In this document: positions 1-64,000 of the stretch, piece by piece | Layout: each line of letters begins with the position of its first letter | How positions within the stretch are numbered: the first letter of the stretch is position 1 | IMG/VR virus record: IMGVR_UViG_3300014204_000141 | Span: 1 to 64,000 of that record | Length of the DNA stretch: 64,000 nt | Direction: 5' to 3' (one strand) | Source: a virus | Lineage: Duplodnaviria > Caudoviricetes | The notes under the pieces: generated by a model | Seen by the model: the letters and a program-made list of their open reading frames with translations, nothing else | The model's database searches: none | What the model was told of the DNA's origin: nothing | Program-made: the position numbers and the translations under genes

Positions 1-28
1 AATGCACCAAACTACGGTGCTGCCACCA
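1..28 (+). tRNA. 3' end of a tRNA, truncated by the window; isotype unknown
   Basis: T-arm-like GCACC-7nt-GGTGC followed by TGCCACCA, directly before the tRNA array. Confidence 0.55.
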
Positions 29-31
29 ATT

Positions 32-103
32 GCTGATGTAGCTCAATGGTAGAGCATCCGTTTCGTGAACGGAAGGTTGCCGGATCAAAACCGGCCATCA
101 GCT
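32..103 (+). tRNA. tRNA-Thr(CGT)
   Basis: Acceptor GCTGATG/CATCAGC; anticodon arm TCCGT-TTCGTGA-ACGGA; U73; CCA not encoded. Confidence 0.85.
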
Positions 104-106
104 TAA

Positions 107-181
107 GTCTGGTTAGCTGAGATCGAGTAGCGCGACCCTGAAGAGGTTGAGACGCGGATGCGAGCGCCGCACCAGACACCA
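107..181 (+). tRNA. tRNA-Phe(GAA)
   Basis: Acceptor GTCTGGT/ACCAGAC; anticodon arm CGACC-CTGAAGA-GGTTG; ends ACCA. Confidence 0.85.
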
Positions 182-184
182 AAA

Positions 185-397
185 ATGAAAATTTTTAAAC
201 TGTTGGTTGATTTAACGGTTTGGCCAGATGTTGAAGAATGTAGTTTTCTTTTATTAGTTATCCCTAAAGGAACAATTATTTATGAGACTTATGACGGTGG
301 TGTGTATGAAACACATAAACCTGACCCAGTGATGTGTGTAGGGTGTAATTGGGTTGAAAAGAATCCACATGTATTTCAGGAAGTCATAGAAAAGTAG
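185..397 (+). CDS. small hypothetical protein within the tRNA array
   Basis: ORF fills the gap between two tRNAs; the ATG at 185 avoids overlap with tRNA-Phe. Confidence 0.5.
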   Translation: MKIFKLLVDLTVWPDVEECSFLLLVIPKGTIIYETYDGGVYETHKPDPVMCVGCNWVEKNPHVFQEVIEK

Positions 398-404
398 GAT
401 TAAT

Positions 405-475
405 GCTGATGTAGTTCAATGGAAGAATAGTGCACCTGTAATGCACCGACGGGGGATCGTTACCTCTCATCAGCT
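405..475 (+). tRNA. tRNA-Thr(TGT)
   Basis: Acceptor GCTGATG/CATCAGC; anticodon arm GTGCA-CCTGTAA-TGCAC (C33); U73. Confidence 0.8.
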
Positions 476-478
476 TAA

Positions 479-555
479 GGGGTAGAAGACGAAGTAGTGG
501 AGTCATTTGCTTGTCAAGCAAAAGTAAGCCGGCGCACCTCCGGTCTATCCCGCCA
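479..555 (+). tRNA. tRNA-Asp(GTC)
   Basis: Acceptor GGGGTAG/CTATCCC; anticodon arm TTTGC-TTGTCAA-GCAAA; G73 plus CCA. Confidence 0.88.
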
Positions 556-629
556 GCGCGTGTACCCTAATTGGCAAAGGGCTATCCCTTAGAAGGATAT
601 GTTTGGAGATTCGAATTCTCTCACGCGTA
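556..629 (+). tRNA. tRNA-Leu(TAG) with a short variable arm
   Basis: Acceptor GCGCGTG/CACGCGT; anticodon arm TATCC-CTTAGAA-GGATA; T-loop TTCGAAT; A73. Confidence 0.85.
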
Positions 630-634
630 AAAAT

Positions 635-769
635 GGGTGTAACCATGAAGGTTTGAGATGATTTGCGCATAATTAGAAACGGCAACTAATCACTGTCTGA
701 TATTATGTTGCGGTTATCAATAGCAAATGGGCTGATTTCCCGGAGATAGGTAGGGTCTATCCGCACCCA
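635..769 (+). ncRNA. unknown structured tRNA-like RNA (~135 nt)
   Basis: Terminal stem GGGTGT/GCACCC, T-like arm GATAG-7nt-CTATC, and nested internal stems ATTTGC/GCAAAT, ATTAG/CTAAT and TGATA/TATCA. Confidence 0.5.
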
Positions 770-792
770 CGATTTTAATAAGAAGTAATATT

Positions 793-868
793 CTGCCTGT
801 AGGCTAGTAGCTATGCCACTTGATTTGGGATCAAGTTTTCGCTGGTGCAAGTCCAGCCAGGCAGACCA
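793..868 (+). tRNA. tRNA-Pro(TGG)
   Basis: Acceptor CTGCCTG/CAGGCAG; anticodon arm CTTGA-TTTGGGA-TCAAG; ends ACCA. Confidence 0.9.
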
Positions 869-881
869 AAGAGGTAAATTA

Positions 882-986
882 GTGACAAATGTTTTAATAG
901 TTTTAGGTTTAATTGTAGTAACATGTGCAATAGGTTATTTAATTGTTATGGGTATTTCATGTGTTATTGGTCTAAGTGATGATTGA
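882..986 (+). CDS. 34-aa single-TM peptide (not in the ORF track)
   Basis: GAGG RBS plus GTG; MTNVLIVLGLIVVTCAIGYLIVMGISCVIGLSDD; fills the inter-tRNA gap. Confidence 0.55.
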   Translation: MTNVLIVLGLIVVTCAIGYLIVMGISCVIGLSDD

Positions 987-987
987 T

Positions 988-1060
988 GCGGGTGTAACTC
1001 AATTGGTAGAGTTTCAGTTTTCCAAACTGATAGTCGCGGGTCCGACCCCCGCCACCCGCT
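988..1060 (+). tRNA. tRNA-Gly(TCC)
   Basis: Acceptor GCGGGTG/CACCCGC; anticodon arm TCAGT-TTTCCAA-ACTGA; U73. Confidence 0.9.
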
Positions 1061-1065
1061 TTTTA

Positions 1066-1094
1066 TTGACAAATACAAAATTTCGGTATATAAT
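1066..1094 (+). promoter_or_regulatory. consensus sigma70/sigmaA promoter
   Basis: TTGACA (1066-1071), 17-bp spacer, TATAAT (1089-1094); GGAGG RBS downstream. Confidence 0.85.
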
Positions 1095-1108
1095 ATACAG
1101 GAGGAATT

Positions 1109-1261
1109 ATGAATGAAACTACTGTCAGATGTCCGTCTTGTAAACACTTATTATCTCTTGAATATGGAGTCGCAAAGAAATATTCTGATTATTTAGTTTG
1201 TCATATTTGTGGTTACAGAATTCGTGTTAGTAAAATTGATAATCCTGAGGAGGAACAGTGA
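1109..1261 (+). CDS. 50-aa zinc-ribbon protein (not in the ORF track)
   Basis: GGAGG RBS; MNETTVRCPSCKH...VCHICGYRIRVS, two CxxC pairs. Confidence 0.7.
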   Translation: MNETTVRCPSCKHLLSLEYGVAKKYSDYLVCHICGYRIRVSKIDNPEEEQ

Positions 1262-1488
1262 AACAAAGACTCTATAGAGATGCAAAGGGAAGGTTTGCGA
1301 AATTTCCTACAATCAAACCGATTTCTTCTAAGTCGTTAGATATAAATGAATATTTAGATTATTGTAGAGACAAGATTTTATTAGCGTTAGGTTGTTTAAA
1401 AATTGGTCACCCTTATGGTGATGGTGTTATTCTTGGCGATGACAGTGTTAAGGCATTGGTTGAGTATTTGAAAGAGCAGAGGTTTTAA
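1258..1488 (+). CDS. hypothetical protein (N-terminal RDAKGRF motif)
   Basis: GAGGAGG RBS; GTGA overlap with the upstream ORF. Confidence 0.65.
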   Translation: MKQRLYRDAKGRFAKFPTIKPISSKSLDINEYLDYCRDKILLALGCLKIGHPYGDGVILGDDSVKALVEYLKEQRF

Positions 1489-1634
1489 TGATTAATTTGA
1501 CGGTTAGCATTAAAGAATTTTCTGAAAAAGTAAACATAGATTTATCTGTTCGTGATATTTTGTTAATAAAAGGGTTTAGTAGGTTTTTAAGAGAAAAAAG
1601 ATTTAATGATGTGAAAGATTTTTATATAAAATAA
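1488..1634 (+). CDS. 48-aa hypothetical protein (not in the ORF track)
   Basis: GAGG RBS; TAATG stop/start coupling; ends just before tRNA-His. Confidence 0.5.
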   Translation: MINLTVSIKEFSEKVNIDLSVRDILLIKGFSRFLREKRFNDVKDFYIK

Positions 1635-1640
1635 TATAGT

Positions 1641-1712
1641 GGTGATGGTAGTGTATGAGTCGCACGAGACTCTGTGGAAGTCTTAGAATCAGTGCAAATC
1701 TGATCCATCACA
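1641..1712 (+). tRNA. tRNA-His(GTG)
   Basis: G-1 plus acceptor GTGATGG/CCATCAC; anticodon arm AGACT-CTGTGGA-AGTCT. Confidence 0.85.
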
Positions 1713-1714
1713 AA

Positions 1715-2083
1715 GGGCCTGAAATTAGACTCGACGGGGTATTAGATCATTGAACTTGCTGGTAGTGGTTGGTCGAAGGACACTTAAAAATCGACTACAT
1801 AACAAATGCGATTAAACAAACGTTTAATTCAGTTATCAGTTTTGTCAAGGATTTGTTCGAAGTCAGCCCGTCCTTAGCATACTGTTAACTTAAACCTTTG
1901 GTATTCTTTTTTGGTTCTTAAGCCAAAGGATTACAGAATCAAATAGGTCAATAGTTCATGGCACTATACTATTGCCGAAATATGGTTGCTGTTGTGAGGT
2001 CTCCTTAACCTTAATAAGGATATACCGGTAGATGGTTCATGAAATATATTTCGGACGCGATTGCAAAATCGCCAGGTCCACCA
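1715..2083 (+). ncRNA. ssrA: tmRNA
   Basis: 5' GGGCCTGAAATTAGACTCGACGGG and 3' TTCGGACGCGA...CAGGTCCACCA; G3:U70 alanine acceptor stem; internal tag frame 1808-1888; 369 nt. Confidence 0.92.
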
Positions 2084-2085
2084 AA

Positions 2086-2161
2086 GGGGAATTAGCTCAG
2101 TTGGGAGAGCGTCTGTTTTGCAAGCAGAAGGTCACCGGTCCGAACCCGGTATTCTCCACCA
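2086..2161 (+). tRNA. tRNA-Ala(TGC)
   Basis: Acceptor GGGGAAT/ATTCTCC with G3:U70; anticodon loop TTTGCAA; ends ACCA. Confidence 0.93.
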
Positions 2162-2232
2162 GCAACTATAACACAACGGTAGTGTGTCGGTTTCATACGC
2201 CGATAATGGAATTTCGACTATTCCTAGTTGCA
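2162..2232 (+). tRNA. tRNA with CAT anticodon (elongator Met or Ile2)
   Basis: Acceptor GCAACTA/TAGTTGC; anticodon arm TCGGT-TTCATAC-GCCGA; G1-C72 pair, so not an initiator. Confidence 0.8.
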
Positions 2233-2234
2233 AA

Positions 2235-2307
2235 GATCCTATAGACGAATGGCAAAGTCATTGCGCTTTCAACGCAAAATTTACGAGTTCAATCCTCGTT
2301 AGGATCA
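2235..2307 (+). tRNA. tRNA-Glu(TTC)
   Basis: Acceptor GATCCTA/TAGGATC; anticodon arm TTGCG-CTTTCAA-CGCAA. Confidence 0.88.
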
Positions 2308-2309
2308 AA

Positions 2310-2385
2310 GGGTTCATGGTGAAAATGGACATCATCATTGCCTTCTAAGCAATAGTTCCGGATCCGAATTCCGGTGAGCCCGCCA
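2310..2385 (+). tRNA. tRNA-Arg(TCT)
   Basis: Acceptor GGGTTCA/TGAGCCC; anticodon arm ATTGC-CTTCTAA-GCAAT; ends GCCA. Confidence 0.9.
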
Positions 2386-2456
2386 ACCCTTATGATGAAA
2401 TGGAATCATATTTTGCTTCGAACGAAATTTTGTGGGTTCAAATCCTACTAAGGGTG
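2386..2456 (+). tRNA. tRNA-Arg(TCG)
   Basis: Acceptor ACCCTTA/TAAGGGT; anticodon arm TTTTG-CTTCGAA-CGAAA; T-loop TTCAAAT. Confidence 0.82.
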
Positions 2457-2459
2457 TAA

Positions 2460-2531
2460 ACTCTCGTGGTGAAAAGAATATCTCAGGCGTTTCCTAAACT
2501 TCTGTTCTGGGTTTGAATCCCGGCTAGAGTA
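2460..2531 (+). tRNA. degenerate tRNA-Arg(CCT), possible pseudogene
   Basis: Cloverleaf with loop TTCCTAA, but mismatches in the acceptor, D and anticodon stems. Confidence 0.6.
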
Positions 2532-2550
2532 TATAAGTTAATGGAATAAT

Positions 2551-2625
2551 TGCGGAGTAACTCAACGGTAGAGTGCGGAACTGTTAATTCCGAAGTTGCC
2601 CGTCCGAGTCGGGTCTCCGCAGCCA
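2551..2625 (+). tRNA. tRNA-Asn(GTT)
   Basis: Acceptor TGCGGAG/CTCCGCA; anticodon arm CGGAA-CTGTTAA-TTCCG; ends GCCA. Confidence 0.92.
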
Positions 2626-2735
2626 AATTTAAATATGGACATTTTTGTACACATGCAGGATAGTAGCAAAGTTAGCCCAACTTCTTTTACTGGTGGAGTC
2701 TTGAGGTAATGCTTACTACTTTTACACCAGTCAAC

Positions 2736-2806
2736 ACTCCCGTATCTCAATGGCAAAGTGCTACGTCAACACCGTAGTCATGGCGGTTCGATTCCGTCCG
2801 GGAGTA
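2736..2806 (+). tRNA. atypical tRNA-Val(AAC), possibly degenerate
   Basis: Acceptor ACTCCCG/CGGGAGT; anticodon arm CTACG-TCAACAC-CGTAG; canonical TTCGATT T-loop; poor D stem. Confidence 0.65.
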
Positions 2807-2811
2807 TTTTC

Positions 2812-2840
2812 TTTACAAATCCAAAATTTTGGTATATAAT
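2812..2840 (+). promoter_or_regulatory. sigma70-type promoter, near-copy of the one at 1066
   Basis: TTTACA, 17-bp spacer, TATAAT; spacer nearly identical to 1072-1088. Confidence 0.75.
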
Positions 2841-2910
2841 ATATTAACAACTCCACAAGCATTCTAAAATCTATGCGTGTCATGAATGCGGACGCGCCAA
2901 AGGAGGGACA

Positions 2911-3552
2911 ATGTTTAACAACCATTTTGTATTGTCGGTTTTACAAGATTCAAAAATTTTAAAAGAAGCAGGTGACAGAGTAGAAGTTCCTTTCGACACC
3001 GAGTATACAATCCGATTAAGAAATAAACACCGCAATCCCTGTGCTGTAGACCTTTATATTGATGGTGAACTTGTTAACACCACAGGCCATATTATAATAT
3101 TTGGAAATGACTATTCTGATATAACAGGGTTTTTAAAAAGTAATGGAATTGGTAATAAATTTGTATTTACTAAGACTACAAACCCTAAGGTCAGACAGGA
3201 AAACGAACCCGAGAATGGAGTCATAGAGGCTCGTTTTTATTTGCAAAAAGAACAAATCATTGTACCAACAGTTGTGGAAAGACCCGTATGGATATTTAGA
3301 GATAACTATATTTATCCACAATGGCCCTACCCTCCATTTCAACTGTTTTGTAATGACAACATATACACAATTGGTGCTGATTTTTCTCAAAACAATTCAT
3401 CTTCATGTAATACAGCAGGATCCACTGTAGCGGGTGACGTATTTTCTTATGTAGAACAATCAACGATGAAATTTAAATTAGAAACTGAACCATCTATTAT
3501 AAGATGTAAATTAATTGGGTTGTCTAAAGAAAAGTCTATAAATATAATGTAA
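2911..3552 (+). CDS. hypothetical beta-rich protein
   Basis: 213-aa ORF with GGAGG RBS, downstream of the promoter. Confidence 0.8.
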   Translation: MFNNHFVLSVLQDSKILKEAGDRVEVPFDTEYTIRLRNKHRNPCAVDLYIDGELVNTTGHIIIFGNDYSDITGFLKSNGIGNKFVFTKTTNPKVRQENEPENGVIEARFYLQKEQIIVPTVVERPVWIFRDNYIYPQWPYPPFQLFCNDNIYTIGADFSQNNSSSCNTAGSTVAGDVFSYVEQSTMKFKLETEPSIIRCKLIGLSKEKSINIM

Positions 3553-3561
3553 GGAGAGAGT

Positions 3562-3687
3562 ATGACAGAAAGCGCAAAACTTACTATAGAAAATTTGATT
3601 TTGTCAGGTGTGTGGGATATTGCTCTGTTATTAGACACTATTGAGGAATTAGAAACATTAGGTGAAATAGGAGGAAAAAATGAATAG
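3562..3687 (+). CDS. 41-aa hypothetical protein (not in the ORF track)
   Basis: AAGGAG RBS; fills the gap and overlaps the next start. Confidence 0.55.
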   Translation: MTESAKLTIENLILSGVWDIALLLDTIEELETLGEIGGKNE

Positions 3688-4063
3688 GCGAGAATTTGCT
3701 GTTAATATTTCACATTTGTTGTTGGATATGGCGGAATCTGGGGATATGCCAATAGGCGATAATTGGAATAGATCGGCCATAGAACAGTTTGCTTTTTATC
3801 AAGTTGGTAGGAAATTGGTATGTTCTAAATGGGTTGTTGCGGATCCAAGTCGGATAATAACGAATTGTGATGGTTATATAATAAAAGGTGATCATCAGTT
3901 GGGTAGGGCTTTGGATATTTATTTGGTTACTGATGATAAAGATGGTGTGATTATTCATTGGGAATGGAATAAAGAGAAGGCTCTATTTTGGCATTATGTG
4001 TGGGAAAAAAGGTATAAAGGTAAGCCCATGATTAAGTGGGATCCGCCGCATTTTGCGGGGTGA
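3680..4063 (+). CDS. M15-family zinc peptidase (L-Ala-D-Glu peptidase-type endolysin)
   Basis: RS..EQ...YQ.GR, ITN, H-x6-D (DHQLGRALD) and C-terminal WDPPHF. Confidence 0.8.
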   Translation: MNRREFAVNISHLLLDMAESGDMPIGDNWNRSAIEQFAFYQVGRKLVCSKWVVADPSRIITNCDGYIIKGDHQLGRALDIYLVTDDKDGVIIHWEWNKEKALFWHYVWEKRYKGKPMIKWDPPHFAG

Positions 4064-4065
4064 TT

Positions 4066-4374
4066 ATGGATAAAAAAATTACTGAAAAATGGACAATGCA
4101 GGAAGCTTTAAAATTTAAGGCTATTGAATTTTTAGCGGAAAATGCGCAATCAATCAGAAATTCGCTTTTTGAAATGGTTAATAATTTTGACTATAAGGAT
4201 GATATAGAAATAAGAAATGTTTTTCCATCAATGATTTATATAGCATTGATATGTGAAGATGAGAGTTTGATAAAAATATTTACTATTAAGGATTGGAAAA
4301 CCAGCAAGTGGAAAGTTTTAGATGGTATTTATAAATCATCATATGATAGGAGGCAAATGGTTTTTTCTTTTTAA
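4066..4374 (+). CDS. hypothetical protein
   Basis: ORF in a tightly packed operon; ATG at 4066. Confidence 0.65.
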   Translation: MDKKITEKWTMQEALKFKAIEFLAENAQSIRNSLFEMVNNFDYKDDIEIRNVFPSMIYIALICEDESLIKIFTIKDWKTSKWKVLDGIYKSSYDRRQMVFSF

Positions 4375-4376
4375 TT

Positions 4377-4901
4377 ATGAACAAAATATTGATAGGCATA
4401 GGATCAAAAGCTAAAGTTGGAAAAGATACATTGGGATTATATTTATCTAAACAGTATAGTTTAAAACGACTAGCGTTTGCAGATCCACTTAAAGAAGAAG
4501 TCAATACGATGTTACAATCATTGGGTTTAACATACGATGATGCTAATAAGGATGTATTGCGACCGCTATTAATAGGTTGGGGTGAATCCAGAAGAAAGAT
4601 GGAACCTGATTATTGGGTTTCAATTATTGAAAAACAATACAAAAATACAATGAGTTGTTTTGGTATTGCTGGTTGTGGATTTTATCATGGTGTAGTAATA
4701 ACCGATGTTCGTTATGTTAATGAGGCAATGTTTATTAGAAACAATGGTGGTGTATTAATTAATATAATTAGAGATAATGGTATGGACATACCGACTGAAC
4801 ATGAATTGGATAATTTTAAATTTGATTATACCATACATAATAACGCTTCTTTGGAAGATCTCTTACATGCTGGTGATGATGTAATAAAAGGGAGGTTTTG
4901 A
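4377..4901 (+). CDS. deoxynucleoside monophosphate kinase (phage dNMP kinase)
   Basis: IGIGSKAKVGKDT P-loop, AFADPLK, R.LL..WG...R, ITDVRYVNE. Confidence 0.88.
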   Translation: MNKILIGIGSKAKVGKDTLGLYLSKQYSLKRLAFADPLKEEVNTMLQSLGLTYDDANKDVLRPLLIGWGESRRKMEPDYWVSIIEKQYKNTMSCFGIAGCGFYHGVVITDVRYVNEAMFIRNNGGVLINIIRDNGMDIPTEHELDNFKFDYTIHNNASLEDLLHAGDDVIKGRF

Positions 4902-5758
4902 TGCCGTTAAAGGGTTTTATTTGTCCTGAAGAATATGGCGATGAGATTAGGCGCAAAGATTTTATTACATGTTTTAAATGTAGACGACCATGCCTTCCCC
5001 TAGTTATGAGAATAGCCCTTATTAAAGCCGCTCGGACTAGGGGTTTATATATATCACCGACATCTATCAATGGTTGTATGCGTAAAACGTACATGGAGAG
5101 GCTTTTTGACTATTATCAGGATCCAACCGGTCTTATATTTGCGGCATTTAGAGGTACACTCACGCATTTGGTTATGGAACATGCGATAACAGAAGAACTG
5201 AAAACTAAAGACTTAGAACTTAAGACTGTAGTTGACGCGCTTTCTTCAGATTTTGTTATGGAAGAAGAAGTTAGTAGAAATATAGAGTATCAAGATGGTT
5301 TAATTGTGCCGGTATCGGGGCGATTCGATCTTTATCATAAACCCAGCCGTTCTCTTCAAGACTACAAAACTTTAGCAACAAAAGGTTTTAAAAGACTGTC
5401 CGCCCACGGTTCTAAAGAGGAATATACACTTCAAACTAATTTTTATAGATGGTTGATGAGTGATAAATATCCTGTGGATAGAATATTAATTCATTATTTT
5501 TCTATGGATGGTGTCTATACTTCTGGTCGTAAATATAAACTTAAAGACCATGTTGTTACTAAATTGGAACTTGACGTTATTCCTATTTTAGACGAAGATG
5601 TTTTGCTGTCTATAGTTAAACCCAAAGTTAGGCATCTATTTGAGTGTTTTAGGGATAAAACCGAACCAGAGGGTAATGGTGGTCAATGGTGTTTTATGTG
5701 CGGTAATTGCCAATTTAAAGAGGGTTGTGGATGGTATTCTGCCAATAAAAGGAAATAA
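4898..5758 (+). CDS. Cas4/AddB-like PD-(D/E)xK exonuclease with a predicted Fe-S cluster
   Basis: SPTS..GC.RK, RGT..H, SGRFD, DYKT, Q...Y and C-terminal CxxC-x5-C. Confidence 0.85.
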   Translation: MMPLKGFICPEEYGDEIRRKDFITCFKCRRPCLPLVMRIALIKAARTRGLYISPTSINGCMRKTYMERLFDYYQDPTGLIFAAFRGTLTHLVMEHAITEELKTKDLELKTVVDALSSDFVMEEEVSRNIEYQDGLIVPVSGRFDLYHKPSRSLQDYKTLATKGFKRLSAHGSKEEYTLQTNFYRWLMSDKYPVDRILIHYFSMDGVYTSGRKYKLKDHVVTKLELDVIPILDEDVLLSIVKPKVRHLFECFRDKTEPEGNGGQWCFMCGNCQFKEGCGWYSANKRK

Positions 5759-5759
5759 A

Positions 5760-7862
5760 ATGGAAATTTTGACCGGAGTAATAGATAAACTCTTTTTTTC
5801 TAATATAGAAAAACATTTTTATATAGGTAAACTTGATAATGGTACAGTGTTTTTGGGAAATCTTTATAATCCGCATCCCGGAGATTCGGTAGAACTTAAT
5901 GGTGTCTATGTTGAACATAAGGAATATGGTCGGCAATTTAAGATAAGTAACGCCAATACTTTGAAACCTAATACTGCGGATGCAATTGAAAAGTATCTTT
6001 GCTATGGACCTATAGAAGGTATAGGGCCAGTATATGCCAAGAGTATAGTTAAATATTTTGGTGATAAAACACTGGACATTATTGAACATAACCCCGGACG
6101 TCTCAGAGAAGTACCGGGTATAGGATTGACACGTTATAAAAAAATTGTTGAGTGTTATAAAACTTCAACATCTGAAAGAACGTTAATGATGGATTTGTTT
6201 GCTTTGGGATTGAGTTATATATTTGTTATTAAAGTTTTGAGGAAATATGGAAATGAAGCAGCACAAAAAATTAAAGAAAATCCCTATATTTTAGCAGACG
6301 ATATTACCGGTATAGGTTTTAAAAAAGCAGATTCTATAGCAAAAACAGCGGGTTTTCCCAATGATTCACCGCTAAGGTTAAAATCAGCTATAAAATTTGC
6401 GCTCAACAACACTATTGAATTTGGACATGTATATTTACCTAAGTCTATTTTGTTGACTAATTCTAAGGCGTTGTTAGATAATGATAGTTTTGATGTTAAA
6501 GTTGAAGCGTTGTCTATTGTTTGGGATGAACTTGTAAAAAATGAAGGTTATGTTTGTGATAGTGATTGTTGTTATTTGCCTAATTTATATAACATAGAAG
6601 TCGAATCAGCAAAAATAATTAATTCTTTTTCAACGCGGGACTTTCCTAATATTTTTAAGAATGTCAGTAGTTATGATAAATTATCAGATGAACAAAAACA
6701 TTCTGTTGATGGCGTGTTTTCTAAGTATGGGCTGTCAGTTATAACGGGTCCAGCAGGATCAGGTAAAACGTATTCTTTGCGGTGTATTATAGATATTTGT
6801 AAACATAACGATATAGATTTTGAAGTTTGTGCACCCACGGGTCGCGCGGCTAAACGAATAACTGAAATATCTGGAGTCACGGCTAAGACTATACACAGAC
6901 TTTTGGGATGGACTCGGGCTGGGTTTACTTATAATGAAACTAATAAATTACCGGTGTCGGTATTGATCACTGACGAAAGTTCAATGACTGATTTGCCATT
7001 ATTTTATTCTCTTTTAAAAGCACTTAGAAATGATGTATTGTTTATTTTGTCTGGAGATTACGATCAGTTGCCATCAGTTGGTGTTGGAAATGTGTTTCAT
7101 GATTTAGTTCATTGCGATAAGATCAATACATTTAGATTAAATAATATTTTCAGGCAAAAAGACACATCTTCTATTATTATTGTTAGTAACGATATAAGAA
7201 ATGGAACTTTTAATTTTAATAATATTCAGCCTAATGTTGAATTTTTATCAACCAAAGATTCTATTGATATTTTGCCACTATTAATTGAGGAGTTCAATAA
7301 ACAACTTTTAAAAGGTTATACTTATGATCAAATAGCTGTATTAGCACCTATGTATAAAGGTAGTGCCGGAGTTGATAATATAAATAAGGTTTTTCAAGAT
7401 CTGTATAATAAAAATGGTATAAAGATACGCAATACGTTTTTCAGAGTAAAAGACAAAGTTATGGTGGTAAGAAATAATTATGATAAAGACACATTCAATG
7501 GTGACATGGGTGTAATTGTGGGTATAGAAACAAACGAAGATCATAAAGAAACAGGCATAATAATAAAAATTGATGATAGAGAAGTTGTTTATGGTTTTGA
7601 TGAGTTAACTGATATTAAGTTAGCGTTTGTTGCTACAGTTCACAAGATGCAAGGGTCAGAATGTCCTGTTGTTCTTTTTGTAGTATCTAACGAACATTGT
7701 TATATTCTTAATAGAAATTTGTTATATACTGGTATAACTCGTGGTATAGATAAAACAGTTTTTATTGGTAATATGAAAGCTTTTTATATTGGTTTGGCTA
7801 AGTCAGAATCCAGAGAGCGTTATTCAAATTTGGGAAAAAGGATAATGGAATATCATGAATGA
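5760..7862 (+). CDS. recD2: RecD2-like SF1B helicase
   Basis: N-terminal OB-like (HKEYGRQF) and HhH (GIGP) motifs; GPAGSGKT, APTGRAA, TIHRLL, DESSM, GDYDQLPSVG, TVHKMQGSE, LLYTGITR. Confidence 0.93.
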   Translation: MEILTGVIDKLFFSNIEKHFYIGKLDNGTVFLGNLYNPHPGDSVELNGVYVEHKEYGRQFKISNANTLKPNTADAIEKYLCYGPIEGIGPVYAKSIVKYFGDKTLDIIEHNPGRLREVPGIGLTRYKKIVECYKTSTSERTLMMDLFALGLSYIFVIKVLRKYGNEAAQKIKENPYILADDITGIGFKKADSIAKTAGFPNDSPLRLKSAIKFALNNTIEFGHVYLPKSILLTNSKALLDNDSFDVKVEALSIVWDELVKNEGYVCDSDCCYLPNLYNIEVESAKIINSFSTRDFPNIFKNVSSYDKLSDEQKHSVDGVFSKYGLSVITGPAGSGKTYSLRCIIDICKHNDIDFEVCAPTGRAAKRITEISGVTAKTIHRLLGWTRAGFTYNETNKLPVSVLITDESSMTDLPLFYSLLKALRNDVLFILSGDYDQLPSVGVGNVFHDLVHCDKINTFRLNNIFRQKDTSSIIIVSNDIRNGTFNFNNIQPNVEFLSTKDSIDILPLLIEEFNKQLLKGYTYDQIAVLAPMYKGSAGVDNINKVFQDLYNKNGIKIRNTFFRVKDKVMVVRNNYDKDTFNGDMGVIVGIETNEDHKETGIIIKIDDREVVYGFDELTDIKLAFVATVHKMQGSECPVVLFVVSNEHCYILNRNLLYTGITRGIDKTVFIGNMKAFYIGLAKSESRERYSNLGKRIMEYHE

Positions 7863-8601
7863 TGTGTTGGATCTAATAAAACAAGCCCAAGCCGGGAATA
7901 TAAACGCTCGCAATAAAATTGTTATTGCTAATATTGGTCTTGTTTATATGGTTTTGAAGCATATTAATATACCCGGAAATGTATTTGAAGATGCTGTGGC
8001 AGAGGGATCTTTGGGTTTGTTTAAGGCTATAGAGAAGTTCAACCCAAAGCAAGGGTGCAAATTTTCTACATATGCGACGTATTGGGTCCGTAGTTATATT
8101 CAAAATTATTTTTATAAAAATAGAAGTTTGTTAAGTGGATTAGAATTTGACGTGTTATCTGCTTATGACAAACAATATAAGAATTTAGTTGGTGATAATT
8201 ATGATAAATTTTTGAAAAATCATAAAAAATTTAGTAGTATTGATAATGCTTTGTATTCGGTAGATAGCCTTGAAAATATTACTGTAGCAACGCATATTTT
8301 TAAAACTCGTAATAGTGTAAAATTTGAAGATGTGATTTCTGATGGTGCGGATTTATACCAAGAATTTGAGTTGCATGATGATGTATCAACACTTATTAGA
8401 GCAATTAATAATCTTCCTTTTAAATTAAAAGTTTTTATAGAAACCAGATATGGTCTTAAAGATGGTAAGTATAAAACACTTCGTGAAACAAAAACCATTC
8501 TAAATAAATACGCAAAAAAATATTTTAAAGTATCATATCAATACTGGCATGTACTGGAACGCCAAATTTTAAAAACGCTTCGCACCCACTTTCCTATTTA
8601 A
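7855..8601 (+). CDS. sigma70-family RNA polymerase sigma factor (phage)
   Basis: Region 2 ANIGLV...EG.LGL.KAIEKFNP..G.KFSTYATYWVR; degenerate region 4 RYGL.DG..KTLRE. Confidence 0.9.
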   Translation: MNDVLDLIKQAQAGNINARNKIVIANIGLVYMVLKHINIPGNVFEDAVAEGSLGLFKAIEKFNPKQGCKFSTYATYWVRSYIQNYFYKNRSLLSGLEFDVLSAYDKQYKNLVGDNYDKFLKNHKKFSSIDNALYSVDSLENITVATHIFKTRNSVKFEDVISDGADLYQEFELHDDVSTLIRAINNLPFKLKVFIETRYGLKDGKYKTLRETKTILNKYAKKYFKVSYQYWHVLERQILKTLRTHFPI

Positions 8602-8629
8602 CAATCCTTACTTTTTTCTCTAAAACTTC

Positions 8630-8642
8630 TATATAATATATT
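8630..8642 (+). promoter_or_regulatory. TATATAATATATT promoter motif upstream of bS21
   Basis: Same core as at 1087, 2833, 29250, 53818 and 63616; no clear -35. Confidence 0.5.
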
Positions 8643-8676
8643 CAAAGAGTCTACTATGTTAGTGGAGGTGGTGTGC

Positions 8677-8838
8677 ATGGCTTATGTTAAGGCTTTCCCT
8701 GGTGAAGATATAGACGCGTTAATAGAACGTTTTAGTGCTCAAGTAAAAAAGGAAGGAATTTTATCAGAATTTAAAGATAGAATGTATTTTTCTAAACGAA
8801 CAAAAAAGAAAAAGGTATATAAAAGTAATAAAATATGA
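8677..8838 (+). CDS. rpsU: 30S ribosomal protein S21 (phage-encoded bS21)
   Basis: V...PGEDIDALIERF..QVKKEGILSEFKDRMYFSK with a basic tail; GGAGGTG RBS before ATG 8677. Confidence 0.88.
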   Translation: MAYVKAFPGEDIDALIERFSAQVKKEGILSEFKDRMYFSKRTKKKKVYKSNKI

Positions 8839-9251
8839 TTTTCGATTTGGATTTTATTATTTATTCTTATTTGGATGTTTATGGTATGCGTATGGCAGTT
8901 TCAACTTCTGATGTTATACGTAATAAATTTCCTCTGGCTAATATTGTATTGAAAGATGTGAGACTTACACCAGAAGTTTTGGCTAAAAATGGTGGTTTTA
9001 TATATAATATACCTACTATTTATGCTCGTAACAATGACTGTGTTTGTGGAATATTTGAGAATAAAGATTCCGCAGATTTAAAAATGGAATGGTTCTATTT
9101 AGATATTGATAAACCAAAAAAAGAACTTAGTCAGGATATACCAGTTATTGATGTTGATGAGTTACGTCAAAAGGATAGAGATCGTTTTGTTTCTGAGTAT
9201 TGGCAACGCCTTGATGTATTTTTAAATGATTTATCTGCGAGAATACAATGA
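8835..9251 (+). CDS. hypothetical protein
   Basis: 138-aa ORF, ATGA overlaps at both ends. Confidence 0.75.
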   Translation: MIFDLDFIIYSYLDVYGMRMAVSTSDVIRNKFPLANIVLKDVRLTPEVLAKNGGFIYNIPTIYARNNDCVCGIFENKDSADLKMEWFYLDIDKPKKELSQDIPVIDVDELRQKDRDRFVSEYWQRLDVFLNDLSARIQ

Positions 9252-9706
9252 TTGATGCGCAACATTGTGTTATTTGTGGGTCGCCGGGAAAATATTTATG
9301 TTTTAATCACAGGAAACGTTATGTATATAATAGTAAGTATAATGTTGTTGTTTTGAAACCCAGACGACGCATAAGTAAGGGCCAGACTAAATTATTTAAG
9401 ATCGTTAGAAGTATTTTTAATCTACCAACATTTCAAGAGGTTTTATTTCAGTGGATGGTTAATGATGATTTGCATTATAGATATGATATCAGCATTCCCG
9501 ATAAAAAACTCATAATTGAGATGAATGGTAGACAGCATTATACCCCGGTTATGTTTTTTTGTAAAACTATGAAGGGTTTTGAAGATCAGGTTAAGACGGA
9601 TAAAATAAAACAAGAAATGGCTATAGGAAATGGATATAAATTTATAACATTTTCTTATAAAGATGATTTAACAATGGCTAATGTTAGAAAAAGAATAGAG
9701 GAATAA
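9248..9706 (+). CDS. Vsr/DUF559-like endonuclease with an N-terminal Zn site
   Basis: YDISIPDKKLIIEMNGRQHY, D..K...A..NGY; CxxC...CxxH. Confidence 0.78.
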   Translation: MIDAQHCVICGSPGKYLCFNHRKRYVYNSKYNVVVLKPRRRISKGQTKLFKIVRSIFNLPTFQEVLFQWMVNDDLHYRYDISIPDKKLIIEMNGRQHYTPVMFFCKTMKGFEDQVKTDKIKQEMAIGNGYKFITFSYKDDLTMANVRKRIEE

Positions 9707-10395
9707 TGAACGACATCATTACTAAACCGCAGACTATAGTAGAGTCATTAAAGTTTGAATTGACACCATTTTGTGATACAAAATATATAGATAGTCTTGA
9801 TCTGACTGATAGTGATTGGTTGCTGATAGAAAAAACATTACGAAGTTTTGCTACAGGTTCTTATAATTCCATACCCATGGTTTGCGCCGGCGATAAGTGT
9901 GTTCATTCTAAAATTTGCCCATTTCAAACTCTGAGAAAGGCTCCTCTGTCAAAACAATGTCCCTTTGAATGGAATATGATTATAGTATGGAAGGAACAAT
10001 ATGTTAAGACATTAGGGATTAAGGATGAAGATAAAGTTGAACAGACAATGCTTCAGGATTTGATTGAGTCCGATATTATGATCTCAAGAGCCAACGCTAT
10101 TTTAGGCGATGAAGGATTTATAATGGAAAATGCCGTAGGTGTTAATGAGAATACAGGTGAAGTTGCGTATAGGAAGGAAGTGCATGCTGCGGTGTTAATA
10201 AAAGAAAAGGCCCAGGCTAGAAAGGATAAATTGTTGAAGGCGTTTCTTGCTACAAGAGAAGCGGGTTTAAAAGGCGCTAAAGAATTAGATGATATAAGTA
10301 AGAAAATGGCGGCTATTGAGGGTAGAGTCAGAAATCACACTGATAATTTAAAGAATAAAAATGCCACCGATGGTGTAATAACAGAAGAAAAATAG
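9706..10395 (+). CDS. hypothetical Cys-cluster helical protein (possible terminase small subunit)
   Basis: C-x4-C-x5-CP...CP motif and coiled C-terminus; lies upstream of TerL; function inferred from position only. Confidence 0.4.
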   Translation: MNDIITKPQTIVESLKFELTPFCDTKYIDSLDLTDSDWLLIEKTLRSFATGSYNSIPMVCAGDKCVHSKICPFQTLRKAPLSKQCPFEWNMIIVWKEQYVKTLGIKDEDKVEQTMLQDLIESDIMISRANAILGDEGFIMENAVGVNENTGEVAYRKEVHAAVLIKEKAQARKDKLLKAFLATREAGLKGAKELDDISKKMAAIEGRVRNHTDNLKNKNATDGVITEEK

Positions 10396-10400
10396 AATTT

Positions 10401-11081
10401 ATGATTAGAAAATCCATATTTCCTTATTTTTTTAGACGTAGATTTAATCCTCTTGTTAATTCAGATGAGAATAATGTTACTCGTAATGTTATGTCACGAT
10501 ATTTTAATGAAACAAAATATAACAGACAACCAGCGTCTGAATTTGATATTGTATTAAATATGGCTACTACACCAACACATATAAATACGAGAGTTAATAA
10601 ACCCATTTTTTTTAATAAAGATCAATCAATTCCTAAACCTATTAGTTGGTTAGAAGATATAAAAACTAAAGCTAATATTAGAAATAGAAAAATACGAAAT
10701 ATAAATACAAATTTATTTAAAACAGCAAAAAAAGATTCTCAAAAATTTCTTGAAACTGTTAGAACAATGGAACGTATTGTAAGTAAAACATTTTTTAAAA
10801 ATTTAAATACAAGTAAAAGTATAAATTTGCTTGAAAAAATAGCAAAACATAAAAATTGGGCAGTATTTGGTGGGATTGTATTAGGTGTAGGTGCTGCAAT
10901 TGGACAATTTAATGAATTGAAACATGAAATATTTCCGGGTAATGATAATAAAGTCGGTGCTATAGGAAGCGGTCCGGGCTATAATACATGGGCAAAAAGT
11001 TCGGGTGTACCCTACAACAATCTCAATAGTGATGGAATAGGTTTGGCGTTAAGTAAAATGCGGCATTCTTCTATTTTTTAA
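10401..11081 (+). CDS. basic hypothetical protein with one TM-like segment
   Basis: WAVFGGIVLGVGAAIG segment; Lys/Asn-rich. Confidence 0.7.
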   Translation: MIRKSIFPYFFRRRFNPLVNSDENNVTRNVMSRYFNETKYNRQPASEFDIVLNMATTPTHINTRVNKPIFFNKDQSIPKPISWLEDIKTKANIRNRKIRNINTNLFKTAKKDSQKFLETVRTMERIVSKTFFKNLNTSKSINLLEKIAKHKNWAVFGGIVLGVGAAIGQFNELKHEIFPGNDNKVGAIGSGPGYNTWAKSSGVPYNNLNSDGIGLALSKMRHSSIF

Positions 11082-11084
11082 TAT

Positions 11085-11894
11085 ATGAATAATCAAGAAT
11101 CTACTAACACGGGGTCAATAAGTCAAGGTGTTTGGGGTTTAATTAACCCATTTTCAACATTTCAGTATGAATACTTGTCGCCTTGGGCGTTATTGCCTTG
11201 GAGTCCTCTTGTTGGGGCAATGAAGACTGGCGGTGCTAGATTTACACCTATTTATACTCTTGGTATAGGCGAAGGTTTAACCAAAAATATGGCAACTACT
11301 AATATCCTTAAAAAGGGAGTTAAAAAAGTTTTTGGTGGTATAGAGTTTGGACCGGTTCCACGTGGGACGCGGGGCATGGCCGAGCATTTGATAAAAGCCG
11401 GAAATTCCGGTATATTGAGTTCTGAGTTATATGCTAAAAAAGTCGGCAGTGCTGAAATCCTTATCAAACAATATGTTAAAAAAACTAAATATAATGAATT
11501 GAGCGGAGAAGCTCTAACCAAAATTTTAAATATGGGCGGTGCTGGTTTTGACGAAGAAGTAGTTAAAGGAATAACTTCGGGTTTACGCGGTATTAAATCC
11601 GTTATGGGAATTTCTAATGCATTATTTTATGGACTATTAGCATACGAAGCGGGAAAGTTTGTGGCTTCCTCTGCCGTAAAACTTTTTAAGGGTTCGGTTT
11701 CGGCGTTAGAATACGCTAGATCAAAAAACGAACACTTGAGAAATCTTGAGTTTGGTCAACCTCTGGGCGCAGGGTATATGTCGCAGGGTGCGGCTACAGA
11801 AAGACAGAGAGCATTATCTGAAATAGCAAGACAACATATTGATGGATCAAGTTTTAGTGGTAATGAAGCTAGTTATTATTCACAAAGGATATAA
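11085..11894 (+). CDS. hypothetical Gly-rich protein, GAATERQ paralogue 1
   Basis: C-terminus shared with the next ORF. Confidence 0.75.
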   Translation: MNNQESTNTGSISQGVWGLINPFSTFQYEYLSPWALLPWSPLVGAMKTGGARFTPIYTLGIGEGLTKNMATTNILKKGVKKVFGGIEFGPVPRGTRGMAEHLIKAGNSGILSSELYAKKVGSAEILIKQYVKKTKYNELSGEALTKILNMGGAGFDEEVVKGITSGLRGIKSVMGISNALFYGLLAYEAGKFVASSAVKLFKGSVSALEYARSKNEHLRNLEFGQPLGAGYMSQGAATERQRALSEIARQHIDGSSFSGNEASYYSQRI

Positions 11895-12235
11895 TGAAAA
11901 CCATTTCAAAAGTAACACCATCTGTTTTAAAGTGGATTAAACCATTTGCGACAAGTCCCTATGTTAGACCATTTTTATTTGCTTTAGGAATAGGTGGCAC
12001 ATCCTATGTTGTAAGAAAATCAGCAACCGCAGCTTTTAGACGTAGTGAAAAGTATTTGAATTATACTAATACTGTAATAAATCATTTGCGGTCACTAGAA
12101 ATTGGCGGCGGTTTGGGTCCAGGTTACATATCCACGGGTGCTGCCACAGAACGGCAGGCCGCTATCAGTGCTATGCAAGGTTCTATTTTTACTAATCGCC
12201 GTTTTTTGGGTAAAGAAGCTAAATTGAGGGGTTAA
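11894..12235 (+). CDS. hypothetical protein, GAATERQ paralogue 2
   Basis: HLRSLEIGGGLGPGYISTGAATERQ; coupled to TerL by TAATG. Confidence 0.75.
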   Translation: MKTISKVTPSVLKWIKPFATSPYVRPFLFALGIGGTSYVVRKSATAAFRRSEKYLNYTNTVINHLRSLEIGGGLGPGYISTGAATERQAAISAMQGSIFTNRRFLGKEAKLRG

Positions 12236-13938
12236 TGGGTTTAGATGATATTTATAATGGGTTATCAGAAAAAGATCAGAGTCTATTGACGCTGATGCGT
12301 GACCCCGTATTATGGACTGAAAGTATATTGATGGATCCACGAGGTGGTGGTAAGAGTTTAGTACTTAGGTCATATCAAAAAGATGTTTTATCAGCAAGAC
12401 CAGATGATTTATCCACTGAAGGTTCTTTTGAAACAACACCAAATAGATTAAGACTTTTAAGATTTGGTAGAAGATTAGGAAAGACAATTTCACTTGCTTC
12501 GGAAGCCTTATTTTCGGCTGTTGCGCGTTCTCATCGCAAAGTAGCATATATATCTCCTTATGAATCGCAATGCGAGCTATTTTTTAAGATGCTTGAAGCA
12601 CTTATGTCAGGGAGTGTCATTAAACCAATACGGTTTGTCAGAAAACCGTTTATTGCCGAATTTGCAAATTCTTCTATTATTCGCGCGTATACTGGAAACG
12701 TTAGAAATTCCAGAAAAGGATCTCCTATTCGCGGAATAGAAGTTGATAATTTTTTTCTCGACGAGATCGATCATGGTTTAGACGAAATTATTGACGATGT
12801 TATTTTCCCCATTTTTCTTGGAAATAAACGTTCAACTATTTTAGCGGCTTCAACGCCTTCTGGTGCAAGGAAGACATTTTGGCGTTGGGCAAACGACTGC
12901 AAACAACCACCACAACTTCGGATTGGTGTTCGTGAGTTTTATCATCCTTGGACGCATTCACCGGACTGGACCCCTGAGATTGATCGTCTCGCCCGTGTGC
13001 AATCAACAGCAGACAAGTATTTACGTGAATATATGGCCGAGTTTGGTGATGCCTTAGAGGGTGTGTTTAGGCATACGGACTTGGATGCTGCATTAAAACC
13101 ATACAAATACAATCAATTAAAATATAATTTCGATAATAAGTACATTATGGGTGTGGATTGGAATGAAACGTTTGGTGTGTCTGTAGTCATATTGGAACAA
13201 AATAAAGACAGTAAAAGATTTAGAATTTTTTATCATGAAATTATTAATAAACAGGAATTTACACAAACGGAATCAACTAAACAAATTATTAGACTTCATG
13301 CGCAGTTCCCGTGTCACTTTTTATATGTAGATAAAGGGTTTGGTAATTCGCAATGTGAATGGTTAAGAAAATTTGGGCAAGATCATCCCGAAACAAAACT
13401 TGATGTTATTTTAAGACCAATTGATTATGGTGGCAATATTGAAATTATGGACCCTATAACCAAAGGTAAATTAGAAAAACCAGCAAAAGCATTTATGGTA
13501 TTTAATTCTCAACTTCAGTTTGAAAATAAAATGATTGATATATCTGAAGATGAGGACAGTGACAATGGTATAATAACACAGGCCCGAGAGTTTATGATTA
13601 AGGGTATGTCATCCCGTGACGTTCCGGTTTTTGTTAGAACCAATAAAGATCACTCTCTAAATGCGCTGATGTTAGCATTATTAGGTTTTAGAATAGAGTT
13701 TTATACAGAAGATGGCATACGCGCACCATCTAAAATACTTTTTGGTAATTCCTTTCCATCGCAGATAATAACACCAAGATCTAATAATATTAAAACAGAT
13801 AAGGTTGATATGTCCGTTATTGTTAGGAAAGCCCTACCAAATATGAATCACATTGTTTGTAAAGATATTGATAAACAAGGTATCATTTCTAAAGATTCTA
13901 TATTTCGTCTGAGACGCCCTAAAAGGAGTACATTTTAA
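12235..13938 (+). CDS. terL: terminase large subunit
   Basis: LRSYQ, Walker A GRRLGKT, Walker B FFLDE, ASTP, REYMAEF, nuclease motifs MGVDWN and KDH. Confidence 0.93.
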   Translation: MGLDDIYNGLSEKDQSLLTLMRDPVLWTESILMDPRGGGKSLVLRSYQKDVLSARPDDLSTEGSFETTPNRLRLLRFGRRLGKTISLASEALFSAVARSHRKVAYISPYESQCELFFKMLEALMSGSVIKPIRFVRKPFIAEFANSSIIRAYTGNVRNSRKGSPIRGIEVDNFFLDEIDHGLDEIIDDVIFPIFLGNKRSTILAASTPSGARKTFWRWANDCKQPPQLRIGVREFYHPWTHSPDWTPEIDRLARVQSTADKYLREYMAEFGDALEGVFRHTDLDAALKPYKYNQLKYNFDNKYIMGVDWNETFGVSVVILEQNKDSKRFRIFYHEIINKQEFTQTESTKQIIRLHAQFPCHFLYVDKGFGNSQCEWLRKFGQDHPETKLDVILRPIDYGGNIEIMDPITKGKLEKPAKAFMVFNSQLQFENKMIDISEDEDSDNGIITQAREFMIKGMSSRDVPVFVRTNKDHSLNALMLALLGFRIEFYTEDGIRAPSKILFGNSFPSQIITPRSNNIKTDKVDMSVIVRKALPNMNHIVCKDIDKQGIISKDSIFRLRRPKRSTF

Positions 13939-16028
13939 TGGTTGATTTATTACAAAAACCTAATTTTAATTTTACTCCAAGAGATATTAGAGGCGATGTT
14001 CCAGTTAAGGAAGTTAATCCCAATACTTTGGGTTTGTCTTCTGCTGATGCTAAAGATATTAATGAAGTTTTACAACCCGAAAGTGTTAGAGATAGTTATC
14101 CTAAAGAATTGCGCGATTCTATAGATAATTGTCTTATTGCTATATCTTCGTTTCAAGATCAATGTCAACGTATTGAAGATAGATGTTACGATGAGATGAA
14201 AGATTTGCGGATAGAATATAATCCTAATGATTTTCCAGATGTTCATGACGCAGTTCATTGTCCATTATGTGGTATTCCCTCTGCTGGTAATATAATTGAT
14301 GTTAATTCTATTAAAGCCAAAACCAATAAAAAGAAAGCACTTGTAGATGATATGATGGATGATATTGGGTTTAATTCGTGCCTGTCAAATGATTCTGATA
14401 ACCCAGCGCAAGACCTGAATTCCGAACAACAAAAGAAAACAAAGAATAATATAATGTTTATGTTGGTTATGGTTTTGAAACAAATTTTAATTTGGGTGAT
14501 TGAAGTTATATTAAAGTTTTTTTCGCCACTACGAAAAGTTCCTTTTGCTAAGGCCATACCTAAAGCACTAAACAGATTGATTAAACGGTTGAAAAAAACT
14601 AAATATGGTGAAACCCATGTTGCTGATTTGTCAGCCGATGAAAAAGGCGAGTCTGATAATGAAGTTGAACATATGGATTATGATGATGATTTGTTATTGG
14701 ATATGCCTATAAGTTTAAGTGATGTTGGTAGTACTGTAAATGAAATGGATATGTTGTGTCATAAACACATACAAAATTTTGATACATTTATGTTTTTGTC
14801 TAATAACCCCGCCGTAAGAACATCAGCATTTATACTTCATAATGTCAATATAGCGCAACAGCGAATGGCAGATACAGCTCGTTCTGTAGCCGAAATGAAT
14901 ATTCAGCCTGGATATACAGTTCCAGTTACCACAGTTAATACCAAAGAGTTAAAGGTCAGACAATTATTACCATCAGAATACGTGCGGCGCACTGAAAAGG
15001 GTGCGGGTGGCACATCCGCGTTTTTTAATGGTATGGGTGATGTGGCTTTGAAAGCGACAAAGGAATACGGAAAGGTCGCAGAAGAGATTTTAGATAATTG
15101 GGTAAATTCACCAGAAGTTTTGTGTTGTTTTATTAAAAATTGTATTAAAATTGGCTTGAATACTAAAGATGGAAAGAAAATATTAATGGGAATTAGAGCG
15201 TTTTTGTTATTATTGAAAAATGGTTTTGTATTTGATTTTAATTCTGATATATCTGATTTATTTAATATTATAAATGAGGTTGTTAATACAATTATCAGAG
15301 GTTTTATATCATCTATTTCATCACTTATCAGTAATAAAATAACTAATGGTCTGGCTGTTATTTTAGATAAAAATAAAATTAAAGCAAAAGAATGTTATCC
15401 ATTTCAAAATTTATTGGACATGGTGGATGCTTATATAAAAAAGTTACTTAGTTCTATTTTAGAATATAATTTTAGTTTTATTACGGCATGGGATGTAGAA
15501 GTTAATTTAGGTGTAAAAATATCTAAAAAATTGAAAGATGCGGATGCTGTGGATGTTTATATCAAATGGATTGATATTGCTATACGAATGATTAATACAT
15601 ATGATTATTGTTTGGAAAATGATAATCCCATTACAGCATCAAGTACTTACAAAACCAATTACACAAATTTCAAAGATTTTGGTGATGTTCTTGATTATAC
15701 AAATGACATTGCCAGTGATGCCGTAACCACAGCAACTCAAGAATATTTTAATAGTGTGAAATCATCTATTTCCAACAATAGTGATATTTTAAATAATCAA
15801 ACCACAACAAATTCTATTAGTAAAAATACTGTTTCTAATGAAATGGAAAACTACTTAGTTACTGCTGCTATGGTTAATTATGGTGGTGTAACAATTGAAA
15901 AAGCAAAAGATATGTTGGAACATAATGTTCCTTGTAATTGTGATAAAGTTTTAACAGATTCTGAACTAAATGAGATAAAACGACAACTTGAAAATGTTAT
16001 GAAATCTAATAGGTTCACTTCTACTTAG
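13938..16028 (+). CDS. hypothetical helical Cys-containing protein between TerL and portal
   Basis: 696-aa ORF translationally coupled to TerL. Confidence 0.8.
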   Translation: MVDLLQKPNFNFTPRDIRGDVPVKEVNPNTLGLSSADAKDINEVLQPESVRDSYPKELRDSIDNCLIAISSFQDQCQRIEDRCYDEMKDLRIEYNPNDFPDVHDAVHCPLCGIPSAGNIIDVNSIKAKTNKKKALVDDMMDDIGFNSCLSNDSDNPAQDLNSEQQKKTKNNIMFMLVMVLKQILIWVIEVILKFFSPLRKVPFAKAIPKALNRLIKRLKKTKYGETHVADLSADEKGESDNEVEHMDYDDDLLLDMPISLSDVGSTVNEMDMLCHKHIQNFDTFMFLSNNPAVRTSAFILHNVNIAQQRMADTARSVAEMNIQPGYTVPVTTVNTKELKVRQLLPSEYVRRTEKGAGGTSAFFNGMGDVALKATKEYGKVAEEILDNWVNSPEVLCCFIKNCIKIGLNTKDGKKILMGIRAFLLLLKNGFVFDFNSDISDLFNIINEVVNTIIRGFISSISSLISNKITNGLAVILDKNKIKAKECYPFQNLLDMVDAYIKKLLSSILEYNFSFITAWDVEVNLGVKISKKLKDADAVDVYIKWIDIAIRMINTYDYCLENDNPITASSTYKTNYTNFKDFGDVLDYTNDIASDAVTTATQEYFNSVKSSISNNSDILNNQTTTNSISKNTVSNEMENYLVTAAMVNYGGVTIEKAKDMLEHNVPCNCDKVLTDSELNEIKRQLENVMKSNRFTST

Positions 16029-16049
16029 TATATAAGGGGGACATTACCC

Positions 16050-17927
16050 GTGCGATTTTTTTCCGGAAAATTGTTTCAAAAAATGTTTGCCGCCGCTGGT
16101 TATAAACCAACCACCGACGAATTTCGTATTGCTGTAGATATTAACGATGTGCCGTCAAAACAAACAACATCAAAATCTAATATTGTTTTGAATGCTGTTA
16201 AAGTTTTGATTTTGAATTTTACAAAAAACATAACTAGAAACGCCACACTCGAATCAGTTCCTGATACGTTTAAAACTCTTCGGGTTGCGGTTAGAGTTGA
16301 GGGTTATTTAAAACGTGTTTATTCCAGATACGTTGAGATGATTTGGAAACATGATTATGATTTTGTTGGTGATAATCCTAAAGCTGTTACTTATATTAAA
16401 AGACGTTTTCGTGAAATATCTAAGGTTACCAATACACCAACATATTTCTTTTTTGACCAACTCACCGAATATTTAGTAACTTATCATAATGCTTTTATTG
16501 TTAAGGCCCGAGATAAAAAAACATCATCAGGATCACCTGTAAAATACTTTGGCATTTCCAGACAACCTATTGCTGGTTTATTTACATTAAATCCATGCGA
16601 TATGCAAGTTGAGACATTAATTGATAACGCAACAGGAACTAAATCTGTTGTGGGTTGGACTTATACTGATACGCAAGGTGATCACAAATTTAAACTTGAA
16701 GATGTTGAACATATAAAAATAAATCCTGATAGTGGTAATATATTTGCTACGCCTCCGGGTATTAGTGTTCTTGATGATGCTCGCGCCCTTAGACGAATGG
16801 AAGAGAATGCTGAGTTGTTAGTGTTTCAGCATTCAGTTCCGTTATTACATGAAATTATAGGTACCAGTGATTCGCCGGGCACAGATCCTGAAATTACTAC
16901 AGCTGTCAGTGAATTTGAAAATATGCGGGCTAACAGTTTAATTGTTACTACCGAAAGACACAAAATTGTTCCAGTTGAAATAGCTCGTAGTACCATAGAT
17001 ATAACTACATATCTTGAGTATTTTAAAAACAGAATGATTGTTACATTAGGACAATCTCTTTCCAATATTGGTGAGGGTGCTAATAATAGTCGTTCTACGG
17101 CCATGACTATGGCGAAATCAGTTTTAGATTCGGCTATACGGTATCAGAAATTTATACGTATTGCCATTACAGACTTTATAATAGACGAATTGTTATTTGA
17201 AGGCGGATTTGATATTTTAGATGAAAAAAACACCGTTAGGTTGTTTTTACCTGAGATAGATGTTGATGAGAAAATAAGAAAGGAATTTCATTCTCTTTCC
17301 CTTTATCAAGGTAACTTAATTACCGAATCTGAAGCTCGTGATACTATGGGTTTGGGACCACTTACTGATAGAAGTGAAACGTATTTTGAGTTGGTAATGA
17401 AACCTAAGATTTTATTGCAAAATGCTGTTAAACTTGGAACATCTAAAGCTACTACTAATAAAGAAGCACCAGCAAATCAATACGGGACAAAGACAGTAGG
17501 GGTTAAAGCCCGTGAAAGTGTTTTGTTTTATAAAAATTCTGCCGATGATTTAAAACGCACTATTACTGATCAGTTCTATACTTATGCTAATGAAGTTATA
17601 GATATGTTACACTACGGTGGTGACGTTGAACACGAAGCATCATGTAGAATATCCAAGGAAATAGTTTTGGAAAAGGCATCACAAGTAGCAATTTCCATTT
17701 ACAATGATATAAATTTTAATAATTACGATGATATTGAAGTTGCTGATTTAGAATTATCTGAGGTTCATCACAATATTTCAATTTATGTAAATAAATTTTT
17801 TGATGGGTTGTATAAACATGTTGAAGATGCCATTCAAAATAAAAATGATGTTTTAGCTGTTTTTGATGCGTTAAATTTTAAGATTGATATTTTGATAGAT
17901 AATATTATAAATGTTTCTGTTCAATAA
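16050..17927 (+). CDS. portal protein
   Basis: Position; Y.NAFI, L..LNP..M, F..EDV.HIK, G.ITESEAR..MGL.P portal-like patterns. Confidence 0.8.
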   Translation: MRFFSGKLFQKMFAAAGYKPTTDEFRIAVDINDVPSKQTTSKSNIVLNAVKVLILNFTKNITRNATLESVPDTFKTLRVAVRVEGYLKRVYSRYVEMIWKHDYDFVGDNPKAVTYIKRRFREISKVTNTPTYFFFDQLTEYLVTYHNAFIVKARDKKTSSGSPVKYFGISRQPIAGLFTLNPCDMQVETLIDNATGTKSVVGWTYTDTQGDHKFKLEDVEHIKINPDSGNIFATPPGISVLDDARALRRMEENAELLVFQHSVPLLHEIIGTSDSPGTDPEITTAVSEFENMRANSLIVTTERHKIVPVEIARSTIDITTYLEYFKNRMIVTLGQSLSNIGEGANNSRSTAMTMAKSVLDSAIRYQKFIRIAITDFIIDELLFEGGFDILDEKNTVRLFLPEIDVDEKIRKEFHSLSLYQGNLITESEARDTMGLGPLTDRSETYFELVMKPKILLQNAVKLGTSKATTNKEAPANQYGTKTVGVKARESVLFYKNSADDLKRTITDQFYTYANEVIDMLHYGGDVEHEASCRISKEIVLEKASQVAISIYNDINFNNYDDIEVADLELSEVHHNISIYVNKFFDGLYKHVEDAIQNKNDVLAVFDALNFKIDILIDNIINVSVQ

Positions 17928-17979
17928 AATTACGAATTTATAATGTTTGTGTACTACTATATAAATGGGAGAGGTGATT

Positions 17980-19944
17980 ATGTCTAAAGTATATGCCATT
18001 TCTAAAGACGGTTTACGAGATAACTACAATGTTAGTATAGATAATGTTGCGACTATTTTATCAACTAAACCAGCTGAATTAAAAGATAACACATCAAAAA
18101 ATGTTCTTATAGTCACCATAGATGCCACACACGGTGGATATAGAAATCAAAATAAAAGATTTTACACCAAAGAAGGAATGTTAAAATCATATAAAAGTTT
18201 TATCACACCTTTTGGTAAACCAGGAATTTATGAGCATGATAATAGCACCATCCCCGTGGGTCGTGCCATAGGTTCGGAATTTATTGACACTGCTGTAGAT
18301 GATGGATCAATAGATACACCAAAATGCAAAATCAGACTTAAAGCTAGTATTTCCGATCCCACTGCAATTGATGCGCTTTTAACACACAGACTTTTGACGG
18401 TTTCGGTAGGTAGTACACCTATTACACCGCCTTTATGTAATATATGTAACGCTGCTTATGCTAAGGATATGTTTGGTTATTATCCTTCTTGTGAACACGT
18501 TGTTGGACAAATATATGATGGTAAGGAATGTTTTACTTTAATAGGCGAAGTTGGTTATAACGAATTTTCATTTGCTAATGCACCAGCTGACCAATCAAAA
18601 ACACATTATGCGGGCGTCGTAGATATGGAATGGGGTGTTATGGATACGGTAAAGGATAGTTTAAATGGTGATGGAAAGCCTGCGACTACTATTAAAGACT
18701 CTGTTACGCAATCAGATGAATTTATTACTGTTGATGCTCTGACTGTTTTAGATGAATGCCAAGGTTGCGATGATGAAGATTCTGTAGAATTGGTTTGGAA
18801 TAGTGAAGACGCGGCAAAGGCAGAAGAATTAGATATTATGTTTGATCAGGTCCTGGGAATATTTTTGGCGGATAAGAAGCTTTCTTCTGAAGCTCGTGGC
18901 AAATTGAAGAAAAGTACATTTTGTGGTCCTAACAAAACATTTCCTATACTCGATTGTTCACATGCTGCTATAGCGAAGGCGATGTTAAATTGGCCTAAAG
19001 TTGTTGCTAAGTATTCATCTTCTGTTAGAGCCCGTATTTCTTCATGTGTTAATGGTAAAGCTAAATCCATGAGTTGTCCTATGTCTAAGAAAAAAACAAA
19101 AGATAGTGTTATTGTTTCAAGTTCTTTTACAGACAAGGATTTTCACGTATTACAGGAACTGTCAGCTCAATTCGTGTCTTTTCATAATATGGTTCATATG
19201 GTGGACATGACAGTTGATGTATTAAAAGATAATAAACATTTTATTATTAAGTCTAAATATTTTCCTATTATAGACGTTAATGATTATATTCTCTTACATG
19301 ATTTTCTTACGGCAAAGTATGAAATCATTAAAGATAAACTTCTTTTTAGAAAAATTGATGGTTATCTTTTGAGTAAGGGTTTAGATCTTGATGTTATGAT
19401 TGAAAAAGCCAATGAGGCGACAAATATTATTCAAAATACACCTGAGACTGATTCACAAATTAAGGTTTTAACAACAGAAGTTAATAGTCTTAAACAAACT
19501 ATATCTGATTCAATTACAACATTGAATTTAACTGAAGCCAGTATAATTAAAGAACAGTCTCAACACAGAAATACAATCGCAAAAATAGCTGTTATGTTAA
19601 AAATCAGAGACAAAGATGAAACGATTAAATCCTATTTAGATGCATCAGAGACCGATAAAGATAATATTTTTATAGGTTTGGTGGATGCTGTGTTGAAACA
19701 AACAACAACTTCTATAGAAGATGCTGTATTCAGCACCTTGAATAAAAAGGAAACCGGTATAGATTTGGTGAATGGTGGACATGTTGAACTCAAAGACGCA
19801 GGCAATACAACTCTGTCGGCGACTACTGATAACAGAGAACATGTTGAAGATAAACATAACTCCATAGATGTTAAAGATGTGAGCGTTAGTACTAAAGTTG
19901 GTAGTATATTTCAAAAATTAGTTGATAGAAAAGTTAGTAAATAA
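17980..19944 (+). CDS. prohead protease/scaffold fusion
   Basis: Lies between portal and MCP; ATHGG (His), NQNKRFY, TVSVG (Ser), EFSF.N.PAD; internal LS..AR.KL..STFCGP..TFP..D..H module; coiled C-terminus. Confidence 0.78.
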   Translation: MSKVYAISKDGLRDNYNVSIDNVATILSTKPAELKDNTSKNVLIVTIDATHGGYRNQNKRFYTKEGMLKSYKSFITPFGKPGIYEHDNSTIPVGRAIGSEFIDTAVDDGSIDTPKCKIRLKASISDPTAIDALLTHRLLTVSVGSTPITPPLCNICNAAYAKDMFGYYPSCEHVVGQIYDGKECFTLIGEVGYNEFSFANAPADQSKTHYAGVVDMEWGVMDTVKDSLNGDGKPATTIKDSVTQSDEFITVDALTVLDECQGCDDEDSVELVWNSEDAAKAEELDIMFDQVLGIFLADKKLSSEARGKLKKSTFCGPNKTFPILDCSHAAIAKAMLNWPKVVAKYSSSVRARISSCVNGKAKSMSCPMSKKKTKDSVIVSSSFTDKDFHVLQELSAQFVSFHNMVHMVDMTVDVLKDNKHFIIKSKYFPIIDVNDYILLHDFLTAKYEIIKDKLLFRKIDGYLLSKGLDLDVMIEKANEATNIIQNTPETDSQIKVLTTEVNSLKQTISDSITTLNLTEASIIKEQSQHRNTIAKIAVMLKIRDKDETIKSYLDASETDKDNIFIGLVDAVLKQTTTSIEDAVFSTLNKKETGIDLVNGGHVELKDAGNTTLSATTDNREHVEDKHNSIDVKDVSVSTKVGSIFQKLVDRKVSK

Positions 19945-19961
19945 AACAGGAGGGAACGTAT

Positions 19962-21023
19962 ATGGTTGATTCCATTAATTTAAATGATAGAAGTAGGAAG
20001 GTTCCTCAGAGATCGTTAATTGAACTTTCAAAAAGTTTAATTATGTTACAGATTGAGGCCCAAGACTCAGAATTTGAAGGTTCGTCAGCATATCCTCACA
20101 AGTATTTGCCGGTAATGAAGATAATTGAGGAAAAAACTCGTGGAACATATGAAGGTATAGTTATACCAAAAGGAACTATAGTTTCGTATTTGACATTTAA
20201 TGCTGCTACGGGTATGATGCCGAATGATAGTGGTACAATTCCTGTATTTATAGATCAGAGCACAGGAAGTTTAGTAGATTTACCTATAGATGATAATTTT
20301 TATGGGTATCAGGAAAGTATTACAGCGTTACTTGTTCCAGCCAATGGTGGTGAGGCATCAACACATGTATATTCTACACTTGATGATGATATTGCCAATG
20401 GATGGTTAACGTCGTCTTCTGATAATTTGGTGTTGAGCGCAAATATACCTGCGGGCATGATGTTGTATAATGTCTATCAAGATATTCGTGGTGCGTATTT
20501 AAATCACGATGTTGAGAATTCGGTTTATACATGTATGCGGTATGGTAAGGTCAATATTCCTTGCGTTAACACATCGTTATATACTGAAGATGGTGGATTT
20601 GGAACAGATGCTGATGTTTCAGCACTTACGGCGTCACCTTATGCTTCATTGCGTAAAACATGGCAGTTCTTAAGATTTGCTGGTAGTTCTGGAGAGGGTC
20701 TTAGTGGAGTGAATTTAACTTCAGATTTATATGGTAAATTAAAAGTCCAGTCAACAAGTATTATCGCTTCTAAGACAGTGCAGACTGTGGGTAAATTGTT
20801 ATCATTAGATTTTCGTTTTCCTAAATATAATGCTGACGCTACTCAGACTTATCCTGGCACTCTACTTCAGGGTGTTAACACTAAAGGTCTTCCTAGTGAA
20901 TTGTATATGTTTGTACACGATACAATGGTGGCTAATGGTCATGCGGCACCGGCTACGGATGATATTTTGGCTGCGGTTAGGGCTGGCAAATTTGGTTATG
21001 CCAGAGTTTTAATTGATTGCTAA
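19962..21023 (+). CDS. head decoration/minor capsid protein
   Basis: Directly upstream of MCP; VIPKGTIV motif; strong GGAGG RBS. Confidence 0.55.
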   Translation: MVDSINLNDRSRKVPQRSLIELSKSLIMLQIEAQDSEFEGSSAYPHKYLPVMKIIEEKTRGTYEGIVIPKGTIVSYLTFNAATGMMPNDSGTIPVFIDQSTGSLVDLPIDDNFYGYQESITALLVPANGGEASTHVYSTLDDDIANGWLTSSSDNLVLSANIPAGMMLYNVYQDIRGAYLNHDVENSVYTCMRYGKVNIPCVNTSLYTEDGGFGTDADVSALTASPYASLRKTWQFLRFAGSSGEGLSGVNLTSDLYGKLKVQSTSIIASKTVQTVGKLLSLDFRFPKYNADATQTYPGTLLQGVNTKGLPSELYMFVHDTMVANGHAAPATDDILAAVRAGKFGYARVLIDC

Positions 21024-21051
21024 TAGTAAAATATAACAAGGAGGGTTTAAT

Positions 21052-22332
21052 ATGTCGGATATTAAGTTAACATATAGAGATAGTAAAAACGAAGTTAAGT
21101 CGGTCATGGTGAAAGATAGTGATATATTTAATCAAATATATTACAGTTTTAGTCATGGTGGCAGGGCTAATGATACTACTGATAATGATTCAATATTACA
21201 GCTTAGAGACATGATCACCGCCGAAGATCTGGCACCGTTTGTTACTAAGGTTGTTAAGAAAATTATAGTAAATTCTATAGAGCCACAGCTTTTGATAATT
21301 CCTAATTTGTTCACGAGGATAGATGCCCCTACGGGACAAAATATTGAAATCAGTGCGCTTGGTGCTATTACTGCTGGTTTAGTTGCACCTAATGGTGATT
21401 ATCCTACTACACAGTTTGCAATGGATACCGTTGGTGGAACGACTGCTATTCACGTATCAAAATACGGATGTCAGTTAAATATAGCACAGGATGCGGTTCA
21501 GGAAAGTCAGTTTGATGTCATAACACTTTGGTTGCAGGCAGCAGGAAGTGCGCTGGCCAGGCTCAAAGAAAGTCTTGGTATTAGATTGATAAATGAAATG
21601 GGTACTACAGTTTTTGACAACGCCGAAGACGGTGATGTTACTCCGTTAGGCTTAACAACTGGTAGAGGTATTGACGGCGCGGCCAATGCGACAATGACTA
21701 TGAATGATATATTCGATATGTGGATATATTTAGCAGTTCGTGGTTTTGTGCCTGACACACTGGTAATGAATCCGTTGGCTTGGAGAATGTTTGCAGGTGA
21801 TGCTGAGTTACGAGAAATAGTACTGAAAGGCGCTGTTCTTTCTACGCGGAGAATGCCTTTGGGTTCACCAGCGATAGGATTTGCTGATCCGTTTGGTGGT
21901 TATGGCTTGAAGATGACTGGTACAGGTGATGAGACTGGTAGTAGTGCCTGGACTCAGAATTTAACCGCAGTTGGTGCGTCTTGGAATGTTCCGCCATCTG
22001 TGAATCTTCCTAGTCCTCTGAAGGTTATTGTTTCTCATCTTGTGCCTTTTACTGAACGCGCAAGTGGTTTGAAACCTTTAACCAATATCATCATGGCAGA
22101 TAGTCAGAGTTGCGGTATTCTTGTAGAGAAAACCAAACCTACTACTGAAGAAGCTGATGTGTTCCAGAATTCTTCTCATATTGTTCGCGTGTATGAAAAA
22201 TATGGTATGGATGTATGGAATCAGGGCAAGGGTATAACAATAGCTAAAAACATAGTAGTTGATAAGAATTACGTGTTTGATAATACCAATGCTCGTGCGC
22301 TTGCGGCACTTGGTAATTCCGCTCTTATATAA
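21052..22332 (+). CDS. major capsid protein (HK97 fold)
   Basis: 426 aa; KYG.Q..I..DA..ESQFDV, ALARLKE, PDTLVMNPL.W; strong RBS; followed by a terminator-like hairpin. Confidence 0.88.
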   Translation: MSDIKLTYRDSKNEVKSVMVKDSDIFNQIYYSFSHGGRANDTTDNDSILQLRDMITAEDLAPFVTKVVKKIIVNSIEPQLLIIPNLFTRIDAPTGQNIEISALGAITAGLVAPNGDYPTTQFAMDTVGGTTAIHVSKYGCQLNIAQDAVQESQFDVITLWLQAAGSALARLKESLGIRLINEMGTTVFDNAEDGDVTPLGLTTGRGIDGAANATMTMNDIFDMWIYLAVRGFVPDTLVMNPLAWRMFAGDAELREIVLKGAVLSTRRMPLGSPAIGFADPFGGYGLKMTGTGDETGSSAWTQNLTAVGASWNVPPSVNLPSPLKVIVSHLVPFTERASGLKPLTNIIMADSQSCGILVEKTKPTTEEADVFQNSSHIVRVYEKYGMDVWNQGKGITIAKNIVVDKNYVFDNTNARALAALGNSALI

Positions 22333-22357
22333 ATAAGAGTAGAGATGTTTAAATCGG

Positions 22358-22407
22358 GGGCGTGATAGGATACGATAATTTCGTTATCAACTCCTGTCAC
22401 GCTTTTT
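22358..22407 (+). terminator. intrinsic terminator-like hairpin after MCP
   Basis: GCGTGATAGGA...TCCTGTCACGC stem with inner GATAA/TTATC, followed by TTTTT. Confidence 0.65.
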
Positions 22408-22423
22408 CCCTAATGGAGGGATA

Positions 22424-22969
22424 ATGGCACAACAAGAAGAAAAATCTTTAGTTGGATTTAAAGTTGCTTTGGATCCTAAACGTGGTGGAATGTGGTTTGA
22501 TAGTGTTAGCAAGGTTAAACTATCACATTTTGAAAAGGGTGTTTCATCGGTAGTTATATCAGAAGATACGGATGTTTCCGGTATTGTTCGTGGCATTAAA
22601 TCTGGTAATCTCAGAGTTTATGATAAGTCCGGTAAAGATGTATCTATTAATTTTGGTGGCGTGGATCCAGAACAGATAAAGAAAAAACTTGTTACACTTG
22701 CTAATGAACCCGTAAATGAGAAGGACAAACACTTGCGTGTATTATTAAATAGAGTAGCAACTGCCAAGATTATTGCTGATATTAATGGTATAACCGATGT
22801 CAAAATTTTATCCCGGCTCTTACATCTTGAGGAAAGCGGTTATAATCCTACAGCAAATCCAAGACTTGACGTGCTTGAGACTATTGAACAGAGATTAAAT
22901 GATTTAAATGTTCCAATAGTGGTAGCTAAAAAACAAGACAGTCCCGATGAAGTAATTACATTAAAATAG
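22424..22969 (+). CDS. hypothetical protein downstream of MCP
   Basis: 181-aa ORF with GGAGG RBS. Confidence 0.75.
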   Translation: MAQQEEKSLVGFKVALDPKRGGMWFDSVSKVKLSHFEKGVSSVVISEDTDVSGIVRGIKSGNLRVYDKSGKDVSINFGGVDPEQIKKKLVTLANEPVNEKDKHLRVLLNRVATAKIIADINGITDVKILSRLLHLEESGYNPTANPRLDVLETIEQRLNDLNVPIVVAKKQDSPDEVITLK

Positions 22970-22984
22970 AGGTGTTAGTACGCA

Positions 22985-24295
22985 ATGGTTAATATTCTGT
23001 CGCAATCACCATTACCGAATAGTATAGGTGTATTTAGGAATATTTTTATTCAACTTCAGGTTGATACATCCTTAAATAGAAATACAGTTAATACTAACAC
23101 CGTAATTTTAATTAATAAGGTAACAGAGGAAATAATTCCCGGTGTTGTGGATTACATACCCGGAACTAAAACCTTGACATTTCAGCTCTTTGACATTCTT
23201 GAAAGTAATACTACATACGCATTAATTGTAGCAGGTGGCGATAGTGGCATTTTCAAGGTTGCACCGGCTCTGCCTTGGCGCGACGATTCATATATTTTTG
23301 AATTTACAACGGGTATATCTACAGATCCAAGTTCACCGTTAGCTCCTACGACAACTTATCCTACAGCTCCATATTTTACTGGAAATGAAGGGGTTTATAC
23401 TGAAGTTCAGGGTCGTACTGGTGAACCTGTTTCACATATTGTTACAACAGCGGCTCAAGTTAATCCCAGTGGAGTCATTGTTCCGATTGTTCCTAGTGGA
23501 AGTGTTTATTTAACAGAAGACGAAGAAGATGATATAGTTTTGGTTTCAACTAATCCTTCTAATGGTGCTGTTAATATTGATCAGTTAAACATATCGTTAA
23601 CATTTTCAAAAAATGTTGAAAGCGTTGATATAAGTTCTAAGTTTGTTATTACTGTAAGTAACATTCTTGGATATGATCCGGATGTGGCGTTTACATATGT
23701 TGTTGTTGATGATGTTGTTAATATAACAGTTACAGCCGCAACACCAACAAAACTTCCTTATGCTACTAATTTTATTGTTACTTACACTGATGTGTCTGAC
23801 GACACCGATACTTCCATGGTTTCTGGAACTTTTTCATTTTCAACAAAGATCAAACCATTTTATTCTACAATTTTACTGATAAGAAATTTGCGTAGTATTA
23901 TTGCTAATGTTAGTGATAGCGACATTGAAAAACTTATTTATGAAAATTCTTTGTTTGTATTTGAAAATGCTTCGCCTGTGTTTGATGTCGACACACCAAC
24001 CCAAGCGGCAAAAAATTATGTTGCGTGTAAAACCAAACTTGATCTTATACAGAGTATTTATATAGATGGCGGACCCATAGCATCGAAAAAACTTGCTGAT
24101 TTTTCTGTTGCAAAAGATTTAACAGCTCTGCCAAAAATAGCTAGTGGTTTGGTATCATCTTTGGTGGCGTGTGTTAATCAAAATTTAAATACAGTAACAA
24201 ATGCTACAAATACAGGTATAGCCACTGTGGTCATGGCTGTTAATGATTCTAGATATCCAGCATCAGTTCGTCTAGTATCACAGGATTTTGAATAA
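22985..24295 (+). CDS. Ig-like (Big_5/SbsA-type) domains plus putative head-tail adaptor
   Basis: Two S.P...A/S.GV/NV...I.L.F Ig-like repeats and a helical C-terminal domain; neck position. Confidence 0.65.
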   Translation: MVNILSQSPLPNSIGVFRNIFIQLQVDTSLNRNTVNTNTVILINKVTEEIIPGVVDYIPGTKTLTFQLFDILESNTTYALIVAGGDSGIFKVAPALPWRDDSYIFEFTTGISTDPSSPLAPTTTYPTAPYFTGNEGVYTEVQGRTGEPVSHIVTTAAQVNPSGVIVPIVPSGSVYLTEDEEDDIVLVSTNPSNGAVNIDQLNISLTFSKNVESVDISSKFVITVSNILGYDPDVAFTYVVVDDVVNITVTAATPTKLPYATNFIVTYTDVSDDTDTSMVSGTFSFSTKIKPFYSTILLIRNLRSIIANVSDSDIEKLIYENSLFVFENASPVFDVDTPTQAAKNYVACKTKLDLIQSIYIDGGPIASKKLADFSVAKDLTALPKIASGLVSSLVACVNQNLNTVTNATNTGIATVVMAVNDSRYPASVRLVSQDFE

Positions 24296-24786
24296 TGATA
24301 GATTTACGCACCGAGTTTAAAAATTGGATAGAAACAGAGTGTGGTGGTGTGGGTATGTGGGTTGTACTCAGATCTTTTGATATAACTAAACATTCTCAGT
24401 TTTGGATTCCTTCTACACACGAGGCAGTTGGTGGGCCCGCGTATGAATATACTGACACTTTAGCTGAGGTTTATATGATTGCAGCCGGACGTGTTTTATC
24501 AAATCAAGATACTACAGTTTCAGAAAAAGTTGGTGCTTTTCTTGATAAACGTAGTGTATTTTATTTTAAAGATAATTATGTTATGAAAGAATATGATGAA
24601 ATTTATACACTGGATTATTATAAACACACGCAACCTCTTGTAGTTTATAATAAATCGGAAGAGAATGTAGCAACCAACAAAATCAATATTAAAAAAAAAT
24701 ATAGGATATCCAAAGTTGAAAATCATAGAGGCGATGAAGGTAGAGTGGAATTTATATCAGCAACAGCAGAGGAAATAGTAATGTAA
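24295..24786 (+). CDS. putative head closure/neck protein
   Basis: Position, size and beta-rich pattern. Confidence 0.5.
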   Translation: MIDLRTEFKNWIETECGGVGMWVVLRSFDITKHSQFWIPSTHEAVGGPAYEYTDTLAEVYMIAAGRVLSNQDTTVSEKVGAFLDKRSVFYFKDNYVMKEYDEIYTLDYYKHTQPLVVYNKSEENVATNKINIKKKYRISKVENHRGDEGRVEFISATAEEIVM

Positions 24787-25463
24787 TGACAAATATAATT
24801 TTAACTCCAGCTGAGTATAGATTGCGTCAAAGTGAAGTTCAGGGTCGGACCTTGCCAAAAAAAGCAAGTGGAAATTTGACACTTCCTCAGTTCTTTGATT
24901 TGATGTATTATACATTACAAATTGTTTATCCCGAATTGATTTATACACCGGCTTGGCCTGATTATTTATATGAACAGAGTATGGAAAAGTCTACACAAGC
25001 GCAACCCGCGCAAACATTTATTAATACAATTACATATTTAGTGTCTAGAGAGGAACCAGGGTGTCCTGGTGGCGAACCCTTCAGTGGAAGGACTCAGGAA
25101 AGAACGCCGAGATTACGTGAAATGGTTAATATGCCAGGCGATGTCAAATCAAAAATGATATATGGACAGTGGTTTGATAGTCTGGTTCAGTTCGATTTAT
25201 GGGCAAAAACTAGTTTTGAAGTGGAAAACATGACATTGCAGTTTAAACGCTTTATGACACAATATAGAGACTTCTTCAAAAAATGGGGTATTGGAGAACT
25301 ACTATATTGGTGGAGAGGTCGTGATGACACAGCGGCCAGTATCAATCCAAGACTGCAATTGCGAACGCTAGTTTATTTTGTTAGAACTGAAGAATTATCG
25401 TTTGATGAGGGATATAATTTAAAGAATTTAGATGTTCAAATACAGAGTTTAATAAGGTCTTAA
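24786..25463 (+). CDS. putative tail terminator/completion protein
   Basis: Directly upstream of the sheath; VQFDLWAKT pattern. Confidence 0.5.
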   Translation: MTNIILTPAEYRLRQSEVQGRTLPKKASGNLTLPQFFDLMYYTLQIVYPELIYTPAWPDYLYEQSMEKSTQAQPAQTFINTITYLVSREEPGCPGGEPFSGRTQERTPRLREMVNMPGDVKSKMIYGQWFDSLVQFDLWAKTSFEVENMTLQFKRFMTQYRDFFKKWGIGELLYWWRGRDDTAASINPRLQLRTLVYFVRTEELSFDEGYNLKNLDVQIQSLIRS

Positions 25464-25476
25464 AAGGGGGAATAAT

Positions 25477-27912
25477 ATGGATAATAGAAACTATGAAAAT
25501 TTATCTGGTATCGGTTCAACACTAATTGATGAAAATAATAATGGACCGCTTATTGCGGATTTAGGTGACGCTATTTTAATTGTGGGTACGGCAGCACAAG
25601 GTCCTGTTAATCAACCCATTTATAAAACAACACCAAGTGATGTATCGGATTTATTTGGTACTTCAGGTTCTGTTTATAGAGGTTATTGCGAAGCTTTTTA
25701 CGGACCAGGCGGAGGCAAGAACATTGCCTGTGTGCGTATATCTAATGGTGCCTGTGCATCCGTAGACATTCCAGAAAGAATAGAGGCTGGTACTTCGGGT
25801 GTGGCTCAGGAATCATACGATGTTATTAGTGAACGTATTGCCGCTATGACCGTAACAGCGCGATATCCCGGAGATATATACAACCAAGTATCATTTAGGA
25901 CTGAAATTGTGAGTGGATATGTTACTGTTATAGGGTATAATCCCATAACAGAAACGGAATCTACTTTTGTTTATGATCCCAGTGGTCGCAGATCAGGTTC
26001 TGTGGCCAATACAGCGGAATTAGCAGTGGCAATAAATGCCGATACGAACTTAGCCGCTATTGTTATAGCAGTTGTTAATACTATAGATACATCATTTATT
26101 ATTAATTTTAGTGGTGATACTACGGGTTCGCTTTCAACAGATGCTACAAAAACACTGTCTTTAGCCACACTTCTTGATGGTTTAGATTCTGACAAAGATG
26201 GTTTAACTGATAATGCTAATGACGCCATAGTTCCTTCAGGTACACTTGTAACGGCGGGGAATATGTTGGATACTTTAAATGAAGTATATGAAAATGTGGA
26301 TATGGAAACTGAACTTGATGTTGCTGGTAAAGCCGTTGCAACACTTCCTTATCCCATACAAACCAGTGGTGGTACAGCCATACCTTTCCTTACACTTGCC
26401 GGCACCATATCAGGTGATGGTGAGGCCATGCATAAAGTAGTTAATGCGTTTTTAGGTGATGGAAATGGCACTGACACCGAGTTTTCTATGACAGCGTATG
26501 AAGAAGTTGATATAGCAACATTAGTTGTATATCGGACTTCAACATCAGGTGGAGTTGTGGAGTTAACACCAGCGAGTTCGTCATGGGCTGATGGTGTTCT
26601 TACCATTGAATTATCAGCAGCACCCTCAACCGGCACCGTGCTTTCTGTTACATATGATTCTGAGGCGTTTGCTATGGTTCAGGCCACTACACTGACAGCG
26701 TGTTTGGCGTCTAATAGTTATAAAACGTATTTTGTCTCTGGTCAGCGCGTAACATTTGGCACGGCGCAACCAGCGGATTTGGCAATATATTACTCTGCTG
26801 AAAAGACGTATGATATTGATGTTGATGTCAATATAACTGATGCTGAAAATGGCGAAATAACATTTGGTAATCCTTTGAAACAACCAACTGCTACATCAGT
26901 TTTATATATAAGTTATACATATTATCCGGAATGGGTGGATTTATCTACGGCGCGGTCTCTACAATACGGTACTGATGGTATGACTATGACCAATAAACAG
27001 AAGTATGATCTATTAACAGATTTATACGATGATATTTCCGATTTTAAGACCGATTGTGTGGTTTTGATGGATACGTATGTAGATGATGTTAAAGTTGATT
27101 ATGACGAAGATACGGGTCTTCCTGTTGAGATTAACGCTGGCTTCGCGCCACAGTTAGAGGTTTACCTTGAGGGGCTTCAGGAACGCGTCAATGAAACTTA
27201 TGGAGTTTTAGCAATAAAACCACCAACGTCTTATACTTTAGCTGGTATTAAGACATGGGTGGATAAGGCAACGGTTATATCTTCTACTGATCTTGCCAGA
27301 GCCGCGAATGTTATGGCGGCAGCGGACTGGAAGCTCATTAATATTTGCGCTTTTAACGCTTATGTATCTAATGATGCTTTTCCCTCACCTTATGTGAGTA
27401 CGGGCGCGGGTTTATATGCGGGATTGGTGTCTAAACTTCCTATAACTTCGGCTGCGACTAATAAGTCGTTGGGAACACAAGTTATTGGATTTAAGTTTAA
27501 ATTATCTTCTAGTCAGGCTAACGCTCTTGCCGGGGCCAGATATGTAACCACAGAACAAAACTCCGATGGCAGTTGGGTTATTACAGACGCGCCTACAGCG
27601 GCGTTAACAACAAGTGATTACACCAGGCTTTCGACAATTAAAGTTGTATTTACCGCAATAGATTTGGTTAGAGTTATAGCCAAACCCTATATTGGTAATT
27701 TGTTTGCCGCACCTAAGAAACTAGCATTTCAGACTGCTTTAGACGGCGCTTTTGCTACTTTACAGAAATCAGGAGCTCTTAATTACGGTGTTGCGGAGTT
27801 ACAACAAACATCGGCTGAGGAACTAGATGGCGATGGTAGAGTTTTAATGAGTCTTGATGTTCCTGGTGAATTGAGAAGAATTAATATAATAGTAAAATTA
27901 ATAAAGAAGTAA
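25477..27912 (+). CDS. contractile tail sheath protein
   Basis: IVGTA.QGPVNQP, ARYPG...N, YAGL.S.L, ATNK, C-terminal YIG and VPGELRRI; acidic beta insertions. Confidence 0.9.
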   Translation: MDNRNYENLSGIGSTLIDENNNGPLIADLGDAILIVGTAAQGPVNQPIYKTTPSDVSDLFGTSGSVYRGYCEAFYGPGGGKNIACVRISNGACASVDIPERIEAGTSGVAQESYDVISERIAAMTVTARYPGDIYNQVSFRTEIVSGYVTVIGYNPITETESTFVYDPSGRRSGSVANTAELAVAINADTNLAAIVIAVVNTIDTSFIINFSGDTTGSLSTDATKTLSLATLLDGLDSDKDGLTDNANDAIVPSGTLVTAGNMLDTLNEVYENVDMETELDVAGKAVATLPYPIQTSGGTAIPFLTLAGTISGDGEAMHKVVNAFLGDGNGTDTEFSMTAYEEVDIATLVVYRTSTSGGVVELTPASSSWADGVLTIELSAAPSTGTVLSVTYDSEAFAMVQATTLTACLASNSYKTYFVSGQRVTFGTAQPADLAIYYSAEKTYDIDVDVNITDAENGEITFGNPLKQPTATSVLYISYTYYPEWVDLSTARSLQYGTDGMTMTNKQKYDLLTDLYDDISDFKTDCVVLMDTYVDDVKVDYDEDTGLPVEINAGFAPQLEVYLEGLQERVNETYGVLAIKPPTSYTLAGIKTWVDKATVISSTDLARAANVMAAADWKLINICAFNAYVSNDAFPSPYVSTGAGLYAGLVSKLPITSAATNKSLGTQVIGFKFKLSSSQANALAGARYVTTEQNSDGSWVITDAPTAALTTSDYTRLSTIKVVFTAIDLVRVIAKPYIGNLFAAPKKLAFQTALDGAFATLQKSGALNYGVAELQQTSAEELDGDGRVLMSLDVPGELRRINIIVKLIKK

Positions 27913-27924
27913 AGGAGGATTTTT

Positions 27925-28584
27925 ATGACTTCATTATCTACAACTACAGGCACATATAGCGTAATTACTGGTACTGATATTATATCTATGTTTAATGATC
28001 AGATATTGGCTAATATGCAGGCTGTTTCTTATAGTATTACACGTCAGAAAGCACCAATATATTGTATGGGCGATACAAACCCCAAAGGTATAGCACGGTC
28101 TAAACGTGGTATTGCTGGATCTCTGATTATGACAACTTTTGATAGACATGTTTTATCTGATTTCATGGCCGCTTCTAGATTTTCGGCTAAAAAAGACAGT
28201 ATAGTATTGACAAAGGTAAATCCATATTATAATGGAAATGTAGGAACATCATATGGTAGAGATTTGTTAACACAGCAAAATCCAGGAGATACGGTTACTC
28301 TTGCTTCTGCACCCGATTCAAGTCTCGCTACAAATACCATAGCTAAATCTGCACCGCCAATGTTTACTGATGAATTGCTTCCATTTGATATTACATTAAT
28401 GGGTTCAAACGAATATGGTGTTCAGTCCATGATGAGGGTTTTTGGTGTGGAGATACTTAATGAGGGTAGTGGATATTCAATAGATGATACTTCGAATGAG
28501 GTTCAGTTTACTTATATAGCTAGACTCGTTTCGCCATGGATTCCTCAGGCTGCTGTTGAAGTTTCAGCTGGCCAAGTTAGGTAA
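27925..28584 (+). CDS. tail tube protein
   Basis: Follows the sheath; Q.VSYSI.R.KAP.Y.MG...P.G..R.KR.IAGSL, PFDI, G.EILNEG..SIDD. Confidence 0.8.
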   Translation: MTSLSTTTGTYSVITGTDIISMFNDQILANMQAVSYSITRQKAPIYCMGDTNPKGIARSKRGIAGSLIMTTFDRHVLSDFMAASRFSAKKDSIVLTKVNPYYNGNVGTSYGRDLLTQQNPGDTVTLASAPDSSLATNTIAKSAPPMFTDELLPFDITLMGSNEYGVQSMMRVFGVEILNEGSGYSIDDTSNEVQFTYIARLVSPWIPQAAVEVSAGQVR

Positions 28585-28586
28585 AA

Positions 28587-29231
28587 ATGAATGGTTCTAT
28601 ATTAGAAGAAAAAGATGCAATATGGAATTATTCCGAAAACAGTTCTTATAGTGGATGCGATATTATTCCTTATGTTTACGGTATAAATCCATCAACTAAT
28701 GAGAGAAAATTATTTGCTGTTGGAAATTTAATGACGGTGGCATACAGTATACATAGAGATGCCGGCGCGGTACGGACACTAGGTCGTTCCCTTCCCAAAG
28801 GGTTTGGCAGAGGTCCTTATACTATTGCCGGCTCTCTTATTTTTAGTGTATTCAATGAACGAGCACTATATGAATTATCGTCAAGAAATAGTAAGGATCA
28901 AACACAATTTTTAGCTGGATCTCTTCCGGGGTTTGATATATACTTGCATTTTACTAATGAATACGGTGTGTATTCATCTTTGATAATAAGGAATGTTCGC
29001 ATATTAGACGAAGGTCAAAGTCATAGCATTAATGACGCGTATATAGAAAACGTTATGGGTTATATAGCTGGTGATATAGACATGTTAAAACCTGTTGATA
29101 ACAAAATTATGAATGCGGCCACGTTTCATGCTTCTAATGGCATAGTAGATTCTAAATTAAGTAATATATTCGATTATTCGTACCTACCCACACAAAGTCC
29201 TGACGACAACATATCCGTAACCGAACTTTAA
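28587..29231 (+). CDS. tail tube paralogue 2
   Basis: YSIHR....LG...PKG..RG...IAGSLIF, FDI...F.NEYG, ILDEGQ..SIND align with 27925. Confidence 0.75.
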   Translation: MNGSILEEKDAIWNYSENSSYSGCDIIPYVYGINPSTNERKLFAVGNLMTVAYSIHRDAGAVRTLGRSLPKGFGRGPYTIAGSLIFSVFNERALYELSSRNSKDQTQFLAGSLPGFDIYLHFTNEYGVYSSLIIRNVRILDEGQSHSINDAYIENVMGYIAGDIDMLKPVDNKIMNAATFHASNGIVDSKLSNIFDYSYLPTQSPDDNISVTEL

Positions 29232-29249
29232 TAAAAAACATTTTTAGTG

Positions 29250-29265
29250 TATATAATATCTTATG
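29250..29265 (+). promoter_or_regulatory. TATATAATATCTT-ATG promoter abutting a start codon
   Basis: Shared ATATAATATnTTATGG motif. Confidence 0.55.
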
Positions 29266-30018
29266 GGGAATGAAAACGAAGAACTTATTAAACGTCTTCA
29301 AGCCACAACGTATTGGGAAGATTATTATACCGGTGTTGATGCTGTAATAATGATCAATGGTGAGTGGGTTGCCGATACTGTAACAATTCAGTATTCTCTT
29401 GTCAGTAATAAATCCCCATTATATGGATATATGTCCACTACATTCGATGCCGTAGCTAAAGGCACAGAAATTGTTCAGGGCCAACTTACAATAGCGTTTA
29501 CTGAACCCGGATATTTATATAAACTTTTAAGTGATGATACTGACAAATCCTGGATAACGGGGTTTTTGGATTCTAGTAAAGACGGTGTAACTATTGATAC
29601 TTCACCTCTTCACTACGCCTATGATTCTAAAGGTATTGACCCTGAAGGATTTAAGATTGTTGTTAATTATGGCGATCCATCCCGAAGTGTCAGAGGTGGT
29701 ACAGCCGAGGTATTAAATGGTGTACATTTAACGTCTGTAAGTAAGGTTTTGGAACCAACTGGTGAACCCATAGTTGAAGTTTATAGTTTTTTTGCTAATA
29801 ATTGTAATAAAGTTAAACCGTTAGTTATGTCTGAACAGGTTAAAGGCGGGTTACAATTTATGGAAGCTCAAGTCAGTGCTGATGCCAATGCTGAAGTTGG
29901 TGATGCGATTGCTGAGGCGGCAGATATAAAGGACAAAGCTGATGCTGAAGCCGCTCGACAGAGTATAATACAAGCAACAGATAAATTGGATGAAATGTTA
30001 GGACCAATATATAAATAG
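29263..30018 (+). CDS. tail tube paralogue 3 / tube initiator
   Basis: Y.G.D....ING, IQYS....K.PLYGY, G..IVQGQL; divergent tube family. Confidence 0.65.
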   Translation: MGNENEELIKRLQATTYWEDYYTGVDAVIMINGEWVADTVTIQYSLVSNKSPLYGYMSTTFDAVAKGTEIVQGQLTIAFTEPGYLYKLLSDDTDKSWITGFLDSSKDGVTIDTSPLHYAYDSKGIDPEGFKIVVNYGDPSRSVRGGTAEVLNGVHLTSVSKVLEPTGEPIVEVYSFFANNCNKVKPLVMSEQVKGGLQFMEAQVSADANAEVGDAIAEAADIKDKADAEAARQSIIQATDKLDEMLGPIYK

Positions 30019-30026
30019 GAGGAGTT

Positions 30027-30383
30027 ATGACAGAGATGATTGTAGGGTCACAAAGCACCAAGGAATGGATAGAGGATCAGAAGAAAGCATGGGGCGATGT
30101 TTATAAGGTTACTGAAGCCGGAGTTGATTACTTTTATAGATCTGTTTCTAGAGCAGAGTATAAAGATATTAGACAGGAACTGGCAGTGTTAATGTCAGAT
30201 AAAACCGATCCCAATGCCGATTTAGTAGCTGAGGAAAAGATAGTTAAAAAGTGTTTGCTTGCTCCTACTGATATAGATGCGATATTTAAAAAAGCTGGAA
30301 TTGTATCTTTACTTGCGGCTCATATTTTTGAGGTTTCGGGTTTTCTTCAACCCAGTGAAGTCTCAGAACCGGAGAAATTGTGA
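30027..30383 (+). CDS. tail assembly chaperone-like protein 1
   Basis: Small; lies between tube and tape-measure genes; K..WGDVY......Y.YR..SR.EY; GGAGGAG RBS. Confidence 0.6.
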   Translation: MTEMIVGSQSTKEWIEDQKKAWGDVYKVTEAGVDYFYRSVSRAEYKDIRQELAVLMSDKTDPNADLVAEEKIVKKCLLAPTDIDAIFKKAGIVSLLAAHIFEVSGFLQPSEVSEPEKL

Positions 30384-30389
30384 TTATGT

Positions 30390-31025
30390 ATGGATGCCGA
30401 AATCAAAAAATGGAAGGAACTATATAAAGATGTTTTTAAAATTACTATTAGAGATGAAACATTTATATATAGAACGCTTAATGTTGGTGAGGCTATTAAT
30501 GCGGTAAAAGCAATTCAACTCAATGATGGTAAAGGTTTGCAGGATGCAGCACTCAAAGCAGTGTTGCATCCTCTTTCTTTTTCTTATGATGGGAATCCTT
30601 TTGCTGGAGATGTTTTAATTGAAAAAATTGTAGAGTCATCGCCTATTTGTAGTAGAGATGGGTGTAAGGAATTAATTAAACAATCACACATTAATGTTAA
30701 TTCATTTTATCACGATATCATGCATTGGCAATTGGGTGTGATGATGGTTTTTCCTGGTTATACATTAGATGTTTTATCTAATATGAGACCGGATAAATTT
30801 TTTGAGTTATTAGTAGTGGCGGAAAAAGTCTCGGGGAAACCAATAATTAATTATAATAAATTAGGAATGAATCAGAAAAATGTTGCTAATGCTAAGAAAC
30901 GTGACCACACACCACAACATACAGAAACAAAACTACCAGAACATACAAAATTGACACATCAACAGATTATAGATGCTGCTATTAAAGCATCAGAAGACGA
31001 TTTAAGACATCACATGCGAGAATAA
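30390..31025 (+). CDS. tail assembly chaperone-like protein 2 (paralogue)
   Basis: N-terminus resembles the previous ORF (WKELYKDVF......FIYR.L...E); same reading frame. Confidence 0.55.
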   Translation: MDAEIKKWKELYKDVFKITIRDETFIYRTLNVGEAINAVKAIQLNDGKGLQDAALKAVLHPLSFSYDGNPFAGDVLIEKIVESSPICSRDGCKELIKQSHINVNSFYHDIMHWQLGVMMVFPGYTLDVLSNMRPDKFFELLVVAEKVSGKPIINYNKLGMNQKNVANAKKRDHTPQHTETKLPEHTKLTHQQIIDAAIKASEDDLRHHMRE

Positions 31026-31026
31026 A

Positions 31027-34000
31027 ATGGGAATAGCAGAACAATATACAGATCCTTACGAACGACAAAAAGCAGACCAATATGGAGGCAAACCTCAGTC
31101 CGGTGTTGGTTCTGTTGTGGGTCCATTACTTAAAAACGTGGCGGTGTTTTGGATAGCACAACAGGCGCTGAAAATTCTACTTCCTGCTGCTGGGAAGGTT
31201 TTAGGCGGTATTGGTAGAGAAGTTGGTGCTTTTAAATTAGGCGGAACGCCAATAAGTGAAAGATTTGTACCGGCTGCAAATTATATAAAACAACTACGAA
31301 CAACATTCTCTCCTGAAAATATGACCCGGACGTTTGGAAAGGGTGAGGGTGATCAATTATTTAAATGGAAAACTGATGTTGAAAAGAGTCATACGGATTG
31401 GGTTAAGAATTGGGATAGACGTCGCGACGAATTAAAATCTTTTAGAGGTTCACCGGATTATTTTTTTAAATCTTTAGAACAAAATTCTAAGGCATATTTA
31501 AGTTATAGTAGGGATCGCATTTCCAGTTTTTGGACTTCAGGTCATTTATCTCAACGTCTTGCTGGTAAGTTTTTAACAGCGGGCCCAAAATATATGGAGA
31601 ATATGGCCGAATTCTATTTCATAGACCAATCTCTTCAATTATTTCATAAACAACCCAGGGGCGAAAAGCAACCTTCACTGTTAAACATACCCAAACAATT
31701 TCAGAATTATTTTAAATATAGTATGGAAATGTTACCAATTCAATTGTTAATTGATTCAGTTGGTCCGGTTTGGGGTTTAGCCAGAGAAGGATTGGTAAGT
31801 GCGGGTTCGTCTATATTCAACAAATTAAAATTTAGTAAATACGCGCCTAAAATAATCAAACCTGTAGATGAATTTGTAGGCAAACTAATAGCAACAGCAG
31901 AGGGATTGCATGAAGGTTATGGTTCATATAAAAAATTAATTAAAAAAAGAAGCGATTATGTTGATAAAGATTTTATACGAAAGAATATAGGAGAAGCTAG
32001 ATCAGCTTTTCTTAAGAAATACAATGATAAAATACGCGATTTTAAAGATAGACGTGAAAACCCTTTTTATGAAATCACCAATTTAATCAAAACCGTATAT
32101 GGTTCAGAACATATTCAGGGTCTCCCTGTTAGAAGCAAACAAAAACTAAGAGATAAAAAATCTGATGTTAGTAAAGAATATATACGGTCAAAAGTTGATA
32201 TTATTAAAGAGGGTATGCTTTGGCCCTATAAAGACACACATAAAAGTTATTGGTTGCGCATGTTTTCTGCCAAAAAAGGTATTGCTGATAATGCCGACTT
32301 ATTGAATAAACTTCAATCAGAAATAGGAGGTCTTAATCTTGGTGATAAATTTTTATCAGAAAAAAGACAAATACTTTCTGAAGTAAAAAAATTAGCCAAA
32401 TCTGGTATGCCGGTTTTGGGAAAGAATTTTACCAATATTGGTGGTGATATTGTCAGCACGCACAATATAAATCCGTTTACTATTGGAAAACGGATATGGA
32501 ATTATGCTGAAGAACACGGTCCAACTATTTTTGGTGTGAATCCTCTTACAGCTCTACATGTAGATACATGGCTTGATCCAAAAGCAACGAGTTTTGAGTA
32601 CTTAAAAGGTGATAAGGATATTATAGGTATTAATGCCTTAAATACAGAACGTAATAAAGCTTTTACATCTGGTCTTCCAACGACTGGCAATAAAGGATAT
32701 GGATATAATGTATCGGAAAGCGGAGAACTGATTTTTGGTGAAAGTGGTGGTTTGAAACTTGGTGGTCAGGTTTTTGTTGGAATTCAACCTAAAAAAGGCC
32801 AAATGAGTTATTTGCGCGTATATAAAAATCCTTATTTTAATAATACGGGAACAGCGTCAGGTCCACGAAGTCTTCTTAGTGACGTGTTTAAAAATATGAT
32901 GGGTTTGCTCAGTACCCGTTATTCTAATAATTCTGAAAATTTTATTAGACGCGTTGAAAGTCTTTCCACTCAAGATGCCATAGAAAGTCTAAGTAAAAGA
33001 CCTGGTGTTGCTAAAGTTATTAATTTTCTTCACGCTGACAATTTGGTAAAGAAAATTGGTAGTGATTGGACACCTAAGAATATTATAAATTTTTGGGATT
33101 TGCGTGGTGCTATAGGAAACGTGCATCGCGTTGGTGAAATTGCTCAAGGCGTATTTCAAAAATTTCATCAACCCAGCACAGATATTCAAGTTTCTCCTTA
33201 TTTCTTTAGGGATATGATGGGTAGAGGCCGTCGCGGTGGTTTGTCGTTTTCAGAACAAAAAAGTTTATTAACTACTGCTGATACTATTCTTGCTACGTCC
33301 AATAGAGAGTTTAGTGAGATTTTAAAAGATAACTATACTTTGTCTCGTAATTTGTATGGTAAGGAATTACCGGGAACTCTTGAGGAAATGAATGTTGAAC
33401 TAAAACGACTTCATGATTTTTCTGCTACAGCCGCAAAAGGTAATTTAATAGCGCAAGAATACAAAAGGACTGGCCTCGAACATATTTATCAGGGAATTCA
33501 TACCACACATGATCTCTCACTTTTTTCTTCACCTGCGGGCCGCGCCAATGAAAAGCTAAGTGGTCGCGAACAACTAATGGAGTTGTTGTTGACTGAAAAA
33601 TTTTTACAAAATGGGGAAAAAGATTTTGTAAAAACGTTTAATGATTCGGTTAAAACGCAAGTCAGAACTGGTGTTTTGAGTGAAGATGAAGCTGTTCATG
33701 CTCAATTATGGGGTGTGGAGAAAATTTTTAGAAATAAAACAGAGGGATATGGCGCGATAGGAATTGAGAGTCAAACTAAATTAGAACCCATAACCACGGA
33801 TGCTATTAGATTTTTGAAGGATTATATTGAACCTATTAGTAAAGCTGGAATTAAAAATATAAATCCATGGACGCCTGTATTTGATCCTGGCAACATTTCG
33901 GGAACATCATTAATTGACACATCACCATCTCATCTATCTCTAACTCCATATGTAAATAGCGCTTTAACATTTAACTTCAAAGGAAAAAATGTTAATACGT

Positions 34001-37000
34001 CAGCAGTGGATACTATATCATCTGCTTTTGCTATGCGGTTTCAGCGGTTGAGCAGTTTTGTTTTGGGGTTGGATATAACTAAATATAAAACAGGTTTAAA
34101 TTATTTAGTTGGCGGTGTGTTAAAGAATAGAATGATGCCTGCGGTTGTGGGGTTGTGGGGGTTGGATAAAATTAACACCTTTGGTTTTGATATGAATCCT
34201 CTTCTGTCCGGCTCTAGTCTGGACGAAGGTGTTGATGTATTTGCCGCAGAAAAAACAATACAAGCCCGTGTGGGGTTAGCTAAAGCATATGACGTCTTGG
34301 GAATAACAGAATCAGCTAAATACACAGAAGGTTTATTTCCAGGTCTTATTGACAGTCCGTTAATGCGGGGTGTGCGCGGTGCATTGCTGCCATTGATTGG
34401 TGGTGCGAAAATTGGTATGTCCGCGGGTGGTCCTGCTGGTGGTTTGTTGGGTATTAGCGTAGGGTTGACATTAGCAGGCCTTCAAGGGTTTGGCACGTTC
34501 GATTTAACCAAATCTGCGGCTGAATTGAAGGATATTTATAGTGGAAGAGAAGAGGTGCCGGTTAAAAGCGGAAGATGGTGGCCTATAAGCAGCACGCCAT
34601 TTTCTGGCACGCGGATAAAATATTTCCGCCCACATGGCTTTGCTCGTTTAAAAAGTAAATACAGAGAAACACCAGAAACATACGGTTCGCCTTTAGAACA
34701 GTTTTTATTTGCGCCCATACCAGTTTTTGGTTTTAATCCCTTGGAGATGATATTTGATAGCGGTCATTATGAGAAGAGGAAGATGTACAGTTTTCCATAT
34801 CCAGCGCGATCCATTCCGTTTGAAGACGTACCTATAGCTGGTACTATTCTGTCAGCGGCAGTGAGTCCAATATGGGGTGGTGGCAAAGGATATAGAAATG
34901 TTGATGTTGAAAATGCTATTCAAGGCTCTTCCGGTGGTAGTGGATTTGGCATATCTCAAGGTGGTGGGGGTTGGGCTGAAACAGCGTCATCTTCATCATT
35001 AAAATTTCAACCCGTTTCTGCTAATTCTTATGGTCAGATGTTGGATCAAAGCATTTATGGTGTTACGGAGATGATAGGTCTTCATGGTTTTATTGGTCAG
35101 ACACTATCAGAAAAGTTGTTAGGATTTCAACAACCGTTTGATAGTCAATTAGTCATGGCCAATTCTGGTGAAATGTTTTCGGCGCGACGACAGTATTGGG
35201 ATTTGAATTTAGGAGATCCCACGGGATTGGGTGAAATACCAAGACGATTCCTACCCAGACAAAGAAATTTAAATCTTTATAATCCCCTGACTAATGCCGT
35301 ACCGAATTGGATGCCCGATGAGTGGAAAGTGGGTAGTAGCCTTGCAAAAATACCAGAAGCGGAATTTTTATTATCGGGTGAAGGATACCAGAGCGCTCAC
35401 GATGTTTCTATAGACTTTCCCTATTCTGCGGAATTATTGGGTTTGCCACCCTCAGAAGTCGCAAGGGTTATGACGGGTTTGTATCAAAGAAACGGTTCTA
35501 AATTTTCTAAAAATAGTCTGTCTCGCGACAACCTTTCAATTAAAATAATGGCTAATATGTATGATCCCAGAAACAACATAAGTGGGTCGTCATCGTCAGT
35601 AATAAGTTCAGGTCCAGGCAAAATGACTGAAATTATAAAAAATATCGAAGATATGGGCCAATACAGTGGTGTGACTAACACCGACATATCCGAGACCAAT
35701 TTTTATTTAAGACAGACGGGTTCTCCGGCTGGGCTACTGACTTATATGTATCAGGGCAAACCCATATCTTCAACACCTGTAAAATATTCACGAGAACGAT
35801 ATGAGTATGATATTGAAGCTGTTCAAAAAGGACGTTCTATAGCAAAAGAAATGCTTGATCGAGGCGTTGGTTTTAGTGGTGAGGGTTATTCTTATATTGA
35901 TAGGTTAGATATTTTGGCCAATACGTCACCATACAGTGAAGAATTTCATCAAGTTGAGGGTATAGTTAAAAAACAAATAGAACATGGAGCTGATCTTCAA
36001 GACCGATTAGATAAGATTCAGAGAAAACGTGCGGCGATTATGAGATCTGGGGATACGTACTCATATCGTTTTAACATTGGTAAGATTTTAACACCAGATA
36101 CAACATATAATAACACTAGCATGAACACTAATATTAAAGCTGCGGCTGATTACACGTTTACAGAAAGAATGATGGCGAGCGGCTGGGAAATGTTCGCTCA
36201 TAGTAGTAATCCTATATCCGCAAAATTCATGAACATTAGATCTCCATTAGAAGCATATCAAAGAGATATGATTTATGGTAGGCAGATGAAGATGTGGAAT
36301 CACCCTCTTTCGCATTGGGCTGATGCATATAGTCGGGGTTTTTTAAGTAAAACCAATCCTATTTCTGGAGCCGTAGCAGGTGCTACAGCAGGTACCATAG
36401 CTGGTGGTGCGGGGTTGGGTACATTTCTTGGCGGTGTTGGGGGTGGAATTTACGGAACAGTTCATGGTATATACAGATCAGTAACAAACACAACATATAT
36501 CCCCGAATCGATAGAGAAAATTAGAAATACCAATGAGTTTTTTGATGTTTTAAAATATACTAAAAATAAGATGTTATATAATGAGACTCAGAACCCCGAA
36601 TATGAATTAGAAGCACAAAATACTATGGTGGGACTTACACCTGATGATCTCACAGCAAAAGGATTTAGTAATTTTTTTAGAGCTTCTGGTAGTCAGGAAC
36701 GGCCTTATTTAATGCAGTTTTTACAAGAAAAAGATGAGACTGAACGCGCGCGGATTCTCAATTATGTTCCTAAAAATGTAGGTGCTATATTAAGAGCAAA
36801 GTGGGGAAAGATGGATGGTGTGCAAGTTTATGTTAATAGAAGCGCCGATGTTACTCTACCTGACCAAAACTGGCAGGGTTATAACGCAGACGTTAATCTT
36901 GAAGATGTTAAACTGAAAGTTGTTGAACGCCAGGGTGCGGACGCGCATGATTATGGTTTGGGTTTTAAAGATCAGCAATTTAGAGTTCAAAATCAACCTT

Positions 37001-37188
37001 GGTTAAAAAATATAGCCATATCTATGGGGTCTAATGCTGAGACTAATCGGCAGACTGTATTACAAAGTGATAATACCGATTTAAGACGACAAATAGAGGA
37101 ATTAGTTAGGTCGATGCGAGCTGATATAAAGTCAGTTTCTGTTACACCGGCGATGCGCAATACAGTAACTATTATTAATACGGATTGA
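31027..37188 (+). CDS. giant tape-measure-like/ejected virion protein
   Basis: 2053 aa directly after the chaperones; Gly-rich hydrophobic segments; degenerate PD-(D/E)xK-like region. Confidence 0.6.
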   Translation: MGIAEQYTDPYERQKADQYGGKPQSGVGSVVGPLLKNVAVFWIAQQALKILLPAAGKVLGGIGREVGAFKLGGTPISERFVPAANYIKQLRTTFSPENMTRTFGKGEGDQLFKWKTDVEKSHTDWVKNWDRRRDELKSFRGSPDYFFKSLEQNSKAYLSYSRDRISSFWTSGHLSQRLAGKFLTAGPKYMENMAEFYFIDQSLQLFHKQPRGEKQPSLLNIPKQFQNYFKYSMEMLPIQLLIDSVGPVWGLAREGLVSAGSSIFNKLKFSKYAPKIIKPVDEFVGKLIATAEGLHEGYGSYKKLIKKRSDYVDKDFIRKNIGEARSAFLKKYNDKIRDFKDRRENPFYEITNLIKTVYGSEHIQGLPVRSKQKLRDKKSDVSKEYIRSKVDIIKEGMLWPYKDTHKSYWLRMFSAKKGIADNADLLNKLQSEIGGLNLGDKFLSEKRQILSEVKKLAKSGMPVLGKNFTNIGGDIVSTHNINPFTIGKRIWNYAEEHGPTIFGVNPLTALHVDTWLDPKATSFEYLKGDKDIIGINALNTERNKAFTSGLPTTGNKGYGYNVSESGELIFGESGGLKLGGQVFVGIQPKKGQMSYLRVYKNPYFNNTGTASGPRSLLSDVFKNMMGLLSTRYSNNSENFIRRVESLSTQDAIESLSKRPGVAKVINFLHADNLVKKIGSDWTPKNIINFWDLRGAIGNVHRVGEIAQGVFQKFHQPSTDIQVSPYFFRDMMGRGRRGGLSFSEQKSLLTTADTILATSNREFSEILKDNYTLSRNLYGKELPGTLEEMNVELKRLHDFSATAAKGNLIAQEYKRTGLEHIYQGIHTTHDLSLFSSPAGRANEKLSGREQLMELLLTEKFLQNGEKDFVKTFNDSVKTQVRTGVLSEDEAVHAQLWGVEKIFRNKTEGYGAIGIESQTKLEPITTDAIRFLKDYIEPISKAGIKNINPWTPVFDPGNISGTSLIDTSPSHLSLTPYVNSALTFNFKGKNVNTSAVDTISSAFAMRFQRLSSFVLGLDITKYKTGLNYLVGGVLKNRMMPAVVGLWGLDKINTFGFDMNPLLSGSSLDEGVDVFAAEKTIQARVGLAKAYDVLGITESAKYTEGLFPGLIDSPLMRGVRGALLPLIGGAKIGMSAGGPAGGLLGISVGLTLAGLQGFGTFDLTKSAAELKDIYSGREEVPVKSGRWWPISSTPFSGTRIKYFRPHGFARLKSKYRETPETYGSPLEQFLFAPIPVFGFNPLEMIFDSGHYEKRKMYSFPYPARSIPFEDVPIAGTILSAAVSPIWGGGKGYRNVDVENAIQGSSGGSGFGISQGGGGWAETASSSSLKFQPVSANSYGQMLDQSIYGVTEMIGLHGFIGQTLSEKLLGFQQPFDSQLVMANSGEMFSARRQYWDLNLGDPTGLGEIPRRFLPRQRNLNLYNPLTNAVPNWMPDEWKVGSSLAKIPEAEFLLSGEGYQSAHDVSIDFPYSAELLGLPPSEVARVMTGLYQRNGSKFSKNSLSRDNLSIKIMANMYDPRNNISGSSSSVISSGPGKMTEIIKNIEDMGQYSGVTNTDISETNFYLRQTGSPAGLLTYMYQGKPISSTPVKYSRERYEYDIEAVQKGRSIAKEMLDRGVGFSGEGYSYIDRLDILANTSPYSEEFHQVEGIVKKQIEHGADLQDRLDKIQRKRAAIMRSGDTYSYRFNIGKILTPDTTYNNTSMNTNIKAAADYTFTERMMASGWEMFAHSSNPISAKFMNIRSPLEAYQRDMIYGRQMKMWNHPLSHWADAYSRGFLSKTNPISGAVAGATAGTIAGGAGLGTFLGGVGGGIYGTVHGIYRSVTNTTYIPESIEKIRNTNEFFDVLKYTKNKMLYNETQNPEYELEAQNTMVGLTPDDLTAKGFSNFFRASGSQERPYLMQFLQEKDETERARILNYVPKNVGAILRAKWGKMDGVQVYVNRSADVTLPDQNWQGYNADVNLEDVKLKVVERQGADAHDYGLGFKDQQFRVQNQPWLKNIAISMGSNAETNRQTVLQSDNTDLRRQIEELVRSMRADIKSVSVTPAMRNTVTIINTD

Positions 37189-37197
37189 GGTGATATT

Positions 37198-40100
37198 GTG
37201 TTTGGACATAAAGATCGTAGGGAAGAAAAATCAGACGTTGATTTTGCTGTGACATGGATGAGTGTATTGCCGGCGTACTATGTTGCGTCACATTGGTTGA
37301 GAAAACGTAGTCCTACAAAGCAAACACCTACACTAAAAACGTTTTTTCCCGAGATTTACCAAAGAGTTGGCGAACGCATAAAAGGCGCATTTGTTCCTAA
37401 ACGACTTCAGACTGCCATGACTGTTGATGATTGTTTTGATGCGCTGCAACGTTTTCAGGATGAAGCTAAAGATAAACACCTTATGGCTTTGGCGTCTGAT
37501 CAAGAAAAAGCTATTAAAACAATTGAAAAATTTATTCAAGTCAGAGAAAAAATAGGTGCGATAATTACACCACAAGAAATCAGAGACAGGTTAGCAAAAT
37601 TACAGGAAACCAATCCCTTCGCATATGATAAGATTTGTGAAATTGCTTCATATGATACACTCACACACGGGAAAGTTGAAATACGGGATGTTGTTAGTAA
37701 AATGGAAGGCCAAGGGTTAGATGTAATTACTAACAGTCTTTCTTCTATGACTTCGGATTTGAAGTTTCTTTTAGATTCTCTGCCTATGCGGTCTAAGTTG
37801 TATAATGATTATGTTAAGAAAAAAATTGATGATCCGTTACTGACATTTGATCAGTTTTTAAAAACAAATCCTGATGTTGAAGAAGTTAAAATCTTGAATT
37901 CGGAATTAGACAAAATAAAAAAAGATAAAGTGTTTTTTTCTAAACAACCAATTACACCACCGAATTTTTTGCAGACGCCAATAAAAGACGCTAATGTTAA
38001 GAATAGAGTTCAACTTCGAGATTTTCTTGATGGTATGTTTAAAAATGTTAATACTTTTGTCGATGGTATGTATGGCAAAACAAGCAACTTTGCTTCTAAA
38101 ATGGGGTTTAAGACGCATATTAAAACGCCTATTAATACAGTCGTCCAAAAAATTAATTCTTTTCGCGCCGATACCGGTGGACGTGTTAAAGGAAAATGGC
38201 ATGTTAAAGGCGATATAATGCTTAAACAAGGAAGTATTAAAACTTTAAGATATACTGACGGATTTTCTATAAACTTTTCTATAGAATTTGCGGATAAATC
38301 CGGCGTATCTCGCAATATTGACATTGCCATTCCTTTAGACATAGACATGTATGGAAGATATGGCGATAAAATGCATCCTGATATTCCCGGTGTTTTGGCG
38401 GATAAATGCATTATGATTGAAGAGAATTTAGAACGAATAGTTAATGGTCATATATCACCATATGCGGCAGGATTAAAACAGATAACTGACACCACAATTA
38501 TTGGTTCGATGATAAATAAAGATTTTCAAAAATTAATGGACAGATCCGTAGGTCAATTTATCGCGGTTTCGACACCAGAACGCCAAATTCGTTTCGCTGC
38601 ACTTAAAGCCAATACTATGTATAAGACATTTGGCGAGCGTTTGAATCCAGGTATAGAAGCTATAGCCAAAATCAACAATTCTACTGTTTTAAAATTTGTT
38701 AAGTCTTCACATAGTGGTATAGGTACAAGTATTGTCACTGTTGTGTCGGAGAAAGGTAAATGGCGAGTTGATAAAGTAGAAAAATACCAAGGCGGCGGCG
38801 CAAATATAGACCGGAATATAACTAAAGACACAATTTTTATTACCTCACGCGGTCAACGCGATATGTTTAAAATTAAAGAAATTTATGGTAAACAAATTGC
38901 CGCCGAAGGTAAGAATGTTATACACTTATCAGACATATCTAAAGCCGATCCCACATCATCATTACTGAATATTGACAACACCATATCTTCGCCTTTGGAT
39001 GCATATGTAGGTAAGACATCAAGACTAACTAAGTACATCAAAACACATTATAAAAAACAATCACAAATCATAGAAGATTTTATTCAAACTGCAAATATGG
39101 ATATAACAGATTTTAAAATAACTACAATTCCTAAAGATGTGATGTCATTTATTCTCTACACACAAGCTGCAGCGCAAGGTGTTTTTTCCGGGGCCAAAAC
39201 TAAAACTGAAATAGTAGATATATTGGATGGTATAGTTATTAATAATAGATTTAGTGGTGAATCCGTTCATCTCAGTATTGGTGCAGTTACACCATCGGCT
39301 ATGGGAAAGGGTGGACGAACATTTGAAGCAGTGCCAAATATTAATGTTTTATTACCAAGATCGGGTCAGAAAGCTCATGCGTTGAAAATTAATAACTTTA
39401 ATCCTTTATTTGGTCATCACGATTTTAATGTTTCTAATATAAAAAAAGGATTTAAACTTTCAACGCCATATTTAAGAGAATTAAAAGATATTAATGATAT
39501 GTCAGTCTCGATAAATGTTGTGGCTGGTATTGGTGACACCGAGGCAAGTGCTATTATTAATGATAAAATTCGCAATCTTCAAACACAAACACCAGTTTTG
39601 GGAACGCTTACAGTAGATAGGTTTTCACTTAATGTTGCTTCCGATATTAATGGTAATACTGAACTATTAAAAAATAGAATATTTAAACATGGTGATGTTA
39701 TAGGTTATGATGCTGTGAATCGCCCGATAAAAAACGAATACGGTTTGATTCAAATAACTGATGCTAGGTCTGGCCCCGGTGGTATGGAATTATCGTTTCA
39801 TGTCCTATCTTCACCATCTTATGGTCTCATAGTGGACACGGGTCAGAAATTATCATTTAAAAGAGGTGAAATAGGGAACGAGTTTGTTGATATGGTGGCG
39901 GGAAAGGGTATACCAGCCAATAACCCCATCGCGCAGTCTCTGTCATTTCTTAACACGTTGAATTTTCGTGGTGGCGGTGGTTATTTAAAAACCGCTATCG
40001 ACAAAAAAGCAAATTTGCGGCGCTATATTCAATATGAACAAGCCGGCGGCGAGTTTGTTTTTAAAGTAAATGACAGGGAATTGCTTAAGACCGAATTAGG

Positions 40101-43100
40101 CGGAATTTCTCAAAATATGAATTTTGATCGTAAGTCATTTTTTCAGGAAATAAGAAATGTATTTACTGAAAATGGTTTGACCATGGGCCGAGCGATGCGT
40201 ATGGATCAAGGGTATATTAATAATAATGGTGATATTTTGAGTTTGAGAAGCATCAAGAATGACATCAGAGAACGAATAAAAATGTTGGTTGATATTTACA
40301 GTAAAGACAAAGCCACACCAAGAAAAGAAGGTGTTAATTATTTGGCGCGTTGGATTGGCGATGTCACGACTCTACCTGATAAATTATCAACTTTAATTCA
40401 AAAATTAAATGGTATTGAAAACGGCAGTTACTCCGAACAGAGAAAGGTAATTGATGAAGTTTTACAATTTTTTGATCCCATTCCATCGTTTTTAGAAAAA
40501 ACAAACTATGGATGGGGTATAGCTACAAAACAAAAGATGTTAATTCAACCCGCGACTATGGAAGATACTGTAATAAACAATTGGGGTTATAAACGATTTA
40601 GTTTCAACACATTTGAAACACTGCGTTTATATGAAGGTGGTAGTGCTGTAGATGAGTACATGCACAATAAACTCTACAAAAACAATGAACAATTATTTGG
40701 CCGTATTATCAGGCAAAATAAAATATTCAGTCTTAGTACCGAAATAATGGAAGTTGAAGCTGCCAAAAACAGAAATATTTTGAATTTGCGGAAAGTCATG
40801 CAATCTCAGGACTTAGTTAGATCAAAAATAGACAGGTTGTTGGATGCTATGATCAATCCCAAAATCCAAGAAAAATATGATGAGTTGATTAAACGTGGTG
40901 CCGTACTTGTAGAAAAACGTGGTCTTGCGCACGTTGCTATCAAACCCCGAGATATAGATAAATACAAAGAAGAGGGTTGGACTGTCAAAGAACTGACTAT
41001 GACAAATATGCCCGATACAGAAAAATTGAAATTAGCGAGAATTATTCCAAATGAGTATGCTGAATTTTTTATAAAAAATCCAATATCGGGATGGATTGGG
41101 GTTGATAAGAATGTAGATGTTGCCGACATTTCTGGTAAAATGCAGAAACTGCGTACTCTTTTTATGGAAGGCGGTGATATTATTCCCGTTGAGGGCACTA
41201 AAGGACGTTTGGCATTTATTGGAGACGGTTCTACAGCAATATTGAATTTGATGAATAAGATTCGGGCAAGTATTGAACCAACGACAAGAGAATGGGTAAT
41301 CGCGCATGAAAGAATGATGAAATCTGCGGGTGATATTGCGCCAGCATCGCGATACATCACCGCACCCGGTATGAGTTTAACTCTTAGACCTGGGGCTGCA
41401 TATTTAGGCGGAAAGACATTTAACCCATCAACTACTACTATGGCTTTGGAAATGTTGGTAAGTAATGAAGGTTTTGCTTCTGCTAAAAACTTAATTAGAG
41501 ATGAATTTTGGAGTATGAGTCCAGAACAACAAAAAACATTTTTGGATAGTAAATACAAGTATGCTATGGATCATTTCAATTTTACCAAAACCGAACAAAA
41601 TTTATTACCAAATCAACAAAAATTGACAATGCACCCTCTTATAGAATCTATAGATCGATTAAAACAAAATGAATTTATAAATGACATGCGCATTTTAAAA
41701 CGCGAACTTAATTCTGGTCACATTGATAGTGCTTTTGACATGTATTTATCTAATGTTGAAAAAGGATTTTTGTCAGTGTCAGCTTTGGGAAGTAAATCTC
41801 CTCACTCTGAAAAAACAGGCGCTGTTTTTGGTGAGTTGTTTTTTAGAGAAGGTGTATCTAAAGGAACAGTTGCTATATCTCCATATCTTAGATATGCGTT
41901 TAAAAAAGACTTCGATTCTGATGAACTGCAAATAATTTTAGGGCAAGAAATGGGTTTAAAAGCAACGAAAATAAACGAAATAGGTATGTATCATAAGACA
42001 CCCTATCTCTTGCTTGCTAATGAATTAGAAACATTTGCTAATCCTGAAGCTAAAGCAGCGTTGAAAAAAGGTGAAGTTTTTGTTTATAATACAAAAAAAC
42101 GGACTTTTGAGTTTATGAAGGCCTCAACCTACACCGGAAGCCTTAGTGAATATGCCGTAGAAATGCCCGATGCTATGGAAATGGCTAGACGTGCTTTTGG
42201 TATTAAAGAAGGCGCACCCAAAGCACATAAAGTATCACGAACTGTTTATGCTGAGATGGGATTAGAATATGAAAGACTTCGCACCAAACACCCTAAACTC
42301 GATGATGCTTTAAGAAGTAGTGAAGATGAGTTAACAAAACAAATTTTATTGGTGACGGAATTACCACTAAAAGCAAAAAATGCTAAACAGTATTTTGATA
42401 TGAGTGCTTTAGAACAAATTATTGAAAATATAACCGATGAAAAAACATATAGAAAATTAGAAAATAATATAGGTAAAGGTCAATTTCCGGGTCTAGAGTC
42501 TTGGATAGAACAAAATATAAAAGTGGAAGATCATATGTTGTTAGGTGCATGGGCTAAAGCTGGTCGTATAATACCTAATAATGGCATGATTTCTCAACTT
42601 GAATTATATAGAGGCGCTAAATTTGGTGTAAAAGAAGATAAAAATATTCGTTATTTAACTGATTATCTTAAAAAAGAAAAATTTGCGAATTTATCTAAAA
42701 ATGTATTGCAAGGCAATATACCGATTCAGGACCTACCTTCTGAGTTAGCGCGAATGTTTCAGGAAGGCGTAGAGAGTATGAAACCGCCTCGAAATAGTAT
42801 GGGTTTAGCATTTAGAGAGACAATGGGTAAGAACATGGCAGAAGATGCCAGCAAATACGCCAGGGGTGGGTTGAAGGTTGTAGGGGGGTTGTTGTTAGCA
42901 TCAATGTTTTTTCCCAATCAGAGCAGGTTTTTGGGTCACATGCCGGGCCGAGGCGGAGAATATTACGATTGGAGTTTTACTAAAGATGAATCAAAATGGC
43001 AACAGCAAATGGAGTCACCGCTGAATGCCGATAATGGATTTTCGCAACCCGATACCCATATCACACTTTTTGACCCCATGGAAAGTGAAAGGCAGACGCG

Positions 43101-43188
43101 TGTATACGCGCGAAAAACAAAATTTTTAAGACCTGTGTATAAAAGTCAGGATCGTATAGGTCATAAGTCTTCAACGTTTAACTTTTAA
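37198..43188 (+). CDS. putative single-chain two-barrel (DPBB) virion RNA polymerase
   Basis: Ordered beta-like motifs (GDTEASAII, GDVIG, GQK, VDMV), then beta'-like motifs (RYITAPGMSL, GSKSPH, ISP...AFKKDFDSDEL). Confidence 0.68.
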   Translation: MFGHKDRREEKSDVDFAVTWMSVLPAYYVASHWLRKRSPTKQTPTLKTFFPEIYQRVGERIKGAFVPKRLQTAMTVDDCFDALQRFQDEAKDKHLMALASDQEKAIKTIEKFIQVREKIGAIITPQEIRDRLAKLQETNPFAYDKICEIASYDTLTHGKVEIRDVVSKMEGQGLDVITNSLSSMTSDLKFLLDSLPMRSKLYNDYVKKKIDDPLLTFDQFLKTNPDVEEVKILNSELDKIKKDKVFFSKQPITPPNFLQTPIKDANVKNRVQLRDFLDGMFKNVNTFVDGMYGKTSNFASKMGFKTHIKTPINTVVQKINSFRADTGGRVKGKWHVKGDIMLKQGSIKTLRYTDGFSINFSIEFADKSGVSRNIDIAIPLDIDMYGRYGDKMHPDIPGVLADKCIMIEENLERIVNGHISPYAAGLKQITDTTIIGSMINKDFQKLMDRSVGQFIAVSTPERQIRFAALKANTMYKTFGERLNPGIEAIAKINNSTVLKFVKSSHSGIGTSIVTVVSEKGKWRVDKVEKYQGGGANIDRNITKDTIFITSRGQRDMFKIKEIYGKQIAAEGKNVIHLSDISKADPTSSLLNIDNTISSPLDAYVGKTSRLTKYIKTHYKKQSQIIEDFIQTANMDITDFKITTIPKDVMSFILYTQAAAQGVFSGAKTKTEIVDILDGIVINNRFSGESVHLSIGAVTPSAMGKGGRTFEAVPNINVLLPRSGQKAHALKINNFNPLFGHHDFNVSNIKKGFKLSTPYLRELKDINDMSVSINVVAGIGDTEASAIINDKIRNLQTQTPVLGTLTVDRFSLNVASDINGNTELLKNRIFKHGDVIGYDAVNRPIKNEYGLIQITDARSGPGGMELSFHVLSSPSYGLIVDTGQKLSFKRGEIGNEFVDMVAGKGIPANNPIAQSLSFLNTLNFRGGGGYLKTAIDKKANLRRYIQYEQAGGEFVFKVNDRELLKTELGGISQNMNFDRKSFFQEIRNVFTENGLTMGRAMRMDQGYINNNGDILSLRSIKNDIRERIKMLVDIYSKDKATPRKEGVNYLARWIGDVTTLPDKLSTLIQKLNGIENGSYSEQRKVIDEVLQFFDPIPSFLEKTNYGWGIATKQKMLIQPATMEDTVINNWGYKRFSFNTFETLRLYEGGSAVDEYMHNKLYKNNEQLFGRIIRQNKIFSLSTEIMEVEAAKNRNILNLRKVMQSQDLVRSKIDRLLDAMINPKIQEKYDELIKRGAVLVEKRGLAHVAIKPRDIDKYKEEGWTVKELTMTNMPDTEKLKLARIIPNEYAEFFIKNPISGWIGVDKNVDVADISGKMQKLRTLFMEGGDIIPVEGTKGRLAFIGDGSTAILNLMNKIRASIEPTTREWVIAHERMMKSAGDIAPASRYITAPGMSLTLRPGAAYLGGKTFNPSTTTMALEMLVSNEGFASAKNLIRDEFWSMSPEQQKTFLDSKYKYAMDHFNFTKTEQNLLPNQQKLTMHPLIESIDRLKQNEFINDMRILKRELNSGHIDSAFDMYLSNVEKGFLSVSALGSKSPHSEKTGAVFGELFFREGVSKGTVAISPYLRYAFKKDFDSDELQIILGQEMGLKATKINEIGMYHKTPYLLLANELETFANPEAKAALKKGEVFVYNTKKRTFEFMKASTYTGSLSEYAVEMPDAMEMARRAFGIKEGAPKAHKVSRTVYAEMGLEYERLRTKHPKLDDALRSSEDELTKQILLVTELPLKAKNAKQYFDMSALEQIIENITDEKTYRKLENNIGKGQFPGLESWIEQNIKVEDHMLLGAWAKAGRIIPNNGMISQLELYRGAKFGVKEDKNIRYLTDYLKKEKFANLSKNVLQGNIPIQDLPSELARMFQEGVESMKPPRNSMGLAFRETMGKNMAEDASKYARGGLKVVGGLLLASMFFPNQSRFLGHMPGRGGEYYDWSFTKDESKWQQQMESPLNADNGFSQPDTHITLFDPMESERQTRVYARKTKFLRPVYKSQDRIGHKSSTFNF

Positions 43189-43212
43189 CGGACTTTAAGT
43201 ATATAATATAAC

Positions 43213-43395
43213 ATGGGATTTAATATAGTTATAAGAGTGTCATATAAAGGTGATATTAATAATTTGTCAAAAGCTATTAAACAAATGATTGAATCCAATA
43301 CTGGTGCGGGCGCACAGTTTTTGGTTTATGATCAGAGAACTAAAATGATTAAACAAAAAAATAATACGGAAGAAATATATAGGAAGTTAAAATAA
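43213..43395 (+). CDS. small hypothetical protein
   Basis: 60 aa; TATAAT directly upstream; TAATG-coupled to the next gene. Confidence 0.6.
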   Translation: MGFNIVIRVSYKGDINNLSKAIKQMIESNTGAGAQFLVYDQRTKMIKQKNNTEEIYRKLK

Positions 43396-46300
43396 TGGTT
43401 GCTAAGACAACAGTAGAAAACCCAGGTTTTGCTTTGGCGTCTGCTAATACACTAAATACATACGCTGGTTTCATTAGTACCATGGAAGATGTTTATGTTG
43501 CTAATGGTATGGTTTCGGCTGTTAAAGGCACAACATTTTCTGTAAAACTCAGTCATCGCAATGAACCTATTAAAATTACCCTTGATGGGGTTAGTTCTGA
43601 GATTGATTTGTCATCTAAATTTGCACAATACATAGGTCAAACTGTAACTGTTTTAGTTAAAAAAGATGTGTATAAAACAGGTGTTTTATTTTTACCCGAG
43701 AGAGAGTGTATTAACGATGATGCAATAACAAAAAATGGGGCTGGACTTATACCATCACAGAATTCACTGTTTAAAAAGGCATATTTATCAGCAAAACGGA
43801 CTGAGGTAAGCACTGGAATTTCCAAATATGAGAAAGATGGATGGGTTGATGAAAGTGGTAAGTCCAAACCCGGAGCCTGCCAAATAGGGTTTTTGTGGTT
43901 ATACGTCCCTCCGCAAGACATTAAGTGTATTCACGCTAATGTCAATCAAACCATATCCACTATTAGAACACCCGGTAATCCCAAACTAAAAACCGGTCAA
44001 GAAGAGATGCGTATTGAAATGTCTCTTATTTTTCCCTCTCTTGATGATATAAATAGAAGACTCAGACCCCTAATAGCCCAATTTATACGTTCACCGTTTC
44101 TTCCCATTGAGAATGAACATATAAGAGGATTTGCGTATCCCGATGTACAGTGGTCAATGAAGGGCTCAGGAAACACCAATTTTAATCAAAAAGAAAGAAG
44201 TGTAGATATTAACAATCCCGACAGTTTTATCAATGAGACCACAGAATATCAAAAGAAAATAAATAAAGCTGTTACCACTCAATCTAAAAATACTGAAACT
44301 AATATTGATGAAAATAGCAAAGACATGGAATTGTATAGGGAAGCCGTTAAAACTCTTACCGAACTCAAAACTGAACTCAATGGCTATTTTAAATCAAAAA
44401 AACTCACAAATTCTATTAGTTTGTATGATAGGTTACTTATCATACCACCAAAATTAGATGTGTGTGAAATGAGTAACAGTATTTCCGAGTATAAACTTGT
44501 AACAACAAATTTTAAAACATTTCTTAAAAATTATGGAAGTAAAACAGCAAAAGATGTAAAAAACCAAATTTTGGTATTATTAAATTGTATTTCGTCTTCA
44601 CTTAGTCACTATAATGATATTTTAAAAGGTTTGAACATAAAATCAAAAAACTTCATAAAAAATATACAAACAAAAGAACAAATTAAAAACAAATATACTA
44701 AACATGCTGGTGATATGTACGCGGATAATACACTTGTAGTAGCTTTGCGTGACCTGACGTTATCGACAATGCCAGGTTATCCTGAAGCTCTACAGTGCCA
44801 TTTAGTTCTGACAATTTTTAATTATGATCCATATTCAAGGGATTTTGCATTTTTAGGGGATTTTGATAGTGTTGTTCGTCAAATTGAATGTATATCTCAG
44901 ACTCGAAATATGAGGTATCCAGATTTTGAAGATAATCTCATAAAAAATGATAAACCTGTTTTAGCGCCACTAGATCAACAGGAAATGCAAATAACTCATA
45001 ATATAAGTGAATGCATGCCTTTTATTGAATATGTTGCGCCATTGCTGACTGGTAAAGGTACAGACATTACATGTAACCCTAAATTTAATTTAAGAGATAA
45101 ACCTTCTGCAACTATAAGTGAACGTACAATTCGTTTTGCCGCACCATCAAATTATCTCCATTCTATTTCTCAAGCTGAAGCATTTCAGCGATTTGATTTG
45201 CGGTATGAAATGACAGAAAATAACATAGAATATCAGGCTTTACTGGATTCAATAGTTAGTAGAACCAGTAGTGAACTCTATGCTGAGTTATTGTCACGGC
45301 TTCAACAATCATATAGTCTTACACAAGTCGGTATGGATTCATTGTTTGAATTTGTCAAGATATTTTATAGTTATTGTTCATTTCAATGGTTGAGTACACA
45401 AAAAGAAGTAATGCTAGAGGGTTTGTCAAGTAGTGATGTTAAGGTTGATTTTATTATAAATCCTTTTTATAAGGGTATGCCAGAGACCTTTACAACTGTT
45501 GGTAAACTCTATGCGTGGTTACAAACACATGGTTACGCCGATGTTTTAGAAAGTGCAAAAACAGCTATTGAGTTACAGACACGATCTAATAGGGGTTTGC
45601 AGAACATATATAATTTTTCTATTAGAAATTCTCGCGATTTAGTTATTAACGGTATCACGGCTTCATATAGTACAAAACTTGCTACGGTTCCGGTTGTTGG
45701 ATACAGAATACCAACTCTACAGTATATGGGTCGAAATGATTGGTATATTAATATTAACCTTCAGACATCAAATTTTTTCTTTATTCGCGCTTTTAGAAGT
45801 TTAATGGAAATTGCGGCCAGGAGCAGAATATTAAGAAACAAAACACAGAAAATGTATTTTATCGCCGAATCCAACGCCGCAGAATTTAGTCCCGAACTTT
45901 CTGAGAATACTGTAGATCCCTCTAATGGACTTACAGCGTTTTTAGGTATAAGAAATGTTCTTTTTGATAATTGCACATACGAAACAATTAAAGATAAACC
46001 GGGTTGGTGGAATGTAAATATTACTATGGTTCAGGCAGATCTACCACTTCTAAGTTATGAAAGTCTTTTGCCTATGAATCAGTACGATGCCGGTGTCTTA
46101 CAAGATATAGATTTGAATTTGAAAAAAATGACGCAGAAGTTTAGACGCAATCAAGAAGACCCGGCAACGTTTCGATATAAATATTTTTATCCCGCAATAA
46201 CGTCTTTTGTGAAAGGGTATTTAAAATATGTTTTGGGTGATATCGATAGTGCCGAATCCTTGATATCGGATTTAGGCGATGGAAATCTTCTTGATAAAGT

Positions 46301-49300
46301 ATTGGCGATGAATAATATGTCTCAGAAACGGTTTACATCATTTTTATATGGTGTGTTAAAAACAAAAGGTGTGATTGATAAGAATGTTGTATATAATGAA
46401 GGAAAAGATTCTATTACCACACCAGTTGGAACATTTACAAGGAATAAATTAGGTATATTTGGTAGATCTTCAACAAGACAAGATTTATCTTTTGCGCAAG
46501 ATGTTATTAGGAGTATCCAACCAGTAACAGGTTTTGCGCCAGTTCCATCAAATATTCAAAAAAGTGTAGATATTATATCAAGAATGTCTGGAGATATAAG
46601 ATTACTTCACACAGGATTAGGTGTAAATGTTGAAAATGCATTTGCTATGATGTTTTCTAAATGTTTGCGCGACTTATCTGTTAAATACGTATCAATAGCG
46701 CCTACGGAGTGTTTAAAATTTTTAAAATCGTGTGGTAGTTCGTGGCGCGAAGAAAATTTGCGGCCCCAACACATGTTGCCGAGTTCAGTCAATCAAAATC
46801 AAGAAGCTATGCAATTATATAGCAATCACCCTGATTTATCTCTACCATATTCAGCTAATAATTTTTTGACTGTACCAGCAGATTTCTTTTTCCAAAAAAA
46901 TATAATTCAATACGATTCCGAACAAATAAATGAGAAATTTAAATCTATAGAAACAATGATGAATAATATTTGGAAATCTGAATTAATCGAAGGCGCGTGC
47001 ATGGTTGCTAATCCCGAATATGCTAAACTTATTTCCGATTATCCTCTGACTGCAACCGGTAGTGATTATGCGAATTGGATTAAATATAAATGGATGCAAT
47101 TTCCAGATCCTCGTAGTTCAACTGGCGCAAAAACATCTGGGGTAGTTTTAAAAGATGCTGCGGATAGGATTAAATTATTTAAACATGTTAAAGGTAATGT
47201 TTATATTAAAAGTGAACCCAATGTTGATTTTTTAAAAGAAAAAGTTCCGGCTGTATATAATCTATGGTATAAAAATATTCAGCATCTATCATTTGAAAGA
47301 AAAATGGAAATGTGTTCAAATTTAAGTGAATTTGCCAAACGTCAAGCCGTGATAATGCAGGCGATGATTGTTGCTGGTGGTTATTTAAATTTGGTAGAGA
47401 GTAGAAAAAATCATATGGAAACCAATAGCACTAAAGCTATGGGTTTATCATTAGATAAATTAACACAAATTACTACGGAAAAATTTAATCAGATTTGGGC
47501 TGCTTCATATGAAACCGATAATTCACTTTTGGGTTCGGTAACGCCATGGTCATTGGCAGTGATTGATGACGTTAAACACCGTATTAAGGAATCCTATACT
47601 AATTATTGTGCGCGAGACAATACCTTGACCATGGAACGTGCTTTTCCCACATTTAAACTCTTTTTTATTGAAGAAGATGCACACGAATGGGGCGCATTTG
47701 ATGACTACTATATGTATAATGCCGTATCCAGTGTTGATGTAATAGATTCATCTAAATCAGCTGGTGCTGTTGCTAGTATTGTCTTAAGTAACATGTCAGG
47801 CAACTTATCTGATCCCTATTCAGTCTATGCAAGAGAAACACAATTTGCTAAGGATAATGCTGGTACAATTCAATCCGTAGAACAAACACAACAGGAACAA
47901 ATACTAGCCACACTTTTTTTACGTGAAGGTGTGACGATAATGATTAAAGCTGGTTATAGTTCTAATGTCGATGATCTTGATACTATATTTATGGGTAAAG
48001 TTGTATCTGTATCACCTGGTGAACAGGTTAACATAGTAGCGCATGGTTTTGGTGCGGAATTACTTGAGGTTGTTAACAAAGGTATAGAACAAAAATTAGG
48101 TTGTTCCAGTCCAGCTCGTAGTCAAGGTGATGTTGTATTATGGGCTGGCGGAACCCTGACAGGATTAGAACATTTTGGGTTACCTAATGTGTTTGAGAAA
48201 TTAGGTTTACGCGGTTCTCCACATGGTGATATTTTACTGTCTCCGCAAAAATGGAGAAATGCGGATATTTATAAGGATATATTTCATCCTGTTTTTGATT
48301 TGTATTTTAAATTTGGTGTATTTGATCCTAGATATGAGAATATTTATCTGCCTTATACGAAAATGTCTTTAGGGTTTTGGGGTCGTTTTGTTAATGCTCT
48401 TGTACCGTATGAAAAAAATTTAACTAAAGTTGCGACGCGTGTAGCCATGGCTATTGCTATTGTTGCTTTTTGTATATTAGTACCCGGAGTTGGTGTTGGT
48501 GTTATAACTAGCATATACGGATTAAGTTTTGCTGCAGGTTTTACGACAACCACTCTCGCATTAACTAGTTTAAATGCATGGGTCTATGGTGTTGCCATTT
48601 TAGGTAGTTATTTGGGTATAGGTGCAATAGACGCTTTAGCAGGTGGTAATTATGGTGAATTAGGTGCTATAACATATGATTGGCTTATAGAAAAAAATAA
48701 AACAATGTTTGATTTACTTCAGGAAATATGTTTGTATTGGGAAGATTATATAGTTACTGTATTACCATATAACCAAAATCTACCCGGACAAATGCGACAA
48801 ACAATTTATGTTGGTCCTAGGAATGGTTTGTATAAATACACAGATGTTTTTGATTCGAGTACAGATTTTTCAGATTTTATAAAACGTCTGCAACACGGAA
48901 AAAGCGCAGATCCCAGACTCGATGATAATGAAACATTACAAGAAGCATATGATAAAAAATCTGAATTAGAAAATGATGTGGTTGCGGCTAGAACTGATTT
49001 ATTAGAAGTAGAAAAGGATACTTCAATATCAAATTATGATGAACAAGTATCAAAAGCAAGAAAAGATGTTGTAGATAAAGAACGACTATATCAACTAAAA
49101 GAACAAAAACTCGCGGGTTATGATTATAAAACCGCTGATGAACAACAATATAATATTAATAATGCTTTGGTGATGTTGGCGATAAATAATCCCGGTGATA
49201 TGTATACGACATCATCATATACAGATGCAAAAGGGAAACCTCAAACTTCTGTAACAAAACAAGTTGGATATATGCCTGTCGTAAATTATCATTCGCTTAC

Positions 49301-50246
49301 AAGTTTTAATCATATTATTGAAAACAATATCAGAGCAACATCCGAAGAACTGTATAACCATGTTATTTTACAATATAGTGAAGATCCTGGCGATACAATG
49401 AAGTATACTAAAGAGTTTTTTGCCGATGACAATATTCGTGGCGGAAATTTGCGCACGTACACAACTGAAGCCACTAATGTTGATCCTATGAGTTTTCCCA
49501 TAACACCAGCAGATGTTGATGTATGGATGGAAACACATCTTCGTTTAGGTGCGAAACCCACACTGCCGCGTGGATATATGGTGGGTTACAATGTTCTGGC
49601 GCGAATGATGAGACCTATGTATAGAGGTGAAATTAAGGTTATAGGCATGCCGCAAATACATCCCTTTGACGTTTGTTTATTAGAGGATTACGCCAATGAA
49701 ATGATAGGTCCATTTGAAGTTGAGACAATACATCATCACTTTGACCAAGACGGTTTTACCACTGCCATTACTCCTAATGCTATAGTTGCTTACCAACATC
49801 CGGGCAAAACTTTAGAGTTATACATTCAAAATAGTTTTAGTCTTCCCTATGTGGGAAAACTCAGAAGTTTTGGTACTGTTAGAGCCGCTGCCGGTGGTGC
49901 CGCAGCAACAGTTGCGACACTTGGTGTGGGTGCGATGAAACTGGCAAGTTCAGCAGCGGCCACAATAGGCATGTCAAGCGCTTGGCTTGCTGTTCCTGTT
50001 GGACTGGCCGCTAGTTTTTTCACTGCTAAAGCAGCCGCCGGTATTTGGTGTTGGGGTTTGGGTAAGGCCATGGGTAGAGACATTATTCACGTATCAGGCT
50101 TATGGTATAAAAATCAACCCTATGTTGCGGGTTTAGAAGGTGCGTATAAGGACGATATTACTGTACATATGTTAGATAATATATCAAGACTTGCCGATTA
50201 CTCAAGAGAAATTGGAAATATTATGAATAATATCGGAGGCGAGTAA
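43395..50246 (+). CDS. giant baseplate hub (gp27/gpD-like C-terminal half) with TM-like inserts
   Basis: I.IKAGYS.N...L.TIF.G.V and YRGEIKVIG.P.I.P.D...L.D....M.G.FEVE.I.H.F...GF.T.ITP hub patterns; upstream of baseplate genes. Confidence 0.65.
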   Translation: MVAKTTVENPGFALASANTLNTYAGFISTMEDVYVANGMVSAVKGTTFSVKLSHRNEPIKITLDGVSSEIDLSSKFAQYIGQTVTVLVKKDVYKTGVLFLPERECINDDAITKNGAGLIPSQNSLFKKAYLSAKRTEVSTGISKYEKDGWVDESGKSKPGACQIGFLWLYVPPQDIKCIHANVNQTISTIRTPGNPKLKTGQEEMRIEMSLIFPSLDDINRRLRPLIAQFIRSPFLPIENEHIRGFAYPDVQWSMKGSGNTNFNQKERSVDINNPDSFINETTEYQKKINKAVTTQSKNTETNIDENSKDMELYREAVKTLTELKTELNGYFKSKKLTNSISLYDRLLIIPPKLDVCEMSNSISEYKLVTTNFKTFLKNYGSKTAKDVKNQILVLLNCISSSLSHYNDILKGLNIKSKNFIKNIQTKEQIKNKYTKHAGDMYADNTLVVALRDLTLSTMPGYPEALQCHLVLTIFNYDPYSRDFAFLGDFDSVVRQIECISQTRNMRYPDFEDNLIKNDKPVLAPLDQQEMQITHNISECMPFIEYVAPLLTGKGTDITCNPKFNLRDKPSATISERTIRFAAPSNYLHSISQAEAFQRFDLRYEMTENNIEYQALLDSIVSRTSSELYAELLSRLQQSYSLTQVGMDSLFEFVKIFYSYCSFQWLSTQKEVMLEGLSSSDVKVDFIINPFYKGMPETFTTVGKLYAWLQTHGYADVLESAKTAIELQTRSNRGLQNIYNFSIRNSRDLVINGITASYSTKLATVPVVGYRIPTLQYMGRNDWYININLQTSNFFFIRAFRSLMEIAARSRILRNKTQKMYFIAESNAAEFSPELSENTVDPSNGLTAFLGIRNVLFDNCTYETIKDKPGWWNVNITMVQADLPLLSYESLLPMNQYDAGVLQDIDLNLKKMTQKFRRNQEDPATFRYKYFYPAITSFVKGYLKYVLGDIDSAESLISDLGDGNLLDKVLAMNNMSQKRFTSFLYGVLKTKGVIDKNVVYNEGKDSITTPVGTFTRNKLGIFGRSSTRQDLSFAQDVIRSIQPVTGFAPVPSNIQKSVDIISRMSGDIRLLHTGLGVNVENAFAMMFSKCLRDLSVKYVSIAPTECLKFLKSCGSSWREENLRPQHMLPSSVNQNQEAMQLYSNHPDLSLPYSANNFLTVPADFFFQKNIIQYDSEQINEKFKSIETMMNNIWKSELIEGACMVANPEYAKLISDYPLTATGSDYANWIKYKWMQFPDPRSSTGAKTSGVVLKDAADRIKLFKHVKGNVYIKSEPNVDFLKEKVPAVYNLWYKNIQHLSFERKMEMCSNLSEFAKRQAVIMQAMIVAGGYLNLVESRKNHMETNSTKAMGLSLDKLTQITTEKFNQIWAASYETDNSLLGSVTPWSLAVIDDVKHRIKESYTNYCARDNTLTMERAFPTFKLFFIEEDAHEWGAFDDYYMYNAVSSVDVIDSSKSAGAVASIVLSNMSGNLSDPYSVYARETQFAKDNAGTIQSVEQTQQEQILATLFLREGVTIMIKAGYSSNVDDLDTIFMGKVVSVSPGEQVNIVAHGFGAELLEVVNKGIEQKLGCSSPARSQGDVVLWAGGTLTGLEHFGLPNVFEKLGLRGSPHGDILLSPQKWRNADIYKDIFHPVFDLYFKFGVFDPRYENIYLPYTKMSLGFWGRFVNALVPYEKNLTKVATRVAMAIAIVAFCILVPGVGVGVITSIYGLSFAAGFTTTTLALTSLNAWVYGVAILGSYLGIGAIDALAGGNYGELGAITYDWLIEKNKTMFDLLQEICLYWEDYIVTVLPYNQNLPGQMRQTIYVGPRNGLYKYTDVFDSSTDFSDFIKRLQHGKSADPRLDDNETLQEAYDKKSELENDVVAARTDLLEVEKDTSISNYDEQVSKARKDVVDKERLYQLKEQKLAGYDYKTADEQQYNINNALVMLAINNPGDMYTTSSYTDAKGKPQTSVTKQVGYMPVVNYHSLTSFNHIIENNIRATSEELYNHVILQYSEDPGDTMKYTKEFFADDNIRGGNLRTYTTEATNVDPMSFPITPADVDVWMETHLRLGAKPTLPRGYMVGYNVLARMMRPMYRGEIKVIGMPQIHPFDVCLLEDYANEMIGPFEVETIHHHFDQDGFTTAITPNAIVAYQHPGKTLELYIQNSFSLPYVGKLRSFGTVRAAAGGAAATVATLGVGAMKLASSAAATIGMSSAWLAVPVGLAASFFTAKAAAGIWCWGLGKAMGRDIIHVSGLWYKNQPYVAGLEGAYKDDITVHMLDNISRLADYSREIGNIMNNIGGE

Positions 50247-50902
50247 TGTCAAGAATTATATCTTTAAAAGAAAATGAATATGAAATTATTTATCCTGAAC
50301 CTACGGTCGGTAGGGATTATGATATAGTTATAAAAATTCTTGATGTTAATAAAATCAAAGATGTCGCAAATATGAATGCTAGTATTTTTGCTATAGTTGC
50401 ATATTCATATGGTGTTGTTGATACAACTATAAAATCTTCAGACTATGAGTGTTTGCTAATATATCAAGACAATAATAGAGCGTATTATCCGGTTGCAATT
50501 TTTAATAGACGCGCTGAAACTGTTTTATCAAATACCGACCCATCTCTACCAACTAAAGAACGACAAGTTTTTGATCCTAAAGTTGGCAAAGAATACAGAG
50601 GTATACAGAGTCGGGATGGAACAAAAGCGGTGTATGTATCTGATGCTGTTGTTGAAATAACAGCGGGTAAAACTAAATTAGGTATATCCGAATCCAGTAT
50701 AATTATTGATGGACCAGTTATAGAATACAACATGCCCAGTAAGTCTCAAGGTGGATTGTTCAAAGAAACAGGTATTTTAAGATTATTACCTAAATGTTTT
50801 TTACCACCTTTTGCTATACCCGATTACTTGCCCGATGTTGTATTTATGGGTAGAGTTGCAAATACAATGAAAATCATTAAAGATGCGTTGAAGGTTTTAT
50901 AA
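50246..50902 (+). CDS. putative baseplate spike/gpV-like protein
   Basis: Follows the hub; short beta repeats VEITAGKTKLGISESSIIIDG. Confidence 0.45.
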   Translation: MSRIISLKENEYEIIYPEPTVGRDYDIVIKILDVNKIKDVANMNASIFAIVAYSYGVVDTTIKSSDYECLLIYQDNNRAYYPVAIFNRRAETVLSNTDPSLPTKERQVFDPKVGKEYRGIQSRDGTKAVYVSDAVVEITAGKTKLGISESSIIIDGPVIEYNMPSKSQGGLFKETGILRLLPKCFLPPFAIPDYLPDVVFMGRVANTMKIIKDALKVL

Positions 50903-50912
50903 GAGGTGTATT

Positions 50913-51371
50913 ATGTATGAAGGCGATTTAGGTGTTGATGAAAGTGTTAATTTTTTATTAGAAAACGGTGATTTTGTTGTAACAGGTTCTGATAAACAAC
51001 TTATTATCATGGCATTTCAGACATCAAGAGGGTCTTGGAATGAATATCCAACATTTGGTGTTGGTTTTAATCTTGTTTATGGTGCTTTTGGTCAAGAAAT
51101 AGGTCAACAGATATCGGATTTAAAAAAGAGATTGAATTTGTTTATGATGGATTATGGTATATTGTTTGATTATGAATTTACTATTATTGATAAAGAAACC
51201 GCTGATTTCACATTTTCAGTTTTAAATAGTGATGTAGTCGCTGATATGTCATTCGCATATAATTTTGAATTGGGTGTGTTTACATTTATAGAATCTATAG
51301 TTGATAACACAAATACCGTGGTTTCGCAACCCCTGACAAAAAATAGGTATTTGAGGAGAAAAAATGGATAA
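50913..51371 (+). CDS. putative baseplate wedge/sheath initiator (gp25-like)
   Basis: D......L.NGDF, T.RG.W..YP.FG; directly upstream of baseplate J. Confidence 0.6.
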   Translation: MYEGDLGVDESVNFLLENGDFVVTGSDKQLIIMAFQTSRGSWNEYPTFGVGFNLVYGAFGQEIGQQISDLKKRLNLFMMDYGILFDYEFTIIDKETADFTFSVLNSDVVADMSFAYNFELGVFTFIESIVDNTNTVVSQPLTKNRYLRRKNG

Positions 51372-52563
51372 ATCCGATATTTTTGTAAGATTAAGTGATC
51401 AAATCAGAACCGATACTAACAATAAACTAAGAAATTTTTCACAGGGATCATTGGCAAGAGCAAACCTTAAAGCCAATATTGATTTGATTGATGAATATAG
51501 TGGTGAAGTCGATACCAAGTTATTTCAATCGCACCTGTCCACAGCAACTGGTGAAAATTTAGATGAGTTGATAAAATTTTTAGGTATTGATAGTAGAAAA
51601 CAAGCAACTTTTTCCACAAGTCAACTTGTAATTACAATAGATCCATTGAGTGGTCAAACAGTTGAAACATTAAAAGATATTATAGAGGAAAAATCAGGAA
51701 CAAGACCTGATGACATAAAAATTATAGCTGATACCGAATTCACTAATGAAACCAACACCATTTTCTTTTCCGCTGTTAGTGATGTTTCATTATTAGATTC
51801 AGGGGTTGCCGTTGAAATATTATCACAAAATAATGGCAGTTATGGTAATACCGGTGCCGGTACCATAACTAAATTTTCTATGATTCCTCCGGAACTGTCT
51901 TATATTAGTGAATATTTAATAATTACTAATCCCATAGCCATAGACAATGCCAGCGATGACGAAAGTGACGACAATCTCAGATACAGAGGATTTAATGCGT
52001 TTCAAGCTCAAGGCGGTGGTAATTTAATAGCCATAAGACTTGCGGCGTTGGGTGTGCCAGGAGTCGCAGATGTAATATTGAAACCTCTAGCTTATGGTTT
52101 AAGCACTATAGGTGTTTTTGTTATGTCCCAATCACCTATTGTATCTGAAGGTTTACTTGGTGCTGTTCGGGAAGCCACATCAAGAGTAGAATCCGGCGGA
52201 AACACTGTTGTTGTTTCTTCGCCAGATTATATAGCAATTAAACTTAAATTGTTTTTAGAGTTTAAATCCGGTGTATCAGACACTGATAAAAATGGTGTTG
52301 TTGATATTGTCTTAAAAAATGTAACAGCGTATATCAACAGTCTTCGTGTTGAAGAAGAATTTTTGCCACAACAAATTACAAATATCGCGTATAATGCAAC
52401 TAATACGGTTAAAAAAGCGACTATATTAGAAATAGGCAGTGGTGATTATAACAAAGATAATGGATTGGTTGATTACTATACCGAATGTATGATATCACGT
52501 CTTTTGCCTGGTGTCAACGCTAAGTTTGTTAGTAATAGTAAATTATTAACAGTTTGTTGGTAA
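51364..52563 (+). CDS. baseplate J-like protein
   Basis: GSLAR, TATGENLD, G..GN..AG.I, D.ESDD.LR.R, AL.VPGVADV. Confidence 0.88.
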   Translation: MDKSDIFVRLSDQIRTDTNNKLRNFSQGSLARANLKANIDLIDEYSGEVDTKLFQSHLSTATGENLDELIKFLGIDSRKQATFSTSQLVITIDPLSGQTVETLKDIIEEKSGTRPDDIKIIADTEFTNETNTIFFSAVSDVSLLDSGVAVEILSQNNGSYGNTGAGTITKFSMIPPELSYISEYLIITNPIAIDNASDDESDDNLRYRGFNAFQAQGGGNLIAIRLAALGVPGVADVILKPLAYGLSTIGVFVMSQSPIVSEGLLGAVREATSRVESGGNTVVVSSPDYIAIKLKLFLEFKSGVSDTDKNGVVDIVLKNVTAYINSLRVEEEFLPQQITNIAYNATNTVKKATILEIGSGDYNKDNGLVDYYTECMISRLLPGVNAKFVSNSKLLTVCW

Positions 52564-52574
52564 AGGAGTTGTTT

Positions 52575-53792
52575 ATGTTTAAATCAAAATATATAGAACG
52601 GTTGTTCTCGGGGTTTCCTAAGAATTTTGCTTTTACCACAGATAAAAACGATCCAATGTTTATTTTTACTAATACTATTTCTTTTTTTGCTGGTTTATTG
52701 CATAAAAAACAATTAGATAAAGCAGACAATCTCTCTATTGATCGAGCTAATCCCATAACACCTTCGGGGTGTTATGAATTATCAGTAACAAATCCTGAAA
52801 ATATAGAGTTTGAATCTATAGATGATAACCCCACACTACTTAAAAAGACAGAAGCCGAGTTTGTAGAAAATGAATTTACGGGGTTAGAGTATGTTTCCAC
52901 CATAACACCATCTGGTGTCATGGGAAGTGGAATAGTGGGGATATCTTTTGCTTATGATGCCGATGGGAGCGAGTTTCATCTGACTTTTGATGGTGATTAT
53001 TATATTCACAATTATTATCTAAATGAGGAAGATTATATAGATCCATCTATAACATTTGACAATGAACCCGAACATAATGAAACAAATATTATAGAACAAA
53101 AATATGAAAATACGGGTTTTGATGAATATTTACATATAGTAAATGAATTAGTAACATTAGTTGATTCTGACGATGATGATATGAGTTTGGTTTATGCTGG
53201 CCCATCAGGTATTAATTCATATTTATTTGATATCACTCAAGTCTATAATGTTTCAGAGACCATCAATGATTATATATTTGTTAATGATATATGGGGACCT
53301 TATAAAGTTGTTAGTGCTTGGTCTTGTAACACCAATCAGTGGTTGTTAACCCTAGATGCGGCGTTAGACCCTCATATTATCGCATCTACCGCGTTTATTC
53401 TCAAAGGGTATAGGAAGACAGCTGTATTGGCTCACACACCTATAGAAAACGAAACTGTAGATGTTATAGATGTTTTGAATCTGCAAACTCCTGGTGTTGA
53501 TGATGCTAGTGGTAGAATTGTTAATATTGAGGATTATAGAGTAGTCGATGATAAGATTATATTTAATCTTACTCGTTCAGATTATAATCCTGATTCTGTT
53601 ATTACTGTATTTAATGATAATGGACTACCTACAACTACATATTCAAATACAAATTATCAACCTGACGAATCATTTTCATCAACATATATATGTGAATATA
53701 AGTATAGATTAGATGGTAAGCCCAAATATTTGACTGAAACTGTGTCAAGACATAATTTGTGTTGTAAAAGTACGACAGTATTTAGCACGTAA
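52575..53792 (+). CDS. acidic baseplate/tail-associated protein
   Basis: AAGGAG RBS; acidic and beta-rich; follows baseplate J. Confidence 0.6.
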   Translation: MFKSKYIERLFSGFPKNFAFTTDKNDPMFIFTNTISFFAGLLHKKQLDKADNLSIDRANPITPSGCYELSVTNPENIEFESIDDNPTLLKKTEAEFVENEFTGLEYVSTITPSGVMGSGIVGISFAYDADGSEFHLTFDGDYYIHNYYLNEEDYIDPSITFDNEPEHNETNIIEQKYENTGFDEYLHIVNELVTLVDSDDDDMSLVYAGPSGINSYLFDITQVYNVSETINDYIFVNDIWGPYKVVSAWSCNTNQWLLTLDAALDPHIIASTAFILKGYRKTAVLAHTPIENETVDVIDVLNLQTPGVDDASGRIVNIEDYRVVDDKIIFNLTRSDYNPDSVITVFNDNGLPTTTYSNTNYQPDESFSSTYICEYKYRLDGKPKYLTETVSRHNLCCKSTTVFST

Positions 53793-53829
53793 AGTTAAAA
53801 ATTGTCCGTCTTTGGAGATATAATATATT

Positions 53830-54810
53830 ATGGAATACGCTCAAACAATTGCAGGTGCTTTTGCTGAATCGTCTTTAGTATTAAGACCAGGTAGTGTTTG
53901 TTCTGTAAACATTGTCTATCTCGTAACATCGGAGGTGGAATGGGATTCATCTACTGAATATACACATACATACAATGGGTTTATGGATAAGTACAGTGTT
54001 AAATCAACGTCAAATCTTGATTATGATAAAATATTGTCTCGGAGTGATACATTAAATACAACTACTCTTATAATTGAACCTATGGATATAGGAATAATTG
54101 ATATTACAATTTATTCTTATATGAATGTTACTGCGGATGTTGTGTCGAGGCCGGCGTTTTATAAAGATGGTTTAACAACAAATACAGATTATTATAAAGA
54201 CTATGAAGTGATTGATGGGATGGTTTATCCTAAAACTATTATTCCTTATACTTCAGTTATTGGTGATATAGAAGACATTGAAATATCATTTTATAGTGTT
54301 GATTTTGACAGATTAAATACTGGTATTGCAATTTTAGATGGGTTGTCTTGTAGTATTACCAATGATGGGTTTTTAACGTATAATGGTGACGGTCAATATG
54401 TGTTAAAATCTGGTAAAGAACGTGTTCTAATACCAGGAGATTGCGGTATAGATAAACAGTATATTATTAGGGAAGTTTTAAGTGATTATGAATTATACAT
54501 AATTAATCCGCGCTGGATATCTGGTGTTACCGAAGCCATGGGTGTGATTGTGTATGATGAATATTTATTATTATTGACAGACAATGGTTTATATGTTATT
54601 GATTTGTTAGGTAATGTCGATGAGTATAAATTTCATTATCCATCTATAAAAGGTACGGATTTGACATACGCAGTAGATGATTGTATATATGTTGCTAATG
54701 GTTATAATGTGGACAAATACAAGATGCGACACGACTTGTGTATGATTGACAATAATAATAAAAAAATATATTTTAGAGAAAAGAATCCTCATGTAAAGGT
54801 GCGGGAATGA
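53830..54810 (+). CDS. hypothetical virion protein (beta-propeller-like C-terminus)
   Basis: 326 aa; short beta-strand repeats. Confidence 0.6.
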   Translation: MEYAQTIAGAFAESSLVLRPGSVCSVNIVYLVTSEVEWDSSTEYTHTYNGFMDKYSVKSTSNLDYDKILSRSDTLNTTTLIIEPMDIGIIDITIYSYMNVTADVVSRPAFYKDGLTTNTDYYKDYEVIDGMVYPKTIIPYTSVIGDIEDIEISFYSVDFDRLNTGIAILDGLSCSITNDGFLTYNGDGQYVLKSGKERVLIPGDCGIDKQYIIREVLSDYELYIINPRWISGVTEAMGVIVYDEYLLLLTDNGLYVIDLLGNVDEYKFHYPSIKGTDLTYAVDDCIYVANGYNVDKYKMRHDLCMIDNNNKKIYFREKNPHVKVRE

Positions 54811-54941
54811 ACAAAAAACCATCAAAAAAATTTTTAAAACTCGAACGAAAAATCAAGACTTTATATAAAGCCGTGTCTGTAAAAGATCGAATTGGTTTTA
54901 TCAAAAATGTTAAAATTGTATTAGGTGGTAGAAATGATTAA
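54807..54941 (+). CDS. 44-aa basic protein (not in the ORF track)
   Basis: ATGA overlap with the upstream stop; bridges the gap to the next gene. Confidence 0.45.
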   Translation: MNKKPSKKFLKLERKIKTLYKAVSVKDRIGFIKNVKIVLGGRND

Positions 54942-55548
54942 AACCGAATTGGATTTAACACAAATGGTTGAAAAACAGATTTGGAACGCTTGGGATGAAA
55001 TGGCTGTATACAAGAGTCTGACGCGGCGACCACATGAACATAATTTAAAATTAAGATTACGTACACTTGCGGCTAAAGAATATGGTACAAACATACAGGG
55101 TATGATTAATGCGCTGTCGGATGCTTTTGATGCGGATAAGTATGTTGTTAGTGATAAAAAATTTTATTATTTAGTCAATATACCTCTTTCTCCTGATGCT
55201 TATGAAAAAATTAATATTAAAAATAAACCTGAATATGAACCTGTTGTTGTTACATATACTATAGATAGTGTTGATACGGTGTTGACGTTTACGGATGAAA
55301 CCGGAAATGCTAATGATACAACGAATAATTTGGTAAAATCTGTGGTCGCAGATTCATTCACAAGTTTTACACTTTGGCGAAATTTTAATGGTGAATTTGA
55401 ACGATTCATTGAAGTCTCTGTAGTACCAGATTCATTTTCTGTAGAATATTCTTATGTTGAAAATGGTGTAGTAATTAGGATTTTAGAACAACATACGAGA
55501 TTAGCACGCGCGGCGACAGGTGAAATTGAAGTTGTAGATGCTGAATAA
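54934..55548 (+). CDS. hypothetical baseplate-region protein
   Basis: D......L.R...E....LR.R motif reminiscent of wedge proteins. Confidence 0.6.
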   Translation: MIKTELDLTQMVEKQIWNAWDEMAVYKSLTRRPHEHNLKLRLRTLAAKEYGTNIQGMINALSDAFDADKYVVSDKKFYYLVNIPLSPDAYEKINIKNKPEYEPVVVTYTIDSVDTVLTFTDETGNANDTTNNLVKSVVADSFTSFTLWRNFNGEFERFIEVSVVPDSFSVEYSYVENGVVIRILEQHTRLARAATGEIEVVDAE

Positions 55549-55559
55549 AAGGAGGATAA

Positions 55560-57545
55560 ATGTCAATAAAAGTTCTACCGGATGGTTGGTTTACAGACAA
55601 TAACATAAGTGAATATAGAAGATTAGCAAGTTTAATTCCTAAAGGCGGAACTCTTGTTGAAATAGGTGTATGGAAAGGCCGAAGTTTATGTTCAGTTGCT
55701 GACATCATCAAATCGCGCAATATCAGGGTTATAGCTATAGATACATTCGATGGAACTGAGACTGAGGGGGACGCTCATGTCTTTGCCAAAACAAATGATT
55801 TGTTTGCGGTTTTCAGCGACAATATGAAGGAATTTGATTTGTCACCAACTATATATAAAATGACAAGTCACGATGCGAGTTTAGTTGTTAATGAAAACAT
55901 TGATTTATGTTTTTTAGACGCTTCTCATGAATACGAATCCGTTAAACAAGATATCGAGGACTGGCAACCCAAAGTCAAAGGCACCATAGCTGGTCATGAT
56001 TATGATGAAAAATGGCCAGGTGTTATAAAAGCTGTTAATGAATCATTTAAAGCTGTTATTAGTAGTGATATATGGTCTAAAAAAATTCAAAACGTTTTAT
56101 GTTATGTCAGTACTTGTGGTCGTTATGATACAACACTACCACTAACATTAGTGTCCATAGCATTACAAACACGAAAACCGGATCATCTTATTATATTCGA
56201 TGATAACAAAGAAAAAAAAGATTTACGTAATATAGAGTTATATAACTATTGTTTTAAACTCTTGATGGAAAAGGGTGTATCTTGGGAAGTCGTATTTGGT
56301 GAAGGTAAGGGCCAACATTTTAATCATGAACGTGCAAATATGATGGGATACGATCTCTGCTGGCGTACGGATGATGATGAAATACCAGAATCAAATTGTT
56401 TAGAGGAATTGTTAAAAGAAATGAAGGAAGGTGTTGGTGCGGTAGGCGGATTAGTTTTAATGCCGCCAGCACAACAACTACCAGAATATGAAGCAACACA
56501 AGATGATCCCATGTTGCAGTGGTTTCATTGGGACGGTCCATCAAGGCCCCAACATAAAATTTATTCTTCCTTTTTATATAGACCCGGTATAGTTCATTAT
56601 GATTTGAGATTAACTCAAGTCGCGCACAGAGAAGAAGATTTATTTACACGTCAGTTAGCAGCAAAAGGTTATAAATTAATTATTAATCCTAAAGCTGTGA
56701 CTTGGCATTTTCGTTCTAAAGGTGGAATTAGAAGTGGTAGTGAAACACAGGCGATGTTTGAACATGATGACAAAATACTCAGAGATTGGATGGTGCAACA
56801 AAAAACAGAGAAGAAAATGTTTGTATTTAATGGTGGTATAGGTGATAATTATATCGCGCTTCAGGCTTTAAACATACCACCTAAATCAGTAGTAGCGACA
56901 TGTTATCCTCTTGTTTTTAGGGACGCGGATGTAGAATTAATAAGTATTGCCGACGCCGTTAAACTTTGTAATATTGAAGATTATAATATTTATAAGTGGT
57001 GTTGTGATCATAAATGGACAGGTAGTATTGCTGCCGCGTATAAAGAATTATATAAAATGGGGGTTGATGTTGAACACAAAACAATATTAATTAGTCCATA
57101 TTCGGCACAACTCCGATCTGGTAAAGTCAATCCTAAAAATTATCCTTACTTTAAGATGTTAGTCAGACTTTTAAAATCTGAAGGGTGGTGGGTTCAACAG
57201 TGTGGTGTTAAAGGCGAAAAGGAAATAGAAGGCGCGGATGAGTTTTTAGTAAATCTTGATTTTGGTAAGTTAAAATCATACATTAAAAGTGCAAGAACAT
57301 GGATTGCTGTAGATAATTTTTTTCCGCATCTCGCTCAGAATGTGGAAAAACCCGGTATAGTAATTTTTGGTCAGTCTGATCCATTATTATTCGGTGAGCA
57401 ATCCAATTACAATTTGTTAAAAGATAGAAAATATTTAAGATCCAATCAATTTGCGACTTGGGATGAAGCTGAATATAAAGAAGATTGTTTTGTTAGTCCT
57501 GTTGATATAATGAAGGTTGTGCAAAACTATGATAAGAAGGTATGA
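55560..57545 (+). CDS. class I SAM methyltransferase + GT2 + GT9-like glycosyltransferase fusion
   Basis: MTase VEIGVWKGRS, FLDASH.YE.V..D, GHDY; GT-A SIALQT..PD.LIIFDD, TDDD, EED; GT-B GGIGD, KNYP, IAVDNF..HLA, IVIFG. Confidence 0.87.
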   Translation: MSIKVLPDGWFTDNNISEYRRLASLIPKGGTLVEIGVWKGRSLCSVADIIKSRNIRVIAIDTFDGTETEGDAHVFAKTNDLFAVFSDNMKEFDLSPTIYKMTSHDASLVVNENIDLCFLDASHEYESVKQDIEDWQPKVKGTIAGHDYDEKWPGVIKAVNESFKAVISSDIWSKKIQNVLCYVSTCGRYDTTLPLTLVSIALQTRKPDHLIIFDDNKEKKDLRNIELYNYCFKLLMEKGVSWEVVFGEGKGQHFNHERANMMGYDLCWRTDDDEIPESNCLEELLKEMKEGVGAVGGLVLMPPAQQLPEYEATQDDPMLQWFHWDGPSRPQHKIYSSFLYRPGIVHYDLRLTQVAHREEDLFTRQLAAKGYKLIINPKAVTWHFRSKGGIRSGSETQAMFEHDDKILRDWMVQQKTEKKMFVFNGGIGDNYIALQALNIPPKSVVATCYPLVFRDADVELISIADAVKLCNIEDYNIYKWCCDHKWTGSIAAAYKELYKMGVDVEHKTILISPYSAQLRSGKVNPKNYPYFKMLVRLLKSEGWWVQQCGVKGEKEIEGADEFLVNLDFGKLKSYIKSARTWIAVDNFFPHLAQNVEKPGIVIFGQSDPLLFGEQSNYNLLKDRKYLRSNQFATWDEAEYKEDCFVSPVDIMKVVQNYDKKV

Positions 57546-59559
57546 TGGTAGAGAACTAAATAATTATTCTGGTATACACTATACCGGACTTTCAACTGAT
57601 ACTAAACCTGAATACGCGTATGTTATTAATGGAAGTACGTTTTGGGAAGAAGATACGCCTCGTATATGGTTGCGTGTAAACAGCGTCTGGATTTTACAAA
57701 ATGGATTATCAGGGTACTCGGGTTGGAGTGGTTATTCTGGTTTGAATGGATTAAGCGGCTATTCAGGACTTAATGGTTTAAGTGGTTGGTCAGGTTCAAG
57801 TGGATATAGTGGATTATCGGGTTATAGTGGTTACGGTGGATACTCTGGTTACAGTGGAATAAATGGATATTCAGGTTATAGCGGATTTTCAGGATTTAGC
57901 GGTTTTTCTGGTTTAAGTGGTTACTTAGGATATAGTGGATACAGTGGTTTTTCGGGTCAAAGTGGTTGGAGTGGATATTCGGGTATTAATGGAGCAAGTG
58001 GATTATCAGGGTATTCCGGGCTAAGTGGATTTTCTGGTTTATCAGGTTACTCAGGAATCGATGGATTGAGTGGTTACAGTGGCGTATCCGGCGAATCGGG
58101 CCATTCTGGAACCAGTGGTTATAGCGGATTGTCTGGTTATTCGGGTATCAGCGGATTTTCAGGATTTAGCGGTTTGTCGGGAATTGATGGTATAAGTGGT
58201 TGCTCAGGTTATAGCGGTATATCAGGCTTTAGTGGTATTAGTGGTTATTCTGGAATAAGTGGATTTTCTGGCGAAAGCGGGTATAGTGGTATATCAGGAT
58301 GGAGCGGTTACTCAGGATACAGTGGTTTATCAGGTTACTCTGGTCAAGATGGTTTGTCAGGTTATTCTGGTATCTCTGGATATTCTGGTATTGATGGTTC
58401 CAATGGAGAACAAGGACTATCAGGTTTAAGTGGATATTCAGGTACATCTGGCTATTCAGGTATAAATGGTTTATCCGGTGTTAATGGGTCAAATGGAATT
58501 TCTGGTTACAGTGGAATAAGTGGTTATTCTGGTATAGAAGGTCTGAGTGGCATTTCAGGATATAGTGGTATGTCTGGTTATTCAGGAGTAGATGGTGAAC
58601 AAGGGTTGTCAGGTTTTAGCGGGGAAGTGGGTGTTTCAGGTTATTCGGGAACATCTGGATTTAGCGGTTACTCTGGTTTTAGTGGATTATCTGGTATAGA
58701 CGGTCAATCTGGATATAGTGGTATATCAGGATTTTCTGGAATAAATGGGTTAAGCGGATATTCAGGGGTAGATGGTGTAAATGGTGAACAAGGCTTATCT
58801 GGTTTTAGCGGTTATTCTGGTATCGATGGTCAATCTGGATTGTCTGGGTTTAGTGGTTTGTCAGGTTATTCGGGTGTTAATGGGCTTTCTGGATACTCTG
58901 GAATAGATGGTTTAAGTGGATATTCTGGCGATTCAGGTATAAGTGGTTGCTCAGGTTATAGCGGTTATTCGGGAATAGATGGTTCAAATGGTGAAGAAGG
59001 TTTGAGTGGGTGCTCGGGTTATAGTGGGATCAGTGGATGGTCAGGCATAGACGGTGTAAACGGTGAACAGGGTTTGTCAGGATACAGTGGTCAAAATGGA
59101 TTAAGTGGATACTCTGGTCTCAGTGGTTATTCGGGATTAAATGGTTTATCAGGTATTGATGGTTTATCTGGTTACAGTGGTTTCAGCGGATATTCTGGCC
59201 TGTCTGGTTATAGTGGTACTTCTGGGACAAATGGTTTGTCAGGTTATTCCGGTATTGATGGTGTAAATGGCGAACAAGGTTTATCAGGTTACTCAGGAAT
59301 TAGTGGTTATAGTGGGTTATCAGGTTTTTCTGGATATTCTGGTATTGATGGTTCCAATGGAGAACAAGGAATATCAGGTTATTCTGGACTTGATGGTGTA
59401 AATGGAAACAACGGGTCTAGTGGCTATTCCGGAATATCAGGTTACAGTGGATACTCAGGTATTTCAGGATTATCAGGATTTTCTGGTTATTCTGGTATTT
59501 CAGGATATAGTGGTATTAATGCGGGGGGATATGCATATACATGGTTTATGTGTAATTAA
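57529..59559 (+). CDS. collagen-like (Gly-X-Ser)n fibre protein
   Basis: N-terminal GLSTDTKP...NGSTF.E.DT module, followed by ~200 Gly-X-Y triplets. Confidence 0.85.
   Translation: MIRRYDGRELNNYSGIHYTGLSTDTKPEYAYVINGSTFWEEDTPRIWLRVNSVWILQNGLSGYSGWSGYSGLNGLSGYSGLNGLSGWSGSSGYSGLSGYSGYGGYSGYSGINGYSGYSGFSGFSGFSGLSGYLGYSGYSGFSGQSGWSGYSGINGASGLSGYSGLSGFSGLSGYSGIDGLSGYSGVSGESGHSGTSGYSGLSGYSGISGFSGFSGLSGIDGISGCSGYSGISGFSGISGYSGISGFSGESGYSGISGWSGYSGYSGLSGYSGQDGLSGYSGISGYSGIDGSNGEQGLSGLSGYSGTSGYSGINGLSGVNGSNGISGYSGISGYSGIEGLSGISGYSGMSGYSGVDGEQGLSGFSGEVGVSGYSGTSGFSGYSGFSGLSGIDGQSGYSGISGFSGINGLSGYSGVDGVNGEQGLSGFSGYSGIDGQSGLSGFSGLSGYSGVNGLSGYSGIDGLSGYSGDSGISGCSGYSGYSGIDGSNGEEGLSGCSGYSGISGWSGIDGVNGEQGLSGYSGQNGLSGYSGLSGYSGLNGLSGIDGLSGYSGFSGYSGLSGYSGTSGTNGLSGYSGIDGVNGEQGLSGYSGISGYSGLSGFSGYSGIDGSNGEQGISGYSGLDGVNGNNGSSGYSGISGYSGYSGISGLSGFSGYSGISGYSGINAGGYAYTWFMCN
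57703..59520 (+). repeat. 9-bp-period coding repeat (Gly-X-Ser)
   Basis: 1818 nt = 202 triplets (GYS, GLS, GFS, GIS, GID...); heavy synonymous variation. Confidence 0.9.
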
Positions 59560-59561
59560 TT

Positions 59562-60413
59562 ATGAATACATTAATTTTAGACGAAACAACAAAAACAATA
59601 AAAGTGAAAATGAGTGGCGCCGCGGCAACAACAAATCCAGATTTTATATCATCATGGGCTGATAACAATGGATCCGTTTTTACAGAGGGGTCTAGTGATG
59701 GCGTTTTGAATGGTACTAATGATGTTGTATTAGTTGCGGCCCCGGGTGCAAGCACACGAAGAATTGTTAAATCTATAATAATAGAAAATAAAGACACTGC
59801 CGCCGTCACCTTAACTATAATGTACGATAATAATGGTTCGCAACGTAATATTGTAGTTGTAACATTAGCGGTTAAAGATACATGGACACTCAATGGGACA
59901 TTTGATAGTAATGGAAATTTAAAACAAGCATTTGGCGGGTTAACTGATGTTGTCAATGACTTAACACCTCAACTAGGTGGAGAGTTAGACATCAATAGCA
60001 AAAACATAAAATTAAACGCCGCACCTGATAATGTAACTGCGACAGGCTTAATAATAACAACAACTGTAGACACGAATGCTGAAGGCATTGGCGCTCCATT
60101 AATGATGGCTGCTGACGGCCATCTTGATACTGCAAATGCAACAGCTGTTGCAACAGCACCTTGTGTCGCGCTTGCACTTGAAACTGGTACAGGTAGTAAG
60201 AAGATTTTATTATATGGTACTATAACACAAACCGATTGGAATTGGACAATAGGACCTGGTAAGGTTGGTTTTATATATTTAAATACTACAGTGGGAACAC
60301 TAACACAAACACAACCAACAGCAACAGATAATGTAATTCAAATAGTTGGGTGGGCAATTACAGCAGATACAATGATGTTTTGTCCTCAACTTGATTATAT
60401 AACACATGTTTAA
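59562..60413 (+). CDS. putative fibre/cement-like structural protein
   Basis: Thr/Gly-rich; DLTPQLGGELD.N motif; C-terminal YL....G.LT.T.P......Q.VG.A. Confidence 0.65.
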   Translation: MNTLILDETTKTIKVKMSGAAATTNPDFISSWADNNGSVFTEGSSDGVLNGTNDVVLVAAPGASTRRIVKSIIIENKDTAAVTLTIMYDNNGSQRNIVVVTLAVKDTWTLNGTFDSNGNLKQAFGGLTDVVNDLTPQLGGELDINSKNIKLNAAPDNVTATGLIITTTVDTNAEGIGAPLMMAADGHLDTANATAVATAPCVALALETGTGSKKILLYGTITQTDWNWTIGPGKVGFIYLNTTVGTLTQTQPTATDNVIQIVGWAITADTMMFCPQLDYITHV

Positions 60414-60427
60414 TTTGGAGTTTATTT

Positions 60428-61228
60428 ATGGCTTTAACCGACAACTTAATTTCGTACTGGAAACTTGATGAACCTTCTGGTGTAACAGCCACCGATGAAA
60501 AATCGGCTAATAATGGTGCCAATACAAACGCAACAGTAAATCAATCTGGCAAACTTGGAACATCTTATTCTTTTGGCGGAACAGCTTATATAACTGTTGC
60601 CAATGAAAGTAATTTTGATTTTGATATTGGTAATACCTATTCATTTTCTGCATGGGTATATTATACAACTGAAGTTGCCACCGGAAATTGTATTATATCT
60701 AAAAGATTATCTGGAAGTCCATATACGGGTATAAATTTTGGTATGTTTCCTCATTCAACAAAACAAAAACTGGCACTATTACATTATCACTACAATGGGT
60801 CAACACACAAATATATATATTCAAGAGATACTGCTGAAATGACAAAAAATGCATGGGTTCATGTTGTCGCGACATATGATGGTTCAGGAACAAAAGAAGG
60901 TATGAAATTATATAAAAATGGTACTGAGGTAACATATGTTTATGATGATTATGGCCCTGTCGCAACCCTTTTGACTAATGAGCCAGTTAGGATAGGTGTT
61001 GATTTAGAATCAAATAGATATTTTAAAGGTTCTATTGATGAGGTGGGAGTATGGAGTAAGGTTTTATCATCGTCTGAAGTAACCGCATTATACAACTCAG
61101 GAAATGGATTAACATATCCATTTGTAACAAGTAGTATAAAAACATTTAACGGTCTTGTGTATGCGTCAGTATCAAAAAAGAATGGTATCGTTTTAGCCAG
61201 TATAAAAAATGTGAATGGATTGGTATAG
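60428..61228 (+). CDS. LamG/concanavalin A-like domain protein
   Basis: LISYWKLDE, SFSAWV, W.HVVATYD, LY.NG, F.G.IDEV.VW...LS..EV..LYN. Confidence 0.9.
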   Translation: MALTDNLISYWKLDEPSGVTATDEKSANNGANTNATVNQSGKLGTSYSFGGTAYITVANESNFDFDIGNTYSFSAWVYYTTEVATGNCIISKRLSGSPYTGINFGMFPHSTKQKLALLHYHYNGSTHKYIYSRDTAEMTKNAWVHVVATYDGSGTKEGMKLYKNGTEVTYVYDDYGPVATLLTNEPVRIGVDLESNRYFKGSIDEVGVWSKVLSSSEVTALYNSGNGLTYPFVTSSIKTFNGLVYASVSKKNGIVLASIKNVNGLV

Positions 61229-61238
61229 GAGACAAACT

Positions 61239-61580
61239 ATGAATGTTATTTCGTCAAATGCTGTAGAAGGGTTTTTTATAGCATGTTCTTCATGTGGTAT
61301 AGAGGGTGGACTCCATTACATATCACAAAACCTGATTGTAATAGGATCAATTATTATTCCTTTGATATGGTTTGTTATGGAAAAAATCAAAGAAAAGTTT
61401 CCGAATTGGAATAAAAAAGCATGGGCTCCGCCGGTTATCGGAATGATTTTGTTTAGTGCTACGGGTTTAGTAAACGGTCAAATAGAAACAAGTTGGTATT
61501 CATTAATAAGTTATATTGTATCAGGTGCTGTTTCAGGAGGGCTCGCATCTTCCATTAGAGATGTTGTTAAAGGAAAATAA
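61239..61580 (+). CDS. holin-like membrane protein (3 predicted TM segments)
   Basis: Three hydrophobic segments, GA.SGG.AS and a basic C-terminus; AGGAG RBS. Confidence 0.55.
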   Translation: MNVISSNAVEGFFIACSSCGIEGGLHYISQNLIVIGSIIIPLIWFVMEKIKEKFPNWNKKAWAPPVIGMILFSATGLVNGQIETSWYSLISYIVSGAVSGGLASSIRDVVKGK

Positions 61581-61654
61581 ACATACAGATTCGGGTTAAT
61601 ATTTATCTACTATATATGTGAAGACGTTAAAACTACAAAGGATAGGTGTATCAT

Positions 61655-62071
61655 ATGAATTCTGAAATTGAACAAGCGACAAACGATGCTGTAAAACTTA
61701 TTGCTAAAGCAGCCGAGGATGCCGCTAAAGTCATATCTTCTACCGCATTTGAAGTTGTGCAAAATAATAGAGGTGGAAATGATCACGATTTGATTGTTGA
61801 GTTGCGAGTAAGAATGGAGGATTTGAAACTCGCTATAAAAGATCTTACTGATGGAACATCAAAACGTATTGAGAGTTTGGAATGTAACAAATTGAATATT
61901 AAAGATTCGTATCCTGTTGTCTATAAAACTGGTATTGAAAATACTATCAATGACCATGAGGGTAGACTTAGAAAAAATGAGGTTAATATTACTAAAATAT
62001 TAACATATGGTTCGGTATTGGTTGTTCTTATACCTATAGCTGAACGTTTAATAGTATCATTTTTTAAATAA
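61655..62071 (+). CDS. coiled-coil protein with a C-terminal TM (lysis-cassette type)
   Basis: DHEGRLRKNE coil followed by a hydrophobic tail. Confidence 0.55.
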   Translation: MNSEIEQATNDAVKLIAKAAEDAAKVISSTAFEVVQNNRGGNDHDLIVELRVRMEDLKLAIKDLTDGTSKRIESLECNKLNIKDSYPVVYKTGIENTINDHEGRLRKNEVNITKILTYGSVLVVLIPIAERLIVSFFK

Positions 62072-62072
62072 T

Positions 62073-62612
62073 ATGAAAAAATTTTTGAGTGTTATTATTA
62101 TGGTTTTGTTATGTGTTAACTTATGTTATTGTTCTGTTTTTACTACTGTCGCAAAGGTCATAGGTTCGTTTTTTGGTATCGCTAGTAAAGGTGAAGTCAC
62201 ACAACTTCAAAACAGCACATCGAAAAATTTTTCTGATATACAAACAGGTATTAACAATAACAACATAAAATTGAAAACTGATATATTAACAGAAATTAAT
62301 AGTAAGATCATACCTCAAATTGGTATGGGAAATTCGTCTGTTGTTACAGATAATAAAACTAGCGTTGGTGGTAGTATTATAACACAAAATGATGCATCTA
62401 TCATGCAACAATATATATCTTCTATTTCAAATATATGTGCGGGTTTGTTTATTGTTATTATTGTTCTTGTCAGTCTTCTCGCATATTTTATAGCTAAATT
62501 TTTTGCCTTGCGCCTATATAAAACTAATCTTGAGGCATCAAAACGAAAGTGGGAAGGCTGGTACAATTGTTTGGAAAAAAAATATATAGAAATTTTAAAA
62601 AAATCAAAATGA
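62073..62612 (+). CDS. secreted/membrane protein
   Basis: MKK plus hydrophobic signal peptide; second TM near the C-terminus. Confidence 0.65.
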   Translation: MKKFLSVIIMVLLCVNLCYCSVFTTVAKVIGSFFGIASKGEVTQLQNSTSKNFSDIQTGINNNNIKLKTDILTEINSKIIPQIGMGNSSVVTDNKTSVGGSIITQNDASIMQQYISSISNICAGLFIVIIVLVSLLAYFIAKFFALRLYKTNLEASKRKWEGWYNCLEKKYIEILKKSK

Positions 62613-63313
62613 AAAAGTATGTAATTTTTTCCGATTTTCATGCCGGCGACAATTCTGCGGCAGATAATTTTGGTGTATCGCATTGGAACACCGTAAAAGA
62701 ATACATTGATTATTATATTAATAATGGTTACATTGTAATTCTAAACGGAGATATTCTTGAAGGTCTTCAATTTAAGTATTCGGTTATCGCAAAAAAATAT
62801 CCGGGTTTAATTGAATTGTTAAGAAAACCATATGTTGTTGTTGTGAGAGGCAATCACGATGAAGATGCATTAAAAAAATTAGGCATTTTTTTTGTAAAAG
62901 AATTTACTATAGATAAAACGTTATTGGTGTATCATGGAGATGTATATGACCACCCCATGAACACCAAAATTGTTAGTCTGGCCCTACACATTTATAGATG
63001 GTTTGAATGCGGAATTGCTTTTGTTTTGGGTAAGGACATGCCCAATAAGATAGCAGACACACCAATTACACCTACAGATCCCAGATATAAAGGCAATAAA
63101 TCCGAATACATACAGGGTGCAAAAAACCGAGGTATTGAAGAAAACTTTAAAGTCGTTGTTTTAGGTCATACCCATGAACCTGGTTCTTTTGATTATGCCA
63201 ATGTAAAGGTTTTAAATTCAGGAACATGCCAATGTAATCACTGTATGTGTGTAACTGTAGAAATATATGATAATGGTGATATTAATTCTGAACTCAATGT
63301 GGTAAGAGGATGA
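62609..63313 (+). CDS. calcineurin-like metallophosphoesterase (LpxH-like)
   Basis: SDFH, NGDI, RGNHD, HGD, GHTH, NSG. Confidence 0.88.
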   Translation: MKKYVIFSDFHAGDNSAADNFGVSHWNTVKEYIDYYINNGYIVILNGDILEGLQFKYSVIAKKYPGLIELLRKPYVVVVRGNHDEDALKKLGIFFVKEFTIDKTLLVYHGDVYDHPMNTKIVSLALHIYRWFECGIAFVLGKDMPNKIADTPITPTDPRYKGNKSEYIQGAKNRGIEENFKVVVLGHTHEPGSFDYANVKVLNSGTCQCNHCMCVTVEIYDNGDINSELNVVRG

Positions 63314-63314
63314 T

Positions 63315-63593
63315 ATGTATAAGAAACACCTGCCAAATCCAAATTTAAAAACTGAAAAAGCTGAAATTATTGTAAACGGAATAGAAGTTTTTACTATTTC
63401 TTTTGACAAGTTAGAAGAAATTGATTGGATAGATGCGGATGCTGTGCCTAAAATCAAATTCATATCATTTTTAGAAAACTTAGATAAAAAAATTCATACG
63501 ACATGGGAAGACGATTGTCTTATATTTGATATTCTTGATCAGGGATTGAGTTTTTATAATAATTTTTATGAGTCAGGGGAAGACGACATATAG
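63315..63593 (+). CDS. hypothetical acidic protein
   Basis: 92-aa ORF with GAGG RBS. Confidence 0.65.
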   Translation: MYKKHLPNPNLKTEKAEIIVNGIEVFTISFDKLEEIDWIDADAVPKIKFISFLENLDKKIHTTWEDDCLIFDILDQGLSFYNNFYESGEDDI

Positions 63594-63628
63594 TTAAAAA
63601 AATAATGCCGACCTGTATATAATATGTT

Positions 63629-64000
63629 ATGGTAGATAAAAGAGATTGTTATATTCAGGGAACATCCTCTCAAATTCAACATTTAATAACACCGAGTGGT
63701 ATATATATTACACCCGGATATTTTTATCTTTATAATAGCGAGTTAGATGTACCTACCAATGAAGAATATTATATTTTTGCTAATCCCAGTGGGTGCGCGA
63801 TAACATCTGAAGACGGCAATTATTCAGATTTTCAAGTCGGATCAAACTTTTTTGTTATTGATTCTGAGACAGAATTATTTACAATGGACGATGTTGATGC
63901 GCACAAATACATAAAACTTGATTCTGATGTTTATGAAGATACTAAAAAAGTGTCTTGGGATTATGATATTGAATCCAATTCATATACTCCAGTTTTTGAT
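63629..64000 (+). CDS. hypothetical (probably virion) protein, truncated by the window end
   Basis: Open frame from MVDKRDCYIQG to the window end; preceded by TATATAATATGTT. Confidence 0.7.
   Translation, partial: MVDKRDCYIQGTSSQIQHLITPSGIYITPGYFYLYNSELDVPTNEEYYIFANPSGCAITSEDGNYSDFQVGSNFFVIDSETELFTMDDVDAHKYIKLDSDVYEDTKKVSWDYDIESNSYTPVFD

What the first reader, a model, noticed from the sequence alone, without database searches (positions are those of the whole stretch)
37198..43188. Cryptic single-chain two-barrel RNA polymerase inside a myovirus tail module
Seen in sequence: the 1996-aa protein carries motifs that match both catalytic double-psi barrels of cellular RNAP, in the correct order. 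Beta-like: VVAGIGDTEASAIINDKI (E782; cf. GYNFEDSILVSERV), FKHGDVIG (cf. GDILVG), DTGQK (K884; cf. GDK...HG[NQ]KG) and FVDMV (cf. PVDIV). Beta'-like: RYITAPGMSLTLRP (cf. KRVDYSGRSVITVGP), ALGSKSPH (K1533; cf. LLNRAP) and AISPYLRYAFKKDFDSDEL (D1571-D1575 at nt 41908-41922; cf. LHPLVCAAYNADFDGDQM). The K-to-D spacing is 38 aa, against 35 for E. coli R425-D460. Established: single-chain two-barrel virion RNAPs occur in crAss-like phages (phi14:2 gp66), and one is fused to the tape measure protein in Thermus phage P23-45. Inference: this is an ejected virion RNAP, encoded here as a separate gene between the tape-measure-like gene and the hub of a contractile-tailed phage. All three Mg-binding Asp are present, but the R->K, ED->EA and G->S changes suggest a divergent or altered enzyme.
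Basis: partly seen in the sequence, partly recalled or inferred. Interest (0 to 1): 0.92.

Follow-up and report, generated by a model that had tools for sequence, protein, structure and literature searches.

The report
Probable RNA polymerase in tail genes
A 1996-residue orphan gene among the contractile-tail genes of an uncultured large phage sits in a slot where related phages encode a one-chain relative of the cell's RNA polymerase, and it keeps that enzyme's catalytic signature, so it is probably a polymerase carried in the virus particle, though its own fold could not be confirmed.

Summary
The ORF, every quoted motif and every coordinate are real. P0001 (37198-43188) has no detectable sequence relative: Pfam, PHROGs, PDB, 5.8 billion clustered proteins and HMMER over 1.84 billion representatives all gave nothing. 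Single-sequence AlphaFold failed (pLDDT 33), so its fold is untested.

The support comes from gene position. It is the middle of three giant genes, lying between a conserved P0002-type gene and a P0003-type gene. The same slot in 12 of the nearest IMG/VR relatives, and in cultured Bacillus phages Edson and WH1, holds a protein with one [RK]xP...DxDxD signature 370-640 residues from the C-terminus; P0001's lies at 426. An 18-member slot family folds confidently (pLDDT 76), and its Foldseek hits are RNA polymerase beta/Rpb2 and beta' chains (Z 13).

All slot proteins share a C-terminal membrane-helix module. In two loci (L011 and L012) that module alone fills the slot, so the RNAP body is cargo, not a tape measure.

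Best reading (about 0.65): a highly diverged single-chain two-barrel virion RNAP. Rivals are an exapted dead enzyme or a structural protein with chance motifs.

I found no paper describing this for contractile-tailed phages. This scan has noted the same kind of gene in at least 47 other genomes.

The parts
37198..43188 (+). P0001, 1996-aa orphan 'middle giant' gene; candidate single-chain two-barrel RNA polymerase
   Evidence: ORF and translation. GAGGTGA SD at 37187-37193 before GTG 37198. No Pfam, PHROG, PDB or database relative.
39682..39897 (+). Residues 829-900 (FKHGDVIGYD...DTGQKLSFKRG...FVDMV): candidate beta-type barrel with candidate basic residues K884/K888
   Evidence: By eye it resembles the G-x-V-L-G-x-D...G-x-P-V...K-x-F-G-x-x-K block of the folded slot family. 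An HMM of that block does not detect it, so it is unverified.
41347..41391 (+). Residues 1384-1398, SRYITAPGMSLTLRP: candidate counterpart of beta' ...YSGRSVI...
   Evidence: Family consensus GSRFLxAVS; Edson MSGRFHIEG; L003 PIYTAPG. Resemblance only; the block HMM gives no hit.
41794..41922 (+). K1533-S-P ... D1571-F-D-S-D1575: the [RK]xPx{20,100}DxDxD signature of the beta'-type catalytic barrel
   Evidence: Positions verified. It matches the filter used by Chaban et al. 2024 (PMC10770324, Suppl. Data 4). The same signature sits at the equivalent distance from the C-terminus in all 12 nearest slot proteins. A segment HMM built without P0001 ranks P0001 1551-1581 first among non-members, but at E 0.3-1.
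42823..42990 (+). Residues 1876-1931: C-terminal module with a membrane-like helix (GGLKVVGGLLLASMFF) and a PN...MPGxGGE tail
   Evidence: This is the only part with significant similarity to a relative: L003 slot protein, 41% identity, E 3e-5. The same architecture ends all slot proteins. It stands alone as a ~200-aa ORF in L011; L012 has the same layout.
31027..37188 (+). P0002, 2053 aa, upstream giant gene; homologue of 0305phi8-36 gp145; probable true tape measure / tube-lumen protein
   Evidence: BLASTP to gp145 at 4e-20, colinear. 35 database homologues, some with inteins. 170 related IMG/VR stretches.
43395..50246 (+). P0003, 2283 aa, downstream giant gene; gp147-type hub/lysin-like protein
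   Evidence: phrog_20474, 4.6e-56. Homologues follow the slot gene in L003, L004, L009, L013-L015, L017, L018, L022 and L023.
7855..8601 (+). Phage sigma factor (context: host RNAP is probably redirected for later genes)
   Evidence: phrog_351, 3.5e-29.

Best explanation
P0001 is the window phage's copy of a fast-evolving 'tail-slot' protein. A large N-terminal body is a very diverged single-chain two-barrel (beta-like then beta'-like) RNA polymerase. It is fused to a short conserved C-terminal module with a membrane-like helix. Shown: the slot is conserved, slot proteins of relatives fold as RNAP with invariant K / RxP / DxDxD residues, P0001 keeps KSP-35-DFDSD at the same place, and P0001 shares the C-terminal module. 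Inferred: the protein is built into the tail interior through the C-terminal module, is ejected through the tube on sheath contraction together with the P0002-type tape-measure-like protein, and transcribes the first phage genes independently of the host enzyme. The phage sigma factor then directs host RNAP to later genes.
For: 1. Slot orthology. A P0002 homologue, then the slot gene, then a P0003 homologue are found in L003, L004, L009, L013-L015, L017, L018, L022 and L023. The same order holds in 0305phi8-36, Moorella MTATph1, Edson and WH1.
2. Every one of the 12 nearest slot proteins has a single [RK]xP...DxDxD 398-637 residues from its C-terminus; P0001's is at 426. Nine further family members carry RHP...DxDxD, including DFDGD.
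3. In the 18-sequence family alignment K230, R598, S606, D651, D653, D655, K696, K768 and H769 are invariant. The AF2 model has pLDDT 75.9 and pTM 0.72.
4. Foldseek against PDB gives only RNAP second-largest and largest subunits among the 50 hits listed: vaccinia Rpo132 at 3.5e-5, bacterial beta, and beta' 6vjs_D. VIA-align gives Z 13.3 over 258 residues, rmsd 4.8, against Rpb2 706-1058.
5. P0001's C-terminal module matches L003 at E 3e-5.
6. In L011 the slot holds only the ~200-aa C-terminal module (L012 has the same ORF layout), so the body is cargo rather than a length ruler.
7. Edson and WH1 slot proteins read NRYPT-(38)-ADHDGD, the same 38-residue spacing as P0001.
8. gp146 of 0305phi8-36 was found in virions by mass spectrometry.
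9. Retention of the full signature in a sequence that has otherwise diverged beyond detection argues for selection on catalysis (inference).
10. Lead only: for residues 1340-1700 the nearest named ESM-Atlas clusters are PolD DP2 catalytic domain and phage RdRP PF05183, both two-barrel polymerases.
Against: No sequence or profile method links P0001's body to the RNAP-fold family or to any known RNAP. Its fold is unknown, since the model has pLDDT 33. The signature occurs by chance in 12.6% of shuffles. R is replaced by K and the Gly of DFDGD by Ser. The beta-like barrel is only a visual match. Slot proteins are not all RNAP-like: 0305phi8-36 gp146 and Moorella CDS0027 have no DxDxD, and a 48-member cluster has FDLDD instead. 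The slot can therefore hold other or degenerate bodies. No expression, virion or activity data exist for this phage.
Confidence: 0.65

Rival explanations
1. P0001 descends from a tail-slot RNAP but is now a catalytically dead structural or ejection protein, for example a tube plug, channel former or DNA pilot. Its DxDxD would be a relic or would be kept for metal or nucleic-acid binding only.
For: The slot tolerates bodies without DxDxD: gp146 and Moorella CDS0027, and the FDLDD cluster. It also tolerates no body at all (L011). P0001 has R to K and G to S changes, and no recognisable conserved basic pair in the beta-like region. Divergence is extreme.
Against: K at this position is accepted in the published RNAP filter.
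Confidence: 0.17
2. P0001 is the tape measure or another purely structural inner-tail protein unrelated to RNAP, and the motifs are chance matches. This is the classical annotation of the slot (0305phi8-36 orf146 = tape measure protein).
For: Hardies et al. assigned orf146 as the tape measure from its correlation with tail length, and noted that only the last ~60 residues align between relatives (PMC2147016). P0001 and L003 show the same pattern. The signature arises by chance in 12.6% of shuffles. No profile hit.
Against: The slot is reduced to a ~200-aa C-terminal module in L011 (L012 has the same layout), which cannot measure a tail. The conserved P0002/gp145 family, with Gly-rich hydrophobic segments, directly follows the chaperone-position genes and is the better tape-measure candidate. 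Slot proteins of relatives are RNAP by fold. The chance of the signature falling in the right C-terminal window is 1.8%.
Confidence: 0.13
3. It is a non-virion polymerase, or a polymerase of another specificity (primase-like, RNA-dependent or DNA polymerase, as in PolD), that merely happens to be encoded in the late operon.
For: The two-barrel superfamily includes RdRPs and PolD, and the nearest named Atlas clusters are PolD DP2 and RdRP (lead only). There are no virion data for this phage.
Against: The gene is co-oriented and tightly packed with late structural genes, and its SD overlaps the P0002 stop. It carries the C-terminal module common to slot proteins. gp146 is a virion protein by mass spectrometry. 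The family model matches DNA-dependent RNAP beta/beta' best.
Confidence: 0.05

Closest known systems
Thermus phage P23-45 gp96, the tape-measure-fused virion two-barrel RNAP (Chaban et al. 2024, PMC10770324)
   Same: A single-chain two-barrel RNAP encoded in the tail module and found through a lone DxDxD in a giant tail protein. It has almost no sequence similarity to other RNAPs, membrane-associated segments in the same polypeptide, and a proposed role in pre-early transcription coupled to DNA entry.
   Different: gp96 has the RNAP at the N-terminus of the tape measure itself, in a non-contractile siphovirus. Here the gene is separate from the tape-measure-like gene, lies in a contractile-tailed phage, and has the polymerase core in the C-terminal two thirds followed by a short anchor module. 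No sequence similarity was found. gp96 did not appear among the 50 Foldseek PDB hits listed for the family model.
crAss-like phage phi14:2 gp66 virion RNAP (Drobysheva et al. 2021; recalled, and cited in PMC10770324)
   Same: A giant (~2000 aa) single-chain two-barrel virion RNAP that is one of several consecutive giant genes next to tail genes and is ejected into the host.
   Different: gp66 belongs to a podovirus and to the RdRP/YonO-like clade. There is no PHROG or PDB sequence hit. The slot-family model matches the multisubunit beta/Rpb2 and beta' clade first. A crAss-type 'RdRP' appears only at rank 15 in BFVD, E 2e-3.
Bacillus phage 0305phi8-36 gp146 ('hypothetical tape measure protein') and its lineage (Edson gp0920, WH1 gp095)
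   Same: Same slot in the same gene order, and the same lineage by sheath, gp145/P0002 and gp147/P0003 homology. The behaviour is also the same: only the C-terminus is conserved. Edson and WH1 carry NRYPT...ADHDGD.
   Different: gp146 itself has no DxDxD, and 0305phi8-36 encodes a separate YonO-type RNAP, orf99. P0001 has no detectable similarity to gp146.
Cellular and poxviral multisubunit RNAP beta/Rpb2 and beta'/Rpb1
   Same: These are the best structural matches of the slot-family model: Foldseek probability ~1.0, and Z 13 over ~260 residues of the hybrid-binding/DPBB region. The order of the beta-like and beta'-like halves is the same.
   Different: Here there is one chain. Identity is about 10% for the family, and P0001 is not alignable at all. 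No assembly subunits are present, and the context is the phage tail.

Membership tests
Two-barrel (double-psi beta-barrel) RNA polymerase superfamily | Metal-binding DxDxD in a beta'-type barrel | tested here: inconclusive
   DFDSD 1571-1575 is present, the only DxDxD in the protein. The barrel fold is not verified because the AF2 single-sequence model has pLDDT 32.9.
Two-barrel (double-psi beta-barrel) RNA polymerase superfamily | [RK]xP 20-100 residues upstream of DxDxD (filter of Chaban et al. 2024) | tested here: met
   K1533-S-P1535, then 35 residues, then D1571. Chance rate is 12.6% anywhere in the protein and 1.8% in the expected window.
Two-barrel (double-psi beta-barrel) RNA polymerase superfamily | A second, beta-type barrel upstream in the chain that supplies conserved basic residues | tested here: inconclusive
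   The candidate is residues 829-900 with K884/K888, by eye only. The block HMM gives no hit. In the syntenic family this feature is met: K230 is invariant and Z is 13 to Rpb2.
Two-barrel (double-psi beta-barrel) RNA polymerase superfamily | Sequence or profile homology to a recognised RNAP family | tested here: not met
   Pfam, PHROGs, PDB phmmer and PF05183 on the genome gave nothing. This is also true of accepted members such as P23-45 gp96, so it is not disqualifying.
Two-barrel (double-psi beta-barrel) RNA polymerase superfamily | Template-dependent NTP polymerisation | not testable with these tools
   Needs biochemistry.
Tail-slot single-chain RNAP of 0305phi8-36-like contractile-tailed phages (undescribed family defined here by alignment A3) | Gene lies between a P0002/gp145-type and a P0003/gp147-type giant gene | tested here: met
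Tail-slot single-chain RNAP of 0305phi8-36-like contractile-tailed phages (undescribed family defined here by alignment A3) | C-terminal membrane-helix module | tested here: met
   P0001 1876-1931 against L003 at E 3e-5. The common architecture is seen in the alignment of C-termini.
Tail-slot single-chain RNAP of 0305phi8-36-like contractile-tailed phages (undescribed family defined here by alignment A3) | Signature about 370-640 residues from the C-terminus | tested here: met
   426 in P0001, against 398-637 in the 12 nearest slot proteins and 368-430 in further members.
Tail-slot single-chain RNAP of 0305phi8-36-like contractile-tailed phages (undescribed family defined here by alignment A3) | Profile-detectable homology of the body to A3 | tested here: not met
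   hhalign probability 0.2. hmmsearch --max gives no hit. L023 is detected; L003, L004 and L006 are not.
Tape measure protein | Indispensable length ruler present in every relative | tested here: not met
   The slot holds only a ~200-aa module in L011; L012 has the same ORF layout. Slot length varies from 1413 to 2994 aa among close relatives.
Tape measure protein | Long, mostly alpha-helical polypeptide in the tube lumen | tested here: inconclusive
   Only a low-confidence model is available. The slot-family model is a mixed alpha/beta RNAP core.
crAss-like virion RNAP (gp66 family) | Homology to gp66 / PHROG or PDB 6VR4 sequence, and a podovirus cargo-gene context | tested here: not met
   No hit. 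The phage has a sheath and a baseplate.

The most novel reading that the evidence does not exclude
A widespread lineage of large contractile-tailed phages (0305phi8-36-like, including cultured Bacillus phages Edson and WH1) carries a single-chain two-barrel RNA polymerase inside the tail. The polymerase is fused as cargo to a small conserved anchor module, in the gene slot long annotated as the tape measure. P0001 is an active, extremely diverged member with K for R and DFDSD. Sheath contraction would then inject a transcription enzyme ahead of the DNA. This would be a third independent solution after N4/crAss head cargo and the P23-45 tape-measure fusion, and the first for myoviruses with a single-chain enzyme.
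Probability: 0.5. Interest if true: 0.85.

Novelty: new variant of a known kind. Interest (0 to 1): 0.72.

Why it matters
Virion-delivered RNA polymerases let a phage start transcription independently of the host enzyme. For two-barrel enzymes the known cases are crAss-like podoviruses, phiKZ-type jumbo phages (multisubunit) and one Thermus siphovirus. A single-chain two-barrel enzyme in the tail-gene slot of a large group of contractile-tailed phages would have four consequences.

1. It would re-annotate a gene long called 'tape measure' in the 0305phi8-36 lineage.
2. It would show that RNAP cargo fused to a small tail-anchor module is a recurrent design.
3. It would add a very deep, sequence-invisible branch to the RNAP superfamily, one that resembles the cellular beta/beta' clade structurally.
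4. It would give cultured test systems (Edson, WH1).

For this window specifically, it shows how far such an enzyme can drift: no detectable homologue remains, yet the catalytic signature is kept.

Tried and rejected
Searches and tests that gave nothing for P0001:
- Direct homology: PHROGs and Pfam, PDB phmmer, tblastn on 50,697 phage records, word-indexed search of 5.8 billion proteins (self only), HMMER over 1.84 billion representatives with residues 650-1700 (0 hits), and a metagenome contig scan.
- ESM Atlas on the whole protein: no usable hit.
- phmmer against all large ORFs of 80 related loci: none.
- hhalign of the slot family against P0001: probability 0.2.
- Block HMMs, a full-family HMM and a signature-segment HMM: P0001 is not significant. 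It is top-ranked among non-members by the last of these, but at E 0.3-1.
- AF2 single-sequence fold of residues 690-1760: pLDDT 32.9, unusable, so no fold search was run on it.

Other dead ends:
- A profile of the slot family against PDB sequences gave no RNAP hit. Only the structure comparison revealed the fold.
- A viral-contig scan for relatives of the L003 slot protein found only itself.
- hhalign of the 48-member FDLDD cluster against the RNAP-fold family gave no match. Whether that cluster is RNAP-like stays open here.

My initial guess that the three giant genes marked a crAss-like podovirus was rejected once the sheath and baseplate hits came in. PF05183 (the YonO/RdRP type, as in 0305phi8-36 orf99) is absent from the 93.5-kb record, but the record is only about 46% complete. 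Complex prediction was not used, because a single-sequence run would not have been informative.


Full report
**Observation**

The window is the first 64 kb of a 93.5-kb IMG/VR virus record that CheckV estimates at about 46% complete. ORF 37198-43188 on the plus strand starts with GTG and encodes 1996 residues. A GAGGTGA Shine-Dalgarno sits 4 nt upstream and overlaps the stop codon of the preceding gene. DFDSD is at 1571-1575 (nt 41908-41922) and K1533 lies 38 residues before D1571.

**Context**

The gene is the middle of three consecutive giant genes: P0002 (31027-37188, 2053 aa), P0001, and P0003 (43395-50246, 2283 aa).

Upstream lie a portal, a major capsid protein, a tail sheath (phrog_16991), three tube paralogues and two small ORFs in the chaperone position. 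Downstream lies a baseplate wedge gene (phrog_6). A phage sigma factor is encoded at 7855-8601. This is a contractile-tailed phage, not a crAss-like podovirus as I first suspected.

The sheath and P0002 place it in the lineage of Bacillus phage 0305phi8-36, together with Moorella phage MTATph1 and Bacillus phages Edson, WH1 and KLEB27-3. In 0305phi8-36 the same order is gp139 sheath, tube, chaperonins, gp145, gp146 and gp147.
- P0002 is homologous to gp145 (4e-20, colinear).
- P0003 belongs to the gp147 family (phrog_20474).
- P0001 occupies the slot of gp146. Hardies et al. assigned gp146 as the tape measure from tail length alone, and noted that only its last ~60 residues align between relatives (PMC2147016).

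**P0001 is an orphan**

The following gave nothing for P0001:
- Pfam, PHROGs and PDB sequences.
- The GenBank phage collection.
- A word-indexed search of 5.8 billion proteins.
- HMMER of residues 650-1700 against 1.84 billion representatives.
- A metagenome contig scan.

Conservation of DxDxD 'among homologues' therefore cannot be tested in the usual way.

**Relatives by synteny**

I used an alignment of P0002 homologues to fetch 80 IMG/VR loci. Nearly all show the same layout. The third giant ORF is a P0003 homologue in L003, L004, L009, L013-L015, L017, L018, L022 and L023, so the slot is orthologous by position.

In the 12 loci closest to the window, the slot protein (1413-2994 aa) has exactly one [RK]xP...DxDxD, lying 398-637 residues from the C-terminus. 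P0001's lies at 426. The local sequences read like the beta' catalytic barrel, for example RHPxIGxxSxQPV...GMAADKDAD, RYPTTGSPS...NIDTDDD and RQPIEG...GGDFDAD.

The same regular expression was used as the RNAP filter by Chaban et al. (PMC10770324, Suppl. Data 4). It occurs:
- in 5 of 281 other large ORFs of these loci;
- in 12.6% of shuffles of P0001;
- in 1.8% of shuffles when restricted to the C-terminal window.

**The slot family is an RNAP by fold**

Seven slot proteins are mutually homologous, and ten more were found with their profile. In the 18-sequence alignment A3, K230, R598, S606, D651, D653, D655, K696, K768 and H769 are invariant.

AlphaFold2 on this alignment (L009 residues 380-1330) gave pLDDT 75.9 and pTM 0.72.

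| Search | Result |
|---|---|
| Foldseek vs PDB | The 50 hits listed are all RNAP second-largest or largest subunits: vaccinia Rpo132 (3.5e-5), bacterial beta, E. coli and Thermus beta', Pol III |
| VIA-align | Model residues 13-351 align to Rpb2 706-1058, Z 13.3, 258 residues, rmsd 4.8 |
| Foldseek vs BFVD | Best matches: an unnamed protein (2e-12), uncharacterised giant proteins of Acinetobacter phage ME3 and Microcystis phages Ma-LMM01/MaMV-DC, a 'minor tail protein' of an uncultured siphovirus, then poxvirus and giant-virus RNAP subunits |

Sequence profiles of the same family found no RNAP in PDB. The family is invisible to sequence methods, as was reported for P23-45 gp96.

**Linking P0001 to that family**

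The direct links are as follows.
1. The slot.
2. The signature at the equivalent position.
3. A C-terminal module (residues 1876-1931, with a membrane-like helix) that matches L003 at E 3e-5. Its architecture recurs at the end of every slot protein examined. Edson's C-terminus matches gp146's at E 5e-4.
4. By-eye matches of FKHGDVIGYDAVNRPI...QKLSFKRG to the family's beta-type block, and of SRYITAPG to GSRFLxAVS and Edson MSGRFHI.
5. A language-model lead. For residues 1340-1700 the nearest named Atlas clusters are PolD DP2 catalytic domain and phage RdRP, both two-barrel polymerases. Their scores (0.77 and 0.76) are at a level the tool calls a lead only.

Against a link:
- hhalign and several HMMs built without P0001 do not detect it.
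- A signature-segment HMM ranks P0001 1551-1581 first among 376 non-member sequences, but at E 0.3-1.

**The slot protein is not the tape measure**

In L011 the space between the P0002 homologue and the P0003 homologue holds only a ~200-aa ORF, and L012 has the same ORF layout. That ORF is the C-terminal module by itself: helix, SPxxP, and the ...DxRRSL... tail. The conserved structural element of the slot is therefore the small C-terminal module, and the large body is a passenger.

This fits a cargo design, with an RNAP fused to a tail-interior anchor. It leaves the conserved, Gly-rich hydrophobic P0002/gp145 family as the better tape-measure candidate.

The body also varies:
- gp146 of 0305phi8-36 and Moorella CDS0027 lack DxDxD. 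0305phi8-36 has a separate YonO-type RNAP, orf99.
- A 48-member cluster of more distant loci has a conserved GGFDLDDK followed by RQPTGxxE instead. I could not resolve what that is.

**Cultured members**

Bacillus phages Edson (gp0920) and vB_BceM_WH1 (gp095), both 2515 aa and 94% identical to each other, sit in the slot. They read ...DMSGRFHIEG...NRYPTINKQ...(38)...KADHDGDNG. WH1 gp095 is annotated as a virion structural protein, and gp146 was detected in 0305phi8-36 virions by mass spectrometry. These are the only hints of virion location; ejection is inferred.

**Mechanism proposed**

*Shown.* The slot is conserved. The slot family has an RNAP fold with intact catalytic residues. P0001 keeps the signature and the anchor module.

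*Inferred.* The protein is incorporated in the tail interior through the C-terminal module. It leaves through the tube on contraction with the P0002-type protein and transcribes the first genes of the entering DNA. Host RNAP with the phage sigma factor then takes over. This parallels the scheme proposed for P23-45 gp96.

**Literature and novelty**

Full-text searches found only the P23-45 paper for tail-associated two-barrel RNAPs. Iyer et al. 2021 list only the YonO-type enzyme for 0305phi8-36. The Ma-LMM01 transcriptome paper found only host sigma-70-type recognition sequences and no phage-specific motifs. Within the held library I found no description of this family.

It is a new variant of a known kind, namely a virion or tail-associated single-chain two-barrel RNAP. 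This scan's own notes list 55 similar findings in at least 47 genomes, several with the same conclusion. Those are unchecked AI notes. My result was reached independently and agrees with them.

**Verdict**

| Reading | Probability |
|---|---|
| Diverged (probably active) tail-slot RNAP | about 0.65 |
| RNAP-derived but dead | about 0.17 |
| Unrelated structural protein with chance motifs | about 0.13 |
| Non-virion polymerase, or one of another specificity | about 0.05 |

The family-level discovery is solid and interesting. The window's own protein is its least verifiable member.

Noticed in passing
L011:12397-13003 (L012 has the same ORF layout): Between the P0002 homologue and the P0003 homologue there is only a ~200-aa ORF. 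It corresponds to the C-terminal membrane-helix module of the slot proteins, with no polymerase body.
   Followed up: partly
L024-L082 slot ORFs (about 1600 aa; e.g. L019:3036-7307, L032:12631-17430): A 48-member cluster of slot proteins lacks DxDxD but has a conserved LGGFDLDDKG followed about 30 residues later by RQPTGxxE. The order is the reverse of the beta' RxP...DxDxD. It may be a variant catalytic loop or different cargo. hhalign to the RNAP-fold family found nothing.
   Followed up: partly
L102:16362-23909 (Bacillus phage Edson gp0920) and L103:14362-21909 (vB_BceM_WH1 gp095): Cultured Bacillus jumbo phages carry a 2515-aa slot protein with MSGRFHI, NRYPT and ADHDGD motifs. It is annotated as hypothetical in Edson and as a virion structural protein in WH1.
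   Followed up: partly
L002:32154-39767 (0305phi8-36 gp146) and L101:16205-20134 (Moorella MTATph1 CDS0027): These slot proteins have no DxDxD at all. 0305phi8-36 instead has a separate YonO/RdRP-type RNAP (orf99). In Moorella a transposase gene follows the slot gene.
   Followed up: no
window 7855-8601: Phage-encoded RNA polymerase sigma factor (phrog_351, 3.5e-29), encoded upstream of the packaging and structural genes.
   Followed up: no
window 43213-43395: A 60-codon ORF in the only sizeable gap of the giant-gene block. TATATAATAT lies a few nt before its ATG and there is no Shine-Dalgarno. Another reader flagged this as a possible leaderless promoter class.
   Followed up: no
P0004, P0005 and P0037 (database homologues of P0002): Some P0002-family proteins carry Hint/intein and LAGLIDADG domains (PF13403, PF14528, PF14890), so inteins have inserted into this conserved giant tail protein.
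   Followed up: no
window 27925-30018: Three consecutive tube-like paralogues hit phrog_9206, which is labelled 'major head protein'. The label appears to derive from 0305phi8-36 gp140/gp141, whose product field reads 'major head protein' although the notes call them tail tube and tail tube paralog.
   Followed up: no
window 57517-59559: A 680-aa collagen-like Gly-X-Y tail fibre protein (many PHROG tail-fibre hits) directly follows a 661-aa ORF (55560-57545) that hits a DNA methyltransferase PHROG.
   Followed up: no
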